Source: Octopus vulgaris
Lineage: Eukaryota
Length of the DNA stretch: 64,000 nt
Reading direction: 5' to 3'
Assembly: GCA_951406725.2 (NCBI GenBank)
Contig: OX597827.1
Coordinates: 38,006,001 to 38,070,000 of the forward strand
In this document: positions 1-64,000 of the stretch, one piece after another
Numbering within the stretch: position 1 is the stretch's first letter
How the letters are laid out: every line of letters starts with the position of its first letter
The notes under the pieces: generated by a model
Seen by the model: the letters and a program-made list of their open reading frames with translations, nothing else
Database searches by the model: none
Told to the model about the DNA's origin: nothing
Made by a program: the position numbers and the translations under genes

Positions 1-230
1 GAGATCCACAATTATGAAAGATGTGCCCCTTTGATAAGATCACATGCACTGATAAGAACTGTAGTTTATACTTTTAACTCCACTATTAACTGTAAGACCA
101 GGAATGTGGTCTGCAGCATAAAACGCATGGAGATGGTGTACAAGATACATTTGGAGAGAGGAAATGGACACTGGTGGAAGTATGACAGGAGACAGCCATC
201 TATACTCTATCAATATGGTGGCATGGTTGA
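1..230 (+). mobile_element. Possible degenerate Penelope-like GIY-YIG endonuclease fragment
   Basis: Translation INCKTRNVVCSIK, then after a frameshift Y-I-G-E-R-K-W-T-L, resembles the Penelope GIY-YIG pattern CxxxNVVYxIxC...YIGETxRxL. Heavily decayed. Confidence 0.35.
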
Positions 231-614
231 CTGAATTAACATTGATATTTTGTCTAAACATCCAAGAGACCCTTTGATTAGACAAATACATTAGAATATC
301 CTCATAAACAAAACATTACCAATACTGAATAGAAAATACAGATAATAGGTTGTAGAAATTCAACGTTACTATTACCACTCATGTAATATGCATACATGGG
401 TGTGTCCATGTGGGTGGATTGGTAGGCATGTGTATGATGATATAGGCAGGTATAAAAAAGGTTGGGGTAGAATAACAGTAGAATGCAAGTAAACCCATAC
501 AAATAGATACATGTAAGTATGCACAATTGCACATGTATAGGCATGGGTAAGTATAGATAATGTAGGAAATATGACAGAAGGCTATCAGGGAATGCATACA
601 AATAAATACATATA

Positions 615-998
615 GGCGTAGGAGTGGCTGTGTGGTAAGTAGCTTGCCTACGAACCACATGGTTCCGGCTTCGGTCCCACTGCGTGGCACCTTAGGCAAG
701 TGTCTCCTGCTATAGCCTCAGGCTGACCAAAGCCTTGTGAGTGGATTTGGTAGATGGAAACTGAAAGAAGCCTGTCGTATATATGTATATATATATGTCT
801 GTGTTTGTCCCCCCAACATCGCTTGATAACTGATGCTGGTGTGTTTATGTCCCCATAACTTAGCGGTTCGGCAAATGAGAATGATAGAATAAGTACTAGT
901 CTTACAAAGAATAAGTTCTGGGGGTCGATTTGCTCGACTAAAGGTGATGCTCCAGCATGGCCGCAGTCAAATGACTGAAACAAAAGAGTAAAGAGTAT
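615..998 (+). mobile_element. tRNA-derived CORE-type SINE (Octopus OR-like)
   Basis: tRNA-like head GGCGTAGGAGTGGCTGTGTGGTAAG...GGTTCCGGCTTCGGTCCC, CORE-like CACCTTAGGCAAGTG, and a simple-repeat tail. Homologous copies at 16748, 19105 and 37915. Confidence 0.8.
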
Positions 999-1311
999 AT
1001 AGGTGTGAACAATGCCTATACACAACCATACACATGCACACATAAACACACAGAGGAACACAACCACACACATACATGCAAGCATACACACAGATTCTTG
1101 CTTATTTAAAAGAACTGCCAGATATGCACACACACATGCTGGAATACACTCAGATAATACACACATACACACATACATACTCACTGAACTGACTAAACCA
1201 CACAAATATGCATGCTAGACCACACACTTGTGCACGATCAGATGCTCACACGTACATCATCCCTGTTCTCCCCTCCCCCTCCCTACATAAAGAGCTACAC
1301 TTCTTCACTAA

Positions 1312-1446
1312 TGGGATCCAAACACTGCAATGTTGATGGAAGAAGTGTGTGGACCACAAGAAGGACTATGTTGAAAAATAAATCCCATTTGATCACATTC
1401 CATGAGAGTTTTTTGGTTAGCCAAAGAACTTTTCAACTGGTCCTTG
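1312..1446 (+). mobile_element. mariner transposon 3' remnant
   Basis: Degenerate GIQTLQ..WKKCVD..GDYVEK* transposase C-terminus followed by a TIR-like tail. Confidence 0.6.
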
Positions 1447-1629
1447 GGATCAGTGTTACTGCAGTAAAATAGATTTATTTTGACCAAACATGCAATATTA
1501 GTTATATCACTCTAGGTACTGAGTTCAAATCACACTGGAAATGTCTTGGCTTTTTGTTTTTATAGAATCGGTAAAATAAACGGAAGACATATATTGAAGT
1601 TTATTGAAGCCAGTGTCCTCCCTCAAAAT

Positions 1630-1850
1630 AGGTGGTATTGTGCTAGCAAGCTGGCAGAATCGTTATTGTGGCAGACAAAATGCTTAGCTGTGTTTTTTCC
1701 AGTTTTATGTTTTGAGTTCAAATGTTGCTATAGTTGATAGTGCTTTCATCTAAATCATTAAATGACTACCAGTTGAGGATTGGAGTTGATGTAATTGACT
1801 AGCCCCCTCTCCTAAAAATATTTCAGGCCTAGTACCGTTAGTAGAAAGAA
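1630..1850 (+). mobile_element. Nin/Deu-domain tRNA SINE, decayed
   Basis: AGCTGGCAGAATCGTT...TGAGTTCAAAT...GCTTTCATC; homologous to the better-preserved copy at 15742. Confidence 0.55.
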
Positions 1851-2284
1851 TCATTATGACTCTCTAATTCCATATAATTAAGTGGCTTCTCAAGTAGGCC
1901 TCTTAAAATGTCAGATTACTAATCCAACTTGTTTGATTTTCCAACAATCATCAAGTGTTCTTGGTTTGCTAAACTAGAACCTGATTGATTATGCCAGTGG
2001 TGCTTATCTCCCTAAAATAAAAGAAATGGTAACACTGACTATCACTGATTTACTTCCTGTCTTAAACATATCTTCTCTGATGTTGATGCACCAATGGAAG
2101 CACTCCGAACAAAATTATGTAAGGGAAATAATCAATATAGCTATCTTTTACAGTCATTGGATTGTGACCATGCTGGGGTACCACCTTCAAGAATTTAGTG
2201 GATCAAATTGACCCCAATTCTTATTTTTAAGTCTGTTACTTATTCTATCTATCTCTTACTGTAATAATGTACTGCCGAAGATCT

Positions 2285-2527
2285 TCAATACTTGGCTTCC
2301 TCTGATTTACAAACTTGGTTTCCTTGACTTACAAACTGTTCAAAAAATTGAGACTTGCGATCAGGATCATCCTTCAGAAGTCCATGAATTAGGCGCGGAA
2401 TGTAAAGTTTCATATTGAGTTTTGTAAATATTTTATGTAATGATGTTTGTTTGATACCAATTTCTGAACTACCACTGTGAATTGATTTCTTTGGGCTTCT
2501 TACATATACCTCAGCAACTGTAGTCAT
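2285..2527 (-). mobile_element. Tc1/mariner-superfamily transposase N-terminal (HTH) fragment
   Basis: SPKKSIHSGSSEIGIKQTSLHKIFTKLNMKLYIPRLIHGLLKDDPDRKSQFFE matches the SPxxSxRxxSxxxGIxxxxVxxIL...DDxxxRxxFC pattern. Confidence 0.6.
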
Positions 2528-2567
2528 ATTTTCTTCAGCCTAACTATATACTAACTTTATGGATGCC

Positions 2568-2603
<36 letters not shown>

Positions 2604-2820
2604 TAGTGATAAAACCACTATTAGGCAACTCAAGCAGTGATAGACATAAACTAATACATAAATAACAAAGAAATATAAATATAATTAATATAATATATAT
2701 ATATAAAATATAAGATTTTAATTTTTATATTTTTTTTAATAACCAAAAAGTATAAAAAAAGATAAATATAATATGAGTAACTTTTCCCTGCAAGTTTGGA
2801 TATAATCCCTAATATTGTTA

Positions 2821-2861
<41 letters not shown>

Positions 2862-2977
2862 TTGAGTACAGAAATTCGGGGTGAGTACTTGATAAATGTA
2901 AGCACCTGTATATACCGTTAGGTGGTGTAGGTGGTGGAGTAAAATGATCAAAATAAAAACATGATGCCAAGGATTCA

Positions 2978-3055
2978 GCGGTACATATGTTTCGGGCCTT
3001 TATTAGACAGATTTATAACAATGCATAATGTATGTCTGTGGCCTTCTTCAGCCGC
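2978..3055 (-). ncRNA. Minimal type I hammerhead ribozyme motif (minus-strand copy)
   Basis: Reverse complement of 3279-3356, in the left arm of the palindrome. Confidence 0.7.
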
Positions 3056-3278
3056 GCACAACAACTTCTTCCACAAGGACATGTGTTACATCAAAAATTC
3101 TTGGTTGGGGATGCAAATCCTCTCATTCGCGTACGACATAATGCGGCAACAGCATAGAAGTGAAGCGTCCATCTCGTTATGCTGTTGCCGCATTATGTCG
3201 TACGCGAATGAGAGGATTTGCATCCCCAACCAAGAATTTTTGATGTAACACATGTCCTTGTGGAAGAAGTTGTTGTGC

Positions 3279-3356
3279 GCGGCTGAAGAAGGCCACAGAC
3301 ATACATTATGCATTGTTATAAATCTGTCTAATAAAGGCCCGAAACATATGTACCGC
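3279..3356 (+). ncRNA. Minimal type I hammerhead ribozyme motif
   Basis: Stem I GCGG(3279-82)/CCGC(3353-56); core CTGAAGA (3283-89); stem II GGCC...GGCC with an inner ACAGA/TCTGT helix; GAAA (3341-44); minimal stem III C-ATAT-G with a palindromic loop; GUA cleavage triplet (3350-52). Confidence 0.7.
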
Positions 3357-4226
3357 TGAATCCTTGGCATCATGTTTTTATTTTGATCATTTTATATATA
3401 TATATATATATATAATATTGTTGACATCATAAGAATTTATAAAGTTTCTAGATAACATGGAATAACTCTTTTTAGGAATTGGTTCTTGAAGTACACCTAA
3501 AACTATAAGTAATATCATATAAATATTGGGTTGAAAAACCCTTTTTTGATAGGAAAAATCAAAGGCTGCCCCTATGAATCAAACCCACATCTCCTGTAGA
3601 CATGACAAGCATTCTACTGTTGTATGAAAACAATCCTTCGAATTTCTTTATCCATTTTAGAAACTGTATTCTCACCAGTGTCAATTGTATGCTTGTGTGG
3701 GTTGGATGGGTTAGCCAACTCTGAGTCAGTTCTTATTTATGTCCTCTTAGACAAATCAGAATACCATGTCTCTCACTTGTATATTACATTTTTGGCTTGT
3801 TTTCTACAGTTGCAGACATTGCAGTAATGATTTCCATCATTTGGGAGTAGATTAGACCCAGCTATACCCTGTTTTTTTTTTTTTTCCTTCCGGAAGCCTT
3901 CTTATCTCCCTCAATACTGCACACCCTCAATTTAGGGGTCTTGTCTTGTGAGTTACCTAGAAACTTCACTGTCAGTGCTGCATGAAAGCACCCTGTACAA
4001 CACTGTAAAGTGGCTGGTATTAGAAAGGGTATCAAGCTGTAAAAATCATGCTAAAGCAGACATTTGAGTTTGGCATAGTCTTCTGGCATATCTACTTCTG
4101 TCAAACTGTCCAACCCCTGCCAGCATGGGATATGGATGTTAAATGATGATGGAGAGAAAAATTTCATTTCAAATCACAAGTGTTAAACACATTGCCAAAT
4201 TTCTTTTAGTAATATGTTTGATTATT

Positions 4227-4259
<33 letters not shown>

Positions 4260-4276
4260 ATGTATGTGTGTGTGTA

Positions 4277-5336
4277 ATGTAAAGCAGATTGTATGATGCT
4301 TGTGTATGAACGGTTGTACTTCATTGTAGTGGGACAGGGACTCTAAATGCAGAAGACATGCATAAACTCGAGAGTAATGAAGCTAGTATGTTGTAATGCA
4401 CATGTAACATAAATGTGCATGTACAATAAAGTGTAATAAAGATAAAGAAGTGTCAATCATTTAAAGTTGATGGCAAATATGGAAGAAGACATGGGATGAA
4501 GTAGTGAGGACTGATTACAAGATGTTAGGCTTCACAGACTGAGATGTCTGGTTTTATGAGGTTCTTGAGAAGACCCACCCACCTCAGCAAAACTGAATTC
4601 TAGAAGTACTGTGTTACACCCATATGTAACATTAAAAAGCTTTTCACACACCTTACCCTAATAAACGAAACTACATCTCCCCTTCGCCTCTTCCTCACTC
4701 CTGCAGCCCAGTTCTGTCCTCACTGCCCCACCCACTGTATCATTGTGATCCTGTTTCCCTCCACCCAACCACTCTGTATAACCAAGGTTTCACTAGATGC
4801 TGCATTCCACCCTCCCCGCTTTGCATTCTCATGAACTCTCTACTCATGCACCCTTAGCAATGCTCTACCATCGAATTTGTATTCTCATCTCTATACCTTA
4901 AGAGTATCTCCTGGCATATCACCACCATCTCTCTCACTCTCGTTCTCTTCCACTCTTGCTTTCCCTCATTCTCAATTACTCTCTCTATCTCTCTCTCTCC
5001 AACAATGGTAACCATATATCTCTTCTACAGCAAGACACCTGCTTCTGACCCTCTTTTATACTCTAATCCCTCATCACCAGGCACAAAGGGACATCCTTCA
5101 ATACCATCCCACCTCTCAGAGGACTTTTGTCTTGCAAGTTACTTGGTAACCTCACTGGTGTTGGTGCCACATAAAAAGCATTCAGTCCACATTGTAAAGT
5201 GGTTGGCATTAGGAAGAGCATCCTGCTGTAAAAGCCATATGCAAAGTAGACCTTACCAGTGCTGGTGCCATGTGAAAAGCATTCAGTTCACATTATAAAG
5301 TGATTGGCATTAGGAAAGGCATCCAGCTGTAAAAAC
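4277..5336 (+). mobile_element. Decayed RTE LINE 3' end (ORF tail plus 3'UTR), interrupted by the Gypsy insertion and resuming at 10374-10485
   Basis: GTAAAGCAGATTGTATGATGCTTGTGTA... aligns with the RTE at 42120 onward. The tail GGAAAGGCATCCAGCTGTAAAAAC|CATGCCAAAACAGAC is split by the LTR element. Confidence 0.7.
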
Positions 5337-5750
5337 TGTAGTGATGCTACTGTGTAGGGTTCACCGCGCATGCGCAGAATGGGACTACTTCCGGGTGGCC
5401 ACCGGAAGTCTTCCCCATGCACATGTGCGGGAAACGATCCCTAAGGCCCGCTAAACTCGATTCATTCTCTCTGGCCGTCAGCCCTCGTGAACAGACGTGC
5501 ATTCGTAGACTCTGATAATTACACCGACTTAGCCGCGGACGACATCGATCCACTTCAACCAACGAACAAGAAGCTGTACAACAGATTCGGCTGTCGTTTT
5601 CCCATCAGATATACGTACACCATCGCAATTAATAAACAAACTGCTGTCTTTCACCGATAACCTGACTTCGTCTGTTATATCTTACTAAATTGTATGTGAC
5701 GGGATCGGATCGACACCCTTTCAGTGATACCGATACCAGATCCTGTTACA
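5337..5750 (+). repeat. 5' LTR of Gypsy copy A
   Basis: TGTAGTG...GTTACA; about 9 mismatches to the 3' LTR by eye. Confidence 0.95.
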
Positions 5751-5752
5751 AT

Positions 5753-5762
5753 TGGTGACCCC
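5753..5762 (+). promoter_or_regulatory. Primer-binding site complementary to the tRNA-Trp 3' end
   Basis: TGGTGACCCC two nt after the LTR. Copy B has TGGTGACCCCGA. Eukaryotic tRNA-Trp ends ...UCGGGGUCACCA. Confidence 0.75.
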
Positions 5763-6134
5763 AAGTAGAAAAAAAAAAGAACAGAAGACGCAGCGAACAG
5801 GTTTTACCAGATAGAGCACTGAACACTGTTTCATTTTTCATTTTTCTTTTCCCTTCAGGACGGCGAGGTGGGTACAAACAAAAGCTTCATTCATCGCACT
5901 CAGTACACTGAAAAAAAAAAAAAGAAAACACACACATTATTTTTTTTCTTTTCTGTACCTTTGTTTTCCTTTGTGCACACACACACTTATTTTTTACTAC
6001 CCACGAGGTGCACTCACACACACACCAGTACACAAAACACCATTTTGATTTGCTTTGTCGGTTCCACGTGTTCTCTCTCCATTTCTCCTTCATACCTTCT
6101 GCCCCTCCTGACAGACTATCCTTCCGACAAAAAC

Positions 6135-6622
6135 ATGGCTGCATCAGGTTTGCCTTCATTCACGGGGGATGTGGGTCTGTGGTTTGCCCGGGTGGAGTGG
6201 TATTTTGACGCACATGCCATTTCTCCACAACAGCAGTTACATCTGCTATACTCCAGTTTACATCCCCGACTCGCCGCATCGGTCAGGGATCTCATAATAA
6301 GTCCCCACCCGGACGCCACATACGCGTCCGTGAAAGCAGAAATCCTCCGCCGCAACACGCGGTCGGAGGAGAGTAATTTTAAGGAGCTGATGGCCGATAG
6401 AATACTGGAAGTTCCGAATCCATCTCCATCGCGAGGCCTGTGCGCATGTATAGAGCCCCCCCTCCAGCACAAATTTCACTAGCCGAGCGGCTCGATGCGC
6501 TCACGCGGCGAATCGATGATCTATGCCGTGCAATCGGGCGCCGACCACGCAGTCGTAGTCGCTCTGCCGAAAGGGCAGAACGGTGTACCCAGCCGTGCAC
6601 TTCTCGGCCCTCGGAAAACTAA
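6135..6622 (+). pseudogene. Gypsy gag, internally deleted
   Basis: MAASGLPSFTGDVGLWFARVE...; aligns to gag of copy B (51327) with deletions. Confidence 0.85.
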
Positions 6623-9600
6623 ATCTGGAGAAGGTGAGCACGTCACCTTCTTCCATCTCTTTTCCCCAAAATCGTGCGTTCTTTGTAAAAGATCTGGTGT
6701 CGAAGAAATTCTTCATGGTGGACACCGGCTCTTGTTGCAGCATCTGACCCCTTCGTCTGGCTGCAGACAAGCCCAAGCGCTCTTCAATTGTCTTGCATGC
6801 CATTGACTCATCTCCCATAACAACCTTCGGTCAGATTTCGCTGCCCCTCGACATCAACCTTCGTCGAGATTTTCAATGGGTTTTCGTCATCGCTGACATC
6901 CCGCATCCTATTCTCGGCGCTGATTTCTTGGATAGGTTTAATCTATTGGTGGATGTCAGGCGTCGGAGGCTTCTTAACAGCACGACGTCGCTCTCGACGC
7001 CGACTGGGAGTTCCACCAATGCGGTCCTTAGCCCGACATTCTTTGTTGCCACCTCTGGAGACGCTTTTCACTCTCTTTTTGCTTCATTTCCGGAGCTATT
7101 GGATATTGCCTTTCAACCGGAAAAGCCTACCCACTCGACCCTTCATTTTATCACCACCACTGGGCCGCCTGCATTTTCGCGCCCACGGCGCCTTGCGCCT
7201 GACCGTCTAAAGACGGCTAGGGCCGAGTTTGAGCACATGCTTCAACTTGGCCTTATACGCCCCTCCACCAGCCCATGGGCGTCTCCCCTTCATTTGGCGC
7301 GAAAGGGCGAGTCTGATTTTCGCCCGGTTGGAGACTATCGACGCCTCAATGCCGTAACAATAGCCGACAGATATCCAATCAGAATTATACAGGACTTCAC
7401 GGCAAATCTCCATGGTTGTACCATTTTTTCGAAGGTCGACCTTATACGCGCGTACCATCAAATACCGGTCAACCCAGCCGACGTTCCGAAAACTACGATC
7501 ACTACCCCCTTTGGGTGTTTTGAGTTTTTGTATATGAGTTTCGGTTTGCGGAATGCAACTAGCACTTTCCAGCGTTTCATTGATGAGGTTGTCCGCGGTC
7601 TTGATTTTGTGTTTGCCTATGTCGATGATATACTCATTGCGAGCGACACACGTGAAAATCATCTCCAGCACCTTTCTCAGCTTTTTCAGCGTCTTCGCGC
7701 TTATAGTATACGTATAAATCCCGACAAGTGTGTTTTCGGACGCTCTTCTCTAGATTTTCTAGGCCATCATATTGATTCGAGTGGAATCAGCCCTCTGTCG
7801 TCAAAGGTCGATGCCATTCAACGCATCGCACCCTCACTTCCTTGCGCCAGCTCAGGCATTATCTAGGGATGATCAATTTCTACAAGCGTTTTATTCCCGG
7901 TTGTGCAGACAAGCTACTACCTCTCACGAGGCTATTAAAGGACACTCCAAGAAAGGACGGTCAAGTCACCCTCTCTGTTGAGGCAGTGACAGCCTTTGAG
8001 TCCATTAAGAAGGAGCTGGCTTCTGTTTCTTTGCTTGCACATCCGGTTCCTGGTGCTTCTCTCTCTTTGACTGTAGACGCATCGGACACTGCGATTGGCG
8101 CTGTGTTACAACACACAGTGGATGATCATATTCGACCTCTGGCTTTCATTTCCCGTCAACTGCAACCAGCTGAACGACGATACAGCACCTTTGATCGTAA
8201 GCTCCTAGCGATCTATCTATCGGTTCGTCATTTCCAGCATCAACTTGAAGGGCGAGATTTTGTGATCTATACGGATCACAAGCCCCTTACGTTTGCCCTG
8301 TGTTCAAAAACGGACAAACTCTCACCTCGTGCCTTCCGGCACCTGGATTTTATCTCTTAATTCACTAGTAACATTCGACACATACCTGGAAAAGAGAACG
8401 TTCCTGCTGACGCTCTCTCTCGCCTTCTAGTCTGCGCCCTTTCGTCTCCTGCTGCTATCGACTTAAGTGCCATCTCAGAGGAGCAGCCACCTTTGGCGTC
8501 GTTAGACTTAACTTCGCCCAGGTTCTCCTGTTGCCAGTTTTCCCACCCTCCGCTTCCGTCAGCCGAAGGCACCATTCTCGGTGATACTTCCACTGGTTCT
8601 CCCAGGCCACTCGTGCCTGAGAATCATCAACGCTCAGTGTTTGAAGCACTGCACTCCTTATCACATCCTGGCATCGCTGCCACCCTTAAACTAATCACTG
8701 CTCGGTTTTTCTGGCCGAATATGCGTCGCACTATTACTTCTTGGACACGCACCTGCTCCAAGTGTCAACGGTCCAAGATTCAACGGCACGTTCGTGCCCC
8801 GCTTGGACATTTTCCCCACGGAGGCCCGTTTTCGCCATGTCCACATCGATCTGGTTGGAACATGGCCTGTGAGTCGCGGGTTTTCTTATCTGTTAACTTG
8901 TGTCGATCGTTTCTCCCGCTGGCCAGAAGCCATTCCGATAGCAGACATTTCTGCTGAGACTGTTGCGCGAGCTTTCGTTTGAAACTGGATTTCCCGTTTC
9001 GGAGTTCCATCCAGATTGACTACAGATTGTGGACGTCAGTTTGAAGCTTCGCTATTTCGCGAATTGTCGCGCATTTTAGGTGTGCATCATATCCACACTA
9101 CTAGCTACCATCCAGCGTCTAATGGATTAGTTGAGCGGTTCCATAGACAGCTCAAGGCCGCTCTTCGTGCCTCTTCAGATCCACAGTCCTGGATTGAATT
9201 TCTGCCAATTGTGCTTCTCGGTTGTCGCACTGCTGTCAAGGCAGACCTGGGGTTTTCTGCTGCGGAGCTGCTGTATGGCACCACACTGGCATTGCCTGGT
9301 ACGATGTTGGTGCCAGACACTTCCCAGCCCCATGATCCGGCGACCTATGTCACCAGACTGCGTGCATATTTTTCGAACCTTCCACCCATGGTTCCCAGGA
9401 AGCAATCTCCACCATCCCATCTCTCACCGGATATGGACACTTGGTCGCATGTTTTTGTTCGGGACGACTCTGTGAAGGGGCCACTTGTTTCTCCCTATAA
9501 AGGAACTTTCCGTGTGCTTTCTCGCACACCAAAGGTTTTCACTATCGAGATAAATGGTCATTCGGAGACCGTTTCCGTGGACCGATTAAAAAAAGCACAT

Positions 9601-9825
9601 TTTGAGACGTCTTCATCTTTTGATGACAACCTTGCCACACCCACCTATGCACCTTTAACAACACCTTCACCTGCACAAACACCTTCACCTGCACAGACAC
9701 CTTTGCCTTCACCGGCTCCTACACCACCCTCGCCGTCAACGGGTGCCCCGAGCACACCGTATGTTACAAGATCGGGCAGCACAGTGCATTGGCCCAAGAA
9801 ACTTTCAAAGACAATCTATATTTAA
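6620..9825 (+). pseudogene. Gypsy pol (protease, RT, RNase H, integrase), frameshifted
   Basis: FMVDTGS protease, FAYVDD RT, TVDASD RNase H, HHCC motif and HIDLV..TTD..ERFH integrase spread over ORFs 6793, 7842, 8493, 8794 and 9016. Confidence 0.95.
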
Positions 9826-9959
9826 CTTTCTTTCAAATTTCTTGTTTTTGTATGATATTATGTAGCAAGTTTTCTGGGGGATCGGCAAGCCATCTGTTTT
9901 TCTGCAGCACCACCACAAATTTTCTTGTTGTCGTACTTCCGCACTCGAGGGGGGAGCCT

Positions 9960-10373
9960 TGTAGTGATGCTACTGTGTAGGGTTCAGTGCGCATGCGCAG
10001 AATGGGACTACTTCCGGGTGGCCACCGGAAGTCTTCCCCATGCGCATGTGCGGGAAATGATCCCTAAGGTCCGCTAAACTCGATTCATTCTCTCTGGCCG
10101 TCAGCCCTCGTGAACAGACGTGCATTCGTAGACACTAATAATTACACCGACTTAGCCGCGGACGACATCGAACCACTTCAACCAACGAACAAGAAGCTGT
10201 ACAACAGATTCGGCTGTCGTTTTCCCATCAGATATACGTACACCATCGCAATTAATAAACAAACTGCTGTCTTTCACCGATAACCTGACTTCGTCTGTTA
10301 TATCTTACTAAATTGTATGTGACAGGATCGGATCGACACCCTTTCAGTGATACCGATACCAGATCCTGTTACA
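9960..10373 (+). repeat. 3' LTR of Gypsy copy A
   Basis: Direct repeat of 5337-5750, preceded by the PPT. Confidence 0.95.
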
Positions 10374-11029
10374 AAACCATGCCAAAACAGACAGTGAGGC
10401 TTTGTGTAGTCCTCTGGCTTGCCAGCTCCTGTTGAGCTGTCCAACACATTGGCATGGACAAATGGATGTTAAATGATAATGATATATAATCCAAATAAGA
10501 GAAAGAAAGACTTTGACACATCTTTAATGATCAGTACCAACTCTTTTCTGTACCAACTCTGCTTTGAATGCCAGTTTATGCAAAAGTTCAAAGTGAAAAT
10601 TTATGTAATATTTGTGATCTTAGACATTAGAGTAGCACTTTCTCAGACCTTTATCAAATGTGCACTTTTACATGGTGTGTCTGCCAGACTTTGCATTTTG
10701 CTTATATCAGGAAGAAACAAAAAGTAAATAAAAGCATGGTTAGGGGATGAAAGAAAAAAATGATGACGAAAGAGGACAAGAACATTAAGAAGTTAAAGAT
10801 GGAGAATTGGTAGAAGCAGAAGAAAGAGAAAGCTAAACAAATAGTTGAATGGTAGAAGTGAGTTAGTGTTTACAATTACAAGTAAACCGACAGACGCCAG
10901 TATCAAATTACAATTGATGGGTGAAATATCATTTCAGTTTAGTACAAGCGACAAAATTAAAAAGGCTAAAAGGGAAAGAAGGATGAAATTAAAAACAATA
11001 GCAATACTAATAATAGGAAAAGGATAATC

Positions 11030-11495
11030 CTTACTACTAAATTATGGGGGAATGGTCTAGTTGATTATATTGATCCCAATGTTTCACTGGTACTTAATTT
11101 ATTGACCTCGAAAGGATGAAAGGCAAAGTCAACCTTGATGGAATTTGAACTCAGAATGTAAAGACACAAAGCATTTTGCCTGGCATGCTAACGATTCTGC
11201 CAGCTCACTGCCTTGATAATAATAATGATACTATTAATAATAAGGACAATAATACTAGTATTATAAATAATGACAATAGCAATATAATAATCCTTTCTAC
11301 AAGGCCTGAAATTTTGGGTAGGGGTCTAGTTGATTACATTGACCCCAGTGTGTGACTGGTACTTATTTTATCAACCCCAATAGGATGGAAGACAGAGTCG
11401 ACTGGGGCGGAATTTGAACTCAGACTGTAAGGCAGGAAGAGATACCACTAAGCATTTTGCCTGGCATGCTAATGATTCTGCTAGCTCTCTGCCTT
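11030..11495 (-). mobile_element. Two adjacent Nin/Deu-domain SINE copies
   Basis: Reverse-complement matches to the 15742 SINE at about 11030-11215 and 11290-11495. Confidence 0.65.
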
Positions 11496-11501
11496 AACAA
11501 C

Positions 11502-11502
11502 G

Positions 11503-11586
<84 letters not shown>
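11502..11586. repeat. (AAT)n microsatellite
   Basis: Direct reading of the sequence. Confidence 0.95.
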
Positions 11587-11587
<1 letters not shown>

Positions 11588-11689
11588 CACTATTAATAAT
11601 AATAAAGACAGTAATACTAGTATTATAAATAATGGCAATAACAATAATATGAATAATGATAATGTTCATTAACCACTAAGGGTTCACAA

Positions 11690-12660
11690 AAACATTGGGG
11701 ACAGTACAGGACAATACAATGTGGGGTTAGATAAAAGGCATGTAAAAAATAAAACAATCTCATATGTAAATTATAACAATGAATAATTCCCCAAAAGAAG
11801 GAGACTTCTTAGGGCTGCTTGTGGAGATCCCACAAAAACCAGGATTGTGCTGACCACTAGGACAAGTGCTCTCTTTACATTGTCCTCCTTCAACTAACAG
11901 GTGCATGCTTAGTTGGACCATTCACTTGGACCATTCTTGCAACATTCACCCACCTTTTAGTAAAATTATGGGGAAGCAGCACTTCCCTTTCCACCCGCAC
12001 TTTCCATTAAGTTGAAGGCTTGGCCAAAGAGGAAAGTGTCTGTCTTCAGCCCTTTCAATATGGTCCACCACACAACCTCGTTTGCTAAGGCTATCAAGCA
12101 AAGAAAGACAATCCTGCCACCTTCCTTCCTTTCGCTGGGAAGTCCTGCCAGGTACCCCCTGGTAGTACTGCAAAGTCAAGGATTTCTGGAAATTATCCGT
12201 AGGCCCTGGCTCAAAAACTTGAAACAGACCAACCAGTTGATTCTCACCAATGCCCAGAATCTCCCCGAGAACATCATTGTACTTGTCTGCCACTAACCCT
12301 CTATAGAAAGCCAGAGTGGATCTTCCACTGACTACTTTTCCTGATTGACAGAGAACTGTGAGCACCTGACAACACTCTGTTTATGCTTGATCCAAGACTG
12401 CAGCTCAGTCAAAGAGACAAACTGCGGAAAATCCCATCTGAAAAACTATGACCATACCTTCTCACCATCAAGGAAGTACTGGAGATGCCATAACTTCAGC
12501 ACATGTTTGTACATCAGTAGCCACAGCATGCCCAGCCCTCCATTCAGCAGATGTTGATAGCAAATGGAGCACCTGAACAAAGGAACTCATTCCTTTCACA
12601 AAAAAAAACAGAAGGGTGGAAAGTAAGCTAGCAGAAGTATTCTGCCGACCTTAGAATGTG
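11690..12660 (-). mobile_element. Degenerate non-LTR retrotransposon ORF2 C-terminal fragment (L1/Tx1-like?)
   Basis: Broken ORF 11946..12365(-) with LINE-like composition and Trp/Phe spacing; no diagnostic motif is intact. Confidence 0.3.
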
Positions 12661-12970
12661 ACATGCAGAGACATAACAGAAAAGGAGAAAAAGAGGGAAG
12701 AAGTTAGTAAGGGGTAGGGTGTGCCTTAAAGAGTTAGAGTAGAAACTTAAAATTAAGGAAGAAACCAAAATTTGGTTGGGATATTTATTAAATATTTAGT
12801 TTTGAATAAACATATAGCTTGTAATGAAATAGGGTGAATTGAAATTAGATACAATTCAAAATTAAAATATGTCTAGGAACAGTGGTAGAGTACCAAGACA
12901 GAGTTGTAAAATAAGGAGAAAAGTATATAGTGTTGCTATTGCTATATGTAAGAATATACATACTTATATA

Positions 12971-14717
12971 CAGGGGTTGGACAAAATAATGGAAACATCT
13001 TAAAATTTCAAAGAAATTTATTTTAATATGGGGTAGGACTGCTTTTGGCAGTAATTACAGCTTGAATTCTACGAGGTATGGACTCATACAAATTTTGATT
13101 TGTTTCCAAAGGAATTTTTGTCCATTCTTCAGCTAAATCAGTCTCAAGTCCTTGTAGTGATGATGGTTAGGATATCAACTCCTTACTTGTTTTTCTAAAA
13201 TGCACCATAAATGTTCAATAATATTGAGATCTGGGGACTGTGGTAGCCAGATAAGATGTTCAACTTCACTAGAATTTTCCTCATGCCATTCAGTAATAAT
13301 TTTAGCTGTGTGAATTGGTGCATTATCATCCTGAAAGATTGCGTTTCCCTCAAGAAACAGTTCCACAACCATAGGATGAATTTGATCAGATAAAATGCTT
13401 AAATAGTCTTGACTATTAATTCTGCCTTGAAGAGAAACCATTGGGCCAGCGGATTTCCAAGATATAGACCCCCAGGTCATCACAGATCCTCCTCCATGTT
13501 TAACAGTTGGAAGAAGGTAGTCTGGGTCAAATGCTTCTTTTGGCTGTCTCCACACATATACTTGGCTGGTGGTTGGAAATAAGATAAAGGATGACTTGTC
13601 TGAGAAAATAACATTCTTCTACTGCTCTAGGGACCAATTCTGTAGGTTTTTACTCCACTCTAAATGCTTTGCAATGTTTGTTTTTGAAAGTAGTAGTTTT
13701 CTGATTGCAGCCCTCCCATGAAATCCAGTTTCATGCAGCTCCTGGTGAACAGTTTTTGTGGAAACTGGGTTCTCGAGGTGGTCATTAAGCTCTGCAGTAA
13801 TTTTGGGAGATGTACTGTTGTGATCCTTTCTAACAATTCACATAAGAGTTCGATGGTCCCCATCTGAAAGTTTTCGTTGTCTTCCAGAGTTTTGTTTTGA
13901 CGAGATTTTTCCCTCTTTCTCAAAGGCTGTCATTACTTTCGTAATAGTACTTTTTGATACACCAAACATTTCGGCTGTTTTCATTACACTAGTGCCTGCC
14001 ATATGAGCACTAACAATTTGACCTCTTTGAAAGTCCGATAGATCTGTCATTTTAATGAATTTTAATTACCTTTTTATGATGATATCTGAAAAGAAACGGC
14101 AATTTTAGCAAAACATTAAGCAATACTAATAATAAATCAAGAAACATAAAAATAAACAAGCTTTTGACAGTTTTATAGATATTTCAAAATTATGATGCTA
14201 TTCGAAATCAAAATTAAATTCAATGACTGGCATCCATGCTAGTGGAGCGCTGAGAGTACCATACGAGCGTGATCATTGCCAGAGCAACAAGCAGGCCTCT
14301 GTGCCGATGGCACATAAAATGCACCATTTGAGCATGATCGTTACCTACGTCGCCTTACTGGCATTTGCCCTGGTGGCACACGAAAAAACATTCAAACGAG
14401 GTTCTTGCCAATGCTGCTGGACTGGCTCCTGTGCAGGTGGCACATAAAAAGTACCTGTTGAGCGTGGCCAATGCCAGTACCGCCTGACTGGCCCTCGTGC
14501 CGGTGGCACGTAAAAGCACCCACTACACTCTCGGAGTGGTTAGCATTAGGAAGGGCATCCAGCTGTAGAAACTCTGCCAGATCAGATTGGAGTCTGGTGC
14601 AGCCATCTGGTTCGCAAGACCTCAGTCAAATCATCCAACACATGCTAGCATGGAAAGCGGACGTTAAACGATGATGATGTTGATGCTAGGTGTTTCCATT
14701 ATTTTGTCCAACCCCTG
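12971..14717 (-). mobile_element. Full-length Tc1 (DD34E) DNA transposon, inactivated
   Basis: 27-bp TIRs CAGGGGTTGGACAAAATAATGGAAACA (12971-12997 and 14691-14717), flanking TA. Transposase pieces MTDLSDFQRGQIV..., TVKHGGGSVMTWG, FQDDNAPIH, SPDLNIIEHLW. Confidence 0.95.
14201..14680 (+). mobile_element. RTE-3'UTR-derived SINE or truncated RTE inserted into the Tc1
   Basis: Same sequence as 42660-43233; ends in (GAT)n; TSD TGATGCTA at 14193-14200 and 14681-14688. Confidence 0.8.
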
Positions 14718-15741
14718 TATATCCATCTGTTTAGTTTGTTTTGAGCAAAAGCCTCAGAATGTTCTCTTAAAAGCTCCTATGCTTCTTGTTGTCAGCTACC
14801 ACCTGTCAGTCTCATCTCCCAGTGGAATGGTTATACAGGTGGAACTCCTTTCAGCTAAGGATAAATATAATAATAATAATAACTTGTGGATGGAAATTCG
14901 AAGGTTATCCTACATGTCTATTAGTTAGGAAGTTTTCATATTCATAAGATATCTATCATAATAATGAGCTTGTTTGTAAGTTTGTCCAAAATCATGCAAC
15001 AAGAGAGTAGACGTCAGCATAAGTAAGAGTAAAAAAAAGGGAAGAGACAAAATGGTAATAACAATGAGAGAGGGATTGGTATCAAACACCTCTCGCCCTC
15101 TCCCTCTCTCTTTCTCTCTCTGAACAAAAGCCTTTTCACTTTATTGATGAACACTGCCTCGCTCTTTCTCTCACTTTCTATTTACAAATGCGCACACACA
15201 CTCTCTCTTTGTCTCTCACTCTTTTCACTCACTCTCTTTCTCTCTCTCAGCAACATTTTCATTTTTATTCAATGAACGCTGATTTTTTCTGATAAACATT
15301 AACAACAATATATAAGATAAGTAAATAAGATTTTTGCACCTCAAAATTATATTTTTTGTGTCTCTATGGATGTTTGACTTTTCTGGAAGATTTTTTTTGT
15401 TTAAAAAACTGCAAAGTTAATAGAATATAAGATAAGTAAATATGTAGTAATTTTTAAGTCATAAAATTAAAATATTGTCTATTGAAAGAAAGCTTGATAA
15501 TTGTAGTGGGCTGGATGTGATGTACCCACATCCTTTTTTCCAAGCTGAGATTTGAAATCAAATCTAAGGATTCTCACTCATCTGATCCTCCACTAGCCAA
15601 ACAGGTGTGAAAGAAATTTCTTTGTCCTGTCAAAAAGTGATGAATGGGTTTCCCTTCAACCTATGACCTGAGCTGTGTCATTTAAGCTTCAAGTGGACAG
15701 GAGGTGACCTACATTGGTAGAAATTACTCTTGTGGTATGTC

Positions 15742-15970
15742 TGGCGGTGAGCTGGCAGAAACATTAGCACGCCAGGCAAAATGCTTAGTGGTATTTCATC
15801 TGCCGCTACGTTCTAAGTTCAAATTCCGCCGAAGTCGACTTTGCCTTTCATCCTTTCAGGGTCGATTAAATAAGTACCAGTTACGCATTGGGGTCGATAT
15901 AATCGACTTAATCCGTTTGTCTATCCTTGTTTGTCCTCTCTGTGTTTAACCCCTTATGGGTAGTAAAGAA
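15742..15970 (+). mobile_element. Nin/Deu-domain tRNA-derived SINE
   Basis: tRNA-like head GGCGGTGAGCTGGCAGAA...GTTCAAATTCC followed by GCCTTTCATCCTTTCAGGGTCGATTAAATAAGTACCAG, which resembles the Nin/Deu domain. Confidence 0.75.
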
Positions 15971-16747
15971 AAAGTATGTCTGTCCTTCTAGCTGTCATGA
16001 CAACTATAAATACAGTCAGACATACGACAGGCAGATAGCCATCACCAGGCGAGACGGCCAGCAAGTAACTTGCACCAGTCAAGCAGCCAACATGGAACCA
16101 CATATTCAGCATGAACAATCCAACACAGTAGCAGTCGCAGAACATAAACAGACACCACCGAATGACCAACGTACACACACACACAAAACATGTCCAGTTC
16201 TACCTCATCATATTGGCACAGTATTTCCCCTGTTTATTTTCTTCTTCGCCAACTTGAAGCAAGTTGGTAATGTCATGTGGTGAATTTTTTGGTGTATCCA
16301 AGAAGTAAATGCAAGTGTTGATTAAATAAATTATTTAAAACACAATCCGATGCTTTCCCATTGTTTTACTTTGATGTCATCCATATGCCTATTTCATCTG
16401 CTACCTCAGCATTTTTTGCTACACCATCTCACTACATAATATTGTCTGTTTAAAGAAAGCTAAATAGAAAAGGAAGGTAATTATAAATATTTACAAATAC
16501 TTGCCGATACAGTGATGTTTGTAAATATTTATGAATGAAGAATTTTGCTAAGGTGGTAAGAGTGTGAAAGAGACAGAGATAGAGAATGTGTAGATCTTGC
16601 TTGGAAAAAAAAAGTCTCTGTGTATGCCATTAATATAATCCTGTGTAATTTTATACTTTGAATGGTTGTGTATAGAAATATAAACAAATTAATGTACATA
16701 CACACACGCACACAAATATACTCATTTGTTTTGAAGTTTGTAATCTC

Positions 16748-17120
16748 TCTTTACTCTTTACTCTTTTACTTGTTTCAGTCATTTGACTGCGGCCATGCTG
16801 GAGCACCACCTTTTAGTACTTATTCTATCGGTCTCTTTTTGCCGAACCGCTAAGTGACAGGGACCTAAACACACCAGCATCGGTTGTCAAGCAATGCTAA
16901 GGGGACAAACACGGACACACAAACACACACACATATACATATATATACACATATATACGACAGGCTTCTTTCAGTTTCCATCTACCAAATCCACTCACAA
17001 GGCATTGGTCGGCCCGGGGCTAGAGCAGAAGACACTTGCCCAAGATGCCACGCAGTGGGACTGAACCCGCAACCGTGTGGTCGGTTAGCAAGCTACTTAC
17101 TACACAGCCACTCCTGCGCC
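16748..17120 (-). mobile_element. CORE-type SINE
   Basis: Reverse-complement homolog of 615-998. Confidence 0.8.
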
Positions 17121-18784
17121 TATCTGTTGTATTAAATATATTTATCCACCTGCTATGGAGAATGAATCTGATAGAAGGCGATGGTTAGCCAGAGAGAGAG
17201 ACAAAGGTGAAGAACAGCCAGTCTCACTCAGGAAAAACTGGATGCAAGAAGATTAAACAATACATTAAGGTTATTAAATCAATCACGAGAAGTGAGACAA
17301 GAGAGATGAGTGCAAAATGCAAGAAGACAGGCTTGAAGATGTCAAAATGAAAAGGAGCACCTAATTGCACAAAGGAGAGATATCCAAAAAGAGGGAGAGT
17401 GGCACAAAAGTGCCGAGATGAAACAGAAGAGCAAGCAGCAGTGAGGAGAGAATATCTAAGAATGAGAGCATCACAAAAGCGACGATGAAACAGAAGAGGA
17501 AGCAGCACAAAGGAGAGAAATCAAGGAGAAGAATGGAAGAATTAAACGGACCATCCAAAACAAGGCAAACTCATTGCTGGTAGGGTTTTCACTAGAAACG
17601 TACTGCTGAAGCAATTACTGAGATAAAAGTTGTAATGTTTTTATTTTAATTTTATTATCTGTATCATTTTCATGCTGTCATTTCTGATGGCACGGGTACA
17701 CAAGTATCTAAGATTATTCTTAATACACACAAACACAACTCACATAATACATATCCACAAGCAATCCCACTTGATTCAATAAGTGAATACCAGTTGCTTG
17801 ACCTGCTAAAAATAACAACTGGATCTGTTCAGTTAAGTATGGCTGTGGAAGTTAAGTTTGCTTTGCAACTAAGTGGTTTTGAGTTTGATCCTGCTGTGCA
17901 GCACCTTGGACAAGTGTTTTCTATCTTACCCTTAGGTCAATCAGAGCTTCTGGAATAAAAACTGGTATTTGGAAACTATATGGATCCCATTAAAGGGGTC
18001 ATTCTTGGTGATGACGGTAGACTTAATCCTTAACACAACTACATGATCCTTGGGGAACCGTCAACAGAGTTTGCTCTTCTGCTCTGATTTCAGGAAAACC
18101 TCTTCCCTTCAGTTACATGGGTTCCTGAAATCAATAATGGATACTGTCCTTCTTAATCATTAAAAAGAAAAAAGTTTCTAATAGTCCCTGAGGAATCAAA
18201 GTGAGCCATAATGGCCAATTCTGTTTGCTTGTATTCACTGCAATCATCAGTACTGTACACCAACCAAAATGAAATACATTCCGATAGTCATGATAAGCAC
18301 TGCATATATACATGTGCAATGTGGGTCCAGACTAGAACTAAACCTTAACAACAGTCAAGTCAGTCACTTTATTGACTGATGGACAAGACTACAGGTTTAG
18401 TTTGACTGCTAGAAATAGGGAGAAATCTCCCTCAAATCACACCTTACAGTCTGCTTGGTCAAGGATAACATTGGACTAAACAACTACTGCTACTATTGTT
18501 GCAACAGATAAGATTGAAGATATATTTGCTATGTCACCTGGCACTCATGAATAATGATTTCTCTGAAACACAAAATCAGAAATGTGGAAGAGAAAATAAA
18601 AGTTTTAAGAACTGAAACTTTATCCTTATGTTTCACTCTGTCTACTATTTCCCAGTTTCAGTGCATTTATCACTTCCAGTCACCTCATTACTTTTAAATC
18701 CTGCCCAATTCACTACCACTCCAATCTTTGTTTTAAACAATAATTGAAATTAAACATTTACAGAAGATATTTCTTCTTTTTCAG

Positions 18785-18885
18785 GACTGAATGTCAAGAA
18801 CAGATAAAAGGTTTCTATGGCCCCAAGTTTAAGAAGTTCAGTACAGAAGAGGAAGCTCTGGCTTTTGCAGAAATTCCGGCATCAG
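18785..18885 (+). CDS. RNASEH1: RNase H1-like exon: C-terminal half of the hybrid-binding domain
   Basis: tttcag|G TECQEQIKGFYGPKFKKFSTEEEALAFAEIPAS G|gtgaat; compare human [28 protein letters not shown]. Confidence 0.92.
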
Positions 18886-21800
18886 GTGAATAGAATTTTA
18901 GTGCTGTTTGGTATAATCAGTAGAGTGTTGAATGAATATCTTGTGGTATTTAGCTCAGTTTTTTATGTTCTGAGTTCAAATCCTAGTTAGGTCAATTAAC
19001 TTTCATCCTTCTGGGGCTCAATAATGGTCCAGTACTGAGATTGATATAGTCAGCTGTTCTCTCATTGTGACTTTGTGTCTGTATCAAAAAATAATTATTG
19101 TGCAGGTTTGGTTGTGTTGTGAAGAAGCTTGCTTTGCAATCATATGATTTCAGGTTCAGTCCTACAATGCTTGCATTTTGGGCAAGTGTCTTATACTATA
19201 GTCCAGGCTGACCAATACCTTGTGAGTGAATTTGGTAAACAGAACATGGACGATGCCAGCACCGCCTTGACTGGCTTCCATGTCGGTGGCACATAAAAAG
19301 CACCAATCTGATCGTGGCCGTTGCCAGCCTTGCCTGGCATCTGTGCCGGTGGCACGTAAAAAGTACCCAATACACTCATGGAGTGGTTGGCGTTAGGAAG
19401 GGCATCCAGCTGTAGAAACACTGCCAGATCAGACTGGAGCCTGGTGCAGCCTTCTGGCTTCCCAGATCCCCGGTCGAACCGTCCAACCCATGCTAGCATG
19501 GAGAACGGATGTTAAACGATGATGATGATGATGGAACTGAAGCCCATCACACAATGTGTGTCTGTCTTGTGTTTGTGTGCCCACCCACCATTGCTTGACA
19601 ACCAGAGTTAGTTTGTTTATGTGCCCATAACTTTGTAGTTTGACAAAAGAAACTGATGTAGTAAGAACCAGACTTTTAAAAGATTAGTACTGGCTCACTT
19701 TGTTCAACTAAATCGTTCAAGGCAGTGCATGGCTGCAATCCAAAAGCTGAAACAAATAAAGATGAAAGATTGCTGTCGTAGTAGGATTAGTAGTGTCAGA
19801 CAAAATGCTGTGCAGGTTTTGTTCCATCTCTTTCTATTGTGAGTTTAAATCCCACTATGATAAACTTTGTCTTTTATTTGTTGAGGGCCAATAAAAACAA
19901 AGTTCCAGTTAAGTACTATATTGGGCCACCATTAGTCAAGGTTAACCACATATCTGCTCTCGTGTGTATGTTTGGACAAGATTTTTGAAGAAGACTAGCA
20001 GATACCTATTCCAGTCATCCCATCATTTGATGCTCTTGTTATTGCCAACCCTTAAGCAAGGTAATATTTTCCCTCATAGCCAGACATGTTTTTCACAGGA
20101 GATTGGAGATAAATAGCATTGTTTTAATGATGGAGATGTTCATTTACAATCATCACATCACACACACAAGGAACTTCTTTTAGTTTCCATCTTACAAATT
20201 CACACTCATAAAGATTTCATTGGCTCAGGACTATAACAGAAGATATTTGGTCTAGGTACCACCCAGTGTCACTGAACCTGAAACCATGTGGATGACTAAC
20301 AAATTCTTAAATACACACACACACTCTCTCTCTCTCTCAGTAGATATATATTTAATAGTAATTTTCCCATTTTTGCTCTCCCAAGTAATTAGTGTTTTTT
20401 TTGTTAATATTATGTAACTAATTTGCTATTTTATTTATATATTAACAGACAAAACTCTCTCCAGTGTAGCAAAATCTATTCAACCGATTGTGAAAAAACT
20501 CATGTCCGGAGTGAAAGAAGTCTCTCCTCTCTGTCAGACACTGGTGTCAATGCTGACTGATTTGGATGACTCAGAAGAAAGCAAAGAATTTTCAATATTA
20601 GCATATAATGTTGAAAATTATTTAGATAAGTTGACAACAAGTGTTAAACTGGCAATTGATTCTAAGCTTTTGACAGGAACTACTAAGGGGAAGGCTTCTG
20701 ATTCATCTGAAGACGCATCAGAATCTCCTGAAAAGAAAAAGAGTGTTGAAGAAGGAGGTTTTACTGGTAATGTATCATGTTTTCATTCTCCTTTAAGAGA
20801 TTGTTAATATTTTATTATTATTTTTTTAAAATGAAAACTTGCAGCTTATTTTGCTTGGTATGATAAAAAGTGTCAGCTTCTCCTAGCCAGCAGGCTAAAG
20901 TGACACTTGTTAACTGATCATGGTTCAAGAACCCTGTGGAGAACTCTTGCAGTTCCAAGCAATGCTGATTTTTACAGGTGTTCTATTTTTACATTTGTAC
21001 CAATCTTCTTGAGCTGTATTGGTATTTGATAATTGCTGATTCTTCCACCTGCACCAATCACTATTTGTATCATGTCCACTCTCTCCATTGCCCATAACCT
21101 GTGTATTTCCCACTTCAATTCATCATAGTTGTTCACTTTTTCTTTTTCTTTCTCTTCGATCCTGTTATCACCAGACATGCTTGTCAATTATCAGGCATAT
21201 TTTATTTTATTTTCTGTTCACCACAACAATGTTAGGTTTCCATTGTCTAATCTGATGATCACACTGAATCATTGTATTTCACAGGGTTTTGCAATCTTCA
21301 TTCGCAGTAATTCCCTCTGAAATTTGGTCATACCATGTCTGATCTTTCTAGGCCATAATTTCCACAAATCTCCAATGGATCATTCTTGCCTCATTGTCTT
21401 GTCGTCTTTGTATTTACAGTGTGCTGATTTTGGTTATTCACTAACAATGCACACTGTTTCACTCCTCTCACCATTCATTTGGCATTTGTCACTCTTAGTT
21501 GTGTTATCAATTTTGCACTTTAAATAGTTTGTCCTCAATGCTTGTTCTTGTGCTGTGCATATAAGTGCTTCTGTGTCTGTCTTGGAGCTCATATCTCTTG
21601 CAAACTGATTGTACTTTTTTTGTGTTCTTTTCTTCTTTAGATTTCTCTTTCTTAACACAATTATCAATTTTGATGATTTTGGACTTCTTCACATGTATCA
21701 GCAATGGTTCGGTGGCATTTTTTACATATCATCCTAAGCTGCTTTTCTCTGCTTCAACACAATCCCAACAACTGATCAATTCCCCCCACCCTTTCTTCTA

Positions 21801-24282
21801 TAAGTATCACTCTTGGAATAAATTGTTCCATGATCTGTCAATAGCTTCCATGACTTCATATTCATACTCATCAGTGTCAATAGTTTCTGTGTCTTTGAAT
21901 CCATACTCATCATCATCATCATTATTATTGCAATCCCTACCAAGATCTACTTTGCCATTCACCTCTCCATGGTTAATAAAATAATGTACTTGTCAGTTAC
22001 AAGGATTGATTTAATTGACTGATCTCTTCCTGCAAACTTCAGGTTTTGTGCCTATATTAGAAACAATTATTATTATTGGGGATTGGTAGAATCAGTAGAG
22101 CATCAAGAAAATTTCTCACAAGTGTTTGCTCTGGCTCTTTATGTCCTGAGTTCAAATTCTGCCAATGCAAACTTTGTCTTTCATCCTTTCAGAGTTGACC
22201 TTGAACTCACCAATCAAGTAAGTTTAAGGTCAATGGTTTTGACTAACCTGCTCCCCTCAAAAATGTTGGCCTTGTACCAAAATTAAAATCATTGGTATAG
22301 TCTCTCACCAACACTTCTCAGCCTCTGGGTCACAAACATGCTATTCCCTCACTCTGCCTTTTCTACCACTGATGCTGTGGTTTCTGCTCTTTGGAGCTGG
22401 CTGGTCTCAAGCTAACTTCTCTCATCTCTATCTTACTCTCCTCTGCCATATTCTGTCTAACTACTATGCCCAAGCCTACTTCACCAGGACATCAGTCTTT
22501 TGAAATCTACTTGCTACTCTTCTTTTCCTGAAGTTGTATATAAACATAAACCACATTGATCTCATTGGTTTTGGAAGATTTGTCAGCTATTGGTAGAGCC
22601 CTTCCTCACAGTAAAATTGATAAAAAAGAAACAGCTTAACAATTACATTCACTCATTTGTCTCACCCTAAATATTCTCCCTAGAGATTACACTCTCCATA
22701 ATTTCTAGCCAGTTCATAGATGATTTATATAAAGAGCCAGGCAACAATATATTTTATATAATTTCTATAAAGAGCCAAGCTGCAATATATTTTTATATAT
22801 AATTTATGCAAATTTTTTATTTACAGGGAAAAAATTGGCTGATGATGATAAAGATGTTTTCATTGCTGGCAGCTGTTTCAACAATGGTAAACCTAATGCC
22901 TCAGCTGGACTTGGTGTCTACTGGGGAGAAAGAGAAAAGTAAGTTTTTTGTTGTTGTTTTGTTTCTTGTTAGCGCTTGACTAATAGTCACATAACAACAT
23001 GGGATGGATGGGGATAGAGCTAGAAATATAGAATGTGGTCCCCCATTTCTATTTATTCTTTGGGAACAGAAGGATTATTGTGCCTTTATAGATTTGAATT
23101 GTTTCAATATATCGCTTAGTAATGTTTCTATAAGCCATAACCTATCTGTCTTTTGTATATTTAGGACTACTTTATATAGTTTATCTTTTATGTAAAACAG
23201 TAAGGCTGTGATATGATGGGAAGAAACTTAGCAGATTTTCCTAGGAGATTGAGTGGGCAGAAACAGCAAGGATGAGGGGGAATAATTTCTTTGGCATCAA
23301 GGAGGAATTGCAAGTGAAAAAGCATCTGTTGGGGTACATCTGTGTTGAGGAAAATAAGGAGTCTCCGATTTTACAAATTTATAGTTATGCTGGTTTCAAA
23401 TTTCACCCTCATGTAATGTGTGGTCCATCCATCACATATAGATTCCTTTGTTTGCTCAGTTGAAGATTTTGTCAGTGTCAAGAACAACATTGCCTGGACT
23501 GAGTTGCAGTATGGTGGTCATATTAAGATAATGGCACCTAATTTACTCCTTTAATTCATGTATATCTTTGTCATAATAAATATCCCTCACCCCTCATACT
23601 CTCCATCACAAATTAACTGGTAAGTCTTCACTTTATGTATTAAAGTTTGTTAAAATGTTGGTTTGTATATTGATAGGTGTTTCAGGGTGTGAACATTGTA
23701 TATACTCTTTTTGTGTATGAATGTGTGTATATAGTGTGTGTAAATGTGTATATTTGTATGTCTGTAAATGTGTATCAATCGTATCATTTTTGTGAAACCT
23801 GTCTTCCAGTTCGCTTCACTCACCCCTCTCTGCATGTATATTTGTATAAACACAGATTGGGGGGGGGGGGGGCTAGTAGTTAGTGTTGAACTTGTGAATG
23901 TGAGATCATTTCCTGGACTGGGCTGCTTGTTGTGTTCTTGAGTAAAACATTTTGTCTCACGTTGCTCTGCAATCACTTTGACATCTGATGTATGACACAT
24001 CATCCATCTGTACAAACAGTGTTAATTTGATGGAGGGAGTGACCTAATGTGCAGTACAAACTTTTGATCTCTATAAGCATCATCTGTGCAGGTGTTTCAT
24101 TGAGAGTCCATGTATGTACAGACACACATATATTTCTCAGCACTATTTTTAACACAAAAATATGAATCGCTATTCTGTTCACATATCTCTTTCTTTCCCC
24201 CTCTCTCTCTCTGTTTGTCTTTCCCCCTCTCTCTCTCTGTTTGTCTTTCTCTGTATAATGACATGTGTATACACATTCACAC

Positions 24283-24330
<48 letters not shown>

Positions 24331-27300
24331 GTATGAATATGACACAATATTATCTATCTGTCTGTATACATATGTATGTTTATACAGAAACTCATTTATC
24401 AACAAAATCATTAAAGATATTTAGTCAATTGGAGATATGACTATAGAAAGCATGAAATGTTTTATTTTCGAAAGCATTAGCTTTATTTAACTAAATGTTT
24501 CTAACAATCACATAGAGAAATTTGTGTTTATCTGTGTACATACATTCACACATACTGAGAGACAGCTAGATAATGAATACAGTTATATTCATAAGAATGG
24601 GTATGTGTGTAGTGTATCATTGTATAGGGAATGAAAGACTTGACAGACTGAAAGAATGGAGATTCTTATTTTTTTACTTTGAATGTGCACGATGGTGTAT
24701 AGTGTGTGTGTGTGTGTATGATGATATATGTCGGATTGTGTGTATGTCTGTAGGTGAGTATATATGATGGTGTATGTTGCTTTGTGTATGTATATGATTG
24801 TATTTGAAGATGTATATTGGTTCATTGCTTCATATGATAAAAAGCAGTGTAATTTTTATTAGTCAGCAGAATTACTAAGTCTAGCATGCTCTGTTTTTAC
24901 AGGAACACAAGTGAAAGACTTGGTGGCCGACAAACAAACATTCAGGCTGAAATAAATGTAAGCCATTCTATTTAAGTTTTCAAGTGAAAGTAATGAGAGA
25001 ATTATTTGTTGGGAAGCTCCGCATTAATTGACACCTTGTGTGTGGTTTTGGGTGACTTCATCTGAAGGCACAAAAACTCTTCCCCTTCTTGCTATTGTAA
25101 CTTCAACCTTTATATTTAAGCATCTAGAGATGTTTTTGTTTTTGTTTAGTCTTTATCTAAAATGAAATTATTTTGTTTGCAGGCTGCCATTAGAGCTGTT
25201 GAACAAGCAAAGGCCAAAAATATTTCAAACCTTACTATCAACACTAGTAGTGAGTTCATAATGAACAGTAAGTTATGTTTGTTTCTCCTATGAATCAACT
25301 AATCCTTAACCTATTTAGTGTTTGTGGATGTTATTCCCTAACTTCTTTCATTTGGAACCCAAGTATTTTACTTCTATCAGTGAATGTCCAGAGGATCTCT
25401 TAGTGTTGTGTGTGACTGCATCCTATTGCAAAATTACTATATGTTAAGGTTGAAGAAGAAAATTGAGCGTGTTATTCACCTTTAGCAGCAGGGCTTTTTA
25501 CAAGTAGTCTTCCAGGAACAAATTGGCAGGACTTACTACAGATGTTTATGTGTTTGTTGGTCAGCTTCATTGTAGCAAATAGCAGCTGGAGCTACACTTA
25601 TCTTTGCTCTTCACAGAATATTTGTACAAGTAAATCTGTTACAGGTAATATTTATGTGGAATACTTTTGTTTTTATTTTTCAGTTTGTTTATCAACTTCT
25701 CATTCATCATAATATTGTTATTTCTGTTTGTATAGCTGTGCTTGGGAAGACTCATTGAACCAAGTGACACCATAGTCACGACCATTGCCAGTGTCATGTG
25801 AATGGCACCTGTGAAATCGTAGTCATGGCTGTTACTGGTGTCATGTAAAAGGTGCCCATGCCAGTGGCACATAAAAAAGCACCCATTACACTTTCGGAGT
25901 GGTTGGTATTAGAAAGGGCATCCACCTGTAAAAACCATGCCAAATCAGACTGGAATCTGGTGCAGCTTTCCAGCATGCTACTTCCAGTCAAACCATCTAA
26001 CCCATGCCAGCATGGTAAACAGACATTAAATGATGATGATAATGATGATAGCCACACCCACATCTCTCATGTCACAGGCATTATTTTATTAACCATACAT
26101 ATCTTGGAACTATTGGGTCATCCCATAAATAATGTGGTTTTTTTGTACTTCTTTTATTTTTCAAAATTAAGATAAACAAAATTATTTTCTAGTCTAAAAT
26201 ATACTCTCCTTCATTTTCTACAATGCTCTTCCATATATCTGGTAGACCTTCCCCTCTTCCAAAATTCACTTGTCTGTGATGAAAAATACTCCTCCAGTAC
26301 AGTTCTGACCTCATCTGCAGAATTCCTATTTTTTAGCCCAAATAATTTTGAAGACTGTGTGTTACTGTCTTTTTGTGTTGACATGGTGTAATAGTTGTAA
26401 ACAAATGTCATTGCCATGCAAGCAGTGTCCTTTGTTTCTAATCTTCTATGGTCTTGAGGAAATATTACTTTACTTAGAAACAAAGTAAGGGTTGACAATA
26501 GGAAATGCATCTGGCTGTAGAAAATCTGCCTTAACAATTTCAGTCTGATCCATGCAAGTATGGAAAAATGGATGTTAAATTATGATGATGATGGTTTCTC
26601 TGGTGTTTGCTGTCATTATTGACTTCCATGATAATTACTTTGTGTATTTGTGCATCTTAATCATGAGAAAAGTGGGTCCTTAATCTGAGCATCAACACTT
26701 CAGAGCTTGCAATAAATTTAAATTAAAAGGAACCAAGAGATTAACACAAATACTTGCAACAGAATAAGTTAGAGGCCATTAGTGACCAGAGGGTAGTGTT
26801 ACGCTGGGTGGGATTTTAAATGTAACACCAACGAGTTAGGCCTAAGACAATAATGTTAAATCTGTTCCTTCTCTCCCTCACACCAGGTATGACTAAATGG
26901 TTGAAGACTTGGAAAAAGAATAACTGGACGAAATCAGATGGAAAGGAACTGATAAACAAAGAAGATCTGCAGAAATTGGATAAGAAATTGGAGGGAATCA
27001 ATGTTAAATGGGTAAGTTTAAGCAGGACGAACTGGGAAGCTAAAAGAAAACTCTATCATGACATCTAAACCAACTGAAGGATTTTATTCTGTGTGTGTGT
27101 GAGAGAGAGAGAGAAAACATGTTTGATTGTGTGCTTTGTTTTTTTTTTTCCATTGTGGTCTAATTAGAAGAGGTTAAGATTACTTATCAAGGTTTGCAAA
27201 GATTTTGGTAAGAGATTAGAAAATCTGACTGTAATTTTGGAGGAGAAAAATTTTTCAGTCTGTGTGCTTTTCACCTTTCCTACTGATCATCTTGATGATA

Positions 27301-29312
27301 TAGTAGAAGTTGATGATGGTATGAGGGGTTTCTTCCATATGTTGCAGACTGTTAGGTTTGGTTGTGTGAGCAGTGTGGAAGGACATATCTAGGAGAATGG
27401 TTTCAGTCTCACATTTAACTGTCTGACATATGCATACTTGCTTTTCTCCTCCCTCATTCAAATTTTATTCTTTTCTGTGCCAGCTATTTCTCATCTATTT
27501 CCAGTTCATCTGTTGTTCAGACTACATTCTATATTCCACCTTCACACACTGAAAAGTATTATTTGGTTGATAACCAGATGAGAAGAGGAGAGAGTGGAAG
27601 CAAAAAGACTTCCAGTTACTGTGGCTCTAAGTCTCCCTGCTAAGTTTCTTTATAACCACTACTTTTCTTCAAACCTCTCCAACATCAACAGTAGTTCAAC
27701 TACCAATTATTTTACACTGATGACATCTTGCCTCACCTTTCTTTGTACTTATTCTCATCACATTTCTTTCCTCTCTCACTCCTCCTACACCAATGCAGCT
27801 ACTGTTGAGGATGAGCAGTTTTCCATCCCTAAATTTTGCACTAATTTCTGTTGTCACCTGCCCAAATCCATAAAATTAAATATTAAAAAATTATTGATCT
27901 ATTTCTCACCTCAAAGCTTTTACTTCATTATCAGAGAAAAGGGAGGAGAGAGCATCTAAGTAGTAACAACTTGCTAGAAAAAGCTAAATTTCTCTTAAAT
28001 CACACCCTGCTGTCTTGGAATAGGACATACTTCAGAAAAGATGCATGGCCTTGGCTAGAATACCTTTGGTCATAAGTCTGTTCAATTAGGGTTAAAACAA
28101 CAACATTTTTAGAGTTGCACCTCACAGAATGCTCCAACTTACAGCTAATCAAAGCACAACAACCCTTGCCAGTTCTCTGGTACCTCAACTCACTGGTTGA
28201 CACTCTACCAGTTCTACACTGATGACCCTTCACAACACATGTTTCACCTCTGCCACACACATCCTTAACTCTCTTAAGTTTGTTTCAACTACTGAATGAA
28301 CTAGCACAAAGAATTACAAGGTTCCAGATGAACTAGTCTCATTGACAGATTGTCAAAGAACTCTAGAAGAATTAAATGTCATTTTAATCTCTGATTAAAA
28401 ATTTTAGTAGATGCCTAGAAAATTTTTCATGTCTAAAAATGTTAGTAATAACTTTCTATTATTCAAAGAAACAAGAAACTTTTCTTTAATAACCAATTAA
28501 AATAGTCATAAACAGTTGTTATTATATATTGCCTAGCACTTAGAAGAAAAGGGTTTTAAAGAAAATAGTGTATTTGAATGGTTGTTTTTAATTTAAAAAA
28601 ACACTATTTTATGAATGAATCAATGCTTAAAATTTTAGACATGAATTTGAAACAGAAAAGGCAAGATACCTACTTAACTCTTTTGAGAGAAATATTAGTA
28701 TAATTTGTAACTTGATTAACCAAGGAATGGTCAGTACTTAATAACAAACCAGTGGGACTGGTTTATTGTAATTAGAATTATTATTAAAAGAAAGAAAAGT
28801 GTTGGCCTTGTGCGAAAATTAGAAAGAATTATCAATATTAAGGTTCATAGAAATGAATTGTGTTCATGGCCCATGTAGGCCCTCTAAGAGTGGTTAAGTT
28901 GGCTGCTTCAAGTTGATTGCTACAGAAAGAACTAGGGCAGGAAGGGAATTCCAATGGGATGTTATTCAGGGAAGGGAGGGAGTTGGAAATGATTATTGTA
29001 GGCCTGGGAATACAATATGCATGTTTCAAATTGGTACTAATAATGTTTAGAGATTTTTAAAATTATTATTTTATTTAATTTTATAGTTTAATGAGAGTTT
29101 CTCTAATTTCTATTCTCAGTCTCCGCATAGGAGAATAAAAATAGATAGGCTGTGGATAGCCTCCTCCTCTTTACATCAACAAATAAATATAAAAATTATT
29201 TTGATTGTATATTATTTCTATTTCCTAGGTCCATGTGGATAAACATTGTGCTGGATGCAAAGCTGCTGACAATTTGGCCAATAAAGGAGCAAAACTTCCT
29301 CTACCTGAGTAG
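18785..29312 (+). CDS. RNASEH1: RNase H1-like gene, coding exons 2-8; predicted catalytically impaired
   Basis: Seven GT-AG exons with consistent phases: 18785-18885, 20449-20766, 22827-22938, 24903-24957, 25183-25267, 26887-27011, 29229-29312. They encode a hybrid-binding domain, a linker and an RNase H domain. Exon 1 was not found upstream within the window. Confidence 0.93.
19105..19770 (+). mobile_element. CORE SINE with a nested RTE-tail SINE (about 19245-19532)
   Basis: CORE SINE 5' half, an inserted (GAT)n-tailed repeat, then the CORE SINE 3' half. Confidence 0.7.
20449..20766 (+). CDS. RNASEH1: RNase H1-like exon: long connecting region
   Basis: ttaacag|AC...ACT G|gtaatg. Phase 1-1, 318 nt, open (DKTLSSVAKSIQPIVKKLMSG...EEGGFTG); joins the flanking exons in frame. 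Confidence 0.8.
20890..21830 (-). mobile_element. R4/Dong-like (restriction-like endonuclease) non-LTR retrotransposon 3' fragment
   Basis: TEALICTAQEQALRTNY...DKC...ETV..IVSE zinc-knuckle region and GDNRIEEKEKEKVNNYDELKWEIHRLW endonuclease region. Confidence 0.75.
22827..22938 (+). CDS. RNASEH1: RNase H1-like exon: first catalytic strand with Asp->Ala
   Basis: KKLADDDKDVFIAGSCFNNGKPNASAGLGVYWGERE; compare human [29 protein letters not shown]. Confidence 0.92.
24903..24957 (+). CDS. RNASEH1: RNase H1-like exon (catalytic Glu retained)
   Basis: NTSERLGGRQTNIQAEIN; compare human NVGIRLPGRQTNQRAEIH. Confidence 0.92.
25183..25267 (+). CDS. RNASEH1: RNase H1-like exon with TDS->TSS
   Basis: AAIRAVEQAKAKNISNLTINTSSEFIMN; compare human [28 protein letters not shown]. 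Confidence 0.92.
25735..26050 (+). mobile_element. RTE-tail SINE or truncated RTE
   Basis: GTGGCACATAAAAAAGCACCC...GGGCATCCACCTGTA...(GAT)n. Confidence 0.7.
26190..26345 (-). mobile_element. mariner transposase C-terminal remnant
   Basis: DEVRTVLEEYFSSQTSEFWKRG...IVENEGEYILD*. Confidence 0.6.
26887..27011 (+). CDS. RNASEH1: RNase H1-like exon (basic protrusion)
   Basis: MTKWLKTWKKNNWTKSDGKELINKEDLQKLDKKLEGINVKW|gtaagt; compare human [27 protein letters not shown]. Confidence 0.95.
29229..29312 (+). CDS. RNASEH1: RNase H1-like terminal coding exon
   Basis: cctag|VHVDKHCAGCKAADNLANKGAKLPLPE*; compare human [30 protein letters not shown] signals follow near 29347, 29474 and 29573. Confidence 0.92.
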   Translation, partial: VHVDKHCAGCKAADNLANKGAKLPLPE

Positions 29313-31019
29313 ATTTTCCTGCATGTTGTTATTTGAAATGTCAACAAATAAATCATAAAGTCACACACACACAAACACAGTCTCTCTCTCTTGCACAGAT
29401 ATAGTGATAAGCATAATCTTACAATAATACTTTCCAAACATCCTCTCACAAAGATATATAGTAGTATTTCTACAATAAAAGATATATGCATTCATAATTT
29501 AGTTCATGTGGTTATTTCTTGTTGGTGCGTCAAATAATTATGATAAAAGTGGCATAATTGAAATATGTTTACAATAAAATAGCAGAGAAAATATAAAGAC
29601 TCCAGTTACAAAGAAAAAGTGATTAGCCAGTCATCTGGCAAACAATGTGCTATTCTGATACTTTCTGTGGGTCTGTTTCTCTTTTCTAACCAAAATTAGT
29701 TTTTATGTCTGTGTATCATCATTATTTTTATATCCCATTTTTCAGACAGACATAGGTTGGACAAGACTACAACACTAGCAAATCTACCCATCTATGATGG
29801 GGACATAAAATGAGGGAGGGCGGTCACAAGAGCAGTATGTATTGAGAAATGTATAAATGGACTTGATAGATTATTGGGTGATGTCTTAAAGAAATCACAT
29901 TATTGTTGGTGATGCAGCATTCTATTGCAGCTACATGACATGTTTGCGACTAAGTGACGTGATGACAATTCACTCCCGAACTGAAATAAGCTCCTAGCCC
30001 CTGTATCCTGAATGGTTATGGGGACCACACCTAACAAAAGCCAGACCTTCCTTCAATCACTACACAAAAAGTATTAAGAAAAAAAATGTTATTTAGATAT
30101 ACTTTTATTTTAGTTGTTTACGCTATTTTATGCAGGCTTATAGTCTTAAACATTCAAAGTTCACAAATTTCCTTATTTAAATTGTGAATCATATTCCTTT
30201 CAATAATATCAATATGATTACAAAACTTCTTTGTAGACGATATTTTCTCTTTGTTCGACACTAATTTTCAAATTACTGGAGTCCTTTTCTCTACTCATGG
30301 CGACATATAACTGGCTGTGTGTAAACATCAGAACAGGTAAAAATACTCCTACACGATCTAAAGTCTGGCCTTGTGCCTTGTTTGCTGTGAATGCACAAGT
30401 AGAATCTTTAGGTATCTGCCCATCTACGATGGGAAATAAAGGGATAGTATCGCAAATCTAAACCCTCTAAATTCACGAACTATATAGGGAGGGGAATCCA
30501 GAGTTAATCCTCGTTACTGGAATTTAAGAAAAAAATCAAAGGTGATTTATTGATACAAAACTCGATATACACTAAATAATCATACTTCTTCACATTTTTT
30601 CCTATTTACCTCCTTTGTAATCCGGCCATTTGACCATGAAAAGGGAGCAGACAGACGGAAAGACATAACACTCATTATAAGAAGTTGACTTACTTCCCTT
30701 TACTTCTTTTATTAGTTATCTCCCCCGTAATTTTTATTTACTTTTTTACACCTGTGAACTGAACAATTACCTTCAGTATCCAGTAATAATCGTAATTTTT
30801 CATGTTTTTTTCACTAAAAACTTCCTTGATTTCCTCCTTCATAATTCTGAAAAACACTGGTCCAGCTCTTTGACCATGAAGAGGGCAGAGACAGATGGAT
30901 ATAACGCCCATTATAGTAAAATGATATCCTTCCTGTCACCAACTCTTGTTTTTTTCTTTTTTTAAGTAAGGTATTTTTATTCCATTAGTATTAACATGTT
31001 GCTGCCAATGAAACTTGAG

Positions 31020-31445
31020 CTACAGGATGCATTGTTTACCTTGGTAGATAAAGCAATTAAGGGTATGAAGACAGGGAAAGCTTCCAGCCCATCAGGAATC
31101 ACCGCAGAGATGCTTAAAATATCTAGCAGTGTTGGCTATAGTCTAGTCACCCGTATAGTCAATCAGGTGACACATGAAAGAGGAGCAGCACCATAGTCAA
31201 CTGCTACAAAAGTAAAGGTGATGATGTATTAGATACGAATAATAATAGAGGTATTAAGTTGTTGGATCAGGTAATGAAAGTCACGGAGAGGGTCAGTTTA
31301 GATGAGATGCAGTTTGGGTTTGTGCCAGGAAAAAGCACCACTAATGCTATATTTCTGGTAAGACAACTGCGGGAGAAATACCCAGCCAAAGATAAATCTC
31401 TGTACCTGGCTTTTATTGACATAGAGAAAGCCTTTGACAGACCTG
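31020..31445 (+). mobile_element. RTE LINE RT fragment
   Basis: KAIKGMKTGKASSPSGITAEMLK and QFGFVPGKSTTNAIFLVRQL..FIDIEKAFDR; homologous to 40940-41380. Confidence 0.85.
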
Positions 31446-31617
31446 GGATGAGGTGGGCCTCACAGTGGCGTTGACAAGTTTCTCCTCCCATTCATTCTCC
31501 ACATTCAGCAGTCATTCATAATAACATTTTGAAGCCTCTTTCTTTGCATAATCATTAAATACAAGTGCACCATCATCCATGCAGACACATTTATCTCCTA
31601 TGACGTCACGATTTCTC

Positions 31618-32400
31618 TCATAAACTGTCTTGAAATCCGAAACACTCTGTATTTAAGAGCAACAATGCATCCTGCTGCTTGGTGAGAATGTAATCAATCT
31701 GGCTAGCGTAGCCATCTGATTGGTAGGTTATCAGCTGGCTGGTCAGCTTCTTGAAGTTAGTGTTGCAGATCAATAGGTTATTTGCATTACAGAACACCAG
31801 TAACCCTGTTCCCTCCAATTCCATGGCCCCCATGTACATCATGGAAAATACCGGGCTGCCGTTTGATATGCTCATTGAAATACCCAGCCACAAAGATGAG
31901 ATTCTTGTCATTTGTCTTGGAGGTAGCCTGCAGGAGAATATCATAAAAATAGTCCTTCTGTTCATTTAGTAGGCTTGCTTGTAGGGTATAGACAGAGATA
32001 ATTGATGCTATGCTATTCTGCAAGACTAGCCCAAGCTTAAGCACTCTATTGCTCACTCTGACTACTTCTATGACCTTATCTACCCATTTCTCTGCAAGAA
32101 GTATACCTACACGTCTTGCCTGTGAGGAACATGGCTGAAGCTCCTCCCACCTTATTTCCTGAATGCAGCATACAACAACATGCCTCCATTCAAGCAGCTC
32201 AACAATCTTGCAAGATCTACTTTTCAATGTGCCTATATTCACAGTGCCAACCCTGAGAACTGGGTAAGGGACACTGGAGGTTACATGGCCAGGAGAGATG
32301 GTATTGGGCACCTGAAAAGAAAGTTTCAGTGATTGTTTGGCAACCGAAATGTCACATCAGTTCGTCTCGCTTTAACCTACCATCATTCAAACATGTTAAA
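31618..32400 (-). mobile_element. RTE LINE 5' region and AP-endonuclease fragment
   Basis: LRVGTVNIGTLKSRS..CCIQEIRW, IFVAGYFN, SQIDYIL. Confidence 0.85.
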
Positions 32401-34260
32401 ATTGTTGTCCCTATTGGTAGTGAGTAGCGTTATAAATATAAGCATTACTGCCGCAAATATAAATAGGTCAATGTATAAATTAATTAAATAAATGATCTGC
32501 CATGGTTATTCCGTTATATATAGGGAGAAAGAGGTAGGTGGCATGTTAATTTACTAATAATTTCCTAAGTAACATATCACCCTTTGGTGCATGCAGTTTT
32601 GTTGGAAGGAGGGAAGAAGGTATGTAAGTCTTCTGGTTCAGAAGCAAGGCAGAGCCCTGTAGGGGTTTCCAGTATAGGTGGTGGGGGCACTGCAGACAAG
32701 CAATGGCCAGTTTACTATTGTTGGGGAGAGAGACATGACTATATTGAGAGACATAAGTAAAACAAGAATGCATACAAATTTTAGAGAACAATGTCGAAAA
32801 CATTATGAAACAGTGATGAAACAGAACTAAGATTTTAGGGAATTACAGTTTGAAGGTTATTTGAAGAATCAAACATATAATACCAGCATGATAGTACATG
32901 TTGAGTTACATGAGTGAATGAATGAATGAGGCAATTAAGAAAATGAGAGAAAAATTCTTAGCTATGCATATTGCAAAACAACAGTGAATCAAGTGGCGTA
33001 AAAGTCTAAGAAAACATGTGCTAAAGATCCTTTATAAGAACTACAGCCGGAAGTGGTCAAATAAGATGGTCAGTTTTATTTAAGGAAAAGTTTGGTAACA
33101 AAACTAAAATCAAAAAGGAAATTTTTTGTTTTTAGATTGAAACAATAAATCAGATTCATTTCTTTAAAATAATAATTTACATATTTTATTTACAGTTGGT
33201 AAAGAAACTTTGTTTGGACAGTATGAAATCTCTGATTTTGGCTATTCTGGTCAGTATTGTATTGGTCATGTTAGATGTTTCATTTAATTATATTCTCAGT
33301 CAAATATACTTAGAAACCAAAGGAGTTCCTATCCACAATCTTGGTTATGTTTCTGACTAACATTAATAATATCTATGAGAAAAGCATGTATGTCACATCT
33401 CATTCCCTTATGAAATTTTTGGGGGACAAAAACAGTTAAAAGACATTAGTATTTATTTACTTATATGAAGCATTGTAGCTTGATTTTATTATTACCGGTA
33501 CAACATTGATTTTCTGAAAACTTTCAGATGACTGATTTTTCCAAACCAGGGGTGGTCACCTCTATATTAAACAAATATTAAATTTACTTAATTAAATGAA
33601 ATATAGAGCTACCAAGTAAGCTAGTCTGGCAACTGTGAGAATTTGAAGTTCCTGTTCATAAAGCAGAGTGGATTACAAGAGGTTCTGGACCATCAGAGTC
33701 CGGAAAGTCAGTGTTGTACCTATTTAGAACTTAAATATTACAAAAGATAGGGGATGGGAGCAAATATTTGATAATTCTTGTTTGTCACAAAACTGGACTT
33801 CTCTCCAAACTATGTCAACATAAAAATATCTTTCAACTAGATGTAGGGCGTTGTGTAAGATGGTGTACCAAATTCAGTGTATTACTGGTATGTATCTTGG
33901 CACAAAGCCAAGGAAATGGGATGCAATATATGACCTGGTGACTATTTTTTCAACCTGCAAGGCTGAAAGAGTCTCGGTGAGATTTGAACTCAGAAAATAG
34001 ATATATCTAAATATTGTCATCAACCACTTTTATGTGTAATTCTATTTTTAAACAGATACAAGAACACATTTCTAGGGAGGAGTGTAATTGACTCAATTGA
34101 TTCCTCCAGTAATTCATTGGTCCCAGAAGGATGAAGGGAAAATCTGTCTTGGCTGAATTTCAATGAAAAAAGTTAAATTGTTGTAACTAAATTGCCATTT
34201 CAATTTAGAGAAGTGTTGATTACAGCAACCCCATTATTTGACAAGAAATTTATTTTATCA

Positions 34261-34790
34261 ATCAAAATCAAAGTGAAATTCGATGACAGGCACCCGTGCT
34301 AGCGGGGTGCAAAGAGCACCATATGAGCATGATCGTTGACAGAGCAGCTAACTGGCTTCTGTGCCAGTGGCACATAAAAGGCACCATTCGAGTGTGATCG
34401 TTACCAGTGTCGCCTTACTGGCACTTGTGCCCCGTGATAGCAGGGTGCTAAGAGCACCATCCGAGCGTGATCGCTGCCAGAGTGGCTAACTGGCTTCGGT
34501 GCCGGTGGCATGTAAAAGGCACCATTCGAGCAGGATCGTTACCAGTATTGCCTTACTGGCACCTGTGCCGGTGACATATGTAAAAAGATTTGAGCGAGGT
34601 CGTTGCCATTACTGCCTGACACGTAAAAGCACCCACTACACTCTTGGAGTGGTTGGCATTAGGAAGGGCATCCAGCTGTAGAAACTCTGCCAGATCAAGA
34701 CTGGAGCCTGGTGCAGCCATCTGGTTCGCCAGCCCTCAGTCAAACTGTCCAACCCATGCTAGCATGGAAAGTGGATGTTAAACGATGATG
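34261..34790 (+). mobile_element. RTE-tail SINE with an internal tandem duplication
   Basis: Starts with (AAAATC)n, contains repeated GAGCACCAT..GTGATCG..GTGGCA units, ends in (GAT)n. Confidence 0.75.
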
Positions 34791-35731
34791 AACCCTCGGA
34801 AGGACAATAGGCAAAGTTCATCTCAGAGGGATTTAATTGCAAAACGTTAAACGGCTTTAACTAAATGCAGCAAAACATTTTGTCCAACACTAAAGATTCT
34901 CCCATTCATCATCCTCTAATAATTGATTCCAATATAGGCACAAGGCCAGACATTTAGATTGAGGAAACAGTTAATTATATTGCCTCCATATTACTTAGCA
35001 AAAAATTTATTTTCCTTAACCACACCAAAGAATGGAAGGTAAAGTTGACACCAGGGGATTTAAACTTAGAATCTAAAAGGTTGTATTGAAACACCACAAG
35101 GTATTTTATTTGCTATGAATCCACATCCCTCTAGTATTAAAAGTCAGTCAGAGTTCATATTTAGAATGGAGAGATAGGAAGTTGTGACATTTAGATATAT
35201 TAGCAAAGTAGGTTAAGTACTTTCTGCATAAAACTGAAACTAAACTGAAGACTAAGGTCAATCATGCACAGCTGGTGATAGGTTTATGATGTTTATGCCT
35301 TTACTAAAATCTTTGGTAGCATAAACAAAATGGCATCATCCAGAATGTAAAAAGGTAGTATAGTGTGTATAGTGCAATGTTTGATAATATAAATAATAAT
35401 TGATTTTAACGCAGGTAAGGAGGTTGTGATGTTCATGTATCTCTGAAGAATGTTGGTGTACCATCTTGTCAATAACCTCTACTAAATATGCCAAATAGAT
35501 TCTGTAATCATTGGTCAGCCTTAACCATACAAAAGTTGTGAAATTCATGCCTTACCTAAGGACAGGAAAAAAATACAACTGTGAATCAGATGATTTCTGA
35601 ATTAAGCCTATTGAGATTGGGGAAAGGGAAAAGGAGTTTGTGTTATCTATTCAGAGTTTTCCTAAGAGCACCAAGTCTGAACTGTTTCTGCAGAGAATTC
35701 ATTTGCCAAGAAGACAGCTGTACATTATTTG

Positions 35732-38700
35732 TTATGATGAATTCAGGTTGTCCATTATGGTATCAACTTGTTTTAGTTCTAGAAATATAAAATAAAAAAA
35801 AATTCACTTTAAGAAGAATGGAGAAAAAATTGAAAAAAATTCAATCACAATAATCATAAATCTTGCTTTAAAATTAGTTTTTCCAAATTGGAAATGAGCA
35901 AATGTCATCTCATATTTGTGGCATAATATCCAGAGACAAATCTGCCTCACTTCCTCTCACTTTGTCAACACACTTTTCATTCATCTTCTATTATTTACAT
36001 GTCCCTCTCAGTTAGCATAGTTATCTCTCCTTCATATACTGATTAATACCTTTAATGCCCTGACACTTTCTCAACTCATTTATACTGTCTCTCATGGAAG
36101 ATGTTATACACACAACAGATTATATTCAATTTCTCTCCAGTCTCCATATTCAGTGTCTATATTGTTGATGTTATCCCCAAATCACCCCATAACTAATGTA
36201 CCTCATCTATGACGCCCACCACACTCAATCAGCACCAGTGTATCAAGGACCTTTGTAGGGATGTGAGGCTTCCTCTAGGAGATACAAGCAAAGGCGTCTA
36301 CTCAATGTCTTTGAGCATAACAGACCTGGTCCTCTAGATTGGTAGATGGACAGAAGGTTAACAGGACTGCCAGCTAAAAACATTAGATAGAAAGCAAAAA
36401 AAAACTCACTTATCTTGAGGAAAGAAAGTTCCCTGCCTCAGAAATTGATGACATCCTCTGGCTAAAGCTCTTCTGAGGTTAAAGTGCCCTCTGACATCAG
36501 GACATGAAGATGATATCTATACACAAGTAATAGCACTCAAAACTATCTAACAATGTAAAATTTTCTTAAGTAACCAACAGGAATAAGAATCATCTCAGCA
36601 ACAGACAAACAAGATGAAAAGAACTGGGAGTTACTAGAAAGACAGCATGAGAAAGGAGAACTTGGATGTCCTATGTATCACAGGAGACTGAAAGGCTGAG
36701 ATGAACTGCAACTAAACCTACATTATTCAATATACACTTTTTTTAACATGGTAAAGTTAAAAAAGGTTGTTGAATGAGCAGAATGCATAGGATAAATAAG
36801 GTTTACCTCATGCTAACAGAGTGAGCAGCAATTCAAACTGACAACAGTGTGACGGAAAGACAAAGTACTAGAGTCAATATAACTGACTAAGGTCTTGAAA
36901 TTAGTATGAAGGTTAGTTGCAGTTTATGAAATGAAACTAGTAAGGGACAAAAAAATATTCAAAACATTATACTTCAGAGTCCTTAATATTACCACATCAC
37001 TTGAGAGAAATATCTAGACCAAGAAAATTTCACAGTTAAGTAGTATGTAATACAAACATATTAACAAAAAATTTAATACATAGAAAGAGTGATTTGAAAA
37101 AAAAATATTAGTTCAATTTTATATTATAGTATCAATAAACAGTCATGATATATTGAAATCCAACATTTGTAAATAGCTGAATAATAAAAAAACTTTTAAA
37201 TTACTATATTATATGTCTTAATGCCTTACCTTTAATGATTTCGAACTGATAACATAATCAACCCGCCACTGAACTGAGTTCATATGTGATACTAAATTAA
37301 AAAAGAAACATAAAGAATTAATATATTTGTATACTTGCTGTAAGCCTAATTTCCTCCAATAAAGGAGGAATATGTAATGATTATTATTTTTAACTTGTTT
37401 CGCTGGAGGCCATCCATGGATTTACAATCTAGAATTGTGATGAATCATAGCCCTGCCATAAGTATACCAGGTATGCCAACAGAGAGCTTATGAAATATTT
37501 TGCCTGGATTGATAATCCCTCACTATTAGCTATATATGTATGTATATCAATATCACACCAACACAAATATATACATATACACAAACATATATATAAACAC
37601 ATATGCATACATACATAGCTTGCCAGCTGCGATGTAAACAACATTGATGATGTCAAAACTAAATTGGTAACTCTCTCTCTCTCTCCCCTAAACAGGAAAT
37701 TTTAAAATTTGTGTGTGTGTCTGTGTGTGTTCCAGTGTGTGTGCATGGTTAGTTGAATCATAATGTATACCTGTTTGATAATGCACATTATTACATCAAC
37801 CAATCACTGAGTTTTTAAAGCAACTGTAAGGATTTATCAAAGACTGTCATTATTTTTTCTTAATTATAATTCTGCTGATTTAATACCTTTATAAATGACC
37901 TGATGTCATATATAACTGCTTGGCTATGTGGTAAGAAGCGTGTTTCCCAACCACATGGTTCAGGACTCAGTCTCAGTGCAAGCACCTTGAGCAAGTGTTT
38001 CATATTATAGCCTTGGGCTGACCAAAACCTTGCGAGTGGATTTGGTAGATGGAAACTGAAAGAAGCCTGTTGTATATATGTACATATATGTGTGTGTGTC
38101 TCTGTGTCTGTCCTCACTACCACCACCACCACCACTTGACAATCAGTGCTGGTGTGTTTATGACCCCATAACTTAGTGGTTTGGCAAGAGATCGACAGAA
38201 TAAGTACCAGTCTTTAAAAAAATAAGTACTGGGGTCAATACATTTGACTAAAAATTCTTTGAGATGGTGTCCCAGTATGGCCACAATCTAGTGACTGAAA
38301 CCAGTGAAAGATATATAGTTGATATTATAAGAATTTAGAAACTTTGAGAGAATGTAAAATAATTCTTTTTCAGAATGTTTTTGAACAAATAGGGTGTGTA
38401 TACACATAATAACACTTGGTAACAAATAGAGTGTCTCTATATACACTGAGTATTATCAACATAACAAGTGAGCAAAATAAGGTTCACCTCAATTGTTCTG
38501 TATAGACTGTGTTGAGTCAGTCAGCCTAAAATTTAAAGTTTGTAAGTTAGTGGATATTAGTTGATACTTTTTCAACTATTGTACTTAAAATGTACTTAGC
38601 AGACCCAAGTCCTTATTTTTATCTCAGCATTTTACCCTGACAATATAATAAGTAGCACACAATTTCTATTGATTTAATGTGCTTTAGCTAGCATACTAAC

Positions 38701-38818
38701 TAGAATATGTGAGAACTACTAAATATTTTATACTTACTTCGTAAACTTTGTTTGCGTAACTGTTCCTGAAACTTGGTTACATTATCACCATAGAGTTTAC
38801 AAAGTGGTATAGAATGTT
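35732..38818 (-). pseudogene. COMMD4: COMMD4 3' gene fragment (three exons)
   Basis: 38818-38738 EHSIPLCKLYGDNVTKFQEQLRKQSLR; 37291-37230 ISHMNSVQWRVDYVISSKSLK; 35778-35732 ELKQVDTIMDNLNSS*. Compare human [47 protein letters not shown]...ELKQAQTLMSSLG. The first acceptor is AT; the penultimate exon and 5' exons were not found. Confidence 0.85.
37915..38315 (+). mobile_element. CORE-type SINE
   Basis: Homolog of 615-998. Confidence 0.75.
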
Positions 38819-38874
38819 ATGGAATGATATATAAGATAGGTATTCAAAAATGCATTAAATAGTATCTAAAACAC

Positions 38875-39300
38875 AATCATCACCATCATTACATATAGGC
38901 TAGATGGTTTTACAGGATCCAATGTGTACAAGGACCATGCTGTCTTCTAGTGTCTGCAACGGCCTAGTTTCTATGGCTGGATAACCTTCCTAACACCAAT
39001 CACTTTAAAATGTGTACTGAGTGCATGGTGAGGTCACAAAACTACAAGACCTGTGGTGGTGGTGATGGTGGGTGTCGTGTATGGAAGAAAATGAGGGGTT
39101 AAAGTATGAAGGAAAGGGAGAAGGGAGAGGCAAATATGTTCTTGTAGAGGAGCAACATGGTTACTCAACTTTAAGAACGAGAATGAGAATGATTAGAAGG
39201 AGCAGCAAGTCTGGGTGTTTACTTAATGTACAAGGTGAGTATAAGTGTGTTGAGACAGAGTGTGAGCAGGTTGGGATTTGCAAGAGTGTACGGTGAAACC
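38875..39300 (-). mobile_element. Decayed RTE 3'UTR (antisense)
   Basis: Reverse complement resembles 5005-5330 plus 10374-10485. Confidence 0.55.
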
Positions 39301-39399
39301 AGAAGTCCTTATCTCATCTTGTCTTCCTTTGCTTTTCTTCCATGAACACCTAAAGGCCTTAAGCCAATACCACCCCTACTATATAAGGTAGTGACCATA

Positions 39400-42300
39400 C
39401 GGCGCAAAACATGATAGTGTTGTGAAGCAGGTTGAACTTAAGATCATTGCTTTGCTTATGAATTCTGCCAAATGCGAGCTTTCTTTTCAGGTACATGACA
39501 CCACTGCTCCCCGTCCCTGGGCCTCTAGGGCCCATACCTTCCACACCCTCAGGGTTGGCACTCTCAACGTAGGCACACTGAAAGGTAGGTCTGGTGAGAT
39601 TGTTGAGATGCTTGAACGGAGACGAGTTGATATCTGTTGCATCCAAGAAGTAAGGTGGAGAGGCGGTTCTGCTAGGTTCCTCACAGGCAAAGGAAACAGG
39701 TACAAGATTTTCTGGGCAGGAAACACTGATGGGGTTGGAGGCGTGGGTATACCTCTCGTTGAAAAATTGGTAGATAAGGTACTTGAGGTAATCAGAGTAA
39801 GTGACAGAATACTTAAGATTAGAATAGTGCTTCATCATAGATTAGCAACCATTATATTGGCCTATGCCCCTCAGCCAGAACTACCCGATGGACAGAAAGA
39901 CAGTTTCTATGACACCCTACTGCAGACCACCTCATTGACGAACGACAGGGACCTTCTCTTTGTGGCTGGTGACTTCAATGGGCATGTTGGACGATATGCA
40001 GGGGCCTTCCATGGCGTACATGGAAGCTATGGTTATGGTTCCCGCAATGAGGAAGGGAACCAGGCTGCTGGAGTTCTGCGATGCGAATAGTCTTATGGTT
40101 TGCAACACTAACTTCAGGAAACCGACAAGCCACCTGGTCACCTACCGATCGGGCCGGCATACTAGCCAAATCGACTACATCCTTGCCAGAAAAAGGGAAA
40201 GAAGGCTGCTTATAAATGCCAAAACCTTCCCAGGCGAAGAATGCACCCCACAACATAGACTGGTAGTTAGTGACTTTAGGATCAGGACTAAGAGGATGAC
40301 TAGAAGATGACCAACATGGAGAAGAAGGGTCTGGAAGCTTAAAGACCCTGCGAATGGACAGAGATTTAGAGATATGTTACTTGAAGCCTTTGACGAAATA
40401 GAAGTGGGTATAGCTACACATGGTGTAGAAGACAACTGGACGCTTCTGAGGGACAACCTGCTGAAAGCCACTGACCAGATCTGTGACTGGTGCAAAGTCC
40501 CCTCAAGACCCAAAATAACGTGGTGGTGGAACAATATTGTTGACAGGGCTATTAGACAAAAGAAACAGGCTTGGAAGGACTGGAAGAACGGTGGTAGCAG
40601 GGAAGTGTATCAGACTGCCAGAAGGGAAGCTAGGAGGCAGGTGTATTTAGCCAGAGGGAAAGCAGATAAGAAAAAATTTGCCAACGTTCTGCGCCGTGAG
40701 GATGAAAGACTTGAGGTATTTCGTGTTGCAAGACAGTGTGTGAGAGAGAATCGTGACGTGGTAGGAGAGAAATGTGTTCGCAAGGATGACGGTTCACTTG
40801 TGCTAAATGAGGATGCAAAGAGAGAGGTTTGGAGACGCCAATATGAAAGGTCGCTGAATGAGGAAAATGAATGGGATAAAGAGAGTCTGCCGAATGTCGA
40901 CCCAACAGAGGGACCAGCAATCCGAGTTGACAGTTCCTTAGTAGTTAAGGCAATTACAAGCATGAAAACAGGGAAAGCCCCAGGCCCATCAGGAATTACT
41001 GTAGAGATGCTCAAAATATCTGGTAGTGTCGGCTTTAGCCTAGTCACCCATATAGTTAACCAGGTGATACACGAAGGAGTCATACCCAATGACTGGTGTA
41101 GCAGCATACTAGTCAACTGCTACAAAGGTAAAGGTGACGCCCTAGATACAAATAACTACAGGGGTATTAAGCTGGTGGATCAGGTAATGAAGGTTACGGA
41201 GAGGGTTATAGCCCAACTTATTAGAGAGAGAGTTAGCTTAGATGAGATGCAGTTTGGGTTCGTGCCAGGGAAAAGTACTACTGATGCTATATTCCTGGTA
41301 AGACAGCTGCCGGAGAAATACCTAGCCAAAGATAAGCCCTGTACCTGGCTTTTGTTGACATGGAGAAAGCCTTCGACAGGGTCCCCCGATCTCTTATCTG
41401 GTGGTCAATGAGGAAACTAGGGATAGATGAATGGTTAGTGAGAGCTGTACGAGCCATGTACAGAGATGCTGCTAGCAAGGTGAGGGTTGGCAATTGAGTA
41501 CAGTGAAGAATTCCGGGTAGAGGTTGGGGTCCACCAAGGTTCAGTCCTCAGTCCCCTCCTATTTATCATAGTCCTCCAGGCAATAACGGAGGAATTCAAG
41601 ACAGGATGCCCCTGGGAGCTCCTCTATGCTGATGACTTTGCTCTAATTGCTGAGTCACTATCAGAACTGGAGGAGAAGTTTCAGGTGTGGAAGCAAGGAT
41701 TAGAATCGAAGGGCCTTAGAATCAACCTAGCCAAAACCAAAGTCCTAATAAGTAGGAAGGTAGACCAATCACAAACGACTTCAGGTAGATGGCCCTGCTC
41801 GATCTGTAGAAAAGGTGCACCAAGTGTAAGCTATGGACACATAAGAGGTGCAGCAATGTCAAAGGAAGGCTAACTAGGAAAATAGTTTTTGAATGTGGCT
41901 GATGCTCAGGAGCAATAAACACTGGAAATGTGCAGAGACCAACTTCTACCACGTTCCAGGGAGTCAAACTAGAAGTAGTTGATAGCTTCCGATACCTAGG
42001 TGACCAAGTCAGTAGCGGGGGTGGGTGTGCTGAAAGTGTAACTGCTAGAGTAAGAATAGCCTGGGCAAAGTTTAGAGAGCTCTTACCCCTGCTGGTGACA
42101 AAAGGCCTCTCGCTCAGAGTAAAAGGCAGACTGTATGATGCATGTGAACGTACAGCCATGCTATATGGTAGGGAAACATGGGCCGTGACTGCTGAGGATA
42201 TGCGTAAGCTCGCAAGAAATGAAGACAGTATGCTCTGATGGATGTGTAATGTCAGTGTTCATAATCGACAGAGTGTAAGTACCTTGAGAGAAAAGTTGGA

Positions 42301-43192
42301 CCTAAGAAGCATCAGTTGTGGTGTGCAAGAGAGACGTTTGCACTGGTATGGTCATGTGACGAGAATGGCTGAAGATAGTTGTGTGCAAAAGTGCCACACC
42401 CTAGCAGTTGAGGGAACCTGTGGAAGCGGTCGACCCAGGAAAACCTGGGACGAGGTGGTGAAGCACAACCTTCTCACTTTAGGTATCACCAAGGAAATGA
42501 CTAGAGACCGAGACCTATGGAAGTATGCTGTGCGTGAGAAGACCCGGCAAGACTAGTGAGACCATAACCCGTGGCCTCTACCTGGTATGTAGCCAGTCGA
42601 CTTATACATACCTTTCCTTTTGGGACACAAAACTCCACTTGTGAAGACCCGTTGAGGTAAGTGAAAATCAAAATCAAAATCAAATCAAACCAAATCAAAT
42701 CAGATATCAGAAGCAGAACCAAAATCGAAGTCGATCAACATCAATGGAAATTGCAGCTGTGATACCAGTGCCGGTAACAAGTAAGCGAACCATCCGATTG
42801 TGGCCATTGCCAGTGCCGCCCCGACTGGCCTCCGTGCCAGTGACACGTAAAAAGCACCATCCGTTCATGGCCGTTGCCAGCACCGCCCCGACTGGCCTCC
42901 GTGCTGGTGGCACGTAAAAGCACCATCCGTTTGTGTCCGTTGCCAGCCTCACCTGGCCCCCGTGCCGGTGGCACGTAAAAGCACCATCTGTTCGTGGCCG
43001 TTTGCCAGCTCCATCTGGCTCCTGTGCAGGTGGCACGTAAGCACCCACTACACTCGCGGAGTGGTTGGTGTTAGGAAGGGCATCCAGCTGTAGAAACACT
43101 GCCAGATCAGACTGGGCCTGATGCAGCCTTCTGGCTTCACAGACCCCAGTTGAACCGTCCAACCCATGCTAGCATGGAAAACGGATGCTAAA

Positions 43193-43233
<41 letters not shown>
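39400..43233 (+). mobile_element. Near full-length RTE-clade LINE, inactivated by frameshifts and stops
   Basis: AP endonuclease (TLNVGTL..CIQEVRW..AGDFNGH..SQIDY..QH), RT (QFGF, GVHQGSVLSPLLF, LLYADD), RTE-type C-terminus GRPRKTW, long 3'UTR ending in (GAT)n. Confidence 0.93.
42790..43045 (+). repeat. ~55-67-bp minisatellite in the RTE 3'UTR
   Basis: About four copies of CCATCCGTT..GGCCGTTGCCAG...GTGGCACGTAAAAGCA. Confidence 0.8.
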
Positions 43234-43234
<1 letters not shown>

Positions 43235-44813
43235 CCAAAATTTGAAACCAATATTTAGTCACATCAATGTGGTAAGCTGGCAAAATCATTAGCACACTGA
43301 GCAAAATACTTGGTGGCATCTCACCTATCTTATGTTCTGAGTTCAAATTCTGCCAAATACCCACTTCCCGAAATTGCTGGTCTTGTTCCAAAATTTAAAA
43401 TCAATATTTAGTTACATATGCGTTCAAACCCCATCAAAGTCAACACAGCCTTTTATCTTTCCAGGTTGATAAAATAAAACCAGTCAAATAATGGATTTGA
43501 TTTAATCAACTGTTCTCTGCTAGCAAAATATGTAGCTTTATGCCGCCTGTTAGGAAACATTATTATTAGGATGATGGCATGTCACATTACTTCATTTATG
43601 TCCCCAATTTTGTAAGTTCATGAGCCTTTTCAAGGAATATAAATCTACAGGCTTCAGTCTACTTGGTTGATAAAAATGCATTTTATTCTCTGTTCCCTGG
43701 GTTAAGTGGTAACAGGTAGCTGTAACTGTAAATTTGCTCCAACACAAAACAAAAATTTAACATCTTGGCTATATGTTAACACAGAACAATGGAAATAAAA
43801 CTGTCATAAAAATAGAATTCTGAGAGGATAGCTGCTTTATTTGTGTGAAAGATATAATCATTAAACCAATGATGACAGTAATAATTTCTTGATATTTTAT
43901 TTGTAGACTCTGAAAACATTATCTAACATGTACCTTGCTATTCCAATGAGTGGTGATAATCCATGGGTGTTGAGCAAGGAGCATGTTGTTGTGGCTTTTA
44001 GACTGAGGGTAAAGTATTCTACTGTTTAACTATTTTCTTTTATAATCTTTAACTAATTGTGAAGATAGACTCAGCAGATACCATATTATGCTAAAGAAGA
44101 TTAATTTTGATTGAATATACTTTGAGAAGAGTAAATACTGTAAAAGATATAACATGAATCTTGATTGTAGGGCCTAAATTATCCTAAAAACTTTAGAGTA
44201 ACATGTAACATGCAGTGTTGCATATTTACTCCAAAAGTACATCTATTTTAATCTAGTCAGTAGCTGACTTTCATTTTTGTGGTCCTAAAGTTTGAACTAT
44301 TACATCCCACACCTTCCACTCTTGTAGGATAATTATAGAATACCTTTCAGCAAGATGTGAAAGGCCCTACTACCCATGCAAGGACTTTGAAGCCCAAAGG
44401 ATGGAAAATGTGAAATCTATGGAAAAAAGGGCCATGCAGTGAGCCTCTTTCTCCCAGTAACATGCACTGAGTGATCACTGTTACCTTTTTCGATATGCTT
44501 GTTCCATGACAGATTACTAGAAATTTTTAAATAAAATTTAACCAGCACATCTCAGCTTTTGGTTTAAATTGCTATACTGTGTTACTTCTCATATAGTTTT
44601 TAAGATATGGAAGGATGAAAATTAGGCATTATTTATGCTTGATGATATGTAGATTAATGAAATAAAACATAGCAAAGACTAGAGTTAATATAATCTTTCA
44701 TTTTAAACACCTGTGAGAATACATATTACATGAACCACATTTCACAAACTGCTCTTTTTTCTGCAATTTATTCATGTAAACTTAACTTTTATCATATTAA
44801 GAGTTTCCTTGCA

Positions 44814-45104
44814 ATGTCATTCTTTACAGACTGTTTGGATAAAGAATGTAAGCGCTCTTCAGTAATAGTAGAGTGAAATTTGTTCTTTATAAAGACTATC
44901 TTTGAGGAATTATTTTCTGCTTCGCAGCTCATGATAGACATTGTCAAGTACCTTGTATGTCATTCTTTACAGACTATATGGATAAAGAATTTAAGTGCTC
45001 TTCAGTAATAATAGAGTGAAATTTGTTCTTTATAAAGACTATCTTTGAGGAATTATTTTCTGCTTCACAGCTCATGATAGACATTGACATGTACATTGTA
45101 TGTC
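44814..45104. repeat. 143-bp tandem duplication
   Basis: ATGTCATTCTTTACAGACT... starts at 44814 and 44957; ATGTC recurs at 45100. Confidence 0.9.
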
Positions 45105-46109
45105 CTTGTAGATGAACACAGCCAAGTGTATGCACATATTTATCTAAAGTATCTCAGATCAAGAATCTTTTGAACATCTTACAAATTTTTGCTGTGCCAT
45201 TAACAGATTGGATTTTTTTTGTGCAGATCCCTAGATACATAGCCTAATGCACTTATGATGATATGTAAAAATGAAAATTTATAGCCTAGATTCAAGAGCT
45301 ATATATTTTGCATTAGTTTATCATAAATCTTACCTTTCACCAGAACGTTTGAGGCCACATTCACATCTACATGCCTCGTGTAATCCCTTTATGTATGAAA
45401 AGGAATAAACCCTGTATTTCAACAATTAGTCCAAATAATAGATATACTATCTAGCATATTCATTAGGTCAATTAATACAATTACAGTAATATTGTTTGTT
45501 CTCTTATTTTCCTTTTAATTCTCTTTCTGTTTCTGAAGGGTGTTGAAGTAGCTGAAGAAGTCATCACTCTGCCTGATAAAATAATTACAGAACCTGAGGA
45601 AATAGATATACAATTGAAAGTAAGCTTGTGTTTTCAAGTTACTTCTAGAAGATCACCGACAATTTTATTGTTGTTATTTATATATCTTGTCTGTATTTCT
45701 CTACTGTTACTCTATCTCTACTAAAACAATAGTGAAAACTAAGTTTTACTCTCAATTTTGCCTTTTCTGTTTCATTACCTGTAATACATGCATTGACTTC
45801 TTATATTAACTGGATGTATTAAAGCCAATGATGGAGACTCTTCATGATCACCCAGTATGCCAGAAATAGTAAAACCTTTCTCAAATCTTACCTTATCATC
45901 TAAAAAACTTGAAGAAGGCTACATTGGATAATGAAGTCCTAGATGCTCTATGCTTGAAGAGAATAATGATCATGACTGGAATACCATTAATTATAGGTCT
46001 GGCCTAGGGCTAAACAATAACTGGATGCATTGTCAGAGACTTGAATTGGCTTAATATTAAGCCAGTTGTTGAACCAAACATGCTGTTTAAAGAAATGCAT
46101 GTACTTTTA

Positions 46110-46151
<42 letters not shown>

Positions 46152-46510
46152 GTACACACCAGATACCTGTGACTATATTTACTTCTTTACATTTCAGATG
46201 AATGGTAAAGAAGAGGTGACGGTGAAATGCCTCATTATTTTGAAACATAAAGATCCTTCGAAAGACGTTATTCCTACCAACTTACCAACCACGTTAAAAA
46301 GACAAAAGGAGCACAGACAAATAAATACATAACGATTTACTCCTCACACAATTTCTTCAATTACAATTTACCTAGCATTTTTAAGAGTAGAATGCATCGG
46401 GTCATGCCAGGTCCAGTTTTTAAAATTTAAACTCCAATTAAGCAAAATTTACAGAAAACTCAATATTTTAACATTTCACTCCGAAAGCATTGATGTACAT
46501 GTGTGCGTGC

Positions 46511-46514
<4 letters not shown>

Positions 46515-46561
<47 letters not shown>
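46515..46561. repeat. (GT)n microsatellite
   Basis: Direct reading of the sequence. Confidence 0.95.
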
Positions 46562-46564
<3 letters not shown>

Positions 46565-47679
46565 TTGATGGGTTGTGCGACACAGAAAGTGTCGTGTGTA
46601 AGTGAAGTGCTTTTGTTAGTGTGTGTAAAGAGACAGAGAGTGAAAGACAGAAATAACTGAACTTTTTTTATTCACTTTTTGTAGTGAGTGACTGAGAGAG
46701 AAAAGAGAGAGAGAGAGGTTATGTATGTATATATGTATGTATGGCTTCAGTGACACACACACACAAAAACACATACCTACGTACACCTAAAGCACGCACA
46801 CGCACACACACACACAAGCGGAGCGCGAACTTCAAAATTTTGGTAGTATTGATTTGCGAGCGTACTTCTAAGCGCGCGTAATTGAAAGTTTTCACTATGA
46901 TATCATCACGTGCGAAAAAATTCGAAGGGTTTTGAACAATTGAGATACAGATGTCACGCCTGTATTGAAACCATTGCTAAGCTGCCGTAATTGCTTAATT
47001 AAGACTTTGTTTAAATTGAAAGGGGCAAATATGTGACGAGGTTGAAAAAAATACCCCAGAAATAAAAATGTACTGCTGGTATTTATATAATTCACTACTA
47101 TTTTGCTACAATGTCATGAAAAAGAAAAAATTTAGGTATGTACAACATATATTATACATTTTTTCTATTCATTCAACGAAAATAAAAAAATCGAATTCGC
47201 CATCCCCTTTTCCCCGTTCGCGTTTGTGTAAAAAAAATTATTATTTAAGTTTTAAAAATTATTTACTTTGTTCAAAAAATATTAATATTAATTAATTTTC
47301 AAGAATTATTTAATTTTATTCTGTAAAATAGTAATTAATTCATTTATCTGTAAATCCGCGAGGTTGTTACTCAGGCACCTAGAAATAGCAGCCAGATTTT
47401 TATATTCTAAATAATTTGCAATTTCAAAAAATATATTAATTTTGCGTTATTTAATTTGATAAATTCTACGGAATAATTTTGCGCGTTATATACGTTCGCG
47501 TTTCTGTAAAAAAAAGTAATTATTTAAGGGCGATCGAGTATCGAGTACCTACGTCTGGCTCGCACGCGCGAATCCGCGTGTGCGCAACCGGGACCACTCT
47601 GCGATACAAGTACCCATATATACATCCATACATACATGTGTGTGTGTGTCTATGTATGTGTATTAATGTGTGTGTGTTA

Positions 47680-48037
47680 TCTCTATATAAAGCTAAAGTT
47701 GTCTGTGTGCGCCACGTTTGGTAACCTTCAACTAACACTATCTCCTCCGAGACCCTGCGGCGCAAGTCGACCAAAATTGAGAGTATGATAGAAGAAGGGT
47801 TGCTCTTCCTTCCGTAGAACATAAAATTCAAATCGGACCATGTTAACACCAAAAATTATTTACATCAAAAAGATGCTTTTTTCTATGAAAATCCCTATTT
47901 TTTACGATTTTTTCACTGCTGTGTCGCCACTTTTCGGTGTATTTCGACCAGAAAAATGTTCACAAAATTTTTACTCTTCAAAATTACAATTCCAGCGGGT
48001 CGAAACAAACCCGAGCAACGCCGGGCGATACTGCTAG
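47680..48037 (+). mobile_element. Non-autonomous Helitron
   Basis: A|TCTCTATATAAAG 5' end, subterminal hairpin CCCGAGCAACGCCGGG, CTAG|T 3' end, no TSD. Confidence 0.85.
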
Positions 48038-49689
48038 TATTTGCTAATTAGAAAGTTTTTTTATATTTGTTTTTAAATTAAATCATTTTAAAAAGTACCA
48101 TTGTAGTTTCTTGTTTTTTAATATTTCTTTAAATTTTGCTTTTGTTTTGTTTTTGTTATAAAGTACCCTTGTTTGTTTTTTAATACTTTCAGATGTGCCT
48201 ATCTAAGGTGAATCAATTTTCATAGAGGTTTTATAACATTGCTGCTATATGCCATGGACATATTGCATAACATTTTATTTGTGAGTGTATATAATGTGTT
48301 CATCTGTAACTGATATATTTACCCTGTTTGCTCTTTTCCCTCTTCTTTGTTCTCATTAGAGACTAGCAAAAAATTCAATATCTCTAACTGTAGTGAAGGT
48401 ATCTTTCTCCCTACCCACCCTGAAACTAAAAAGCAGGACGCAGGAAGTGTCCTTCACAAGGAAGTAGATTGGGAAAATCGTTAGACTCTTGGGCCAGAAT
48501 GCTTCACAGTATTTATTCTGACTCTCTGCACTCTCAGTCCAAATCCCTCCCTGGTAAACTTTGCCATTCATGTTTTCAGGGTTAATAATGGTAGATTGGC
48601 AGATCTTGGATCAAGTAGGACATCTGGCAGTATCTGTTCTGGAACTTTGTGGAACAGATACAGACTGGTCTTTCTATTGGATAAATATTAATGGTGTGAA
48701 TAGGGTAACTGCTATCTTTAAGAAAGCTTACCTTATTTTAAAAATGCATGTGCAGATGTATATTCAACATAGACTAACCAAGACCCTATCAACCTCCACA
48801 GTTTAGCTGTCGATACAAATATTGCTAAGAACTTTCTAGCTCATGTAAAATATTTTTCAGCCTCACACAAATACCACAAAATTTTCAATGCTTACAATAT
48901 TAATTTAGCTATTCTTACCTAGATAACACATACTTTAAACAGTACAGAAATATTTGTTTAATAACATTTTATTTGTACTGTGAGTGTACACAATCTGTTC
49001 ATCTGTAGATTGCATTTTCCCCTCATTTGCTCTCATTAGAGACCAGCAAGAAATTTGATATCTCTAACCAAAGTGAAGGCACCTGTCTTGAAGAAACTCA
49101 TCAGTATAAAAGAATTTCCCTCTTGTTTAATAGATATAGCAACTTGTGAAGAAGAGAATTAAAAGTGATACATGGTGGGCAGTCCCAAATACTAACTGTG
49201 ACTATGTAATATTGTTTTTTCCTCACTGCTTACTTATTTCTAGTGAGCTTTTTTTAATAATCCTTGGAAGGGTTCACAAAATAAGAACATCTAGCTGTAA
49301 AACAAAGGATGAATAAGTAATTATTCAATCTATGCTAGCATGAAAAAATGGACATAGAATGAATGAACAAATTTATTTATTGCTTTTCAAGTAAAGGTTA
49401 TTTCTGAAGCACTTATTCTCTAAATACTTCTGGTTTCTTACAATATACAATAATTTACTTACTGAAATATTTATCACTGTTTCAGCAATTATGGTGAAGA
49501 TTTATGCTTCAATAATGAGGACAGAATTATATTGAAATATAGCTAGAGTTGACTCCCATGCCTGCTACAAGACTGACAACACTATTAGTTATTATTCTTC
49601 AAGACTAAAAACTTAATTTTTTGAGGTTGCTTACATTAAATATGTTAACACTAACTTATTGTTGCTGGCTTTTCATGCCGATGGTGCTA

Positions 49690-50199
49690 GCATAACTTGC
49701 AAGAAGTGTTTCGCACCCTGGATGATGCTTTTATGGAGCAGCATGGTGTTGCTAGAGTGTGTGCCACAGAGGTAACTCTTGAGCTTTCCACTTACTGGGA
49801 CAACAAGCCTACACAGGACGGATCTGTTCAGTTTCGCTCACAGATTAAAAAATTATCTTTTTTAACTAAACAGTTTGAAACTTCGTATACTGGTGTAATT
49901 TCTCATGCTGAACACGGTTCACTTTCAACATTTTTGACAAAATTTCGTATCTTAGAAGTTATTTCGTGTTAAAGTTGTCCTATTTGTGTAATTTTAACCA
50001 ATCAAAGAGGATATGAAAAGTGTAAACAATTACAACTAAGAACCATAAGAAGGTAGTAAAAATATTTTTTTATTTCGAGATTTGGAAATTAACTAAATTT
50101 GGGACATTTAGCGTGTCCCTGAAAGATCAGTACGGGACAGGAGACAAAATTATCAAATATGGGCCACATCCCTTATATAAGGGACGTCTGGCAACCCTA
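49690..50199 (+). mobile_element. Degenerate hAT-like DNA transposon remnant with one TIR
   Basis: GGGACGTCTGGCAACCCTA (reverse complement TAGGGTTGCCAGACGTCCC) is a hAT-type terminus. A decayed ATEVTL..FH transposase-like stretch lies upstream. Confidence 0.45.
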
Positions 50200-50504
50200 A
50201 CCTAATGTTATTTTGCACGCTATTGACTCATCACCAATAGCCACATATGGTCAGATCTCTTTACGCCTTGACATAAATCTTCGTCGAGATTTTCAGTGGG
50301 TTTTTGTCATTGCTGACATTCCGCATCCTATTTTAGGAGCGGATTTTCTAAATAACTTTGATTTATTGGTAGATGTCAGACGTCGGAGGCTAGTCGACAG
50401 TTCAACTACACTCTCCACGCCGACCAGAGAATCTACCGATTCAGCTCTTAGCCCGACATTTATTGTTTCTACATCTGGAGATGTTTTTCATTCTCTTTTG
50501 GCTT

Positions 50505-53500
50505 TGTAGTGATGCTGCTGTGTATGGTTCAGCGCGCATGCGTAGAATGGGACTACTTCCGGGTGGCCACCGGAAGTCTTCCCCATGCGCATGTGCGGGA
50601 AACTGACCCCTAAAATACCGTCCACTCATTCAGTCTCTCTGGCCCTGATAGCCCTCGTGAACAGACGCGCATTGGCAGTCTCTGAGAACTATGCACTGAC
50701 TTAGCAGCGGACCACATCGAACCACTTCGACCAGCCAACAAGAAGCAGTACAACAGATTCGGCTGTCGGTCCCCCTCAGAAATACGTACACCAGATCTAC
50801 ACCATCACGAGTAATAAAACAACATTTGCTGTCTTTCCCAGATAACCTGACTTCGTCTGTTATATTTAACTAAATTGAATGTGACGGGATCAGATCGGAC
50901 ATCCCTTCAGTGATATCGATTCCAGATCCTGTTACAATTGGTGACCCCGAGTAAAAAAAAAAAGAACAGAAGACGCAGCGAACAGGTTTTGCCAGTTAGC
51001 ACACTGAACACTCAGTTTCATTATCATTTTCTTTTCCTTTCAGGACAGCGAAGGTGCGTACAAACAAAAGTTTTATCCATCGCACTCAGTACACTGAAAA
51101 AAAAAAAACAAAACACACACACACATTATTTTTTTTCTTTTCTGTAGCTTTTGTTTTTCCTTTGTGCACACACACACCTATTTCTTTACTACCCACGAGG
51201 TGCACACACACACACACCAGTACACAAAACACGATTTTTTTTTGGTTTGCTTTGTCGGTTCCACGTGTTCTCCACTTCTCGTTCTTACCTTCTGCCCCTT
51301 TCTGACAGGCGATTTTTCGGACAAACATGGCTGCATCAGGTTTGCCTTCATTCACAGGGGATGCGGGTCTGTGGCTTGCCCATGTGGAGTCGCATTTTGC
51401 CGCACATGCCGTTCCTCCACAGCAGCAGTTGCATCTGCTATATTCGAGTTTGCCTTCCCGACTCGCCACATCGGTCAGGGATCTCATAATGAGTCCCCAC
51501 CCTGACGCCGCATACGCGTCAGTAAAAGCCGAAATCCTCCGCCGCAACACGCGGTCGGAGGAGAGTCAATTTAATGAGCTGATGGCCGACGAACAGTTGG
51601 GGGACAGGACTCCATCCCAGTTCCTGCACCACCTAAGGGAGCTAAGCGGGAACGGAGCAGACGCACCACTCTTGCGGAAGATTTTCTTCTCCAGGTTGCC
51701 TGCCCACGTGCAGACAATGTTGGCCACGGCACTGGAGTCTGTGTCAGTAGACCAGATTGCCACGATGGCCGATAAAATATTAGAATTTTCGGGACCATCT
51801 CCATCGCGAGGCCTGTACGCATGTACAGAGCCCCCTCCGACATTTTCTCCGACACAAAATTCTCTAGCCGAGAGGATCGATGCACTTACGCAGTGAATCA
51901 ATGATCTGTGGCGTGCGATCGGGCGCCGACCTCGCAGTCGTAGTCGCAGTGGCTCTGTTTCTCGTAGTCGGAGTGACTCTGTTTCTCGTTCCGGCTGGTG
52001 CTGGTACCATTCCAAGTATGCCGAAAAGGCAGAACGGTGTACCCAGCCGTGCACTTTCCAGCCCTCGGGAAACTAAATCAGGAGGAGGTGAGCACGTCAC
52101 CTTCTTTCTCGTTTCCCAAAAATCGTGCGTTCTTTGTAAAAGATCTTGTGTCGAAGAAATTCTTCATGGTGGACACTGGCTCTTGTTGCAGCATCTGGCC
52201 CCTTCGTCTGACTGCAGACAAGCCCAAGCGCTCTTCAATTGTCTTGCATGCCATTGACTCGTCTCCCATAACCACCTTCGGTCAGATTTCGCTGCGCCTC
52301 GACATCAACCTTCGTCGAGATTTTCAATGGGTTTTCGTCATCGCTGACATCCCGCATCCTATTCTCGGCGCTGATTTCTTGGATAGATTTAATCTATTGG
52401 TGGATGTCAGGCGTCGGAGGCTTCTTAACAGCACGACGTCGCTCTCGACGCCGACTGGGAGTTCCACCAATGCGGTCCTTAGCCCGACATTCTTTGTTGC
52501 CACCTCTGGAGACGTTTTTCACTCTCTTTTGGCTTCATTTCCGGAGCTATTGGATATTGCCTTTCAACCGGAAAAGCCTACCCACTCGACCCTTCATTTT
52601 ATCACCACCACTGGGCCGCCTGTTTTTTCGCGCCCACGGCGCCTTGCGCCTGACCGTCTAAAGACGGCTAGGGCCGAGTTTGAGCACATGCTTCAACTTG
52701 GCCTTATACGCCCCTCCACCAGCCCATGGGCGTCTCCCCTTCATTTGGCGCGAAAGGGCGAGTCTGATTTTCGCCCGGTAGGAGACTATCGACGCCTCAA
52801 TGCCGTAACAATAGCCGACAGGTATCCAATCAGAATTATACAGGACTTTACGGCAAATCTCCATGGTTGTACCATTTTTTCGAAGGTCGACCTTATACGC
52901 GCGTACCATCAAATACCGGTCAACCCAGCCGACGTTCCGAAAACTACGATCACTACCCCTTTTGGGTGTTTTGAGTTTTTGTATATGAGTTTCGGTTTGC
53001 GGAATGCTACCAGCACTTTCCAGCGTTTCATTGATGAGGTTGTCCGCGGTATTTATTTTGTGTTTGCCAATGTCGATGATATACACATTGCGAGCGACAC
53101 ACGTGAAAATCATCTCCAGCACCTTTCTCAGTTTTTTCAGCGTCTTCGCGCTTATAGTATACGTATAAATCCCGACAAGTGTGTTTTCGGACGCTCTTCT
53201 CTAGATTTTCTAGGCCATCATATTGATTCGAGTGGAATCAGCCCTCTGTCGTCAAAGGTCGATGCCATTCAACGCATCGCACCTCCCACTTCCTTGCGCC
53301 AGCTCAGGCATTATCTAGGGATGATCAATTTCTACAGACGTTTTATTCCCGGTTGTGCAGATAAGCTACTTCCTCTCACCAGGCTATTAAAGGACACTCC
53401 TAGAAAGGACGGTCAAGTCACCCTCTCTGTTGAGGCAGTGACAGACTTTGAGTCCATTAAGAAGGAGCTGGCTTCTGTTTCTTTGCTTGCACATCCGGTT

Positions 53501-55865
53501 CCTGGTGCTTCTCTCTCTTTGACTGTAGACGCATCGGACACTGCGATTGGCGCTGTGTTACAACACACAGTGGATGATCATATTCGACCTCTGGCTTTCA
53601 TTTCCCGTCAACTGCAACCAGCTGAACGACGATACAGCACCTTTGATCGTAAGCTCCTAGCGATCTATCTATCGGTTCGTCATTTCCAGCATCAACTTGA
53701 AGGGCGAGATTTTGTGATCTATACGGATCACAAGCCCCTTACGTTTGCCCTGTGTTCAAAAACGGACAAACTCTCACCTCGTGCCTTCCGGCACCTGGAT
53801 TTATCTCTCAATTTACTAGTAACATTCGACACATACCTGGAAAAGAGAACGTTCCTGCTGACGCTCTCTCTCGCCTTCTAGTCTGCACCCTTTCGTCTCC
53901 TGCTGCTATCGACTTAAGTGCCATCTCGCAGGAGTAGCCACCTTTGGCGTCGTTAGACTTAACTTCGCCCAGGTTCTCCTGTTGCCAGTTTTCCCACCCT
54001 CCGCTTCCGTCAGCCGAAGGCACCATTCTCGGTGATACTTCCACTGGTTCTCCCAGGCCACTCGTGCCTGAGAATCATCAACGCTCAGTGTTTGAAGCAC
54101 TGCACTCCTTATCACATCCTGGCATCGCTGCCACCCTTAAGCTGATCACTGCTCGGTTTTTCTGGCCGAATATGCGTCGCACTATTACTTCTTGGACACG
54201 CACCTGCTCCAAGTGTCAACGGTCCAAGATTCAACGGCACGTTCGTGCCCCGCTTGGACATTTTCGCCCCTACGGAGGCCCGTTTTCGCCATGTCCACAT
54301 CGATCTGGTTGGACCATGGCATGTGAGTCGCGGGTTTTCTTATCTGTTAACTTGTGTCGATCGTTTCTCCCGCTGGACAGAAGCCATTCCGATAGCAGAC
54401 ATTTCTACTGAGACTGTTGCGCGAGCCTTCGTTTCGAACCGGATTTCCCGTTTCGGAGTTCCGTCCAGATTGACTACAGATTGTGGACGTCAGTTTGAAG
54501 CTTCGCTATTTCGCGAATTGTCGCGCATTTTAGGTGTGCATCATATCCACACTACCAGCTATCATCCAGCGTCTAATGGATTAGTTGAACGGTTCCATAG
54601 ACAGCTTAAGGCCGCTCTTCGTGCCTCTTCAGATCCACAGTCCTGGATTGAATTTCTGCCAATTGTGCTTCTCGGTTGTCGCACTGCTGTCAAGGCAGAC
54701 CTGGGATTTTCTTCTGCAGAGCTACTGTATGGTACCACTCTGGCATTGCCTGGTACGATGTTGGTGCCAGACACTTCCCAGCCCCATGATCCGGCGACCT
54801 ATGTCGCCAGACTGCGTTCCTATTTTTCGAATCTTCCACCCATGGTTCCCAGGAAACAATCTCCACCATCCCATCTCTCACCGGATATGGACACTTGGTC
54901 GCATGTTTTTGTTCGGAACGACTCTGTCAAGGGACCACGTGTTTCTCCTTATAAAAGACCTTTCCGTGTGCTTTCTCGAACACCTAAGGTTTTCACCATT
55001 GAAATAAATGGTCATTCGGAGACTGTTTCCGTGGACCGACTGAAGAAAGCATACTTTGAGGCGTCTTCATCTTTTGATGACAACGTTGCCACACCCACCT
55101 ATGCACCTTTAACAACACCTTCACCAGCGCCGACACCTTCACCTGCACAAACACATTCACCTGCACAGACACCTTTGCCTTCACCGGCTCCCACAACACC
55201 ACCTTCGCCGTCAACGGTGCCCCGAGCACACCGTATGTTACAAGATCGGGCAGAACAGTGCATTGGCCAAAGAAACTCTCAAAGACAATTTATATTTGAC
55301 TTTCTTTCAAATTTCTTGTTTTTTGTAGTATATTGTGTACCAAATCTTCTGGGGGATCGGCAAGCCGTCTGTTTTTCTGCAGCACCACTACAAATTTTCT
55401 TGTTTTCGTACTTCCGCACTCGAGGGGGAGCCATGTAGTGATGCTGCTGTGTAAGGTTCAGCGCGCATGCGTAGAATGGGACTACTTCCGGGTGGCCACC
55501 GGAAGTCTTCCCCATGCGCATGTGCGGGAAACTGACCCTTAAAACACCGTCCACTCACTCAGTCTCTCTGGCCCTGGCAGCCCTCGTGAACAGACGCGCA
55601 TTGGCAGTCTCTGAGAACTACGCAGCGACTTAGCAGCGGACCACATCGAACCACTTCGACCAGCCAACAAGAAGCAGTACAACAGATTCGGCTGTCGGTC
55701 CCCCTCAGAAATACGTACACCAGATCTACACCATCACGAGTAATAAAACAACATTTGCTGTCTTTCCCAGATAACCTGACTTCGTCGGTTATATTTAACT
55801 AAATTGAATGTGACGGGATCGGATCGGACACCCCTTCAGTGATACCGATTCCAGATCCTGTTACA
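50505..55865 (+). mobile_element. Ty3/Gypsy LTR retrotransposon copy B (full length, defective)
   Basis: 432-bp LTRs at 50505-50936 and 55434-55865; TSD GCTT; PBS TGGTGACCCCGA; PPT GAGGGGGAG; gag from 51327 with a premature TGA at 51894; pol with YVDD->NVDD and frameshifts. Confidence 0.97.
52067..52110 (+). promoter_or_regulatory. -1 programmed ribosomal frameshift signal (gag-pol)
   Basis: Slippery heptamer G GGA AAC directly before the gag TAA, followed by the stem-loop AGGAGGAGGTGA-GCACG-TCACCTTCTTTCT. pol is in the -1 frame. Confidence 0.75.
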
Positions 55866-57939
55866 GCTTCTTTTCCAGAGCTACTTGATATTACCTTTAA
55901 AATGGCAAAACCCGTACACTCGACACTCCATTTTATTACAACTACTGGGCCGCCTGTTTTTTCGCGCCTACGGCGTCTTGCACCTGACCGTCTTAAAACG
56001 GCTAAGGCTGAGTTTGAGCATATGCTCCAGCTTGGTCTGATACGCCCATCCCCCAGTCCATGGGCTTCACCCCTTCATTTAGTTCGAAAAGGGGATACAG
56101 ATTTTCGTCCGGTGGGAGATTATCGGCGTCTAAATTCCGGACAGATATCCAATTATGAATCTCAATGACTTTTCAGCAAATCTCCATGGCTGTACCATTT
56201 TTTCTAAGGTTGACCTCATACGTGCTTATCATCAAATACCGGTCAACCCAGACGATGTTCCTAAAACGGCAATTACCACTCCTTTCGGTTGTTTCGAATT
56301 TCTATACATGAGTTTTGGTTTGCGGAACGCCTGTAGTACGCTCCAACGTTTTATAGATGAAGTTGTTCGTGGACTTGATTTTGTTTTCGCGTATGTCGAT
56401 GATATTCTCATCGAAAGTGATACACATGAAAATCATCTCCAGCACTTGTCTAAGCTTTTTCAGCGTCTTCGCGACTATGGTGTTCGCATTAATCCAGACA
56501 AGTTTTTTGGGGGCAATCATCTCTTGATTTTCTCGGTCATTATATTGATTCGAGTAGAATCAAACCACTCTCGTCTAAAGTCGATGCAATTCAGCGCATC
56601 GCACCACCTTCTTCTTTGCGTCAACTTCGCCATTTTTTGGGTATAGTTAATTTCTATCGACGCTTCATAAACCGGTGTGCGGACAAGTTGTTTCCTTTAA
56701 CGCAGATGCTAAAGGGCAATTCTAAAAAGGACGCCCGTCTTACTCTTTCAGCTGAAGCACTGTCTGCCTTTGAGTTAGTTAAAAAGGAACTAGCTTCAGT
56801 TCCTGTTTTAGCACATCCGGCTCCTGATGCTCCACTTACTTTATCTGTGGACGCATCAGATTCTGCAGTTGGCGCTGTCTTGCAGCACACCATAGATGGT
56901 GAAACTAAACCTTTGGCTTTCTTCTCTTGCCAGCTAATTGGATTTCTAGGTATGGTGTACCGTCCAGTTTAACCACAGATCGTGGTCGAGAATTCGAAGC
57001 GGTTTTATTTCGTGAGTAATCACGAATCCTGGGGATGCATCATATACGCACCACTAGTTACCATCCCGCTTCTAATGGGATGGTGGAGCGTTTCCACAGG
57101 CAACTTAAGGCCGCGTTGCGTGCCTCGCCGAATCCACAGTCGTGGACTGAATTTCTTCCTATCGTCCTGCTTGGATGTCGGACTGCGATTAAAACAGATC
57201 TTGGTTTTTCTTCTGCCGAGCTCTTGTATGGTACCACACTGGCATTGCCTGGTACGATGTTGGTGCCAGACAAGTCACAGTTTCTTAATTTAGAGTCTTA
57301 TGTTGCTCGACTATGCAGATATTTTTCTGCCCTTCCTCCAATGGGCCCTCGACACCAAAATCCTCCTTCTAATGTGCCATCAGATCTTGAGTCTTGGACG
57401 CATGTTATTGTTCGTGATGATTCTGTCAAAGGACCTCTTGTTTCTCCTTATAAAGGACCTTTTCGTGTGATTTCCCGAACGCCGAAAGTGTTAAAACTTG
57501 ACATTAACGGTCGTTCGGAGACCGTCTCCGTAGACCGTCTTAAAAGGGCATATTTTGAGGTGTCCACATCTTTTGATGACCCCACTTCCACAACCATCGT
57601 TGAACCTTCACATGCACCTTTGACAACACCACCATTCACACATGCACCTTTGACAACACCACCATTTACACATGCACCTTTATCAACACCAACATCGTCG
57701 TCGCAGCCCGCATCGAACAAACCTTATGTTATGAGGTCAGGCAGAACTGTTCACTGGCCAAAGAAACTTTCAAAGACGATTTATATTTAACATTCTCAAT
57801 TGACTATATTGTAGATTGCTATAAGATACAAAGGGAGGCAGATAAAATCTGCCTTTTATAATAAGAGATCCCTTGGTTCTGGGCGTGCAAGGCTGAACTT
57901 TAACGCTGTAAGATTTTACAATGTTCAACTGCAAACAGA

Positions 57940-58300
57940 ACTGGTCAAAATGGCGTCCTTAGGGAGCGAAGATAATACGCGTCTGCTTCAATGAAAGGCT
58001 TTCTGCTGTCTGCTGACTGCTATGTGTCCCTCTGGACGCTCAGTTGGTCAACGTTTTACGCTCCTTTGCCTCTTTGTTAAGGTTCGCCTTCCCCTGCCAT
58101 TCAACTAATGCCACGACAGCAAATCTGTTCTTCCGGTCATCGCGCATGCGCGAGAGGGCCCTTCCCTTCCGCCTTCGCGTATGCGCGAGAGAGCGTTGCG
58201 CGCGCGCACCGTTGTATTGATCACTACAAATCTATTTACCACGCTCTGTATTTAGACACCCACACATTTTCCGTTTTGTTGCTAGGAAACCATTAACTGT
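57940..58300. promoter_or_regulatory. CpG-rich housekeeping-type promoter, repeated in each array unit
   Basis: YY1-like CAAAATGGCG, ETS CTTCCGG, NRF1 GCGCATGCGC and RFX X-box-like GTTGCTAGGAAAC, upstream of an ATG exon. Confidence 0.6.
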
Positions 58301-58416
58301 TGCAGATAGTGTTCTATTTTTATAAGACATCAGTGCTAGTTGCTGGCCTCTTAAGACGCCCGACCGCTATTTTAAATACACTCAAGCCTGCTTGCTGCTT
58401 AGATAATTTTATCGTC

Positions 58417-58469
58417 ATGTCTGACTATCCTGTGAAAAAAGGACGTGAACCCGGGGTACATGAGACACG
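58417..58469 (+). pseudogene. RNASEH1: RNase H1 first coding exon, copy 1 (degenerate)
   Basis: ATG..MSDYPVKKGREPGVHET-CG|gtgaga matches the hybrid-binding-domain start (F/Y)YAVxxGRxxGV(Y/F)xxW. Its phase-2 donor fits the exon at 18785. Confidence 0.8.
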
Positions 58470-58617
58470 GTGAGACAATATTATTATTAATAATTATTTG
58501 CTCATATAATTTGCCATTAATAGCCGACGAGAATGTATCGTGGCTCTCCACTCCGATATTCGAAACTTTGAGTACTATAATGACAACCTTTTACTGTTTG
58601 TTCTAAATTATAATATA

Positions 58618-59002
58618 CTAGCAGTATCGCCCGGCGTTGCTCGGGTTTGTAAGAGAAATAACTATATAAGCATTTTTAGAGAGAAATAGCAAAACAATGC
58701 ATTAAAAATGAAAAGAAAATTAAGGTAAATTTTTTTTTTAAATCGTTGACACATCGTAGATATTTCTAGAGAGTTACTTCCCTTATATAATAGCGAAAAA
58801 ATGCATTAAAATGGAAAAATATGATGGTAAATTTTTTTTAAATCGTAGACTCATCGTAGACGCGCGCTAATACGCAGAAGGGCTCGATATGACTCACGAC
58901 TATAAGATACCCGGTTTTGGTTACACTGCACCGCAAAATGTGGGAGTAGTTAGGAATCTAAATCGTAGGAGACAGACACACAACCTTTCTTTTATATATA
59001 AA
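58618..59002 (-). mobile_element. Non-autonomous Helitron (also at about 61063-61457 and 63003-63397)
   Basis: A|CTAGCAGTATCGCCCGGCGTTGCTCGGG is the reverse complement of the hairpin + CTAG end seen at 48010-48037. Confidence 0.8.
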
Positions 59003-59514
59003 CTAGCAGTATCGCCCGGCGTTGCTCGGGTTTGTAAGGGAAAAAACTATATAAGCATTTTTAGAGAGTTACTTCCCTTATAGATGCCAATTCGGGCTTT
59101 CTTAGCCATTTTTGTTTTGGTGTCTTCAAGCCATGAAGTCGTTGTTCTGAAAGAACGCTGGTTTCCTTCACAACGCATTACGACGTTGATTTCTTTACAC
59201 TCCCTTCCCCACAGCTTCACGAGGGAGGGAAGGGGGCGAAGCAAACAGGTGCAGCTGTGAGCGTGGACGCCAACTCCGCCGCCATCGACACACGATGCAT
59301 TTTATGTATTAAAATGGAATAAAAAATGATGTTAAATTATTTTTAAAATCGTAGACTCATCGTTGACGCGGGCTAATAGGCAGACGGGCTCGATATGAAT
59401 CACGACTATAAGATACCCGAATTTGGTTAAATTGCACCGCAAAATGTGGGAGGAGTTAGGAATCTAAATCGAAGGGGACAGACACTCACACAACTAGAGT
59501 TTTATATATATAGA
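59003..59514 (-). mobile_element. Non-autonomous Helitron inserted in array unit 1 only
   Basis: TC 5' end at 59514, CTAG 3' end at 59003, inserted between A and T. The empty site is present in units 2 and 3. Confidence 0.9.
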
Positions 59515-60861
59515 TATTTTCGTCCTAAAAAACTTTGTATGGATTGAATGGTTACCTCTATGGAAATATATACACGCACATTATACATACATGTGTGTAT
59601 AGATGAATATATAAATACATTTAAATATCTATATACACTTTTGGGCGATCTTTCTGTTTCTTAGAGATAACTTTATCCCGTCAGTTTCGCTCCAAAATTT
59701 ACAGGGACATGTAGAATGAGGTGACGATGCTCGTGGGCTACGTTAGAAATCCATATCTTAAAAGGTGTGGTTGCTAGGGGCCATCTTCCTCACTCACCCT
59801 ATTTCCTCCAGTACCCTGTCACTCCTCTTCATTTGACAGGCCACTACGGTTATTTAATATAAAGTCTTCCTCAAATCACTCTCTCGCTATTTACTCTCTT
59901 CCAACAACATTTTCACTCACTCTTATCTCTTAGCTTCCCATACATTTTACTCATGTATCTATCAGCGTCATAGACAGAAACAAATATTACATCGCCATCG
60001 CCATCGCATTCTATTGTCTACCTGTCAACACACACACAGTGAATTACTTTCACTTTATTCGTAGCACACTGTGTGTGTGCGTACGCGTGTGCTGTAGCCC
60101 ACACTAAGAAAAGCATTTGACATACACACCACAATGTGAGTTTTCTCTAAATTTTGCTTAATTGGGGTTGAAATTTTAAAAACTGGACCTGGCACGACCC
60201 GATGCATTCTACTCTTAAAAATGCTAGGTAAATTGTAATTGAAGAAATCCTATATTGTAGATTTCTATAAGATACAAAGGGAGGCAGATAAAATCTGCCT
60301 TTTATAATAAGAGATCCCTTGGTTCTGGGCGTGCAAGGCTGAACTTTAACGCTGTAAGATTTTACAATGTTCAACTGCAAACAGAACTGGTCAAAATGGC
60401 GTCCTTAGGGAGCGAAGATAATACGCGTCTGCTTCAATGAAAGGCTTTCTGCTGTCTGCTGACTGCTATGTGTCCCTCTGGACGCTCAGTTGGTCAACGT
60501 TTTACGCTCCCTTGCCTCTTTGTTAAGGTTCGCCTTCCCCTGCCATTCAACTAATGCCACGACAGTAAATCTGTTCTTCCGGTCATCGCGTTGCGCGAGA
60601 GGGCCCTTCCCTTCCGCCTTCGCGTATGCGCGAGAGAGCGTTTCGCGCGCGCACCGTTGTATTGATCACTACAAATCTATTTACCACGCTCTGTATTTAG
60701 ACACACACACATTTTCCGTTTTGTTGCTAGGAAACCATTAACTGTTGCAGATAATGTTCTATTTTTATAAGACATCAGTGCTAGTTGCTGGCCTCTTAAG
60801 ACGCCCGACCGCTATTTTAAATACACTCAAGCCTGCTTGCTGCTTAGATAATTTTATCGTC

Positions 60862-60914
60862 ATGTCTGACTATCCTGTGAAAAAAGGACGTGAACCCGGG
60901 GTACATGAGACACG
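60862..60914 (+). pseudogene. RNASEH1: RNase H1 first coding exon, copy 2
   Basis: Identical to 58417-58469. Confidence 0.8.
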
Positions 60915-62801
60915 GTGAGACAATATTATTATTAATAATTATTTGCACATATAATTTGCCATTAATAGCCGACGAGAATGTATCGTGGCTCTCCACTCCG
61001 ATATTCGAAACTTTGAGTACTATAATGACAACCTTTTACTGTTTGTTCTAAATTATAATATACTAGCAGTATCGCCCGGCGTTGCTCGGGTTTGTAAGGG
61101 AAATAACTATATAAGCATTTTTAGAGTGTTATAGCCAAAAAATAGCAAAAGAATGCATTAAAAATGGAAAAAAAATTAAGGTAAATTTTTTTTTAAATCG
61201 TTGACACATCGTAGATATTTTTAGAGAGTTATTTCCCTTATATAATAGCGAAAAAATGCATTAAAATGGAAAAATATGATGGTAAATTTTTTTTAAATCG
61301 TAGACTCATCGTAGACGCGCGCTAATACCCAGAAGGGCTCGATATGACTCACGACTATAAGATACCCGGTTTTGGTTACACTGCACCGCAAAATGTGGGA
61401 GTAGTTAGGAATCTAAATCGTAGGAGACAGACACACAACCTTTCTTTTATATATAAATATTTTCGTCCTAAAAGACTTTGTATGGATTGAATGGTTACCT
61501 CTATGGAAATATATACACGCACATTATACATACATGTGTGTATAGATGAATATATAAATACATTTAAATATCTATATACACTTTTGGGCGAACTTTCTGT
61601 TTCTTAGAGATAACTTTATCCCGTCCGATTCGCTCCAAAATTTACAGGGACATGTAGAATGAGGTGACGATGCTCGTGGGCTACCTTAGAAATCCCTATC
61701 TTAAAAGGTGTGGTTGCTAGGGGCCATCTTCCTCACTCACCCTATTTCCTCCAGTACCCTGTCACTCCTCTTCATTTGACAGGCCACTACGGTTATTTAA
61801 TGTAAAGTCTTCCTCAAATCACTCTCTCGCTATTTACTCCTATCTTCCAAGAACATTTTCACTCACACTTATCTCTTAGCTTCCCATACATTTTACTCAT
61901 GTATCTATCAGCGTCATAGACAGAAACAAATATTACATCGCCATCGCATTCTATTGTCTACCTGTCAACACACATACAGTGAATTACTTTCACTTTATTC
62001 GTAGCACACTGTGTGTGTGCGTATGCGTGTGCTGTAGCCCACACTAAGAAAAGCATTTGACATACACACCACAATGTGAGTTTTCTCTAAATTTTGCTTA
62101 ATTGGGGTTGAAATTTTAAAAACTGGACCTGGCACGACCCGATGCATTCTACTCTTAAAAATGCTAGGTAAATTGTAATTGAAGAAATCCTATATTGTAG
62201 ATTTCTATAAGATACAAAGGGAGGCAGATAAAATCTGCCTTTTATAATAAGAGATCCCTTGGTTCTGGGCGTGCAAGGCTGAACTTTAACGCTGTAAGAT
62301 TTTACAATGTTCAACTGCAAACAGAACTGGTCAAAATGGCGTCCTTAGGGAGCGAAGATAATACGCGTCTGCTTCAATGAAAGGCTTTCTGCTGTCTGCT
62401 GACTGCTATGTGTCCCTCTGGACGCTCAGTTGGTCAACGTTTTACGCTCCCTTGCCTCTTTGTTAAGGTTCGCCTTCCCCTGCCATTCAACTAATGCCAC
62501 GACAGTAAATCTGTTCTTCCGGTCATCGCGTTGCGCGAGAGGGCCCTTCCCTTCCGCCTTCGCGTATGCGCGAGAGAGCGTTTCGCGCGCGCACCGTTGT
62601 ATTGATCACTACAAATCTATTTACCACGCTCTGTATTTAGACACACACACATTTTCCGTTTTGTTGCTAGGAAACCATTAACTGTTGCAGATAATGTTCT
62701 ATTTTTATAAGACATCAGTGCTAGTTGCTGGCCTCTTAAGACGCCCGACCGCTATTTTAAATACACTCAAGCCTGCTTGCTGCTTAGATAATTTTATCGT
62801 C

Positions 62802-62854
62802 ATGTCTGACTATCCTGTGAAAAAAGGACGTGAACCCGGGGTACATGAGACACG
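62802..62854 (+). pseudogene. RNASEH1: RNase H1 first coding exon, copy 3
   Basis: Identical to 58417-58469. Confidence 0.8.
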
Positions 62855-64000
62855 GTGAGACAATATTATTATTAATAATTATTTGCACATATAATTTGCC
62901 ATTAATAGCCGACGAGAATGTATCGTGGCTCTCCACTCCGATATTCGAAACTTTGAGTACTATAATGACAACCTTTTACTGTTTGTTCTAAATTATAATA
63001 TACTAGCAGTATCGCCCGGCGTTGCTCGGGTTTGTAAGGGAAATAACTATATAAGCATTTTTAGAGTGTTATAGCCAAAAAATAGCAAAAGAATGCATTA
63101 AAAATGGAAAAAAAATTAAGGTAAATTTTTTTTTAAATCGTTGACACATCGTAGATATTTTTAGAGAGTTATTTCCCTTATATAATAGCGAAAAAATGCA
63201 TTAAAATGGAAAAATATGATGGTAAATTTTTTTAAAATCGTAGACTCATCGTAGACGCGCGCTAATACCCAGAAGGGCTCGATATGACTCACGACTATAA
63301 GATACCCGGTTTTGGTTACACTGCACCGCAAAATGTGGGAGTAGTTAGGAATCTAAATCGTAGGAGACAGACACACAACCTTTCTTTTATATATAAATAT
63401 TTTCGTCCTAAAAGACTTTGTATGGATTGAATGGTTACCTCTATGGAAATATATACACGCACATTATACATACATGTGTGTATAGATGAATATATAAATA
63501 CATTTAAATATCTATATACACTTTTGGGCGAACTTTCTGTTTCTTAGAGATAACTTTATCCCGTCCGATTCGCTCCAAAATTTACAGGGACATGTAGAAT
63601 GAGGTGACGATGCTCGTGGGCTACCTTAGAAATCCCTATCTTAAAAGGTGTGGTTGCTAGGGGCCATCTTCCTCACTCACCCTATTTCCTCCAGTACCCT
63701 GTCACTCCTCTTCATTTGACAGGCCACTACGGTTATTTAATGTAAAGTCTTCCTCAAATCACTCTCTCGCTATTTACTCCTATCTTCCAAGAACATTTTC
63801 ACTCACACTTATCTCTTAGCTTCCCATACATTTTACTCATGTATCTATCAGCGTCATAGACAGAAACAAATATTACATCGCCATCGCATTCTATTGTCTA
63901 CCTGTCAACACACATACAGTGAATTACTTTCACTTTATTCGTAGCACACTGTGTGTGTGCGTATGCGTGTGCTGTAGCCCACACTAAGAAAAGCATTTGA

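What the first reader, a model, noticed from the sequence alone, without database searches (positions are those of the whole stretch)
2940..3394. 455-bp palindrome carrying two opposite-strand hammerhead ribozymes
Seen: 217-bp arms that look identical by eye, a 21-nt spacer, and in each arm a complete minimal type I hammerhead layout (GCGG-CUGAAGA-stem II-GAAA-C-AUAU-G-UA-CCGC). Known: Penelope-like elements carry minimal hammerheads with a palindromic stem-III loop in their pseudo-LTRs, are proposed to cleave as dimers, and often form inverted pLTR structures. Inference: this is a young non-autonomous Penelope/retrozyme-like unit. Transcription from either strand gives one sense ribozyme that is trapped in a 217-bp dsRNA hairpin, a possible ADAR or Dicer substrate and a self-masking switch. 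It probably lies in intron 1 of the RNase H1-like gene. Stem II is unusually long, and its first pair is an A-C mismatch.
Basis: partly seen in the sequence, partly recalled or inferred. Interest (0 to 1): 0.75.

Follow-up and report, generated by a model that had tools for sequence, protein, structure and literature searches.

The report
Palindromic Penelope retroelement stub in octopus
The palindrome and its two mirror-image hammerhead ribozyme motifs are really in the sequence, but they are most likely an ordinary footprint of a Penelope-like jumping gene, two truncated end pieces joined head to head in a TA repeat, and not a purpose-built RNA switch.

Summary
Confirmed: arms 2940-3156 and 3178-3394 are 100% complementary over 217 nt. 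Each carries a minimal type I hammerhead that fits the published Penelope-like element (PLE) consensus. The 'A-C mismatch' is best read as that consensus's unpaired base before G10.1-C11.1. In contigs of 4 public runs the arm is a very high-copy repeat. 19 of the 21 'spacer' bases are family sequence of the left copy, and three other joints look like head-to-head junctions with different break points. The insert has an 80-nt extension on one copy only and sits between (TA)16 and (TA)11. This is the described PLE insertion anatomy: inverted pLTR, one-sided tail, microsatellite target. Opposite-strand hammerhead pairs 100-700 bp apart were reported in 2014 (PMC4209133). It is not a tandem retrozyme. 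On read-through from outside, the ribozyme is predicted to be fully buried and has no dimer partner in cis, so a switch is unsupported. Not shown: the parent RT-endonuclease ORF, cleavage, expression, editing, and a read across this locus's own junction. Host: probably the first coding intron of an Octopus RNase H1-like gene. New member of a known kind; interest 0.2.

The parts
2828..2859 (.). (TA)16 microsatellite; left half of the inferred target site
   Evidence: Sequence
2860..2939 (-). 80-nt 3' extension of the left copy only; candidate PLE 'tail', starting with an A/C-rich stretch
   Evidence: Abuts the arm and the (TA)n; GC 0.44 against 0.17 in the left flank; 20 of the first 24 bases A or C. 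Family membership not tested; role inferred from PMC3846280 and PMC11167929
2940..3175 (-). Left, 5'-truncated copy of the element end (2940-3156 is the palindrome arm)
   Evidence: 5' end near 3175 from loose ends in 4 of 4 runs
2978..3055 (-). Minimal type I hammerhead motif, mirror copy
   Evidence: Descriptor match on the - strand
3157..3175 (-). Unpaired 5' part of the left copy (19 of the 21 'spacer' bases); forms the hairpin loop
   Evidence: Contigs of other copies follow this sequence to 3175 (3178 in X1) and then go on with one shared sequence; bin depth is high (tables 2 and 7)
3176..3177 (.). Head-to-head junction, 1-2 bases that fit neither copy exactly
   Evidence: Window sequence against loose-end consensus; no listed contig spans it
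3178..3394 (+). Right, 5'-truncated copy, without the extension
3279..3356 (+). Minimal type I hammerhead motif; predicted cut after A3352; long imperfect stem II holding an AATAAA
   Evidence: fits the consensus in the supplement of PMC4209133
3393..3414 (.). (TA)11 microsatellite; right half of the inferred target site
   Evidence: Sequence
18785..29309 (+). Downstream coding exons of the probable host gene, RNase H1-like; the insert lies upstream, probably in the preceding intron
   Evidence: Pfam PF01693 and PF00075; residues 19-310 of P0009, named RNase H1-like isoform X1 of Octopus vulgaris, map here in 7 pieces (86-100% per piece, piece edges included); residues 1-18 not found in 1-18785

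Best explanation
This is a single, probably recent insertion made by an endonuclease-bearing Penelope-like retroelement. The element's protein cut a (TA)n run and copied the end of its RNA twice, once into each side of the break. One copy began at the far start site, so it carries the 80-nt tail and is 316 nt long. The other began 80 nt further in, at the A/C-rich stretch, and is 217 nt long. Both stopped early and were joined at their 5' ends. A fold-back of the first copy onto itself would give the same shape. The hammerhead is the ordinary pLTR passenger, built to work as a dimer or with protein help in the parent's RNA. At this locus any transcript entering from outside makes the antisense arm first and carries only one sense ribozyme, so the ribozyme is zipped into a 217-bp duplex and is most likely silent. 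The hairpin is a by-product, though a likely ADAR substrate if the intron is transcribed. Shown: anatomy, high copy number, consensus fit, predicted masking. Inferred: PLE parentage, tail identity, priming mechanism, intronic position, age.
For: (1) The motif fits the metazoan PLE min-HHR consensus: CUGANGAH, G...C, GAAAN, palindrome, NUH, U-rich before and AU-rich after. (2) In 4 of 4 runs, summed contig depth over 3189-3372 is 2.7e4-1.2e6, against 9.5-146 at 3764-3800 and 7-44 on long single contigs (the tool warns that this is no copy number). (3) Loose ends behind 3175/3178 in 4 of 4 runs show other copies running on past the centre. (4) Three joints, 3175>3244 (X1), 3175>3363 and 3178>3233 (X5), at depth 20-49, have the family's own next letters between the sides, as expected of head-to-head junctions at other loci (table 5c). 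(5) Inverted 5'-truncated pLTR, one-sided tail, head-to-head arrangement and (TA)n targets are described for PLEs (PMC3846280; PMC8557442). (6) Dual opposite-strand min-HHRs 100-700 bp apart are described (PMC4209133). (7) A purified PLE protein cuts and extends both target strands and starts at two internal sites, in an AC-rich stem-loop, that define the tail (PMC11167929). (8) Predicted probability of hammerhead stems I and II is 0.000 in read-through and nascent transcripts; arm-arm pairing is 0.97-1.0. (9) Recently active Penelope families are reported in O. vulgaris (PMC13282606).
Against: No RT or GIY-YIG sequence was linked to the repeat, so parentage rests on the ribozyme and the anatomy. 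The extension is 80 nt, against 30-40 nt in the papers, and was outside the stretch laid on contigs. None of the 32 listed contig pieces (4,939 more not shown) spans this locus's junction. The three other junctions are single contigs, and their 'kind' rows were among the hidden ones. Nearest-neighbour energies prefer the A.C-mismatch register of stem II over the G10.1-C11.1 register by 2.2-3.4 kcal/mol. Stem I barely forms in a single arm with its natural flanks (probability 0.003 or less in 4 of 4 such folds), so the ribozyme may be poorly folded even unmasked. No target-site duplication can be resolved inside the (TA)n.
Confidence: 0.85

Rival explanations
1. Assembly or polishing artefact: a fold-back chimera, or two less similar arms homogenised into a perfect palindrome.
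For: Arms are 100% identical. Both carry the same alleles at 3267, 3268 and 3270, where 38-72% of family depth reads another base. No listed contig spans the junction.
Against: The two outer ends differ (extension on one side only) and lead into different flanks. The centre is asymmetric family sequence. Similar junctions with other break points stand in public contigs at depth 20-49. Shared alleles are also expected if both arms were copied from one template.
Confidence: 0.06
2. A foldback or MITE-type DNA transposon whose 217-bp arms are terminal inverted repeats, with TA target duplication, that happens to carry a hammerhead.
For: The palindrome starts and ends with TA, and the repeat is abundant.
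Against: Other copies run on one way past the centre and join at different points. Depth is uneven along the arm and lowest near the centre. The motif fits the PLE consensus.
Confidence: 0.04
3. A self-standing retrozyme-like unit or regulated switch, in which unwinding (for example by ADAR) releases an active ribozyme that cuts the host pre-mRNA.
For: Intact core on both strands; none of the 7 listed substitutions in the arm falls in the core, stem I, stem III or the first 5 bases of stem II (14 rows hidden). Octopus is heavily hyper-edited (PMC5625713).
Against: No tandem copy in the window. One sense ribozyme per strand, so no dimer in cis. A monomeric min-HHR showed no cleavage and dimers only weak cleavage (PMC4209133). 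Editing would also hit the core adenosines (inference). With 7 variable sites in 217, none in about 37 core and stem positions is expected by chance about 3 times in 10 (my arithmetic), and contigs under 85% alike were filtered out.
Confidence: 0.05

Closest known systems
5'-truncated insertions of endonuclease-positive Penelope-like elements with inverted pLTR and tail (PMC3846280; PMC8557442)
   Same: Head-to-head inverted end modules of about 200 bp, extension on one end only, (TA)n target with no resolvable duplication, many dispersed copies.
   Different: No ORF at all between the inverted copies; extension 80 nt, not 30-40 nt; clade not determined (Naiads lack canonical hammerheads, so Neptune, Hydra, Nematis or Penelope/Poseidon remain).
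Minimal type I hammerheads of metazoan PLEs (PMC4209133)
   Same: CUGANGAH core, 4-bp stem I, G...C closing of stem II possible, palindromic stem III loop, pairs on opposite strands 100-700 bp apart.
   Different: Stem II encloses 51 nt with only 4 proximal and 4-5 distal pairs, longer and looser than the aligned examples I saw; G10.1-C11.1 needs a bulged C; no octopus entry in the supplement file searched.
Non-LTR retrozymes (10.64898/2026.07.22.740005)
   Same: Non-coding, type I hammerhead, PLE-derived.
   Different: Retrozymes are head-to-tail tandem repeats; this is an inverted pair that cannot form a cis dimer or a unit-length circle.
Palindromic Harbinger repeat of Xenopus tropicalis as a hyper-editing source (PMC5625713)
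   Same: A repeat that forms dsRNA by itself, in a heavily edited genome.
   Different: That is a DNA-transposon repeat with editing shown; here the hairpin comes from retro-insertion and editing was not tested.

Membership tests
Penelope-like element insertion | PLE reverse transcriptase with GIY-YIG endonuclease in the parent element | tested here: inconclusive
   No such ORF in the insert. Three short frames have no Pfam hit. One frame found no longer relative; another gave 5 hits, of which the 4 inspected are repetitive and carry no RT or GIY-YIG domain. Genome not held.
Penelope-like element insertion | End repeat carrying a minimal type I hammerhead of the PLE consensus | tested here: met
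Penelope-like element insertion | Inverted, 5'-truncated copy joined head to head | tested here: met
   Ribozyme-sense strands point outward; centre is family sequence; three further such joints
Penelope-like element insertion | 3' tail on one end only | tested here: inconclusive
   80-nt one-sided extension present, longer than described; not tested against other copies
Penelope-like element insertion | AT-rich or (TA)n target; duplication often unresolvable | tested here: met
   (TA)16 and (TA)11 on the two sides
Penelope-like element insertion | Dispersed multi-copy family | tested here: met
   Depth thousands-fold over flank in 4 of 4 runs; 673-1,903 contigs laid per run, flank repeats included
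Minimal type I hammerhead ribozyme | Conserved core, three-way junction, NUH triplet, palindromic stem III | tested here: met
   the isolated 78-mer folds into stems I and II at about 0.76-0.79 probability; no Rfam hammerhead hit
Minimal type I hammerhead ribozyme | Self-cleavage at the predicted site | not testable with these tools
   Needs an in vitro assay or raw RNA reads
Non-LTR retrozyme | Head-to-tail tandem units, each with a hammerhead | tested here: not met
   No other copy in the 64-kb window. One contig (X5, joint 3273 back to 3234) shows only a short internal duplication.
MITE / foldback DNA transposon | Fixed unit with constant inverted ends and centre across copies | tested here: not met
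   Copies continue past the centre and join at different points; few contigs, so not exhaustive

The most novel reading that the evidence does not exclude
This very abundant octopus repeat routinely lands as perfect head-to-head palindromes. It would then be a genome-wide generator of long intronic RNA hairpins and a sizeable source of the octopus's extreme A-to-I hyper-editing or of small RNAs. Its many junctions, with the longer copy's 5' end perhaps clustering about 105-125 nt upstream of the ribozyme, would be a natural data set for deciding between two-sided priming and fold-back in Penelope transposition.
Probability: 0.2. Interest if true: 0.55.

Novelty: new member of a known kind. Interest (0 to 1): 0.2.

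Why it matters
As one locus it matters little: it is a tidy example of a described insertion type, in a family I did not find described. It would matter more at family level. The function of PLE hammerheads and the origin of inverted pLTRs are open questions in the papers read, and a family with thousands of copies and variable junctions can test the priming models. In a genome with exceptional editing, such palindromes could be a measurable ADAR load.

Tried and rejected
Rfam on 1-8000: no hammerhead; 4 matches below gathering score. Own-genome search: no genome held. Pattern scans: 0 hits in metagenome contigs, viral contigs and prokaryote genomes. Parent ORF: two of three short frames searched, nothing relevant; the third (P0003) went only to Pfam. 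Motif search in the supplement of PMC8557442: 0 hits for both 14-mers. Lunse et al. (PMC5785218) is not held; I know it only through PMC6765202. Expression: no RNA holder listed, which is no evidence either way; no RNA run was laid. Earlier scan notes: nothing by sequence or in this genome. First RNase H1 coding exon: none of 44 candidate donors in 1-18780 looks like it, and tblastn finds it only as diverged copies downstream. A shared 10-mer on both flanks (2810-2819, 3413-3422) was rejected as a target-site duplication because its order relative to the TA runs does not fit. Covariation in stems could not be tested: only pooled variant rows were returned. One listed change in distal stem II (3296 C>T) keeps pairing; another (3325 T>C) breaks a pair in one register.

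Full report
OBSERVATION. The inverted repeat is exact: 2940-3156 and 3178-3394, 217 nt, 100% complementary, with 21 nt between the arms. The + strand of the right arm holds a minimal type I hammerhead layout at 3279-3356: a 4-bp stem I, CUGAAGA, one extra A, stem II, GAAA, an 8-nt palindrome at stem III and a GUA triplet, with the predicted cut after A3352. The mirror copy is at 2978-3055 on the - strand. My relaxed descriptor matched once per strand in the 64-kb window, both times in the arms, and in 4 of 20,000 shuffled arms (descriptor written after the fact). Rfam reports no hammerhead here. The isolated 78-mer folds into stems I and II but is no more stable than shuffles (z +0.62 for the 83-mer).

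THE RIBOZYME IS OF THE PENELOPE TYPE. The consensus in the supplement of PMC4209133 reads CUGANGAH, G...C, GAAAN, palindrome, NU, H, with U-rich sequence before and AU-rich sequence after. The motif fits at each position. That paper lists an unpaired base between positions 9 and 10.1 and a G10.1-C11.1 pair as recurring features. A3290 is therefore best read as that base, with G3291-C3340 closing stem II and C3338 bulged. Stem II is long and loose (51 nt enclosed). Activity is untested.

FAMILY EVIDENCE. No genome was held, so I laid contigs of 4 public runs (3 studies, 3 organism labels; 4 of the 24 runs listed) on 3120-3800. Summed depth over 3189-3372 is 2.7e4-1.2e6, against 9.5-146 at 3764-3800 and 7-44 on long single contigs. 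The tool warns that this is no copy number, but a thousands-fold excess marks a very abundant repeat. In all four runs, contigs follow the 'spacer' to 3175 (3178 in X1) and then continue with one shared sequence. So 3157-3175 belongs to the left copy, and the true junction is 1-2 bases at 3176-3177. Three joints (3175>3244 in X1; 3175>3363 and 3178>3233 in X5; depth 20-49) have the family's next letters between their sides, which is what head-to-head junctions at other loci would give. Each is one contig, and their 'kind' rows were among the 12 hidden. In these three and in this locus the antisense copy ends within about 6 nt of one place, a weak hint of a preferred 5' end; the choice of stretch biases this. 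Listed variants in the arm are 7 substitutions (3267, 3268, 3270, 3271, 3296, 3302, 3325) and a 3-nt deletion (3263). None falls in the core, but 14 rows were hidden and this is not significant. None of the 32 listed pieces (4,939 not shown) spans this locus's junction, and rows at 3384-3423 were dropped by the tool, so the palindrome is not independently confirmed at this locus.

ANATOMY. Left to right: (TA)16 at 2828-2859; an 80-nt extension at 2860-2939 (GC 0.44 against 0.17 in the left flank); the left copy on the - strand to 3175; the junction; the right copy on the + strand, 3178-3394; (TA)11 at 3393-3414. The copies point outward, so they are joined head to head. The two 3' ends lie 42 and about 122 nt past the predicted cut, and the shorter one stops where an A/C-rich stretch begins (20 of 24 bases). 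That the extension is part of the element is inferred, not tested.

MECHANISM. PMC3846280 describes inverted pLTRs, a tail on one of them and head-to-head arrangement, and proposes self-priming. PMC8557442 describes an inverted 5'-truncated copy at the 5' end, a 30-40-bp tail and (TA)n targets without discernible duplication. PMC11167929 shows a purified PLE protein cutting and extending both strands of AT-rich DNA, starting at two internal sites in an AC-rich stem-loop that bound the tail, with hammerhead cleavage needing the protein and not required for insertion. Priming from both sides of a cut, once at each start site, gives this structure; fold-back of the first cDNA does too. The bases at the turn offer little pairing for a fold-back here, which slightly favours two-sided priming (inference). 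Zero differences in 217 bp suggest an age under roughly 2-4 million years at the rate quoted in PMC13282606 (my arithmetic), unless the arms were homogenised by conversion or polishing. The parent ORF was not found, so the clade is open.

WHAT IT DOES HERE. The exon pieces at 18785-29309 match P0009, named RNase H1-like isoform X1 of Octopus vulgaris. Its first 18 residues are not encoded in 1-18785. If that exon lies upstream of the window, the insert is in the first coding intron and the + strand is transcribed; this is inferred. Either strand, read from outside, makes the antisense arm first. Predicted probabilities of the ribozyme stems are 0.000 wherever they can be scored, in the read-through transcript and in the nascent prefixes that reach them; arm-arm pairs are 0.97-1.0. 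Only one sense ribozyme is on a strand, so the dimer that these motifs are thought to need (PMC6765202; monomer inactive and dimers weak in PMC4209133) cannot form in cis. The simplest reading is a silent ribozyme in a by-product hairpin. Editing is plausible in a genus with very high hyper-editing (PMC5625713), but I have no RNA data.

COMPARISON AND NOVELTY. PMC4209133 already reports dual min-HHRs about 100-700 bp apart on opposite strands, and a 5'-truncated PLE with a second ribozyme on the opposite strand at its 5' end. It works like, and by anatomy belongs with, truncated PLE insertions; the ORF criterion is inconclusive. It fails the tandem criterion of non-LTR retrozymes (definition). 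I found no description of this octopus family; most subscription papers and repeat libraries were not searchable. An earlier agent note on a shark-like genome (e1-7858806) reached a similar reading; it is an unchecked AI note and not support.

PAPERS SEEN. PMC4209133: main text parts 1-2 of 4, supplement file 2 part 1 of 3 and search passages; file 1 could not be searched and may bear on octopus coverage. PMC11167929: parts 1-2 of 4. 10.64898/2026.07.22.740005: part 1 of 5. PMC3846280, PMC8557442 (plus a supplement search), PMC6765202, PMC13282606 (supplement listed, not read) and PMC5625713: passages. Lunse et al.: not held; cited second-hand. Hammerhead numbering and the labels of other repeats in the window are partly from my own knowledge.

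VERDICT. Real in this assembly and well explained: a palindromic stub of a Penelope-like element (confidence 0.85). New member of a known kind; interest 0.2.

Noticed in passing
window:18785-29309 (+): The RNase H1-like gene looks catalytically degenerate: it reads IAGSC, TSSE and GCKAAD where the O. bimaculoides protein P0012 has YTDGC, KTDS and GNEAAD. The same species has an isoform or paralogue (P0011) with TDGC, so this may be a dead or repurposed duplicate.
   Followed up: partly
window:58327-58467, 60772-60912, 62712-62852 (+): Three copies of an RNase H1 first-exon-like sequence (87% to P0011 residues 2-48, altered at the FYAV motif) inside a 1.9-2.4-kb tandem duplication of about 94-97% identity, downstream of the gene.
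   Followed up: partly
window:5337-10370 and about 50200-57800: Ty3/gypsy-type LTR retrotransposon with 97% identical LTRs and frameshifted gag-pol, plus further copies later in the window; family label from my own reading of the ORFs.
   Followed up: no
window:39395-42556 (+); 13175-13618 (-): A LINE with endonuclease and RT frames (RTE-like) and a Tc1-like transposase remnant; labels recalled, not tested.
   Followed up: no
window:2984-2906 (-), element sense strand: Speculative: a GT at the ribozyme's cleavage triplet and a branch-point-like motif with an AG in the extension could bound a 79-nt intron whose removal would recreate an ATG and destroy the ribozyme. The donor is weak and nothing tests this.
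   Followed up: no
window:3329-3334 (+) and mirror: An AATAAA lies inside stem II of the ribozyme, 18 nt before the predicted cut.
   Followed up: no
window:3419-3740: The right flank is itself a moderately repeated sequence (depth up to about 14,000; many joints and loose ends), so the insertion landed in a TA run next to another repeat.
   Followed up: no

Follow-up and report, generated by a model that had tools for sequence, protein, structure and literature searches.

The RNase H1 gene that lies in the 64,000-nucleotide stretch of Octopus vulgaris DNA analyzed here (the window) arose by recent tandem duplication, lacks two of the catalytic aspartates and, judging from codon comparisons, has been under positive selection on its catalytic face; on this basis and on a predicted fold, we estimate a probability of about one half that it encodes a folded, non-cutting competitor or decoy acting against a retroelement or a virus. 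The gene, termed copy B here, is a real homolog of RNase H1, but it does not have the active site by which that enzyme is defined, and in kind it is a pseudo-nuclease. At the four catalytic carboxylates D-E-D-D, which are complete in its neighbor copy A, copy B has A-E-S-D.

When two exons and a full-length ortholog were searched against the genome (G000), three RNase H1 copies were recovered, all on contig C14 and all in one orientation. Copy A (C14:37,922,196-37,956,785), about 78 kb upstream of copy B, has a full D-E-D-H-D active site, the loop histidine included, and is the kind of intact paralog for which the preliminary description of this DNA had recommended a search. Copy B, the middle copy, reads A-E-S-H-D and has the same exon structure as copy A. 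Copy C (C14:38,076,468-38,137,214; A-E-S-C-N) is also dead and is more damaged than copy B: its first ATG and its exon 3 acceptor are gone, and its hybrid-binding motif is broken. Although the genes are separate, they appear as isoforms in the public annotation, since the model CAI9732839.1 (P0003) joins exons 1-5 of copy A to exons 6-8 of copy B; with at least one such chimeric model, the pattern described below is hidden in that annotation. As a chimera of this composition, P0003 was rejected as a genuine half-dead isoform. The public 'isoforms' P0003, P0010 and P0016 all join active-copy exons to dead-type exons, which may be an annotation artefact or real cross-copy splicing. A search of the genome for the PF00075 family, in which the spliced copies went undetected, gave eight matches elsewhere (L001-L008); these are RNase H domains without introns that are probably retroelement-borne.

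Within the window, copy B has seven exons with AG/GT ends and matching phases, just as first described, and they join into an open 292-codon frame closed by a TAG stop at 29310-29312. What had been missed is an eighth, first coding exon far upstream, outside the window; the full protein, from eight coding exons, reaches 341 residues. All 14 splice sites are kept, there are no stops or frameshifts, and the N-terminal presequence and both start codons are retained. The features are as follows.

C14:37,990,837-37,990,982, copy B exon 1, outside the window and 33.8 kb upstream, carrying both start codons.
18785-18885, + strand, copy B exon 2, second half of the hybrid-binding domain, with FKKF at 18828.
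20449-20766, + strand, copy B exon 3, long linker of cephalopod type, predicted to be helical and then disordered.
22827-22938, + strand, copy B exon 4, start of the RNase H domain; of its 112 bases, copy A differs at 14 and copy C at 17.
22865-22867, + strand, GCT codon for Ala, where copy A has GAT for the first catalytic Asp.
24903-24957, + strand, copy B exon 5, with the catalytic Glu retained at 24949-24951 and the NR before it changed to IQ.
25183-25267, + strand, copy B exon 6, with an AGT Ser at 25246-25248 replacing the third catalytic residue (GAT in copy A).
26887-27011, + strand, copy B exon 7, basic protrusion with three Trp retained; 11 of 41 residues differ from the O. sinensis counterpart of copy A.
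29229-29312, + strand, copy B exon 8, with His and the last Asp retained, a two-residue loop deletion and the stop codon.
29347-29352, + strand, AATAAA, 35 bases past the stop, candidate poly(A) signal.

Further AATAAA hexamers follow at 29474 and 29573, in agreement with the poly(A) signals noted before. The two substituted codons read as had been reported, and the residues said to be kept, namely the glutamate, the last aspartate (29268-29270), the Trp-rich basic protrusion and FKKF, are all present. Two motif readings have to be amended. The first concerns the residues ahead of the glutamate, given earlier as QTNQRAE turned into QTNIQAE: IQ is there, but the ancestral motif according to the intact octopus copy is NNRAE, not NQRAE. 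The second concerns the GHSG loop, which is indeed remodeled, with two residues lost and A>K, N>C and E>K relative to the intact octopus copy, but which keeps its histidine (29244-29246). The shortened loop (29238-29258) reads His-Cys-x-x-Cys; at this site copy C and dead forms of O. sinensis have Cys-Cys. Across the exons tested, the protein equals the public CAI9732840.1. Exons 4, 7 and 8 are distinctive in sequence, with no more than 37% of their 31-mers in common with copy A or C.

Both domains of copy B are recognized well above the Pfam cut-offs: 73.6 bits against 21 for the hybrid-binding domain (PF01693) and 88.1 bits against 25.8 for the RNase H domain (PF00075). Structure prediction, proposed earlier for the metal site, yields a canonical RNase H1 fold, with block pLDDT of 85-98 across the catalytic domain and human RNase H1 as the best match (6VRD and 8SWC, target TM 0.92 and 0.95; rmsd 1.0-1.2 Å for the top two matches). 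The prediction used a 58-sequence alignment made up almost wholly of active enzymes, which favors a canonical fold, so the model speaks for fold compatibility and is not proof. By analogy with the human enzyme, which is inactivated by loss of the residue equivalent to Asp210, copy B is very likely without cleavage activity; human D210N is inactive and yet binds hybrids strongly (accessible part of PMC8266564).

Chance or assembly error is an unlikely source of the Ala and Ser codons, because D-E-D-H-D is kept in 112 of 115 homologous domains (from 112 proteins among the matches listed, of 174, with eight octopus models set aside) and because the same Ala and Ser recur in copy C and in O. sinensis models. 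The first three carboxylates are kept in 130 of 135 aligned domains from 130 further representatives; among the remaining five are two tardigrade proteins and two extra domains belonging to a single protein. The tardigrade proteins, OWA51828.1 (P0227) and XP_055329058.1 (P0199), are RNase H1-like with carboxylates lost and resemble copy B in architecture or domain; extra domains of P0130 and P0019, as well as P0224, are likewise RNase H1-like with catalytic residues replaced, and the second domain of P0130 has the TDS-to-TSS change seen in copy B. These dead forms, about 36-43% identical to the octopus protein, arose independently of it. With so few exceptions among the surveyed domains, tardigrade proteins among them, dead RNase H1-like proteins appear to be rare, yet of more than one origin.

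Close relatives of copy B are confined to octopods among the proteins retrieved. Exon 3 as a query gave ten proteins among 223 candidates, all octopod RNase H1 or RNase H1-like and headed by CAI9732840.1, while the catalytic domain gave 11, ten annotated octopod models and one distant protein. O. sinensis yielded 11 proteins, five of which, one per distinct type, were compared; one keeps the first three carboxylates and four are dead. The replacements at the catalytic positions differ among these four, and the Ala and Ser of copy B, for which other species were to be searched, occur among the models of the sister species O. sinensis, which may be chimeras of adjacent copies. Among the proteins searched from O. 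bimaculoides and Argonauta there was no dead form and one intact protein each. Compared with O. bimaculoides, 12 of 149 domain residues are changed in copy A and 38 of 146 in copy B; exons 4-7 of copy A equal the active O. sinensis model at 124 of 124 residues.

Introns date the duplication. Divergence between copies A and B ranges from 2.9% (introns 2-7; 203 of 6928 sites) to 3.6% (intron 1), and between B and C it is 0.4-1.1%. At a rate of 0.0036 substitutions per site per million years (accessible part of PMC13282606), the A-B duplication is 4-5 million years old under a per-lineage reading of the rate and 8-10 under a pairwise one. This age predates the split of O. vulgaris from O. sinensis, 2.5 million years ago, and postdates that from O. 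bimaculoides, about 34 million years ago (available part of PMC10700109) or alternatively 13-34 million years ago (PMC13282606, likewise in part). Gene conversion has probably shortened the B-C distance, because a B-type exon 4 (2 of 36 residues differ) and a C-type exon 3 (3 of 93 differ) each have a near match in O. sinensis. Around the coding exons, the window holds the following features of the cluster.

5337-10374, + strand, Ty3/gypsy-like LTR element in copy B intron 1, with LTRs 97.8% identical; also in copy C intron 1.
27426-28252, no strand assigned, 827-base inversion in copy B intron 7 relative to copy C; the match to copy A is reversed too.
58324-58469, + strand, copy C exon 1, first of seven tandem copies, with the first ATG lost and the hybrid-binding motif broken.
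60769-60914, + strand, copy C exon 1, second tandem copy.
62709-62854, + strand, copy C exon 1, third tandem copy, with a period of about 1.94 kb from here onward.

The seven first exons of copy C, 97-98% identical, extend over 58324-64000 of the window and C14:38,064,324-38,077,157, and each is preceded by a CpG-rich piece of a dispersed repeat whose end looks like the start of an LTR in antisense orientation. Intron 4 of copy C is filled by a 25.7 kb array of 333-base units more than 99% identical (C14:38,106,477-38,132,211). Another Ty3/gypsy-like element (LTRs 97% identical), nested in an older truncated one, is duplicated in both cluster spacers (window 50505-55936 and C14:37,981,239-37,986,579) and is 94% identical to the intron 1 element. 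After the cluster comes a C2H2 zinc-finger frame of about 228 residues (C14:38,183,104-38,183,790), with the breakpoint of the duplication just upstream of its coding exon.

Copies A and B differ over the whole frame by 60 replacement and six silent changes, of which 45 and two, respectively, fall in the RNase H domain; the counting omega for this domain is 6.4-8.5 (Fisher p 1e-3 to 7e-5). The corresponding changes are 53.5 and 2.5 for A-C and 31 and 0 for B-C. Tested with a pairwise codon model, the domain departs from omega = 1 in each pair (p 6e-5, 1e-5 and 3e-5), although the pairs share branches and so are not independent, and the magnitude of omega is imprecise owing to the few silent changes. 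In the N-terminal part omega is 1.24, 0.82 and 0.92, and omega = 1 was not rejected. A dN/dS near 1 had been named in advance as the mark of a recent pseudogene; copy B has a domain omega far above 1, with no stop, frameshift or lost splice site.

Introns provide a neutral yardstick for these counts. Replacement sites of the A-B domain have changed 4.6-fold more often than introns (45/334, or 13.5%, against 203/6928; p 6e-16), silent sites (6/255) are in line with the intron rate, and B-C differences are concentrated in exons (35/461 sites in exons 4-8 against 27/7115 in introns 3-7). CpG decay through methylation and A-to-I editing were both rejected as the source of the changes, as only 4 of the 49 in exons 4-8 between A and B are CpG-type and 8 are A>G. 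Because the replacement excess sits in exons, silent sites keep to the intron rate and the spectrum is that of neither CpG decay nor editing, neutral decay and assembly error are rejected, and the comparison argues for strong positive selection on the RNase H domain of the dead copies. When 37 variable domain residues were scored as stem, single-branch or ambiguous, leaving out ten three-state sites, 21 mapped to the B+C stem and one to copy A; the changes thus fell on the dead lineage, as the comparisons with O. bimaculoides and O. sinensis also show, and copy A was conserved. Selection for positive charge is not indicated, since the gain (+3 to +8) lies within chance (p ~0.2). The maintained pseudo-nuclease of the preliminary description therefore survives in part: neutral decay is rejected, but in place of purifying selection we find a positively selected domain and an N-terminal omega of 0.8-1.2.

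As also proposed there, the changes focus on the active site. Of the 62 sites that lie no more than six residues from any of the five catalytic positions, 38 are changed in one or more of the six dead forms, compared with 26 of 82 elsewhere (p 4e-4). The same limit gives 8/62 near and 17/82 elsewhere for two octopod orthologs and 12/62 and 30/82 for three squid- or cuttlefish-like orthologs. For copy B by itself the clustering is modest (p 0.024, 0.024 and 0.12 at three window widths). Its RNase H domain has 40 changed positions and retains 36 of the 44 residues with 90% conservation or more; the eight altered ones include both aspartates and Thr, Gly, Asn and Glu beside catalytic positions. 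Long stretches of strands 2 and 3, the long helix and the last helix-strand never changed, and the three Trp, the Ser and the Asn of the basic protrusion are retained in copies B and C and in four dead O. sinensis models. The catalytic positions themselves read AESHD, AESCN, AVSCD, YESCE, YVNCE and AVNCE in the six dead forms, none being constant. The Arg, Thr, Asn, Ser and Trp positions kept in copy B are presumably the DNA-strand contacts of RNase H1. For Trp221 such a contact is described in the available text of PMC8960830.

In copies B and C, duplication has been followed by repeated positive selection concentrated on one face, as would be expected of a restriction factor or decoy paralog. 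In the reading we prefer, the empty, remodeled cleft would bind without cutting. Its target might be RNA:DNA intermediates formed by retroelements dependent on the RNase H of the host. Alternatively, copy B would act as a decoy for a parasite protein aimed at the RNase H cleft. A partner that keeps changing would drive the dead copies apart and leave copy A conserved, and copy B would be transcribed from a new promoter. The continued divergence of the dead copies on one face fits such an evolving partner and does not fit a fixed reader role. A protein that did no more than shield hybrids would hardly be expected to diversify in this way, the backbone of a hybrid being unable to evolve; a parasite-protein decoy may account for the diversification better. 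LINEs without their own RNase H depend on that of the host, mainly H2 and partly H1, with H2 and not H1 the chief LINE-1 helper in human cells (accessible part of PMC6068448); given this dependence, a non-cutting competitor could restrict LINEs, and O. vulgaris has many recently active ones (PMC13282606, in the part available). More tentative is the fuller history in which duplicates of the vulgaris/sinensis lineage became a fast-evolving family of restriction factors or decoys that do not cut; in this history a captured Ty3/gypsy LTR would have switched on copy B, and variants would have been shuffled among the copies one exon at a time.

The preliminary description had seen in the gene a housekeeping reader or damper, which binds hybrids as D210N does and protects R-loops or tunes copy A. 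The high-scoring hybrid-binding domain, its retained Tyr, Trp and FKK residues, the strong binding of human D210N and the kept DNA-contact positions all speak for it. Nevertheless, a reader needs a single mutation, whereas 45 have accumulated and copies B and C have diverged further. The hybrid-binding domain keeps its key residues in copy B but has four replacement and no silent changes relative to copy A; in copy C it is broken, and the four dead O. sinensis models compared either have it changed or lack it. With an N-terminal omega near 1, the domain and the linker appear to evolve almost neutrally. Both the near-neutral N-terminal part and the broken domain of copy C weaken a plain R-loop reader, which we regard as doubtful.

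Whether copy B is expressed bears on a second alternative, a past adaptive burst that left the gene silent in a cluster undergoing birth-and-death turnover, with copy C further along. The duplicated unit starts 84 bases ahead of the first ATG of copy B, and about 99 bases ahead in copy C; it takes in the splice acceptor, but both copies lack the CpG-rich region upstream of copy A, which we infer to be the promoter of copy A. The 1.5 kb ahead of copy B is instead a 95% copy of the region upstream of the zinc-finger frame and holds two splice-flanked exon-like segments; 1.26 kb with the putative promoter of the zinc-finger gene is missing, and in its place stands a truncated Ty3/gypsy element, the LTR of which points towards copy B and belongs to a family with at least 40 full-length matches. 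Transcription could be driven by this LTR, or copy B could be spliced from the non-coding first exon of copy A. Splicing of one upstream exon-like segment (C14:37,990,724-37,990,840) to exon 1 would create a short upstream frame ending on the first ATG and would favor the second start codon. Among the 24 sequencing runs listed for exon 3, none is on record as RNA. A silent relic would be in line with the loss of both promoter regions, with the missing ATG and acceptor of copy C and with an open frame that, after 60 replacements, would be only mildly unlikely (p ~0.04) in the absence of selection. Against it stand the intact frame and splice sites, the copy B-specific replacements, which postdate the B-C split with no silent domain change, and the possible expression route offered by the sense LTR and the upstream segments, so that we assign it a low probability.

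Unlikely, too, is a selfish or reproductive gene, in which a dominant-negative RNase H1 would act in germ cells through segregation distortion, sperm competition or mitochondrial inheritance. That the dead duplicates are young and tandem, have an omega above 1 and carry a new LTR-linked upstream region would suit this class, by analogy with known distorters. The presequence and both start codons are kept, but with no replacement and one silent change relative to copy A, the presequence has too few changes to prove constraint. New chemistry, with the cleft rebuilt for another substrate or metal and the protein not simply dead, could draw on the His-Cys-x-x-Cys loop beside the retained Glu and Asp and on the Cys-Cys of other dead forms; it is very improbable in view of the lack of any constant catalytic position. 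Neutral decay, selection to switch off a toxic extra dose and assembly artefact are scarcely credible, even with a near-neutral N-terminal part and chimeric public models such as P0003 across the cluster, as decay caps omega at 1, one stop would silence a copy, and errors would not be limited to exons, spare silent sites and recur in O. sinensis.

In the literature covered (titles and abstract openings, mostly outside subscription journals) we found nothing about RNase H1 copies of octopuses or about dead RNase H1 paralogs under positive selection, and the accessible part of PMC13560373 has nothing on paralogs; a search on the comparison with Cutoff drawn below returned no relevant paper. Copy B shares with eukaryotic RNase H1 (human 2QK9, 6VRD and 8SWC) the order of PF01693 and PF00075, the predicted fold, the Trp-rich protrusion and two in-frame start codons. 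It differs in the loss of two of four carboxylates, a shorter loop, an omega far above 1, its multi-copy state and the lack of the parental promoter region. Like the engineered D210N, or dRNH1, probe (PMC8266564, as far as accessible), it has lost the third carboxylate and kept the hybrid-binding domain; it is natural, however, with 40 changed domain positions and not one, and is a candidate binder. Strong conservation is the rule for RNase H1, and a dead version is familiar mainly as a laboratory probe. Copy B catches the transition from enzyme to pseudoenzyme in nature, a few million years old and with the intact parent adjoining as a clean control, and the pattern points to an unknown conflict around RNA:DNA hybrids in a genome rich in active retroelements. 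The closest precedents may be Drosophila Cutoff and Maelstrom (the latter with an RNase H-like fold), dead-nuclease paralogs in transposon defense. They belong to other families and are far older than copy B, yet they too evolve fast and reuse a nuclease fold as a binder, as is proposed here, by analogy, for copy B.

What the first reader, a model, noticed from the sequence alone, without database searches (positions are those of the whole stretch)
57804..64000. Tandem array amplifying an RNase H1 promoter and first exon together with Helitron ends
Seen: each ~1.94-kb unit contains a CpG-rich promoter (YY1/ETS/NRF1/RFX-like motifs), an ATG exon MSDYPVKKGREPGVHET(R) with a phase-2 GT donor matching exon 2 at 18785, a minus-strand Helitron 3' end (hairpin + CTAG), and a minus-strand Helitron-like 5' end (A|TCTCTTATTATAAAA at 57868, 60314, 62254). 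Known: Helitrons capture flanking gene pieces by terminator read-through and form head-to-tail arrays. Inference: rolling-circle capture, or unequal crossing-over, multiplied the 5' end of an RNase H1 gene. The result is a bank of alternative promoters/first exons for a downstream paralog, or a source of decoy or regulatory transcripts.
Basis: partly seen in the sequence, partly recalled or inferred. Interest (0 to 1): 0.75.

Follow-up and report, generated by a model that had tools for sequence, protein, structure and literature searches.

The report
Helitron-bounded repeats of RNase H1 promoter
In the common octopus, the promoter and first exon of a probably non-cutting RNase H1 gene copy have been repeated head to tail between transposon copies, most likely by ordinary unequal crossing-over rather than by transposon capture.

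Summary
The array is in the sequence: three units of 2446, 1940 and >=1811 bp. Each is ~748 bp of host DNA (CpG-rich promoter, RNase H1 exon 1, intron start) plus one complete, composite, non-autonomous Helitron on the minus strand. The window is Octopus vulgaris.

The exon is not exon 1 of the gene at 18785. It is identical (18/18 aa) to the N-terminus of an O. sinensis paralog, whose O. vulgaris counterpart probably lies downstream. These paralogs lack catalytic D145/D210 equivalents; this exon has also lost the mitochondrial ATG and W43.

Unequal crossing-over between two same-orientation Helitron insertions fits better than read-through capture:
- the host piece ends at an A|T site, without CTRR;
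- the leftmost Helitron is a different copy, split at nt 65/67 by an inversion (rest at 46351-48037);
- host DNA is about a thousandfold rarer than the Helitron in public contigs.

All three exons encode the same peptide, so the array can change dose, not diversity. Array length, per-unit transcription and the reality of U2/U3 are untested. The cluster of dead RNase H1 paralogs is the more interesting by-product.

The parts
57804..57868 (-). nt 1-65 of upstream Helitron copy C1 (5' end TCTC..., small hairpin), broken at 57804 against a retrotransposon fragment
   Evidence: 98.5% to nt 1-65 of the array element; high-copy depth
57869..58617 (+). Host segment H1: CpG-rich, probably bidirectional promoter, exon 1, start of intron 1
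58142..58151 (.). NRF1-like palindrome, intact only in unit 1
   Evidence: factor name recalled
58278..58290 (+). RFX-like site (also 60723, 62663)
   Evidence: factor name recalled
58324..58416 (+). Remnant of the N-terminal presequence, first ATG changed to AAG (29 of 31 residues as in parent P0003)
58417..58469 (+). Coding part of exon 1, unit 1 (GT donor at 58470)
   Evidence: 18/18 to P0005
58618..60314 (-). Composite Helitron of unit 1 (3' hairpin+CTAG at 58618, 5' TC at 60314)
59003..59514 (-). Extra small Helitron inserted only in unit 1, at the 5' end of the small Helitron 58618-59002
   Evidence: the form without it is a joint in 3 of 4 runs
60315..61062 (+). Host segment H2 (exon ATG 60862, donor 60915)
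61063..62254 (-). Complete 1192-bp composite non-autonomous Helitron (inner small Helitron 61063-61457)
62255..63002 (+). Host segment H3 (exon ATG 62802, donor 62855)
63003..64000 (-). Third Helitron copy, cut by the window end
46351..48037 (+). Rest of Helitron C1 (from nt 67), inverted; different interior; ends hairpin+CTAG|T
18785..29312 (+). Exons 2-8 of another RNase H1-like paralog (P0001), D145 and D210 equivalents substituted; own exon 1 not in window
43910..46332 (+). Last three exons of mitochondrial ribosomal protein L9 (residues 138-243), part of the duplicated cassette
50213..57803 (+). Old LTR-retrotransposon fragment with a younger full element (50505-55865) nested in it; broken at the array edge

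Best explanation
A local tandem duplication of the promoter and first exon of an RNase H1 paralog, made by unequal crossing-over between two independent, same-orientation insertions of one Helitron family lying ~750 bp apart. Inferred steps: (1) an RNase H1/MRPL9 cassette was duplicated several times in the O. vulgaris-O. sinensis lineage, and the copies lost catalytic residues; (2) Helitron C1 inserted at an A|T site upstream of one copy's promoter and C2 in intron 1; (3) misaligned exchange in their near-identical first ~180 nt gave C-H-C-H-C, and further exchanges extended it (U2 = U3 but for 1 nt); (4) later, or at the cassette junction, an inversion split C1, and another Helitron entered unit 1. 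Shown: the anatomy, the homologies and the residue losses. Inferred: order of events, recombination mechanism, link to the downstream gene. Likely effect: extra copies of one start site for a nuclear-only, non-cutting RNase H1-like protein, probably near-neutral or a dose change.
For: Unit = host piece + one complete element. The host piece ends GGGA|TC, the canonical A|T target (PMC4778049 passages). A contig of run X16 (RNA by guess) aligns over 57868-58087, including that T, and runs on to the left without the Helitron. Element nt 1-65 lie at 57868-57804 (-) and nt 67-178 at 46351-46462 (+), complementary to within 1 nt and inverted; beyond nt 178 this copy is only 62-85% like the array element, so it is an independent insertion. 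Summed contig depth in X1 and X2 is 1e5-3.8e6 over the Helitron part but about 480-1430 in 5 of 7 host bins. Clean head-to-tail Helitron joints without the host piece exist in 3 of 4 runs (57865->58617). Paralog identity: 18/18 to P0005; P0006 is 79/81 to P0013 with a shared 6-aa gap; accession order. Helitrons prefer promoters and CpG islands (PMC4778049), so two nearby insertions are plausible.
Against: No crossover point could be placed: the 5' ends are too alike (1 difference in 65, 4 in 112). Experimental read-through ends also lack hairpins and may be non-CTAG (PMC4778049 section 11), so the missing terminator is weak evidence. Single host contigs have depth 475 (X1) and 586 (X2) against lowest listed values of about 23 and 12.5, a weak hint of some 10-45 copies that could be tandem, in other cassettes or dispersed (the tool warns that depth is no copy number). 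Two host bins (58085-58258) reach 2000-8400, unexplained. The inversion is reconstructed, not seen in reads. Sequence beyond 64000 was not available. The X16 contig's left part was not seen.
Confidence: 0.6

Rival explanations
1. Helitron read-through capture: the intron-1 element bypassed its terminator, took 748 bp of promoter and exon, circularised and reinserted as a rolling-circle multimer.
For: The geometry is right: the host piece lies 3' of the terminator and each unit joins the next 5' end exactly. Helraiser transduces flanks in about 12% of events and forms head-to-tail circles; HelibatN3 carries a promoter, short coding exon and donor (PMC4778049). Recently active Helitron families are reported in O. 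vulgaris (PMC13282606).
Against: The junction reads as an A|T insertion site. The leftmost element has a different interior, so two insertions existed. The host piece is about a thousandfold rarer than the element. The array appears to sit at the paralog's own 5' end.
Confidence: 0.12
2. Transposase-driven amplification between two existing insertions: replication starts at C2's 5' end, reads through and is released at C1's 5' nick site, giving the same product as recombination.
For: Explains the exact host|TC junction and the two-insertion anatomy.
Against: No precedent found in the papers read; homologous exchange needs no extra assumption; sequence cannot separate the two here.
Confidence: 0.1
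3. Assembly artefact: U3 (or U2 and U3) is a false duplicate, or U1 and U2 are two haplotypes placed in tandem.
For: U2 and U3 differ at 1 of 1811 nt, at a homopolymer edge. U1/U2 divergence (0.9-2.1%) is of a size that could be allelic. The five U2/U3-specific host changes are not in the dominant X1 contig, nor the three it spans in the X2 contig. No listed contig spans a whole unit.
Against: U1 differs from U2 by 26 substitutions, 5 small gaps and a 512-bp insertion. Host-segment contigs look multi-copy in two independent runs. Contigs drop rare variants.
Confidence: 0.13
4. The array is an orphan 5' remnant, with no working gene downstream and no spliced product.
For: The O. vulgaris model P0006 lacks exons 1-2. 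Paralogs change many conserved sites (23-40 of ~123 in the catalytic domain). U2/U3 have lost the NRF1-like site.
Against: O. sinensis models join this exact exon to exon 2 in 5 isoforms, and a W-retaining variant in a sixth model. X16 covers 58259-58519 at 92-194 and drops to 1 after it, though parent and paralog cannot be told apart there.
Confidence: 0.05

Closest known systems
Repeat-mediated tandem duplication by unequal crossing-over (e.g. Alu-Alu partial gene duplications; IS-flanked amplification) - recalled
   Same: Unique segment flanked by same-orientation copies of a dispersed repeat; repeat-unique-repeat units; one divergent edge unit and near-identical neighbours.
   Different: The repeats are non-autonomous Helitrons; the unit holds only a promoter and first exon; the outer repeat is split by an inversion.
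HelibatN3 (NUBPL promoter capture) in bats, PMC4778049 (passages and one section read)
   Same: Promoter, short coding exon and splice donor travelling with Helitron ends.
   Different: There the host piece is inside the element and spread widely; here it is outside both ends, on the opposite strand, local and low-copy.
Helitron tandem arrays (Xenopus, PMC12001565, passages read)
   Same: Head-to-tail Helitron units up to ~2 kb, 2-7 copies.
   Different: Those monomers are Helitron-derived; here 748 bp of gene sequence separates each 3' end from the next 5' end.
Variable first-exon clusters (protocadherin, UGT1A) - recalled
   Same: Tandem promoter/first-exon units upstream of shared exons.
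   Different: Units here are identical in coding sequence and very recent, so they give no isoform diversity.
Eukaryotic RNase H1
   Same: Cauli_VI plus RNase_H domains, two in-frame starts in the parent, E 2.7e-48 to human RNase H1.
   Different: The paralogs lack D145 and D210 equivalents (some also E186); this exon lacks the first ATG and has F28D, A30P, W43R.

Membership tests
Non-autonomous Helitron (element 61063-62254) | 5' TC terminus | tested here: met
Non-autonomous Helitron (element 61063-62254) | 3' hairpin followed by CTRR | tested here: met
   GC-rich stem 9-11 nt before CTAG, -4.5 kcal/mol
Non-autonomous Helitron (element 61063-62254) | A|T target, no target duplication | tested here: met
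   A before the 5' TC and T after CTAG
Non-autonomous Helitron (element 61063-62254) | Dispersed high copy number, head-to-tail joints | tested here: met
   depth 1e5-3.8e6 in X1 and X2; joints 57865->58617/59002
Non-autonomous Helitron (element 61063-62254) | Matching autonomous RepHel partner | not testable with these tools
   no genome held
Helitron gene capture | Host fragment enclosed between the element's own 5' and 3' ends | tested here: not met
   host piece lies between a 3' end and the next 5' end
Helitron gene capture | New 3' terminus (CTRR-like) after the captured piece | tested here: not met
   ends GGGA; weak test, since experimental new ends vary
Helitron gene capture | Copies at unlinked sites | tested here: inconclusive
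   low but multi-copy depth; no chimeric protein among 2 hits of 26 candidates, a weak search that also did not list P0005
Repeat-mediated unequal crossing-over | Two independent same-orientation repeats flanking the unit | tested here: met
   split C1 with different interior; rests on the inversion reconstruction
Repeat-mediated unequal crossing-over | Hybrid repeat with a crossover point | tested here: inconclusive
   too few diagnostic sites in nt 1-178
Active RNase H1 | D145, E186, D210 equivalents | tested here: not met
   P0013 A/V/S, P0006 A/E/S, P0001 A/E/S; P0004 and P0008 D/E/D (PMC5737507 passage)
Active RNase H1 | Intact hybrid-binding domain (W43, K59, K60) | tested here: not met
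   W43R in the array exon; K59/K60 kept in P0013 (PMC10639055 passages)
Variable first-exon cluster | Different first exons spliced to shared exons | tested here: not met
   coding parts identical in 3 of 3
Variable first-exon cluster | Each promoter transcribed | not testable with these tools
   only contigs available

The most novel reading that the evidence does not exclude
The O. vulgaris lineage has turned duplicated RNase H1 genes into a family of nuclear-only, catalytically dead R-loop binders or decoys with a remodelled hybrid-binding domain (6 of 18 residues changed against 2 of 31 in the now non-coding presequence; post hoc p=0.039). Their dose is raised by amplification of the promoter and exon 1 between two Helitron ends, possibly driven by the Helitron transposase itself.
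Probability: 0.12. Interest if true: 0.7.

Novelty: new member of a known kind. Interest (0 to 1): 0.35.

Why it matters
As a mechanism it is an ordinary repeat-mediated duplication. It is also a caution: a promoter and exon between Helitron ends can mimic capture without being captured. The by-product matters more. O. vulgaris and O. sinensis carry several intact-frame RNase H1 paralogs without catalytic aspartates, where my search returned one protein each for O. bimaculoides and Argonauta. Two literature searches found no paper on octopus RNase H1. If these proteins are expressed and still bind hybrids, they would be natural equivalents of the engineered dead RNase H1 used as an R-loop probe, and could shield R-loops from the active enzyme.

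Tried and rejected
No whole genome is held, so array length, downstream exons and dispersed copies could not be read. No RNA holder listed on record as RNA; X14 and X16 are RNA by guess only. X14 shows no cover at 58346-58432; a hole proves nothing. No loose end at the 58470 donor and no go-back joint across the unit junction was among the rows shown (955 loose ends and 79 joints were not shown). No other exon-1-like sequence in the window (next best 27/53 nt). Pfam does not detect the 48-aa exon on its own. The protein search with the exon gave only P0003 and P0010. Minus-strand frames of 57869-58240 are all interrupted by stops, so the divergent transcript was not identified. Tandem Repeats Finder is limited to periods of 500 and does not report the array. 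Earlier findings: none by place, words or sequence. Paper searches for dead RNase H1 paralog families and promoter/first-exon duplication by transposons gave no direct precedent in the listings. Rejected: that the array exon is exon 1 of the 18785 gene; that the CTAG end and TC end are unrelated orphan ends. Supplements were not read; the repeat library of PMC13282606 may already hold these Helitron families.
Full report
Observation. Self-comparison shows direct copies starting at 57804, 60250 and 62190. Unit 1 is 2446 bp, unit 2 1940 bp, unit 3 is cut at 1811 bp. Units 2 and 3 differ at 1 of 1811 positions. Units 1 and 2 differ by 0.9% in the host part, 2.1% and 1.4% in the Helitron parts, and by a 512-bp extra Helitron in unit 1. 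The ATG exon, its GT donors and the Helitron-type ends are at the stated coordinates. The upstream 550 bp has CpG o/e 1.07-1.11 against 0.58 for the window. An RFX-like site is in all three units, the NRF1-like palindrome only in unit 1; the factor names are recalled.

Which gene. The exon at 20449-20766 is 100% identical to P0001, an Octopus vulgaris RNase H1-like model, and exons 2-8 of that model map to 18785-29312. P0001 starts with another first exon, 11/17 identical to the array exon, that is not in the window. The array exon is 18/18 identical to the start of O. sinensis P0005 and its four sister isoforms; a sixth model, P0012, has the same exon with W in place of R. The O. vulgaris model closest to P0013 is P0006 (79/81 over the linker, shared 6-residue gap), which lacks exons 1-2. 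Accessions run 839 (parent-type 5' end), 840 (window gene), 841 (MRPL9 fragment, in the window), 842 (P0006), 845 (full MRPL9). I infer that the array is the 5' end of the next paralog downstream; this was not seen directly. O. sinensis has 99-residue MRPL9 fragments on contigs of the same three lengths as its RNase H1-like models, which points to a repeated RNase H1/MRPL9 cassette.

What the exon encodes. The 93 nt before the ATG match the parental N-terminal extension at 29 of 31 residues, with the first ATG read as AAG. In human, deleting the presequence removes mitochondrial localisation (PMC5737507, passage); two starts are also reported in Drosophila (PMC6433063, search listing only). 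So the paralog should be nuclear only (inference). Against the parent it changes 6 of 18 coding residues, including the equivalents of F28, A30 and W43; W43A compromises hybrid binding (PMC10639055, passages). D145, E186 and D210 are essential in human. P0004 and P0008 keep all three; P0001 and P0006 read A/E/S and P0013 A/V/S. The paralogs also change 23-40 of about 123 conserved catalytic-domain sites, which fits relaxed selection as well as a new role. The excess of change in the coding part over the presequence remnant is marginal and post hoc (p=0.039).

Anatomy of the unit. Read on the minus strand, 62254-61063 is one 1192-bp element: A|TC start, an inner small Helitron with its own 5' end, hairpin, CTAG|T. 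The 748-bp host piece lies between one element's 3' end and the next element's 5' end. In four public runs laid on 57650-60249, the Helitron part has summed depth 1e5-3.8e6 in X1 and X2. Five of seven host bins have about 480-1430 and two have 2000-8400. Joints from 57865 to 58617 (3 of 4 runs) show head-to-tail Helitron junctions without the host piece elsewhere. The joint 59001-59514 (3 of 4 runs) shows that the composite without the extra insertion is a common form. Single host contigs have depth 475 and 586 against lowest listed depths near 23 and 12.5; the tool warns that this is no copy number, so I take it only as a hint of more copies than three. Their dominant type is unit-1-like: the X1 contig differs from unit 1 at 2 sites and lacks the five changes of units 2 and 3.

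Mechanism. The leftmost element keeps only nt 1-65 (57868-57804). Nt 67-178 lie at 46351-46462 on the other strand, followed by a related but different interior (62-85% over nt 182-340) and a different small Helitron ending CTAG|T at 48037. Breaks that complement each other to 1 nt in opposite orientation indicate one element split by an inversion of 46351-57803, probably with loss of flanks, since the retrotransposon at 57803 is cut there. If so, two independent same-orientation insertions flanked the promoter and exon. A 1953-nt contig of X16 aligns at 57868-58087 and runs on leftwards without the Helitron, including the T expected of an A|T target; it may be a divergent transcript of the parental promoter, but its left part was not seen. 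Two repeats with ~180 nt of near identity around a unique segment are the standard substrate for unequal crossing-over (established knowledge). Helraiser prefers promoters and CpG islands (PMC4778049, passages), and eight Helitron families are recently active in this species (PMC13282606, first of three parts read). I put this route at 0.6.

Rivals. Read-through capture has the right geometry and precedent (PMC4778049), and new ends need no hairpin, so it is not excluded (0.12). It does not explain the different interior of the leftmost copy. A transposase-driven version using both insertions gives the same product (0.10). Assembly error remains possible for units 2 and 3 (0.13), since no genome or long read was available. 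An orphan remnant is less likely (0.05).

Function. X16 covers 58259-58519 at 92-194 and falls to 1 beyond, as a spliced first exon would, but it is RNA by guess and cannot be assigned to parent, paralog or unit. Since the coding nt are identical in all units, splicing from any donor gives the same protein; only dose or timing could change, and units 2 and 3 have lost the NRF1-like site.

Comparison and verdict. The elements pass the Helitron tests run here. The unit fails the tests for captured sequence and for a variable-exon cluster, and works like a repeat-mediated tandem duplication. Helitron arrays of similar size are known (PMC12001565, passages). Searches for octopus or cephalopod RNase H1 and for dead RNase H1 expansions listed nothing on this locus; the library lacks most subscription papers. 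New member of a known kind; interest 0.35, mostly for the dead paralog cluster.

Noticed in passing
18785-29312 and proteins P0001-P0016: Cluster of RNase H1 paralogs with open frames but substituted catalytic residues in O. vulgaris and O. sinensis; one intact protein each returned for O. bimaculoides and Argonauta. Several annotated 'isoforms' look like mixes of paralog exons (P0003 ends with the window gene's exons).
   Followed up: partly
43910-46332: Only the last three exons of MRPL9 are present; the inversion break lies 18 nt after the stop. O. sinensis has three 99-aa fragment models.
   Followed up: partly
46351-57803: Probable 11.4-kb inversion that splits a Helitron at nt 65/67; may mark the junction of the duplicated cassette.
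   Followed up: partly
57868-58087: A 1953-nt contig of run X16 aligns here and runs on leftwards; possible divergent transcript of the parental promoter, unidentified.
   Followed up: partly
5337-10374 and 50505-55865: Two full LTR retrotransposons, 94% alike, LTR pairs 97-98% identical; the second is nested in an older relative (72-78%). Two of their LTRs carry the NRF1-like palindrome.
   Followed up: partly
2940-3394: 455-bp near-perfect inverted repeat (97%) flanked by TA runs; could be a MITE-like element or an assembly fold-back.
   Followed up: no
44814-45104: Two tandem copies of a 143-bp unit (93%) in an MRPL9 intron.
   Followed up: no
39395-42556: Broken reverse-transcriptase element, probably a LINE, with older fragments at 31039-32257.
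   Followed up: no
58511-58617: The intron piece next to the Helitron 3' end is itself a moderately repeated sequence (about 12 differences in 103 nt to other loci), so the unique host part is nearer 640 bp.
   Followed up: no
58085-58258: Promoter core has higher contig depth in X1 and X2 (2000-8400) than the rest of the host piece; unexplained.
   Followed up: no
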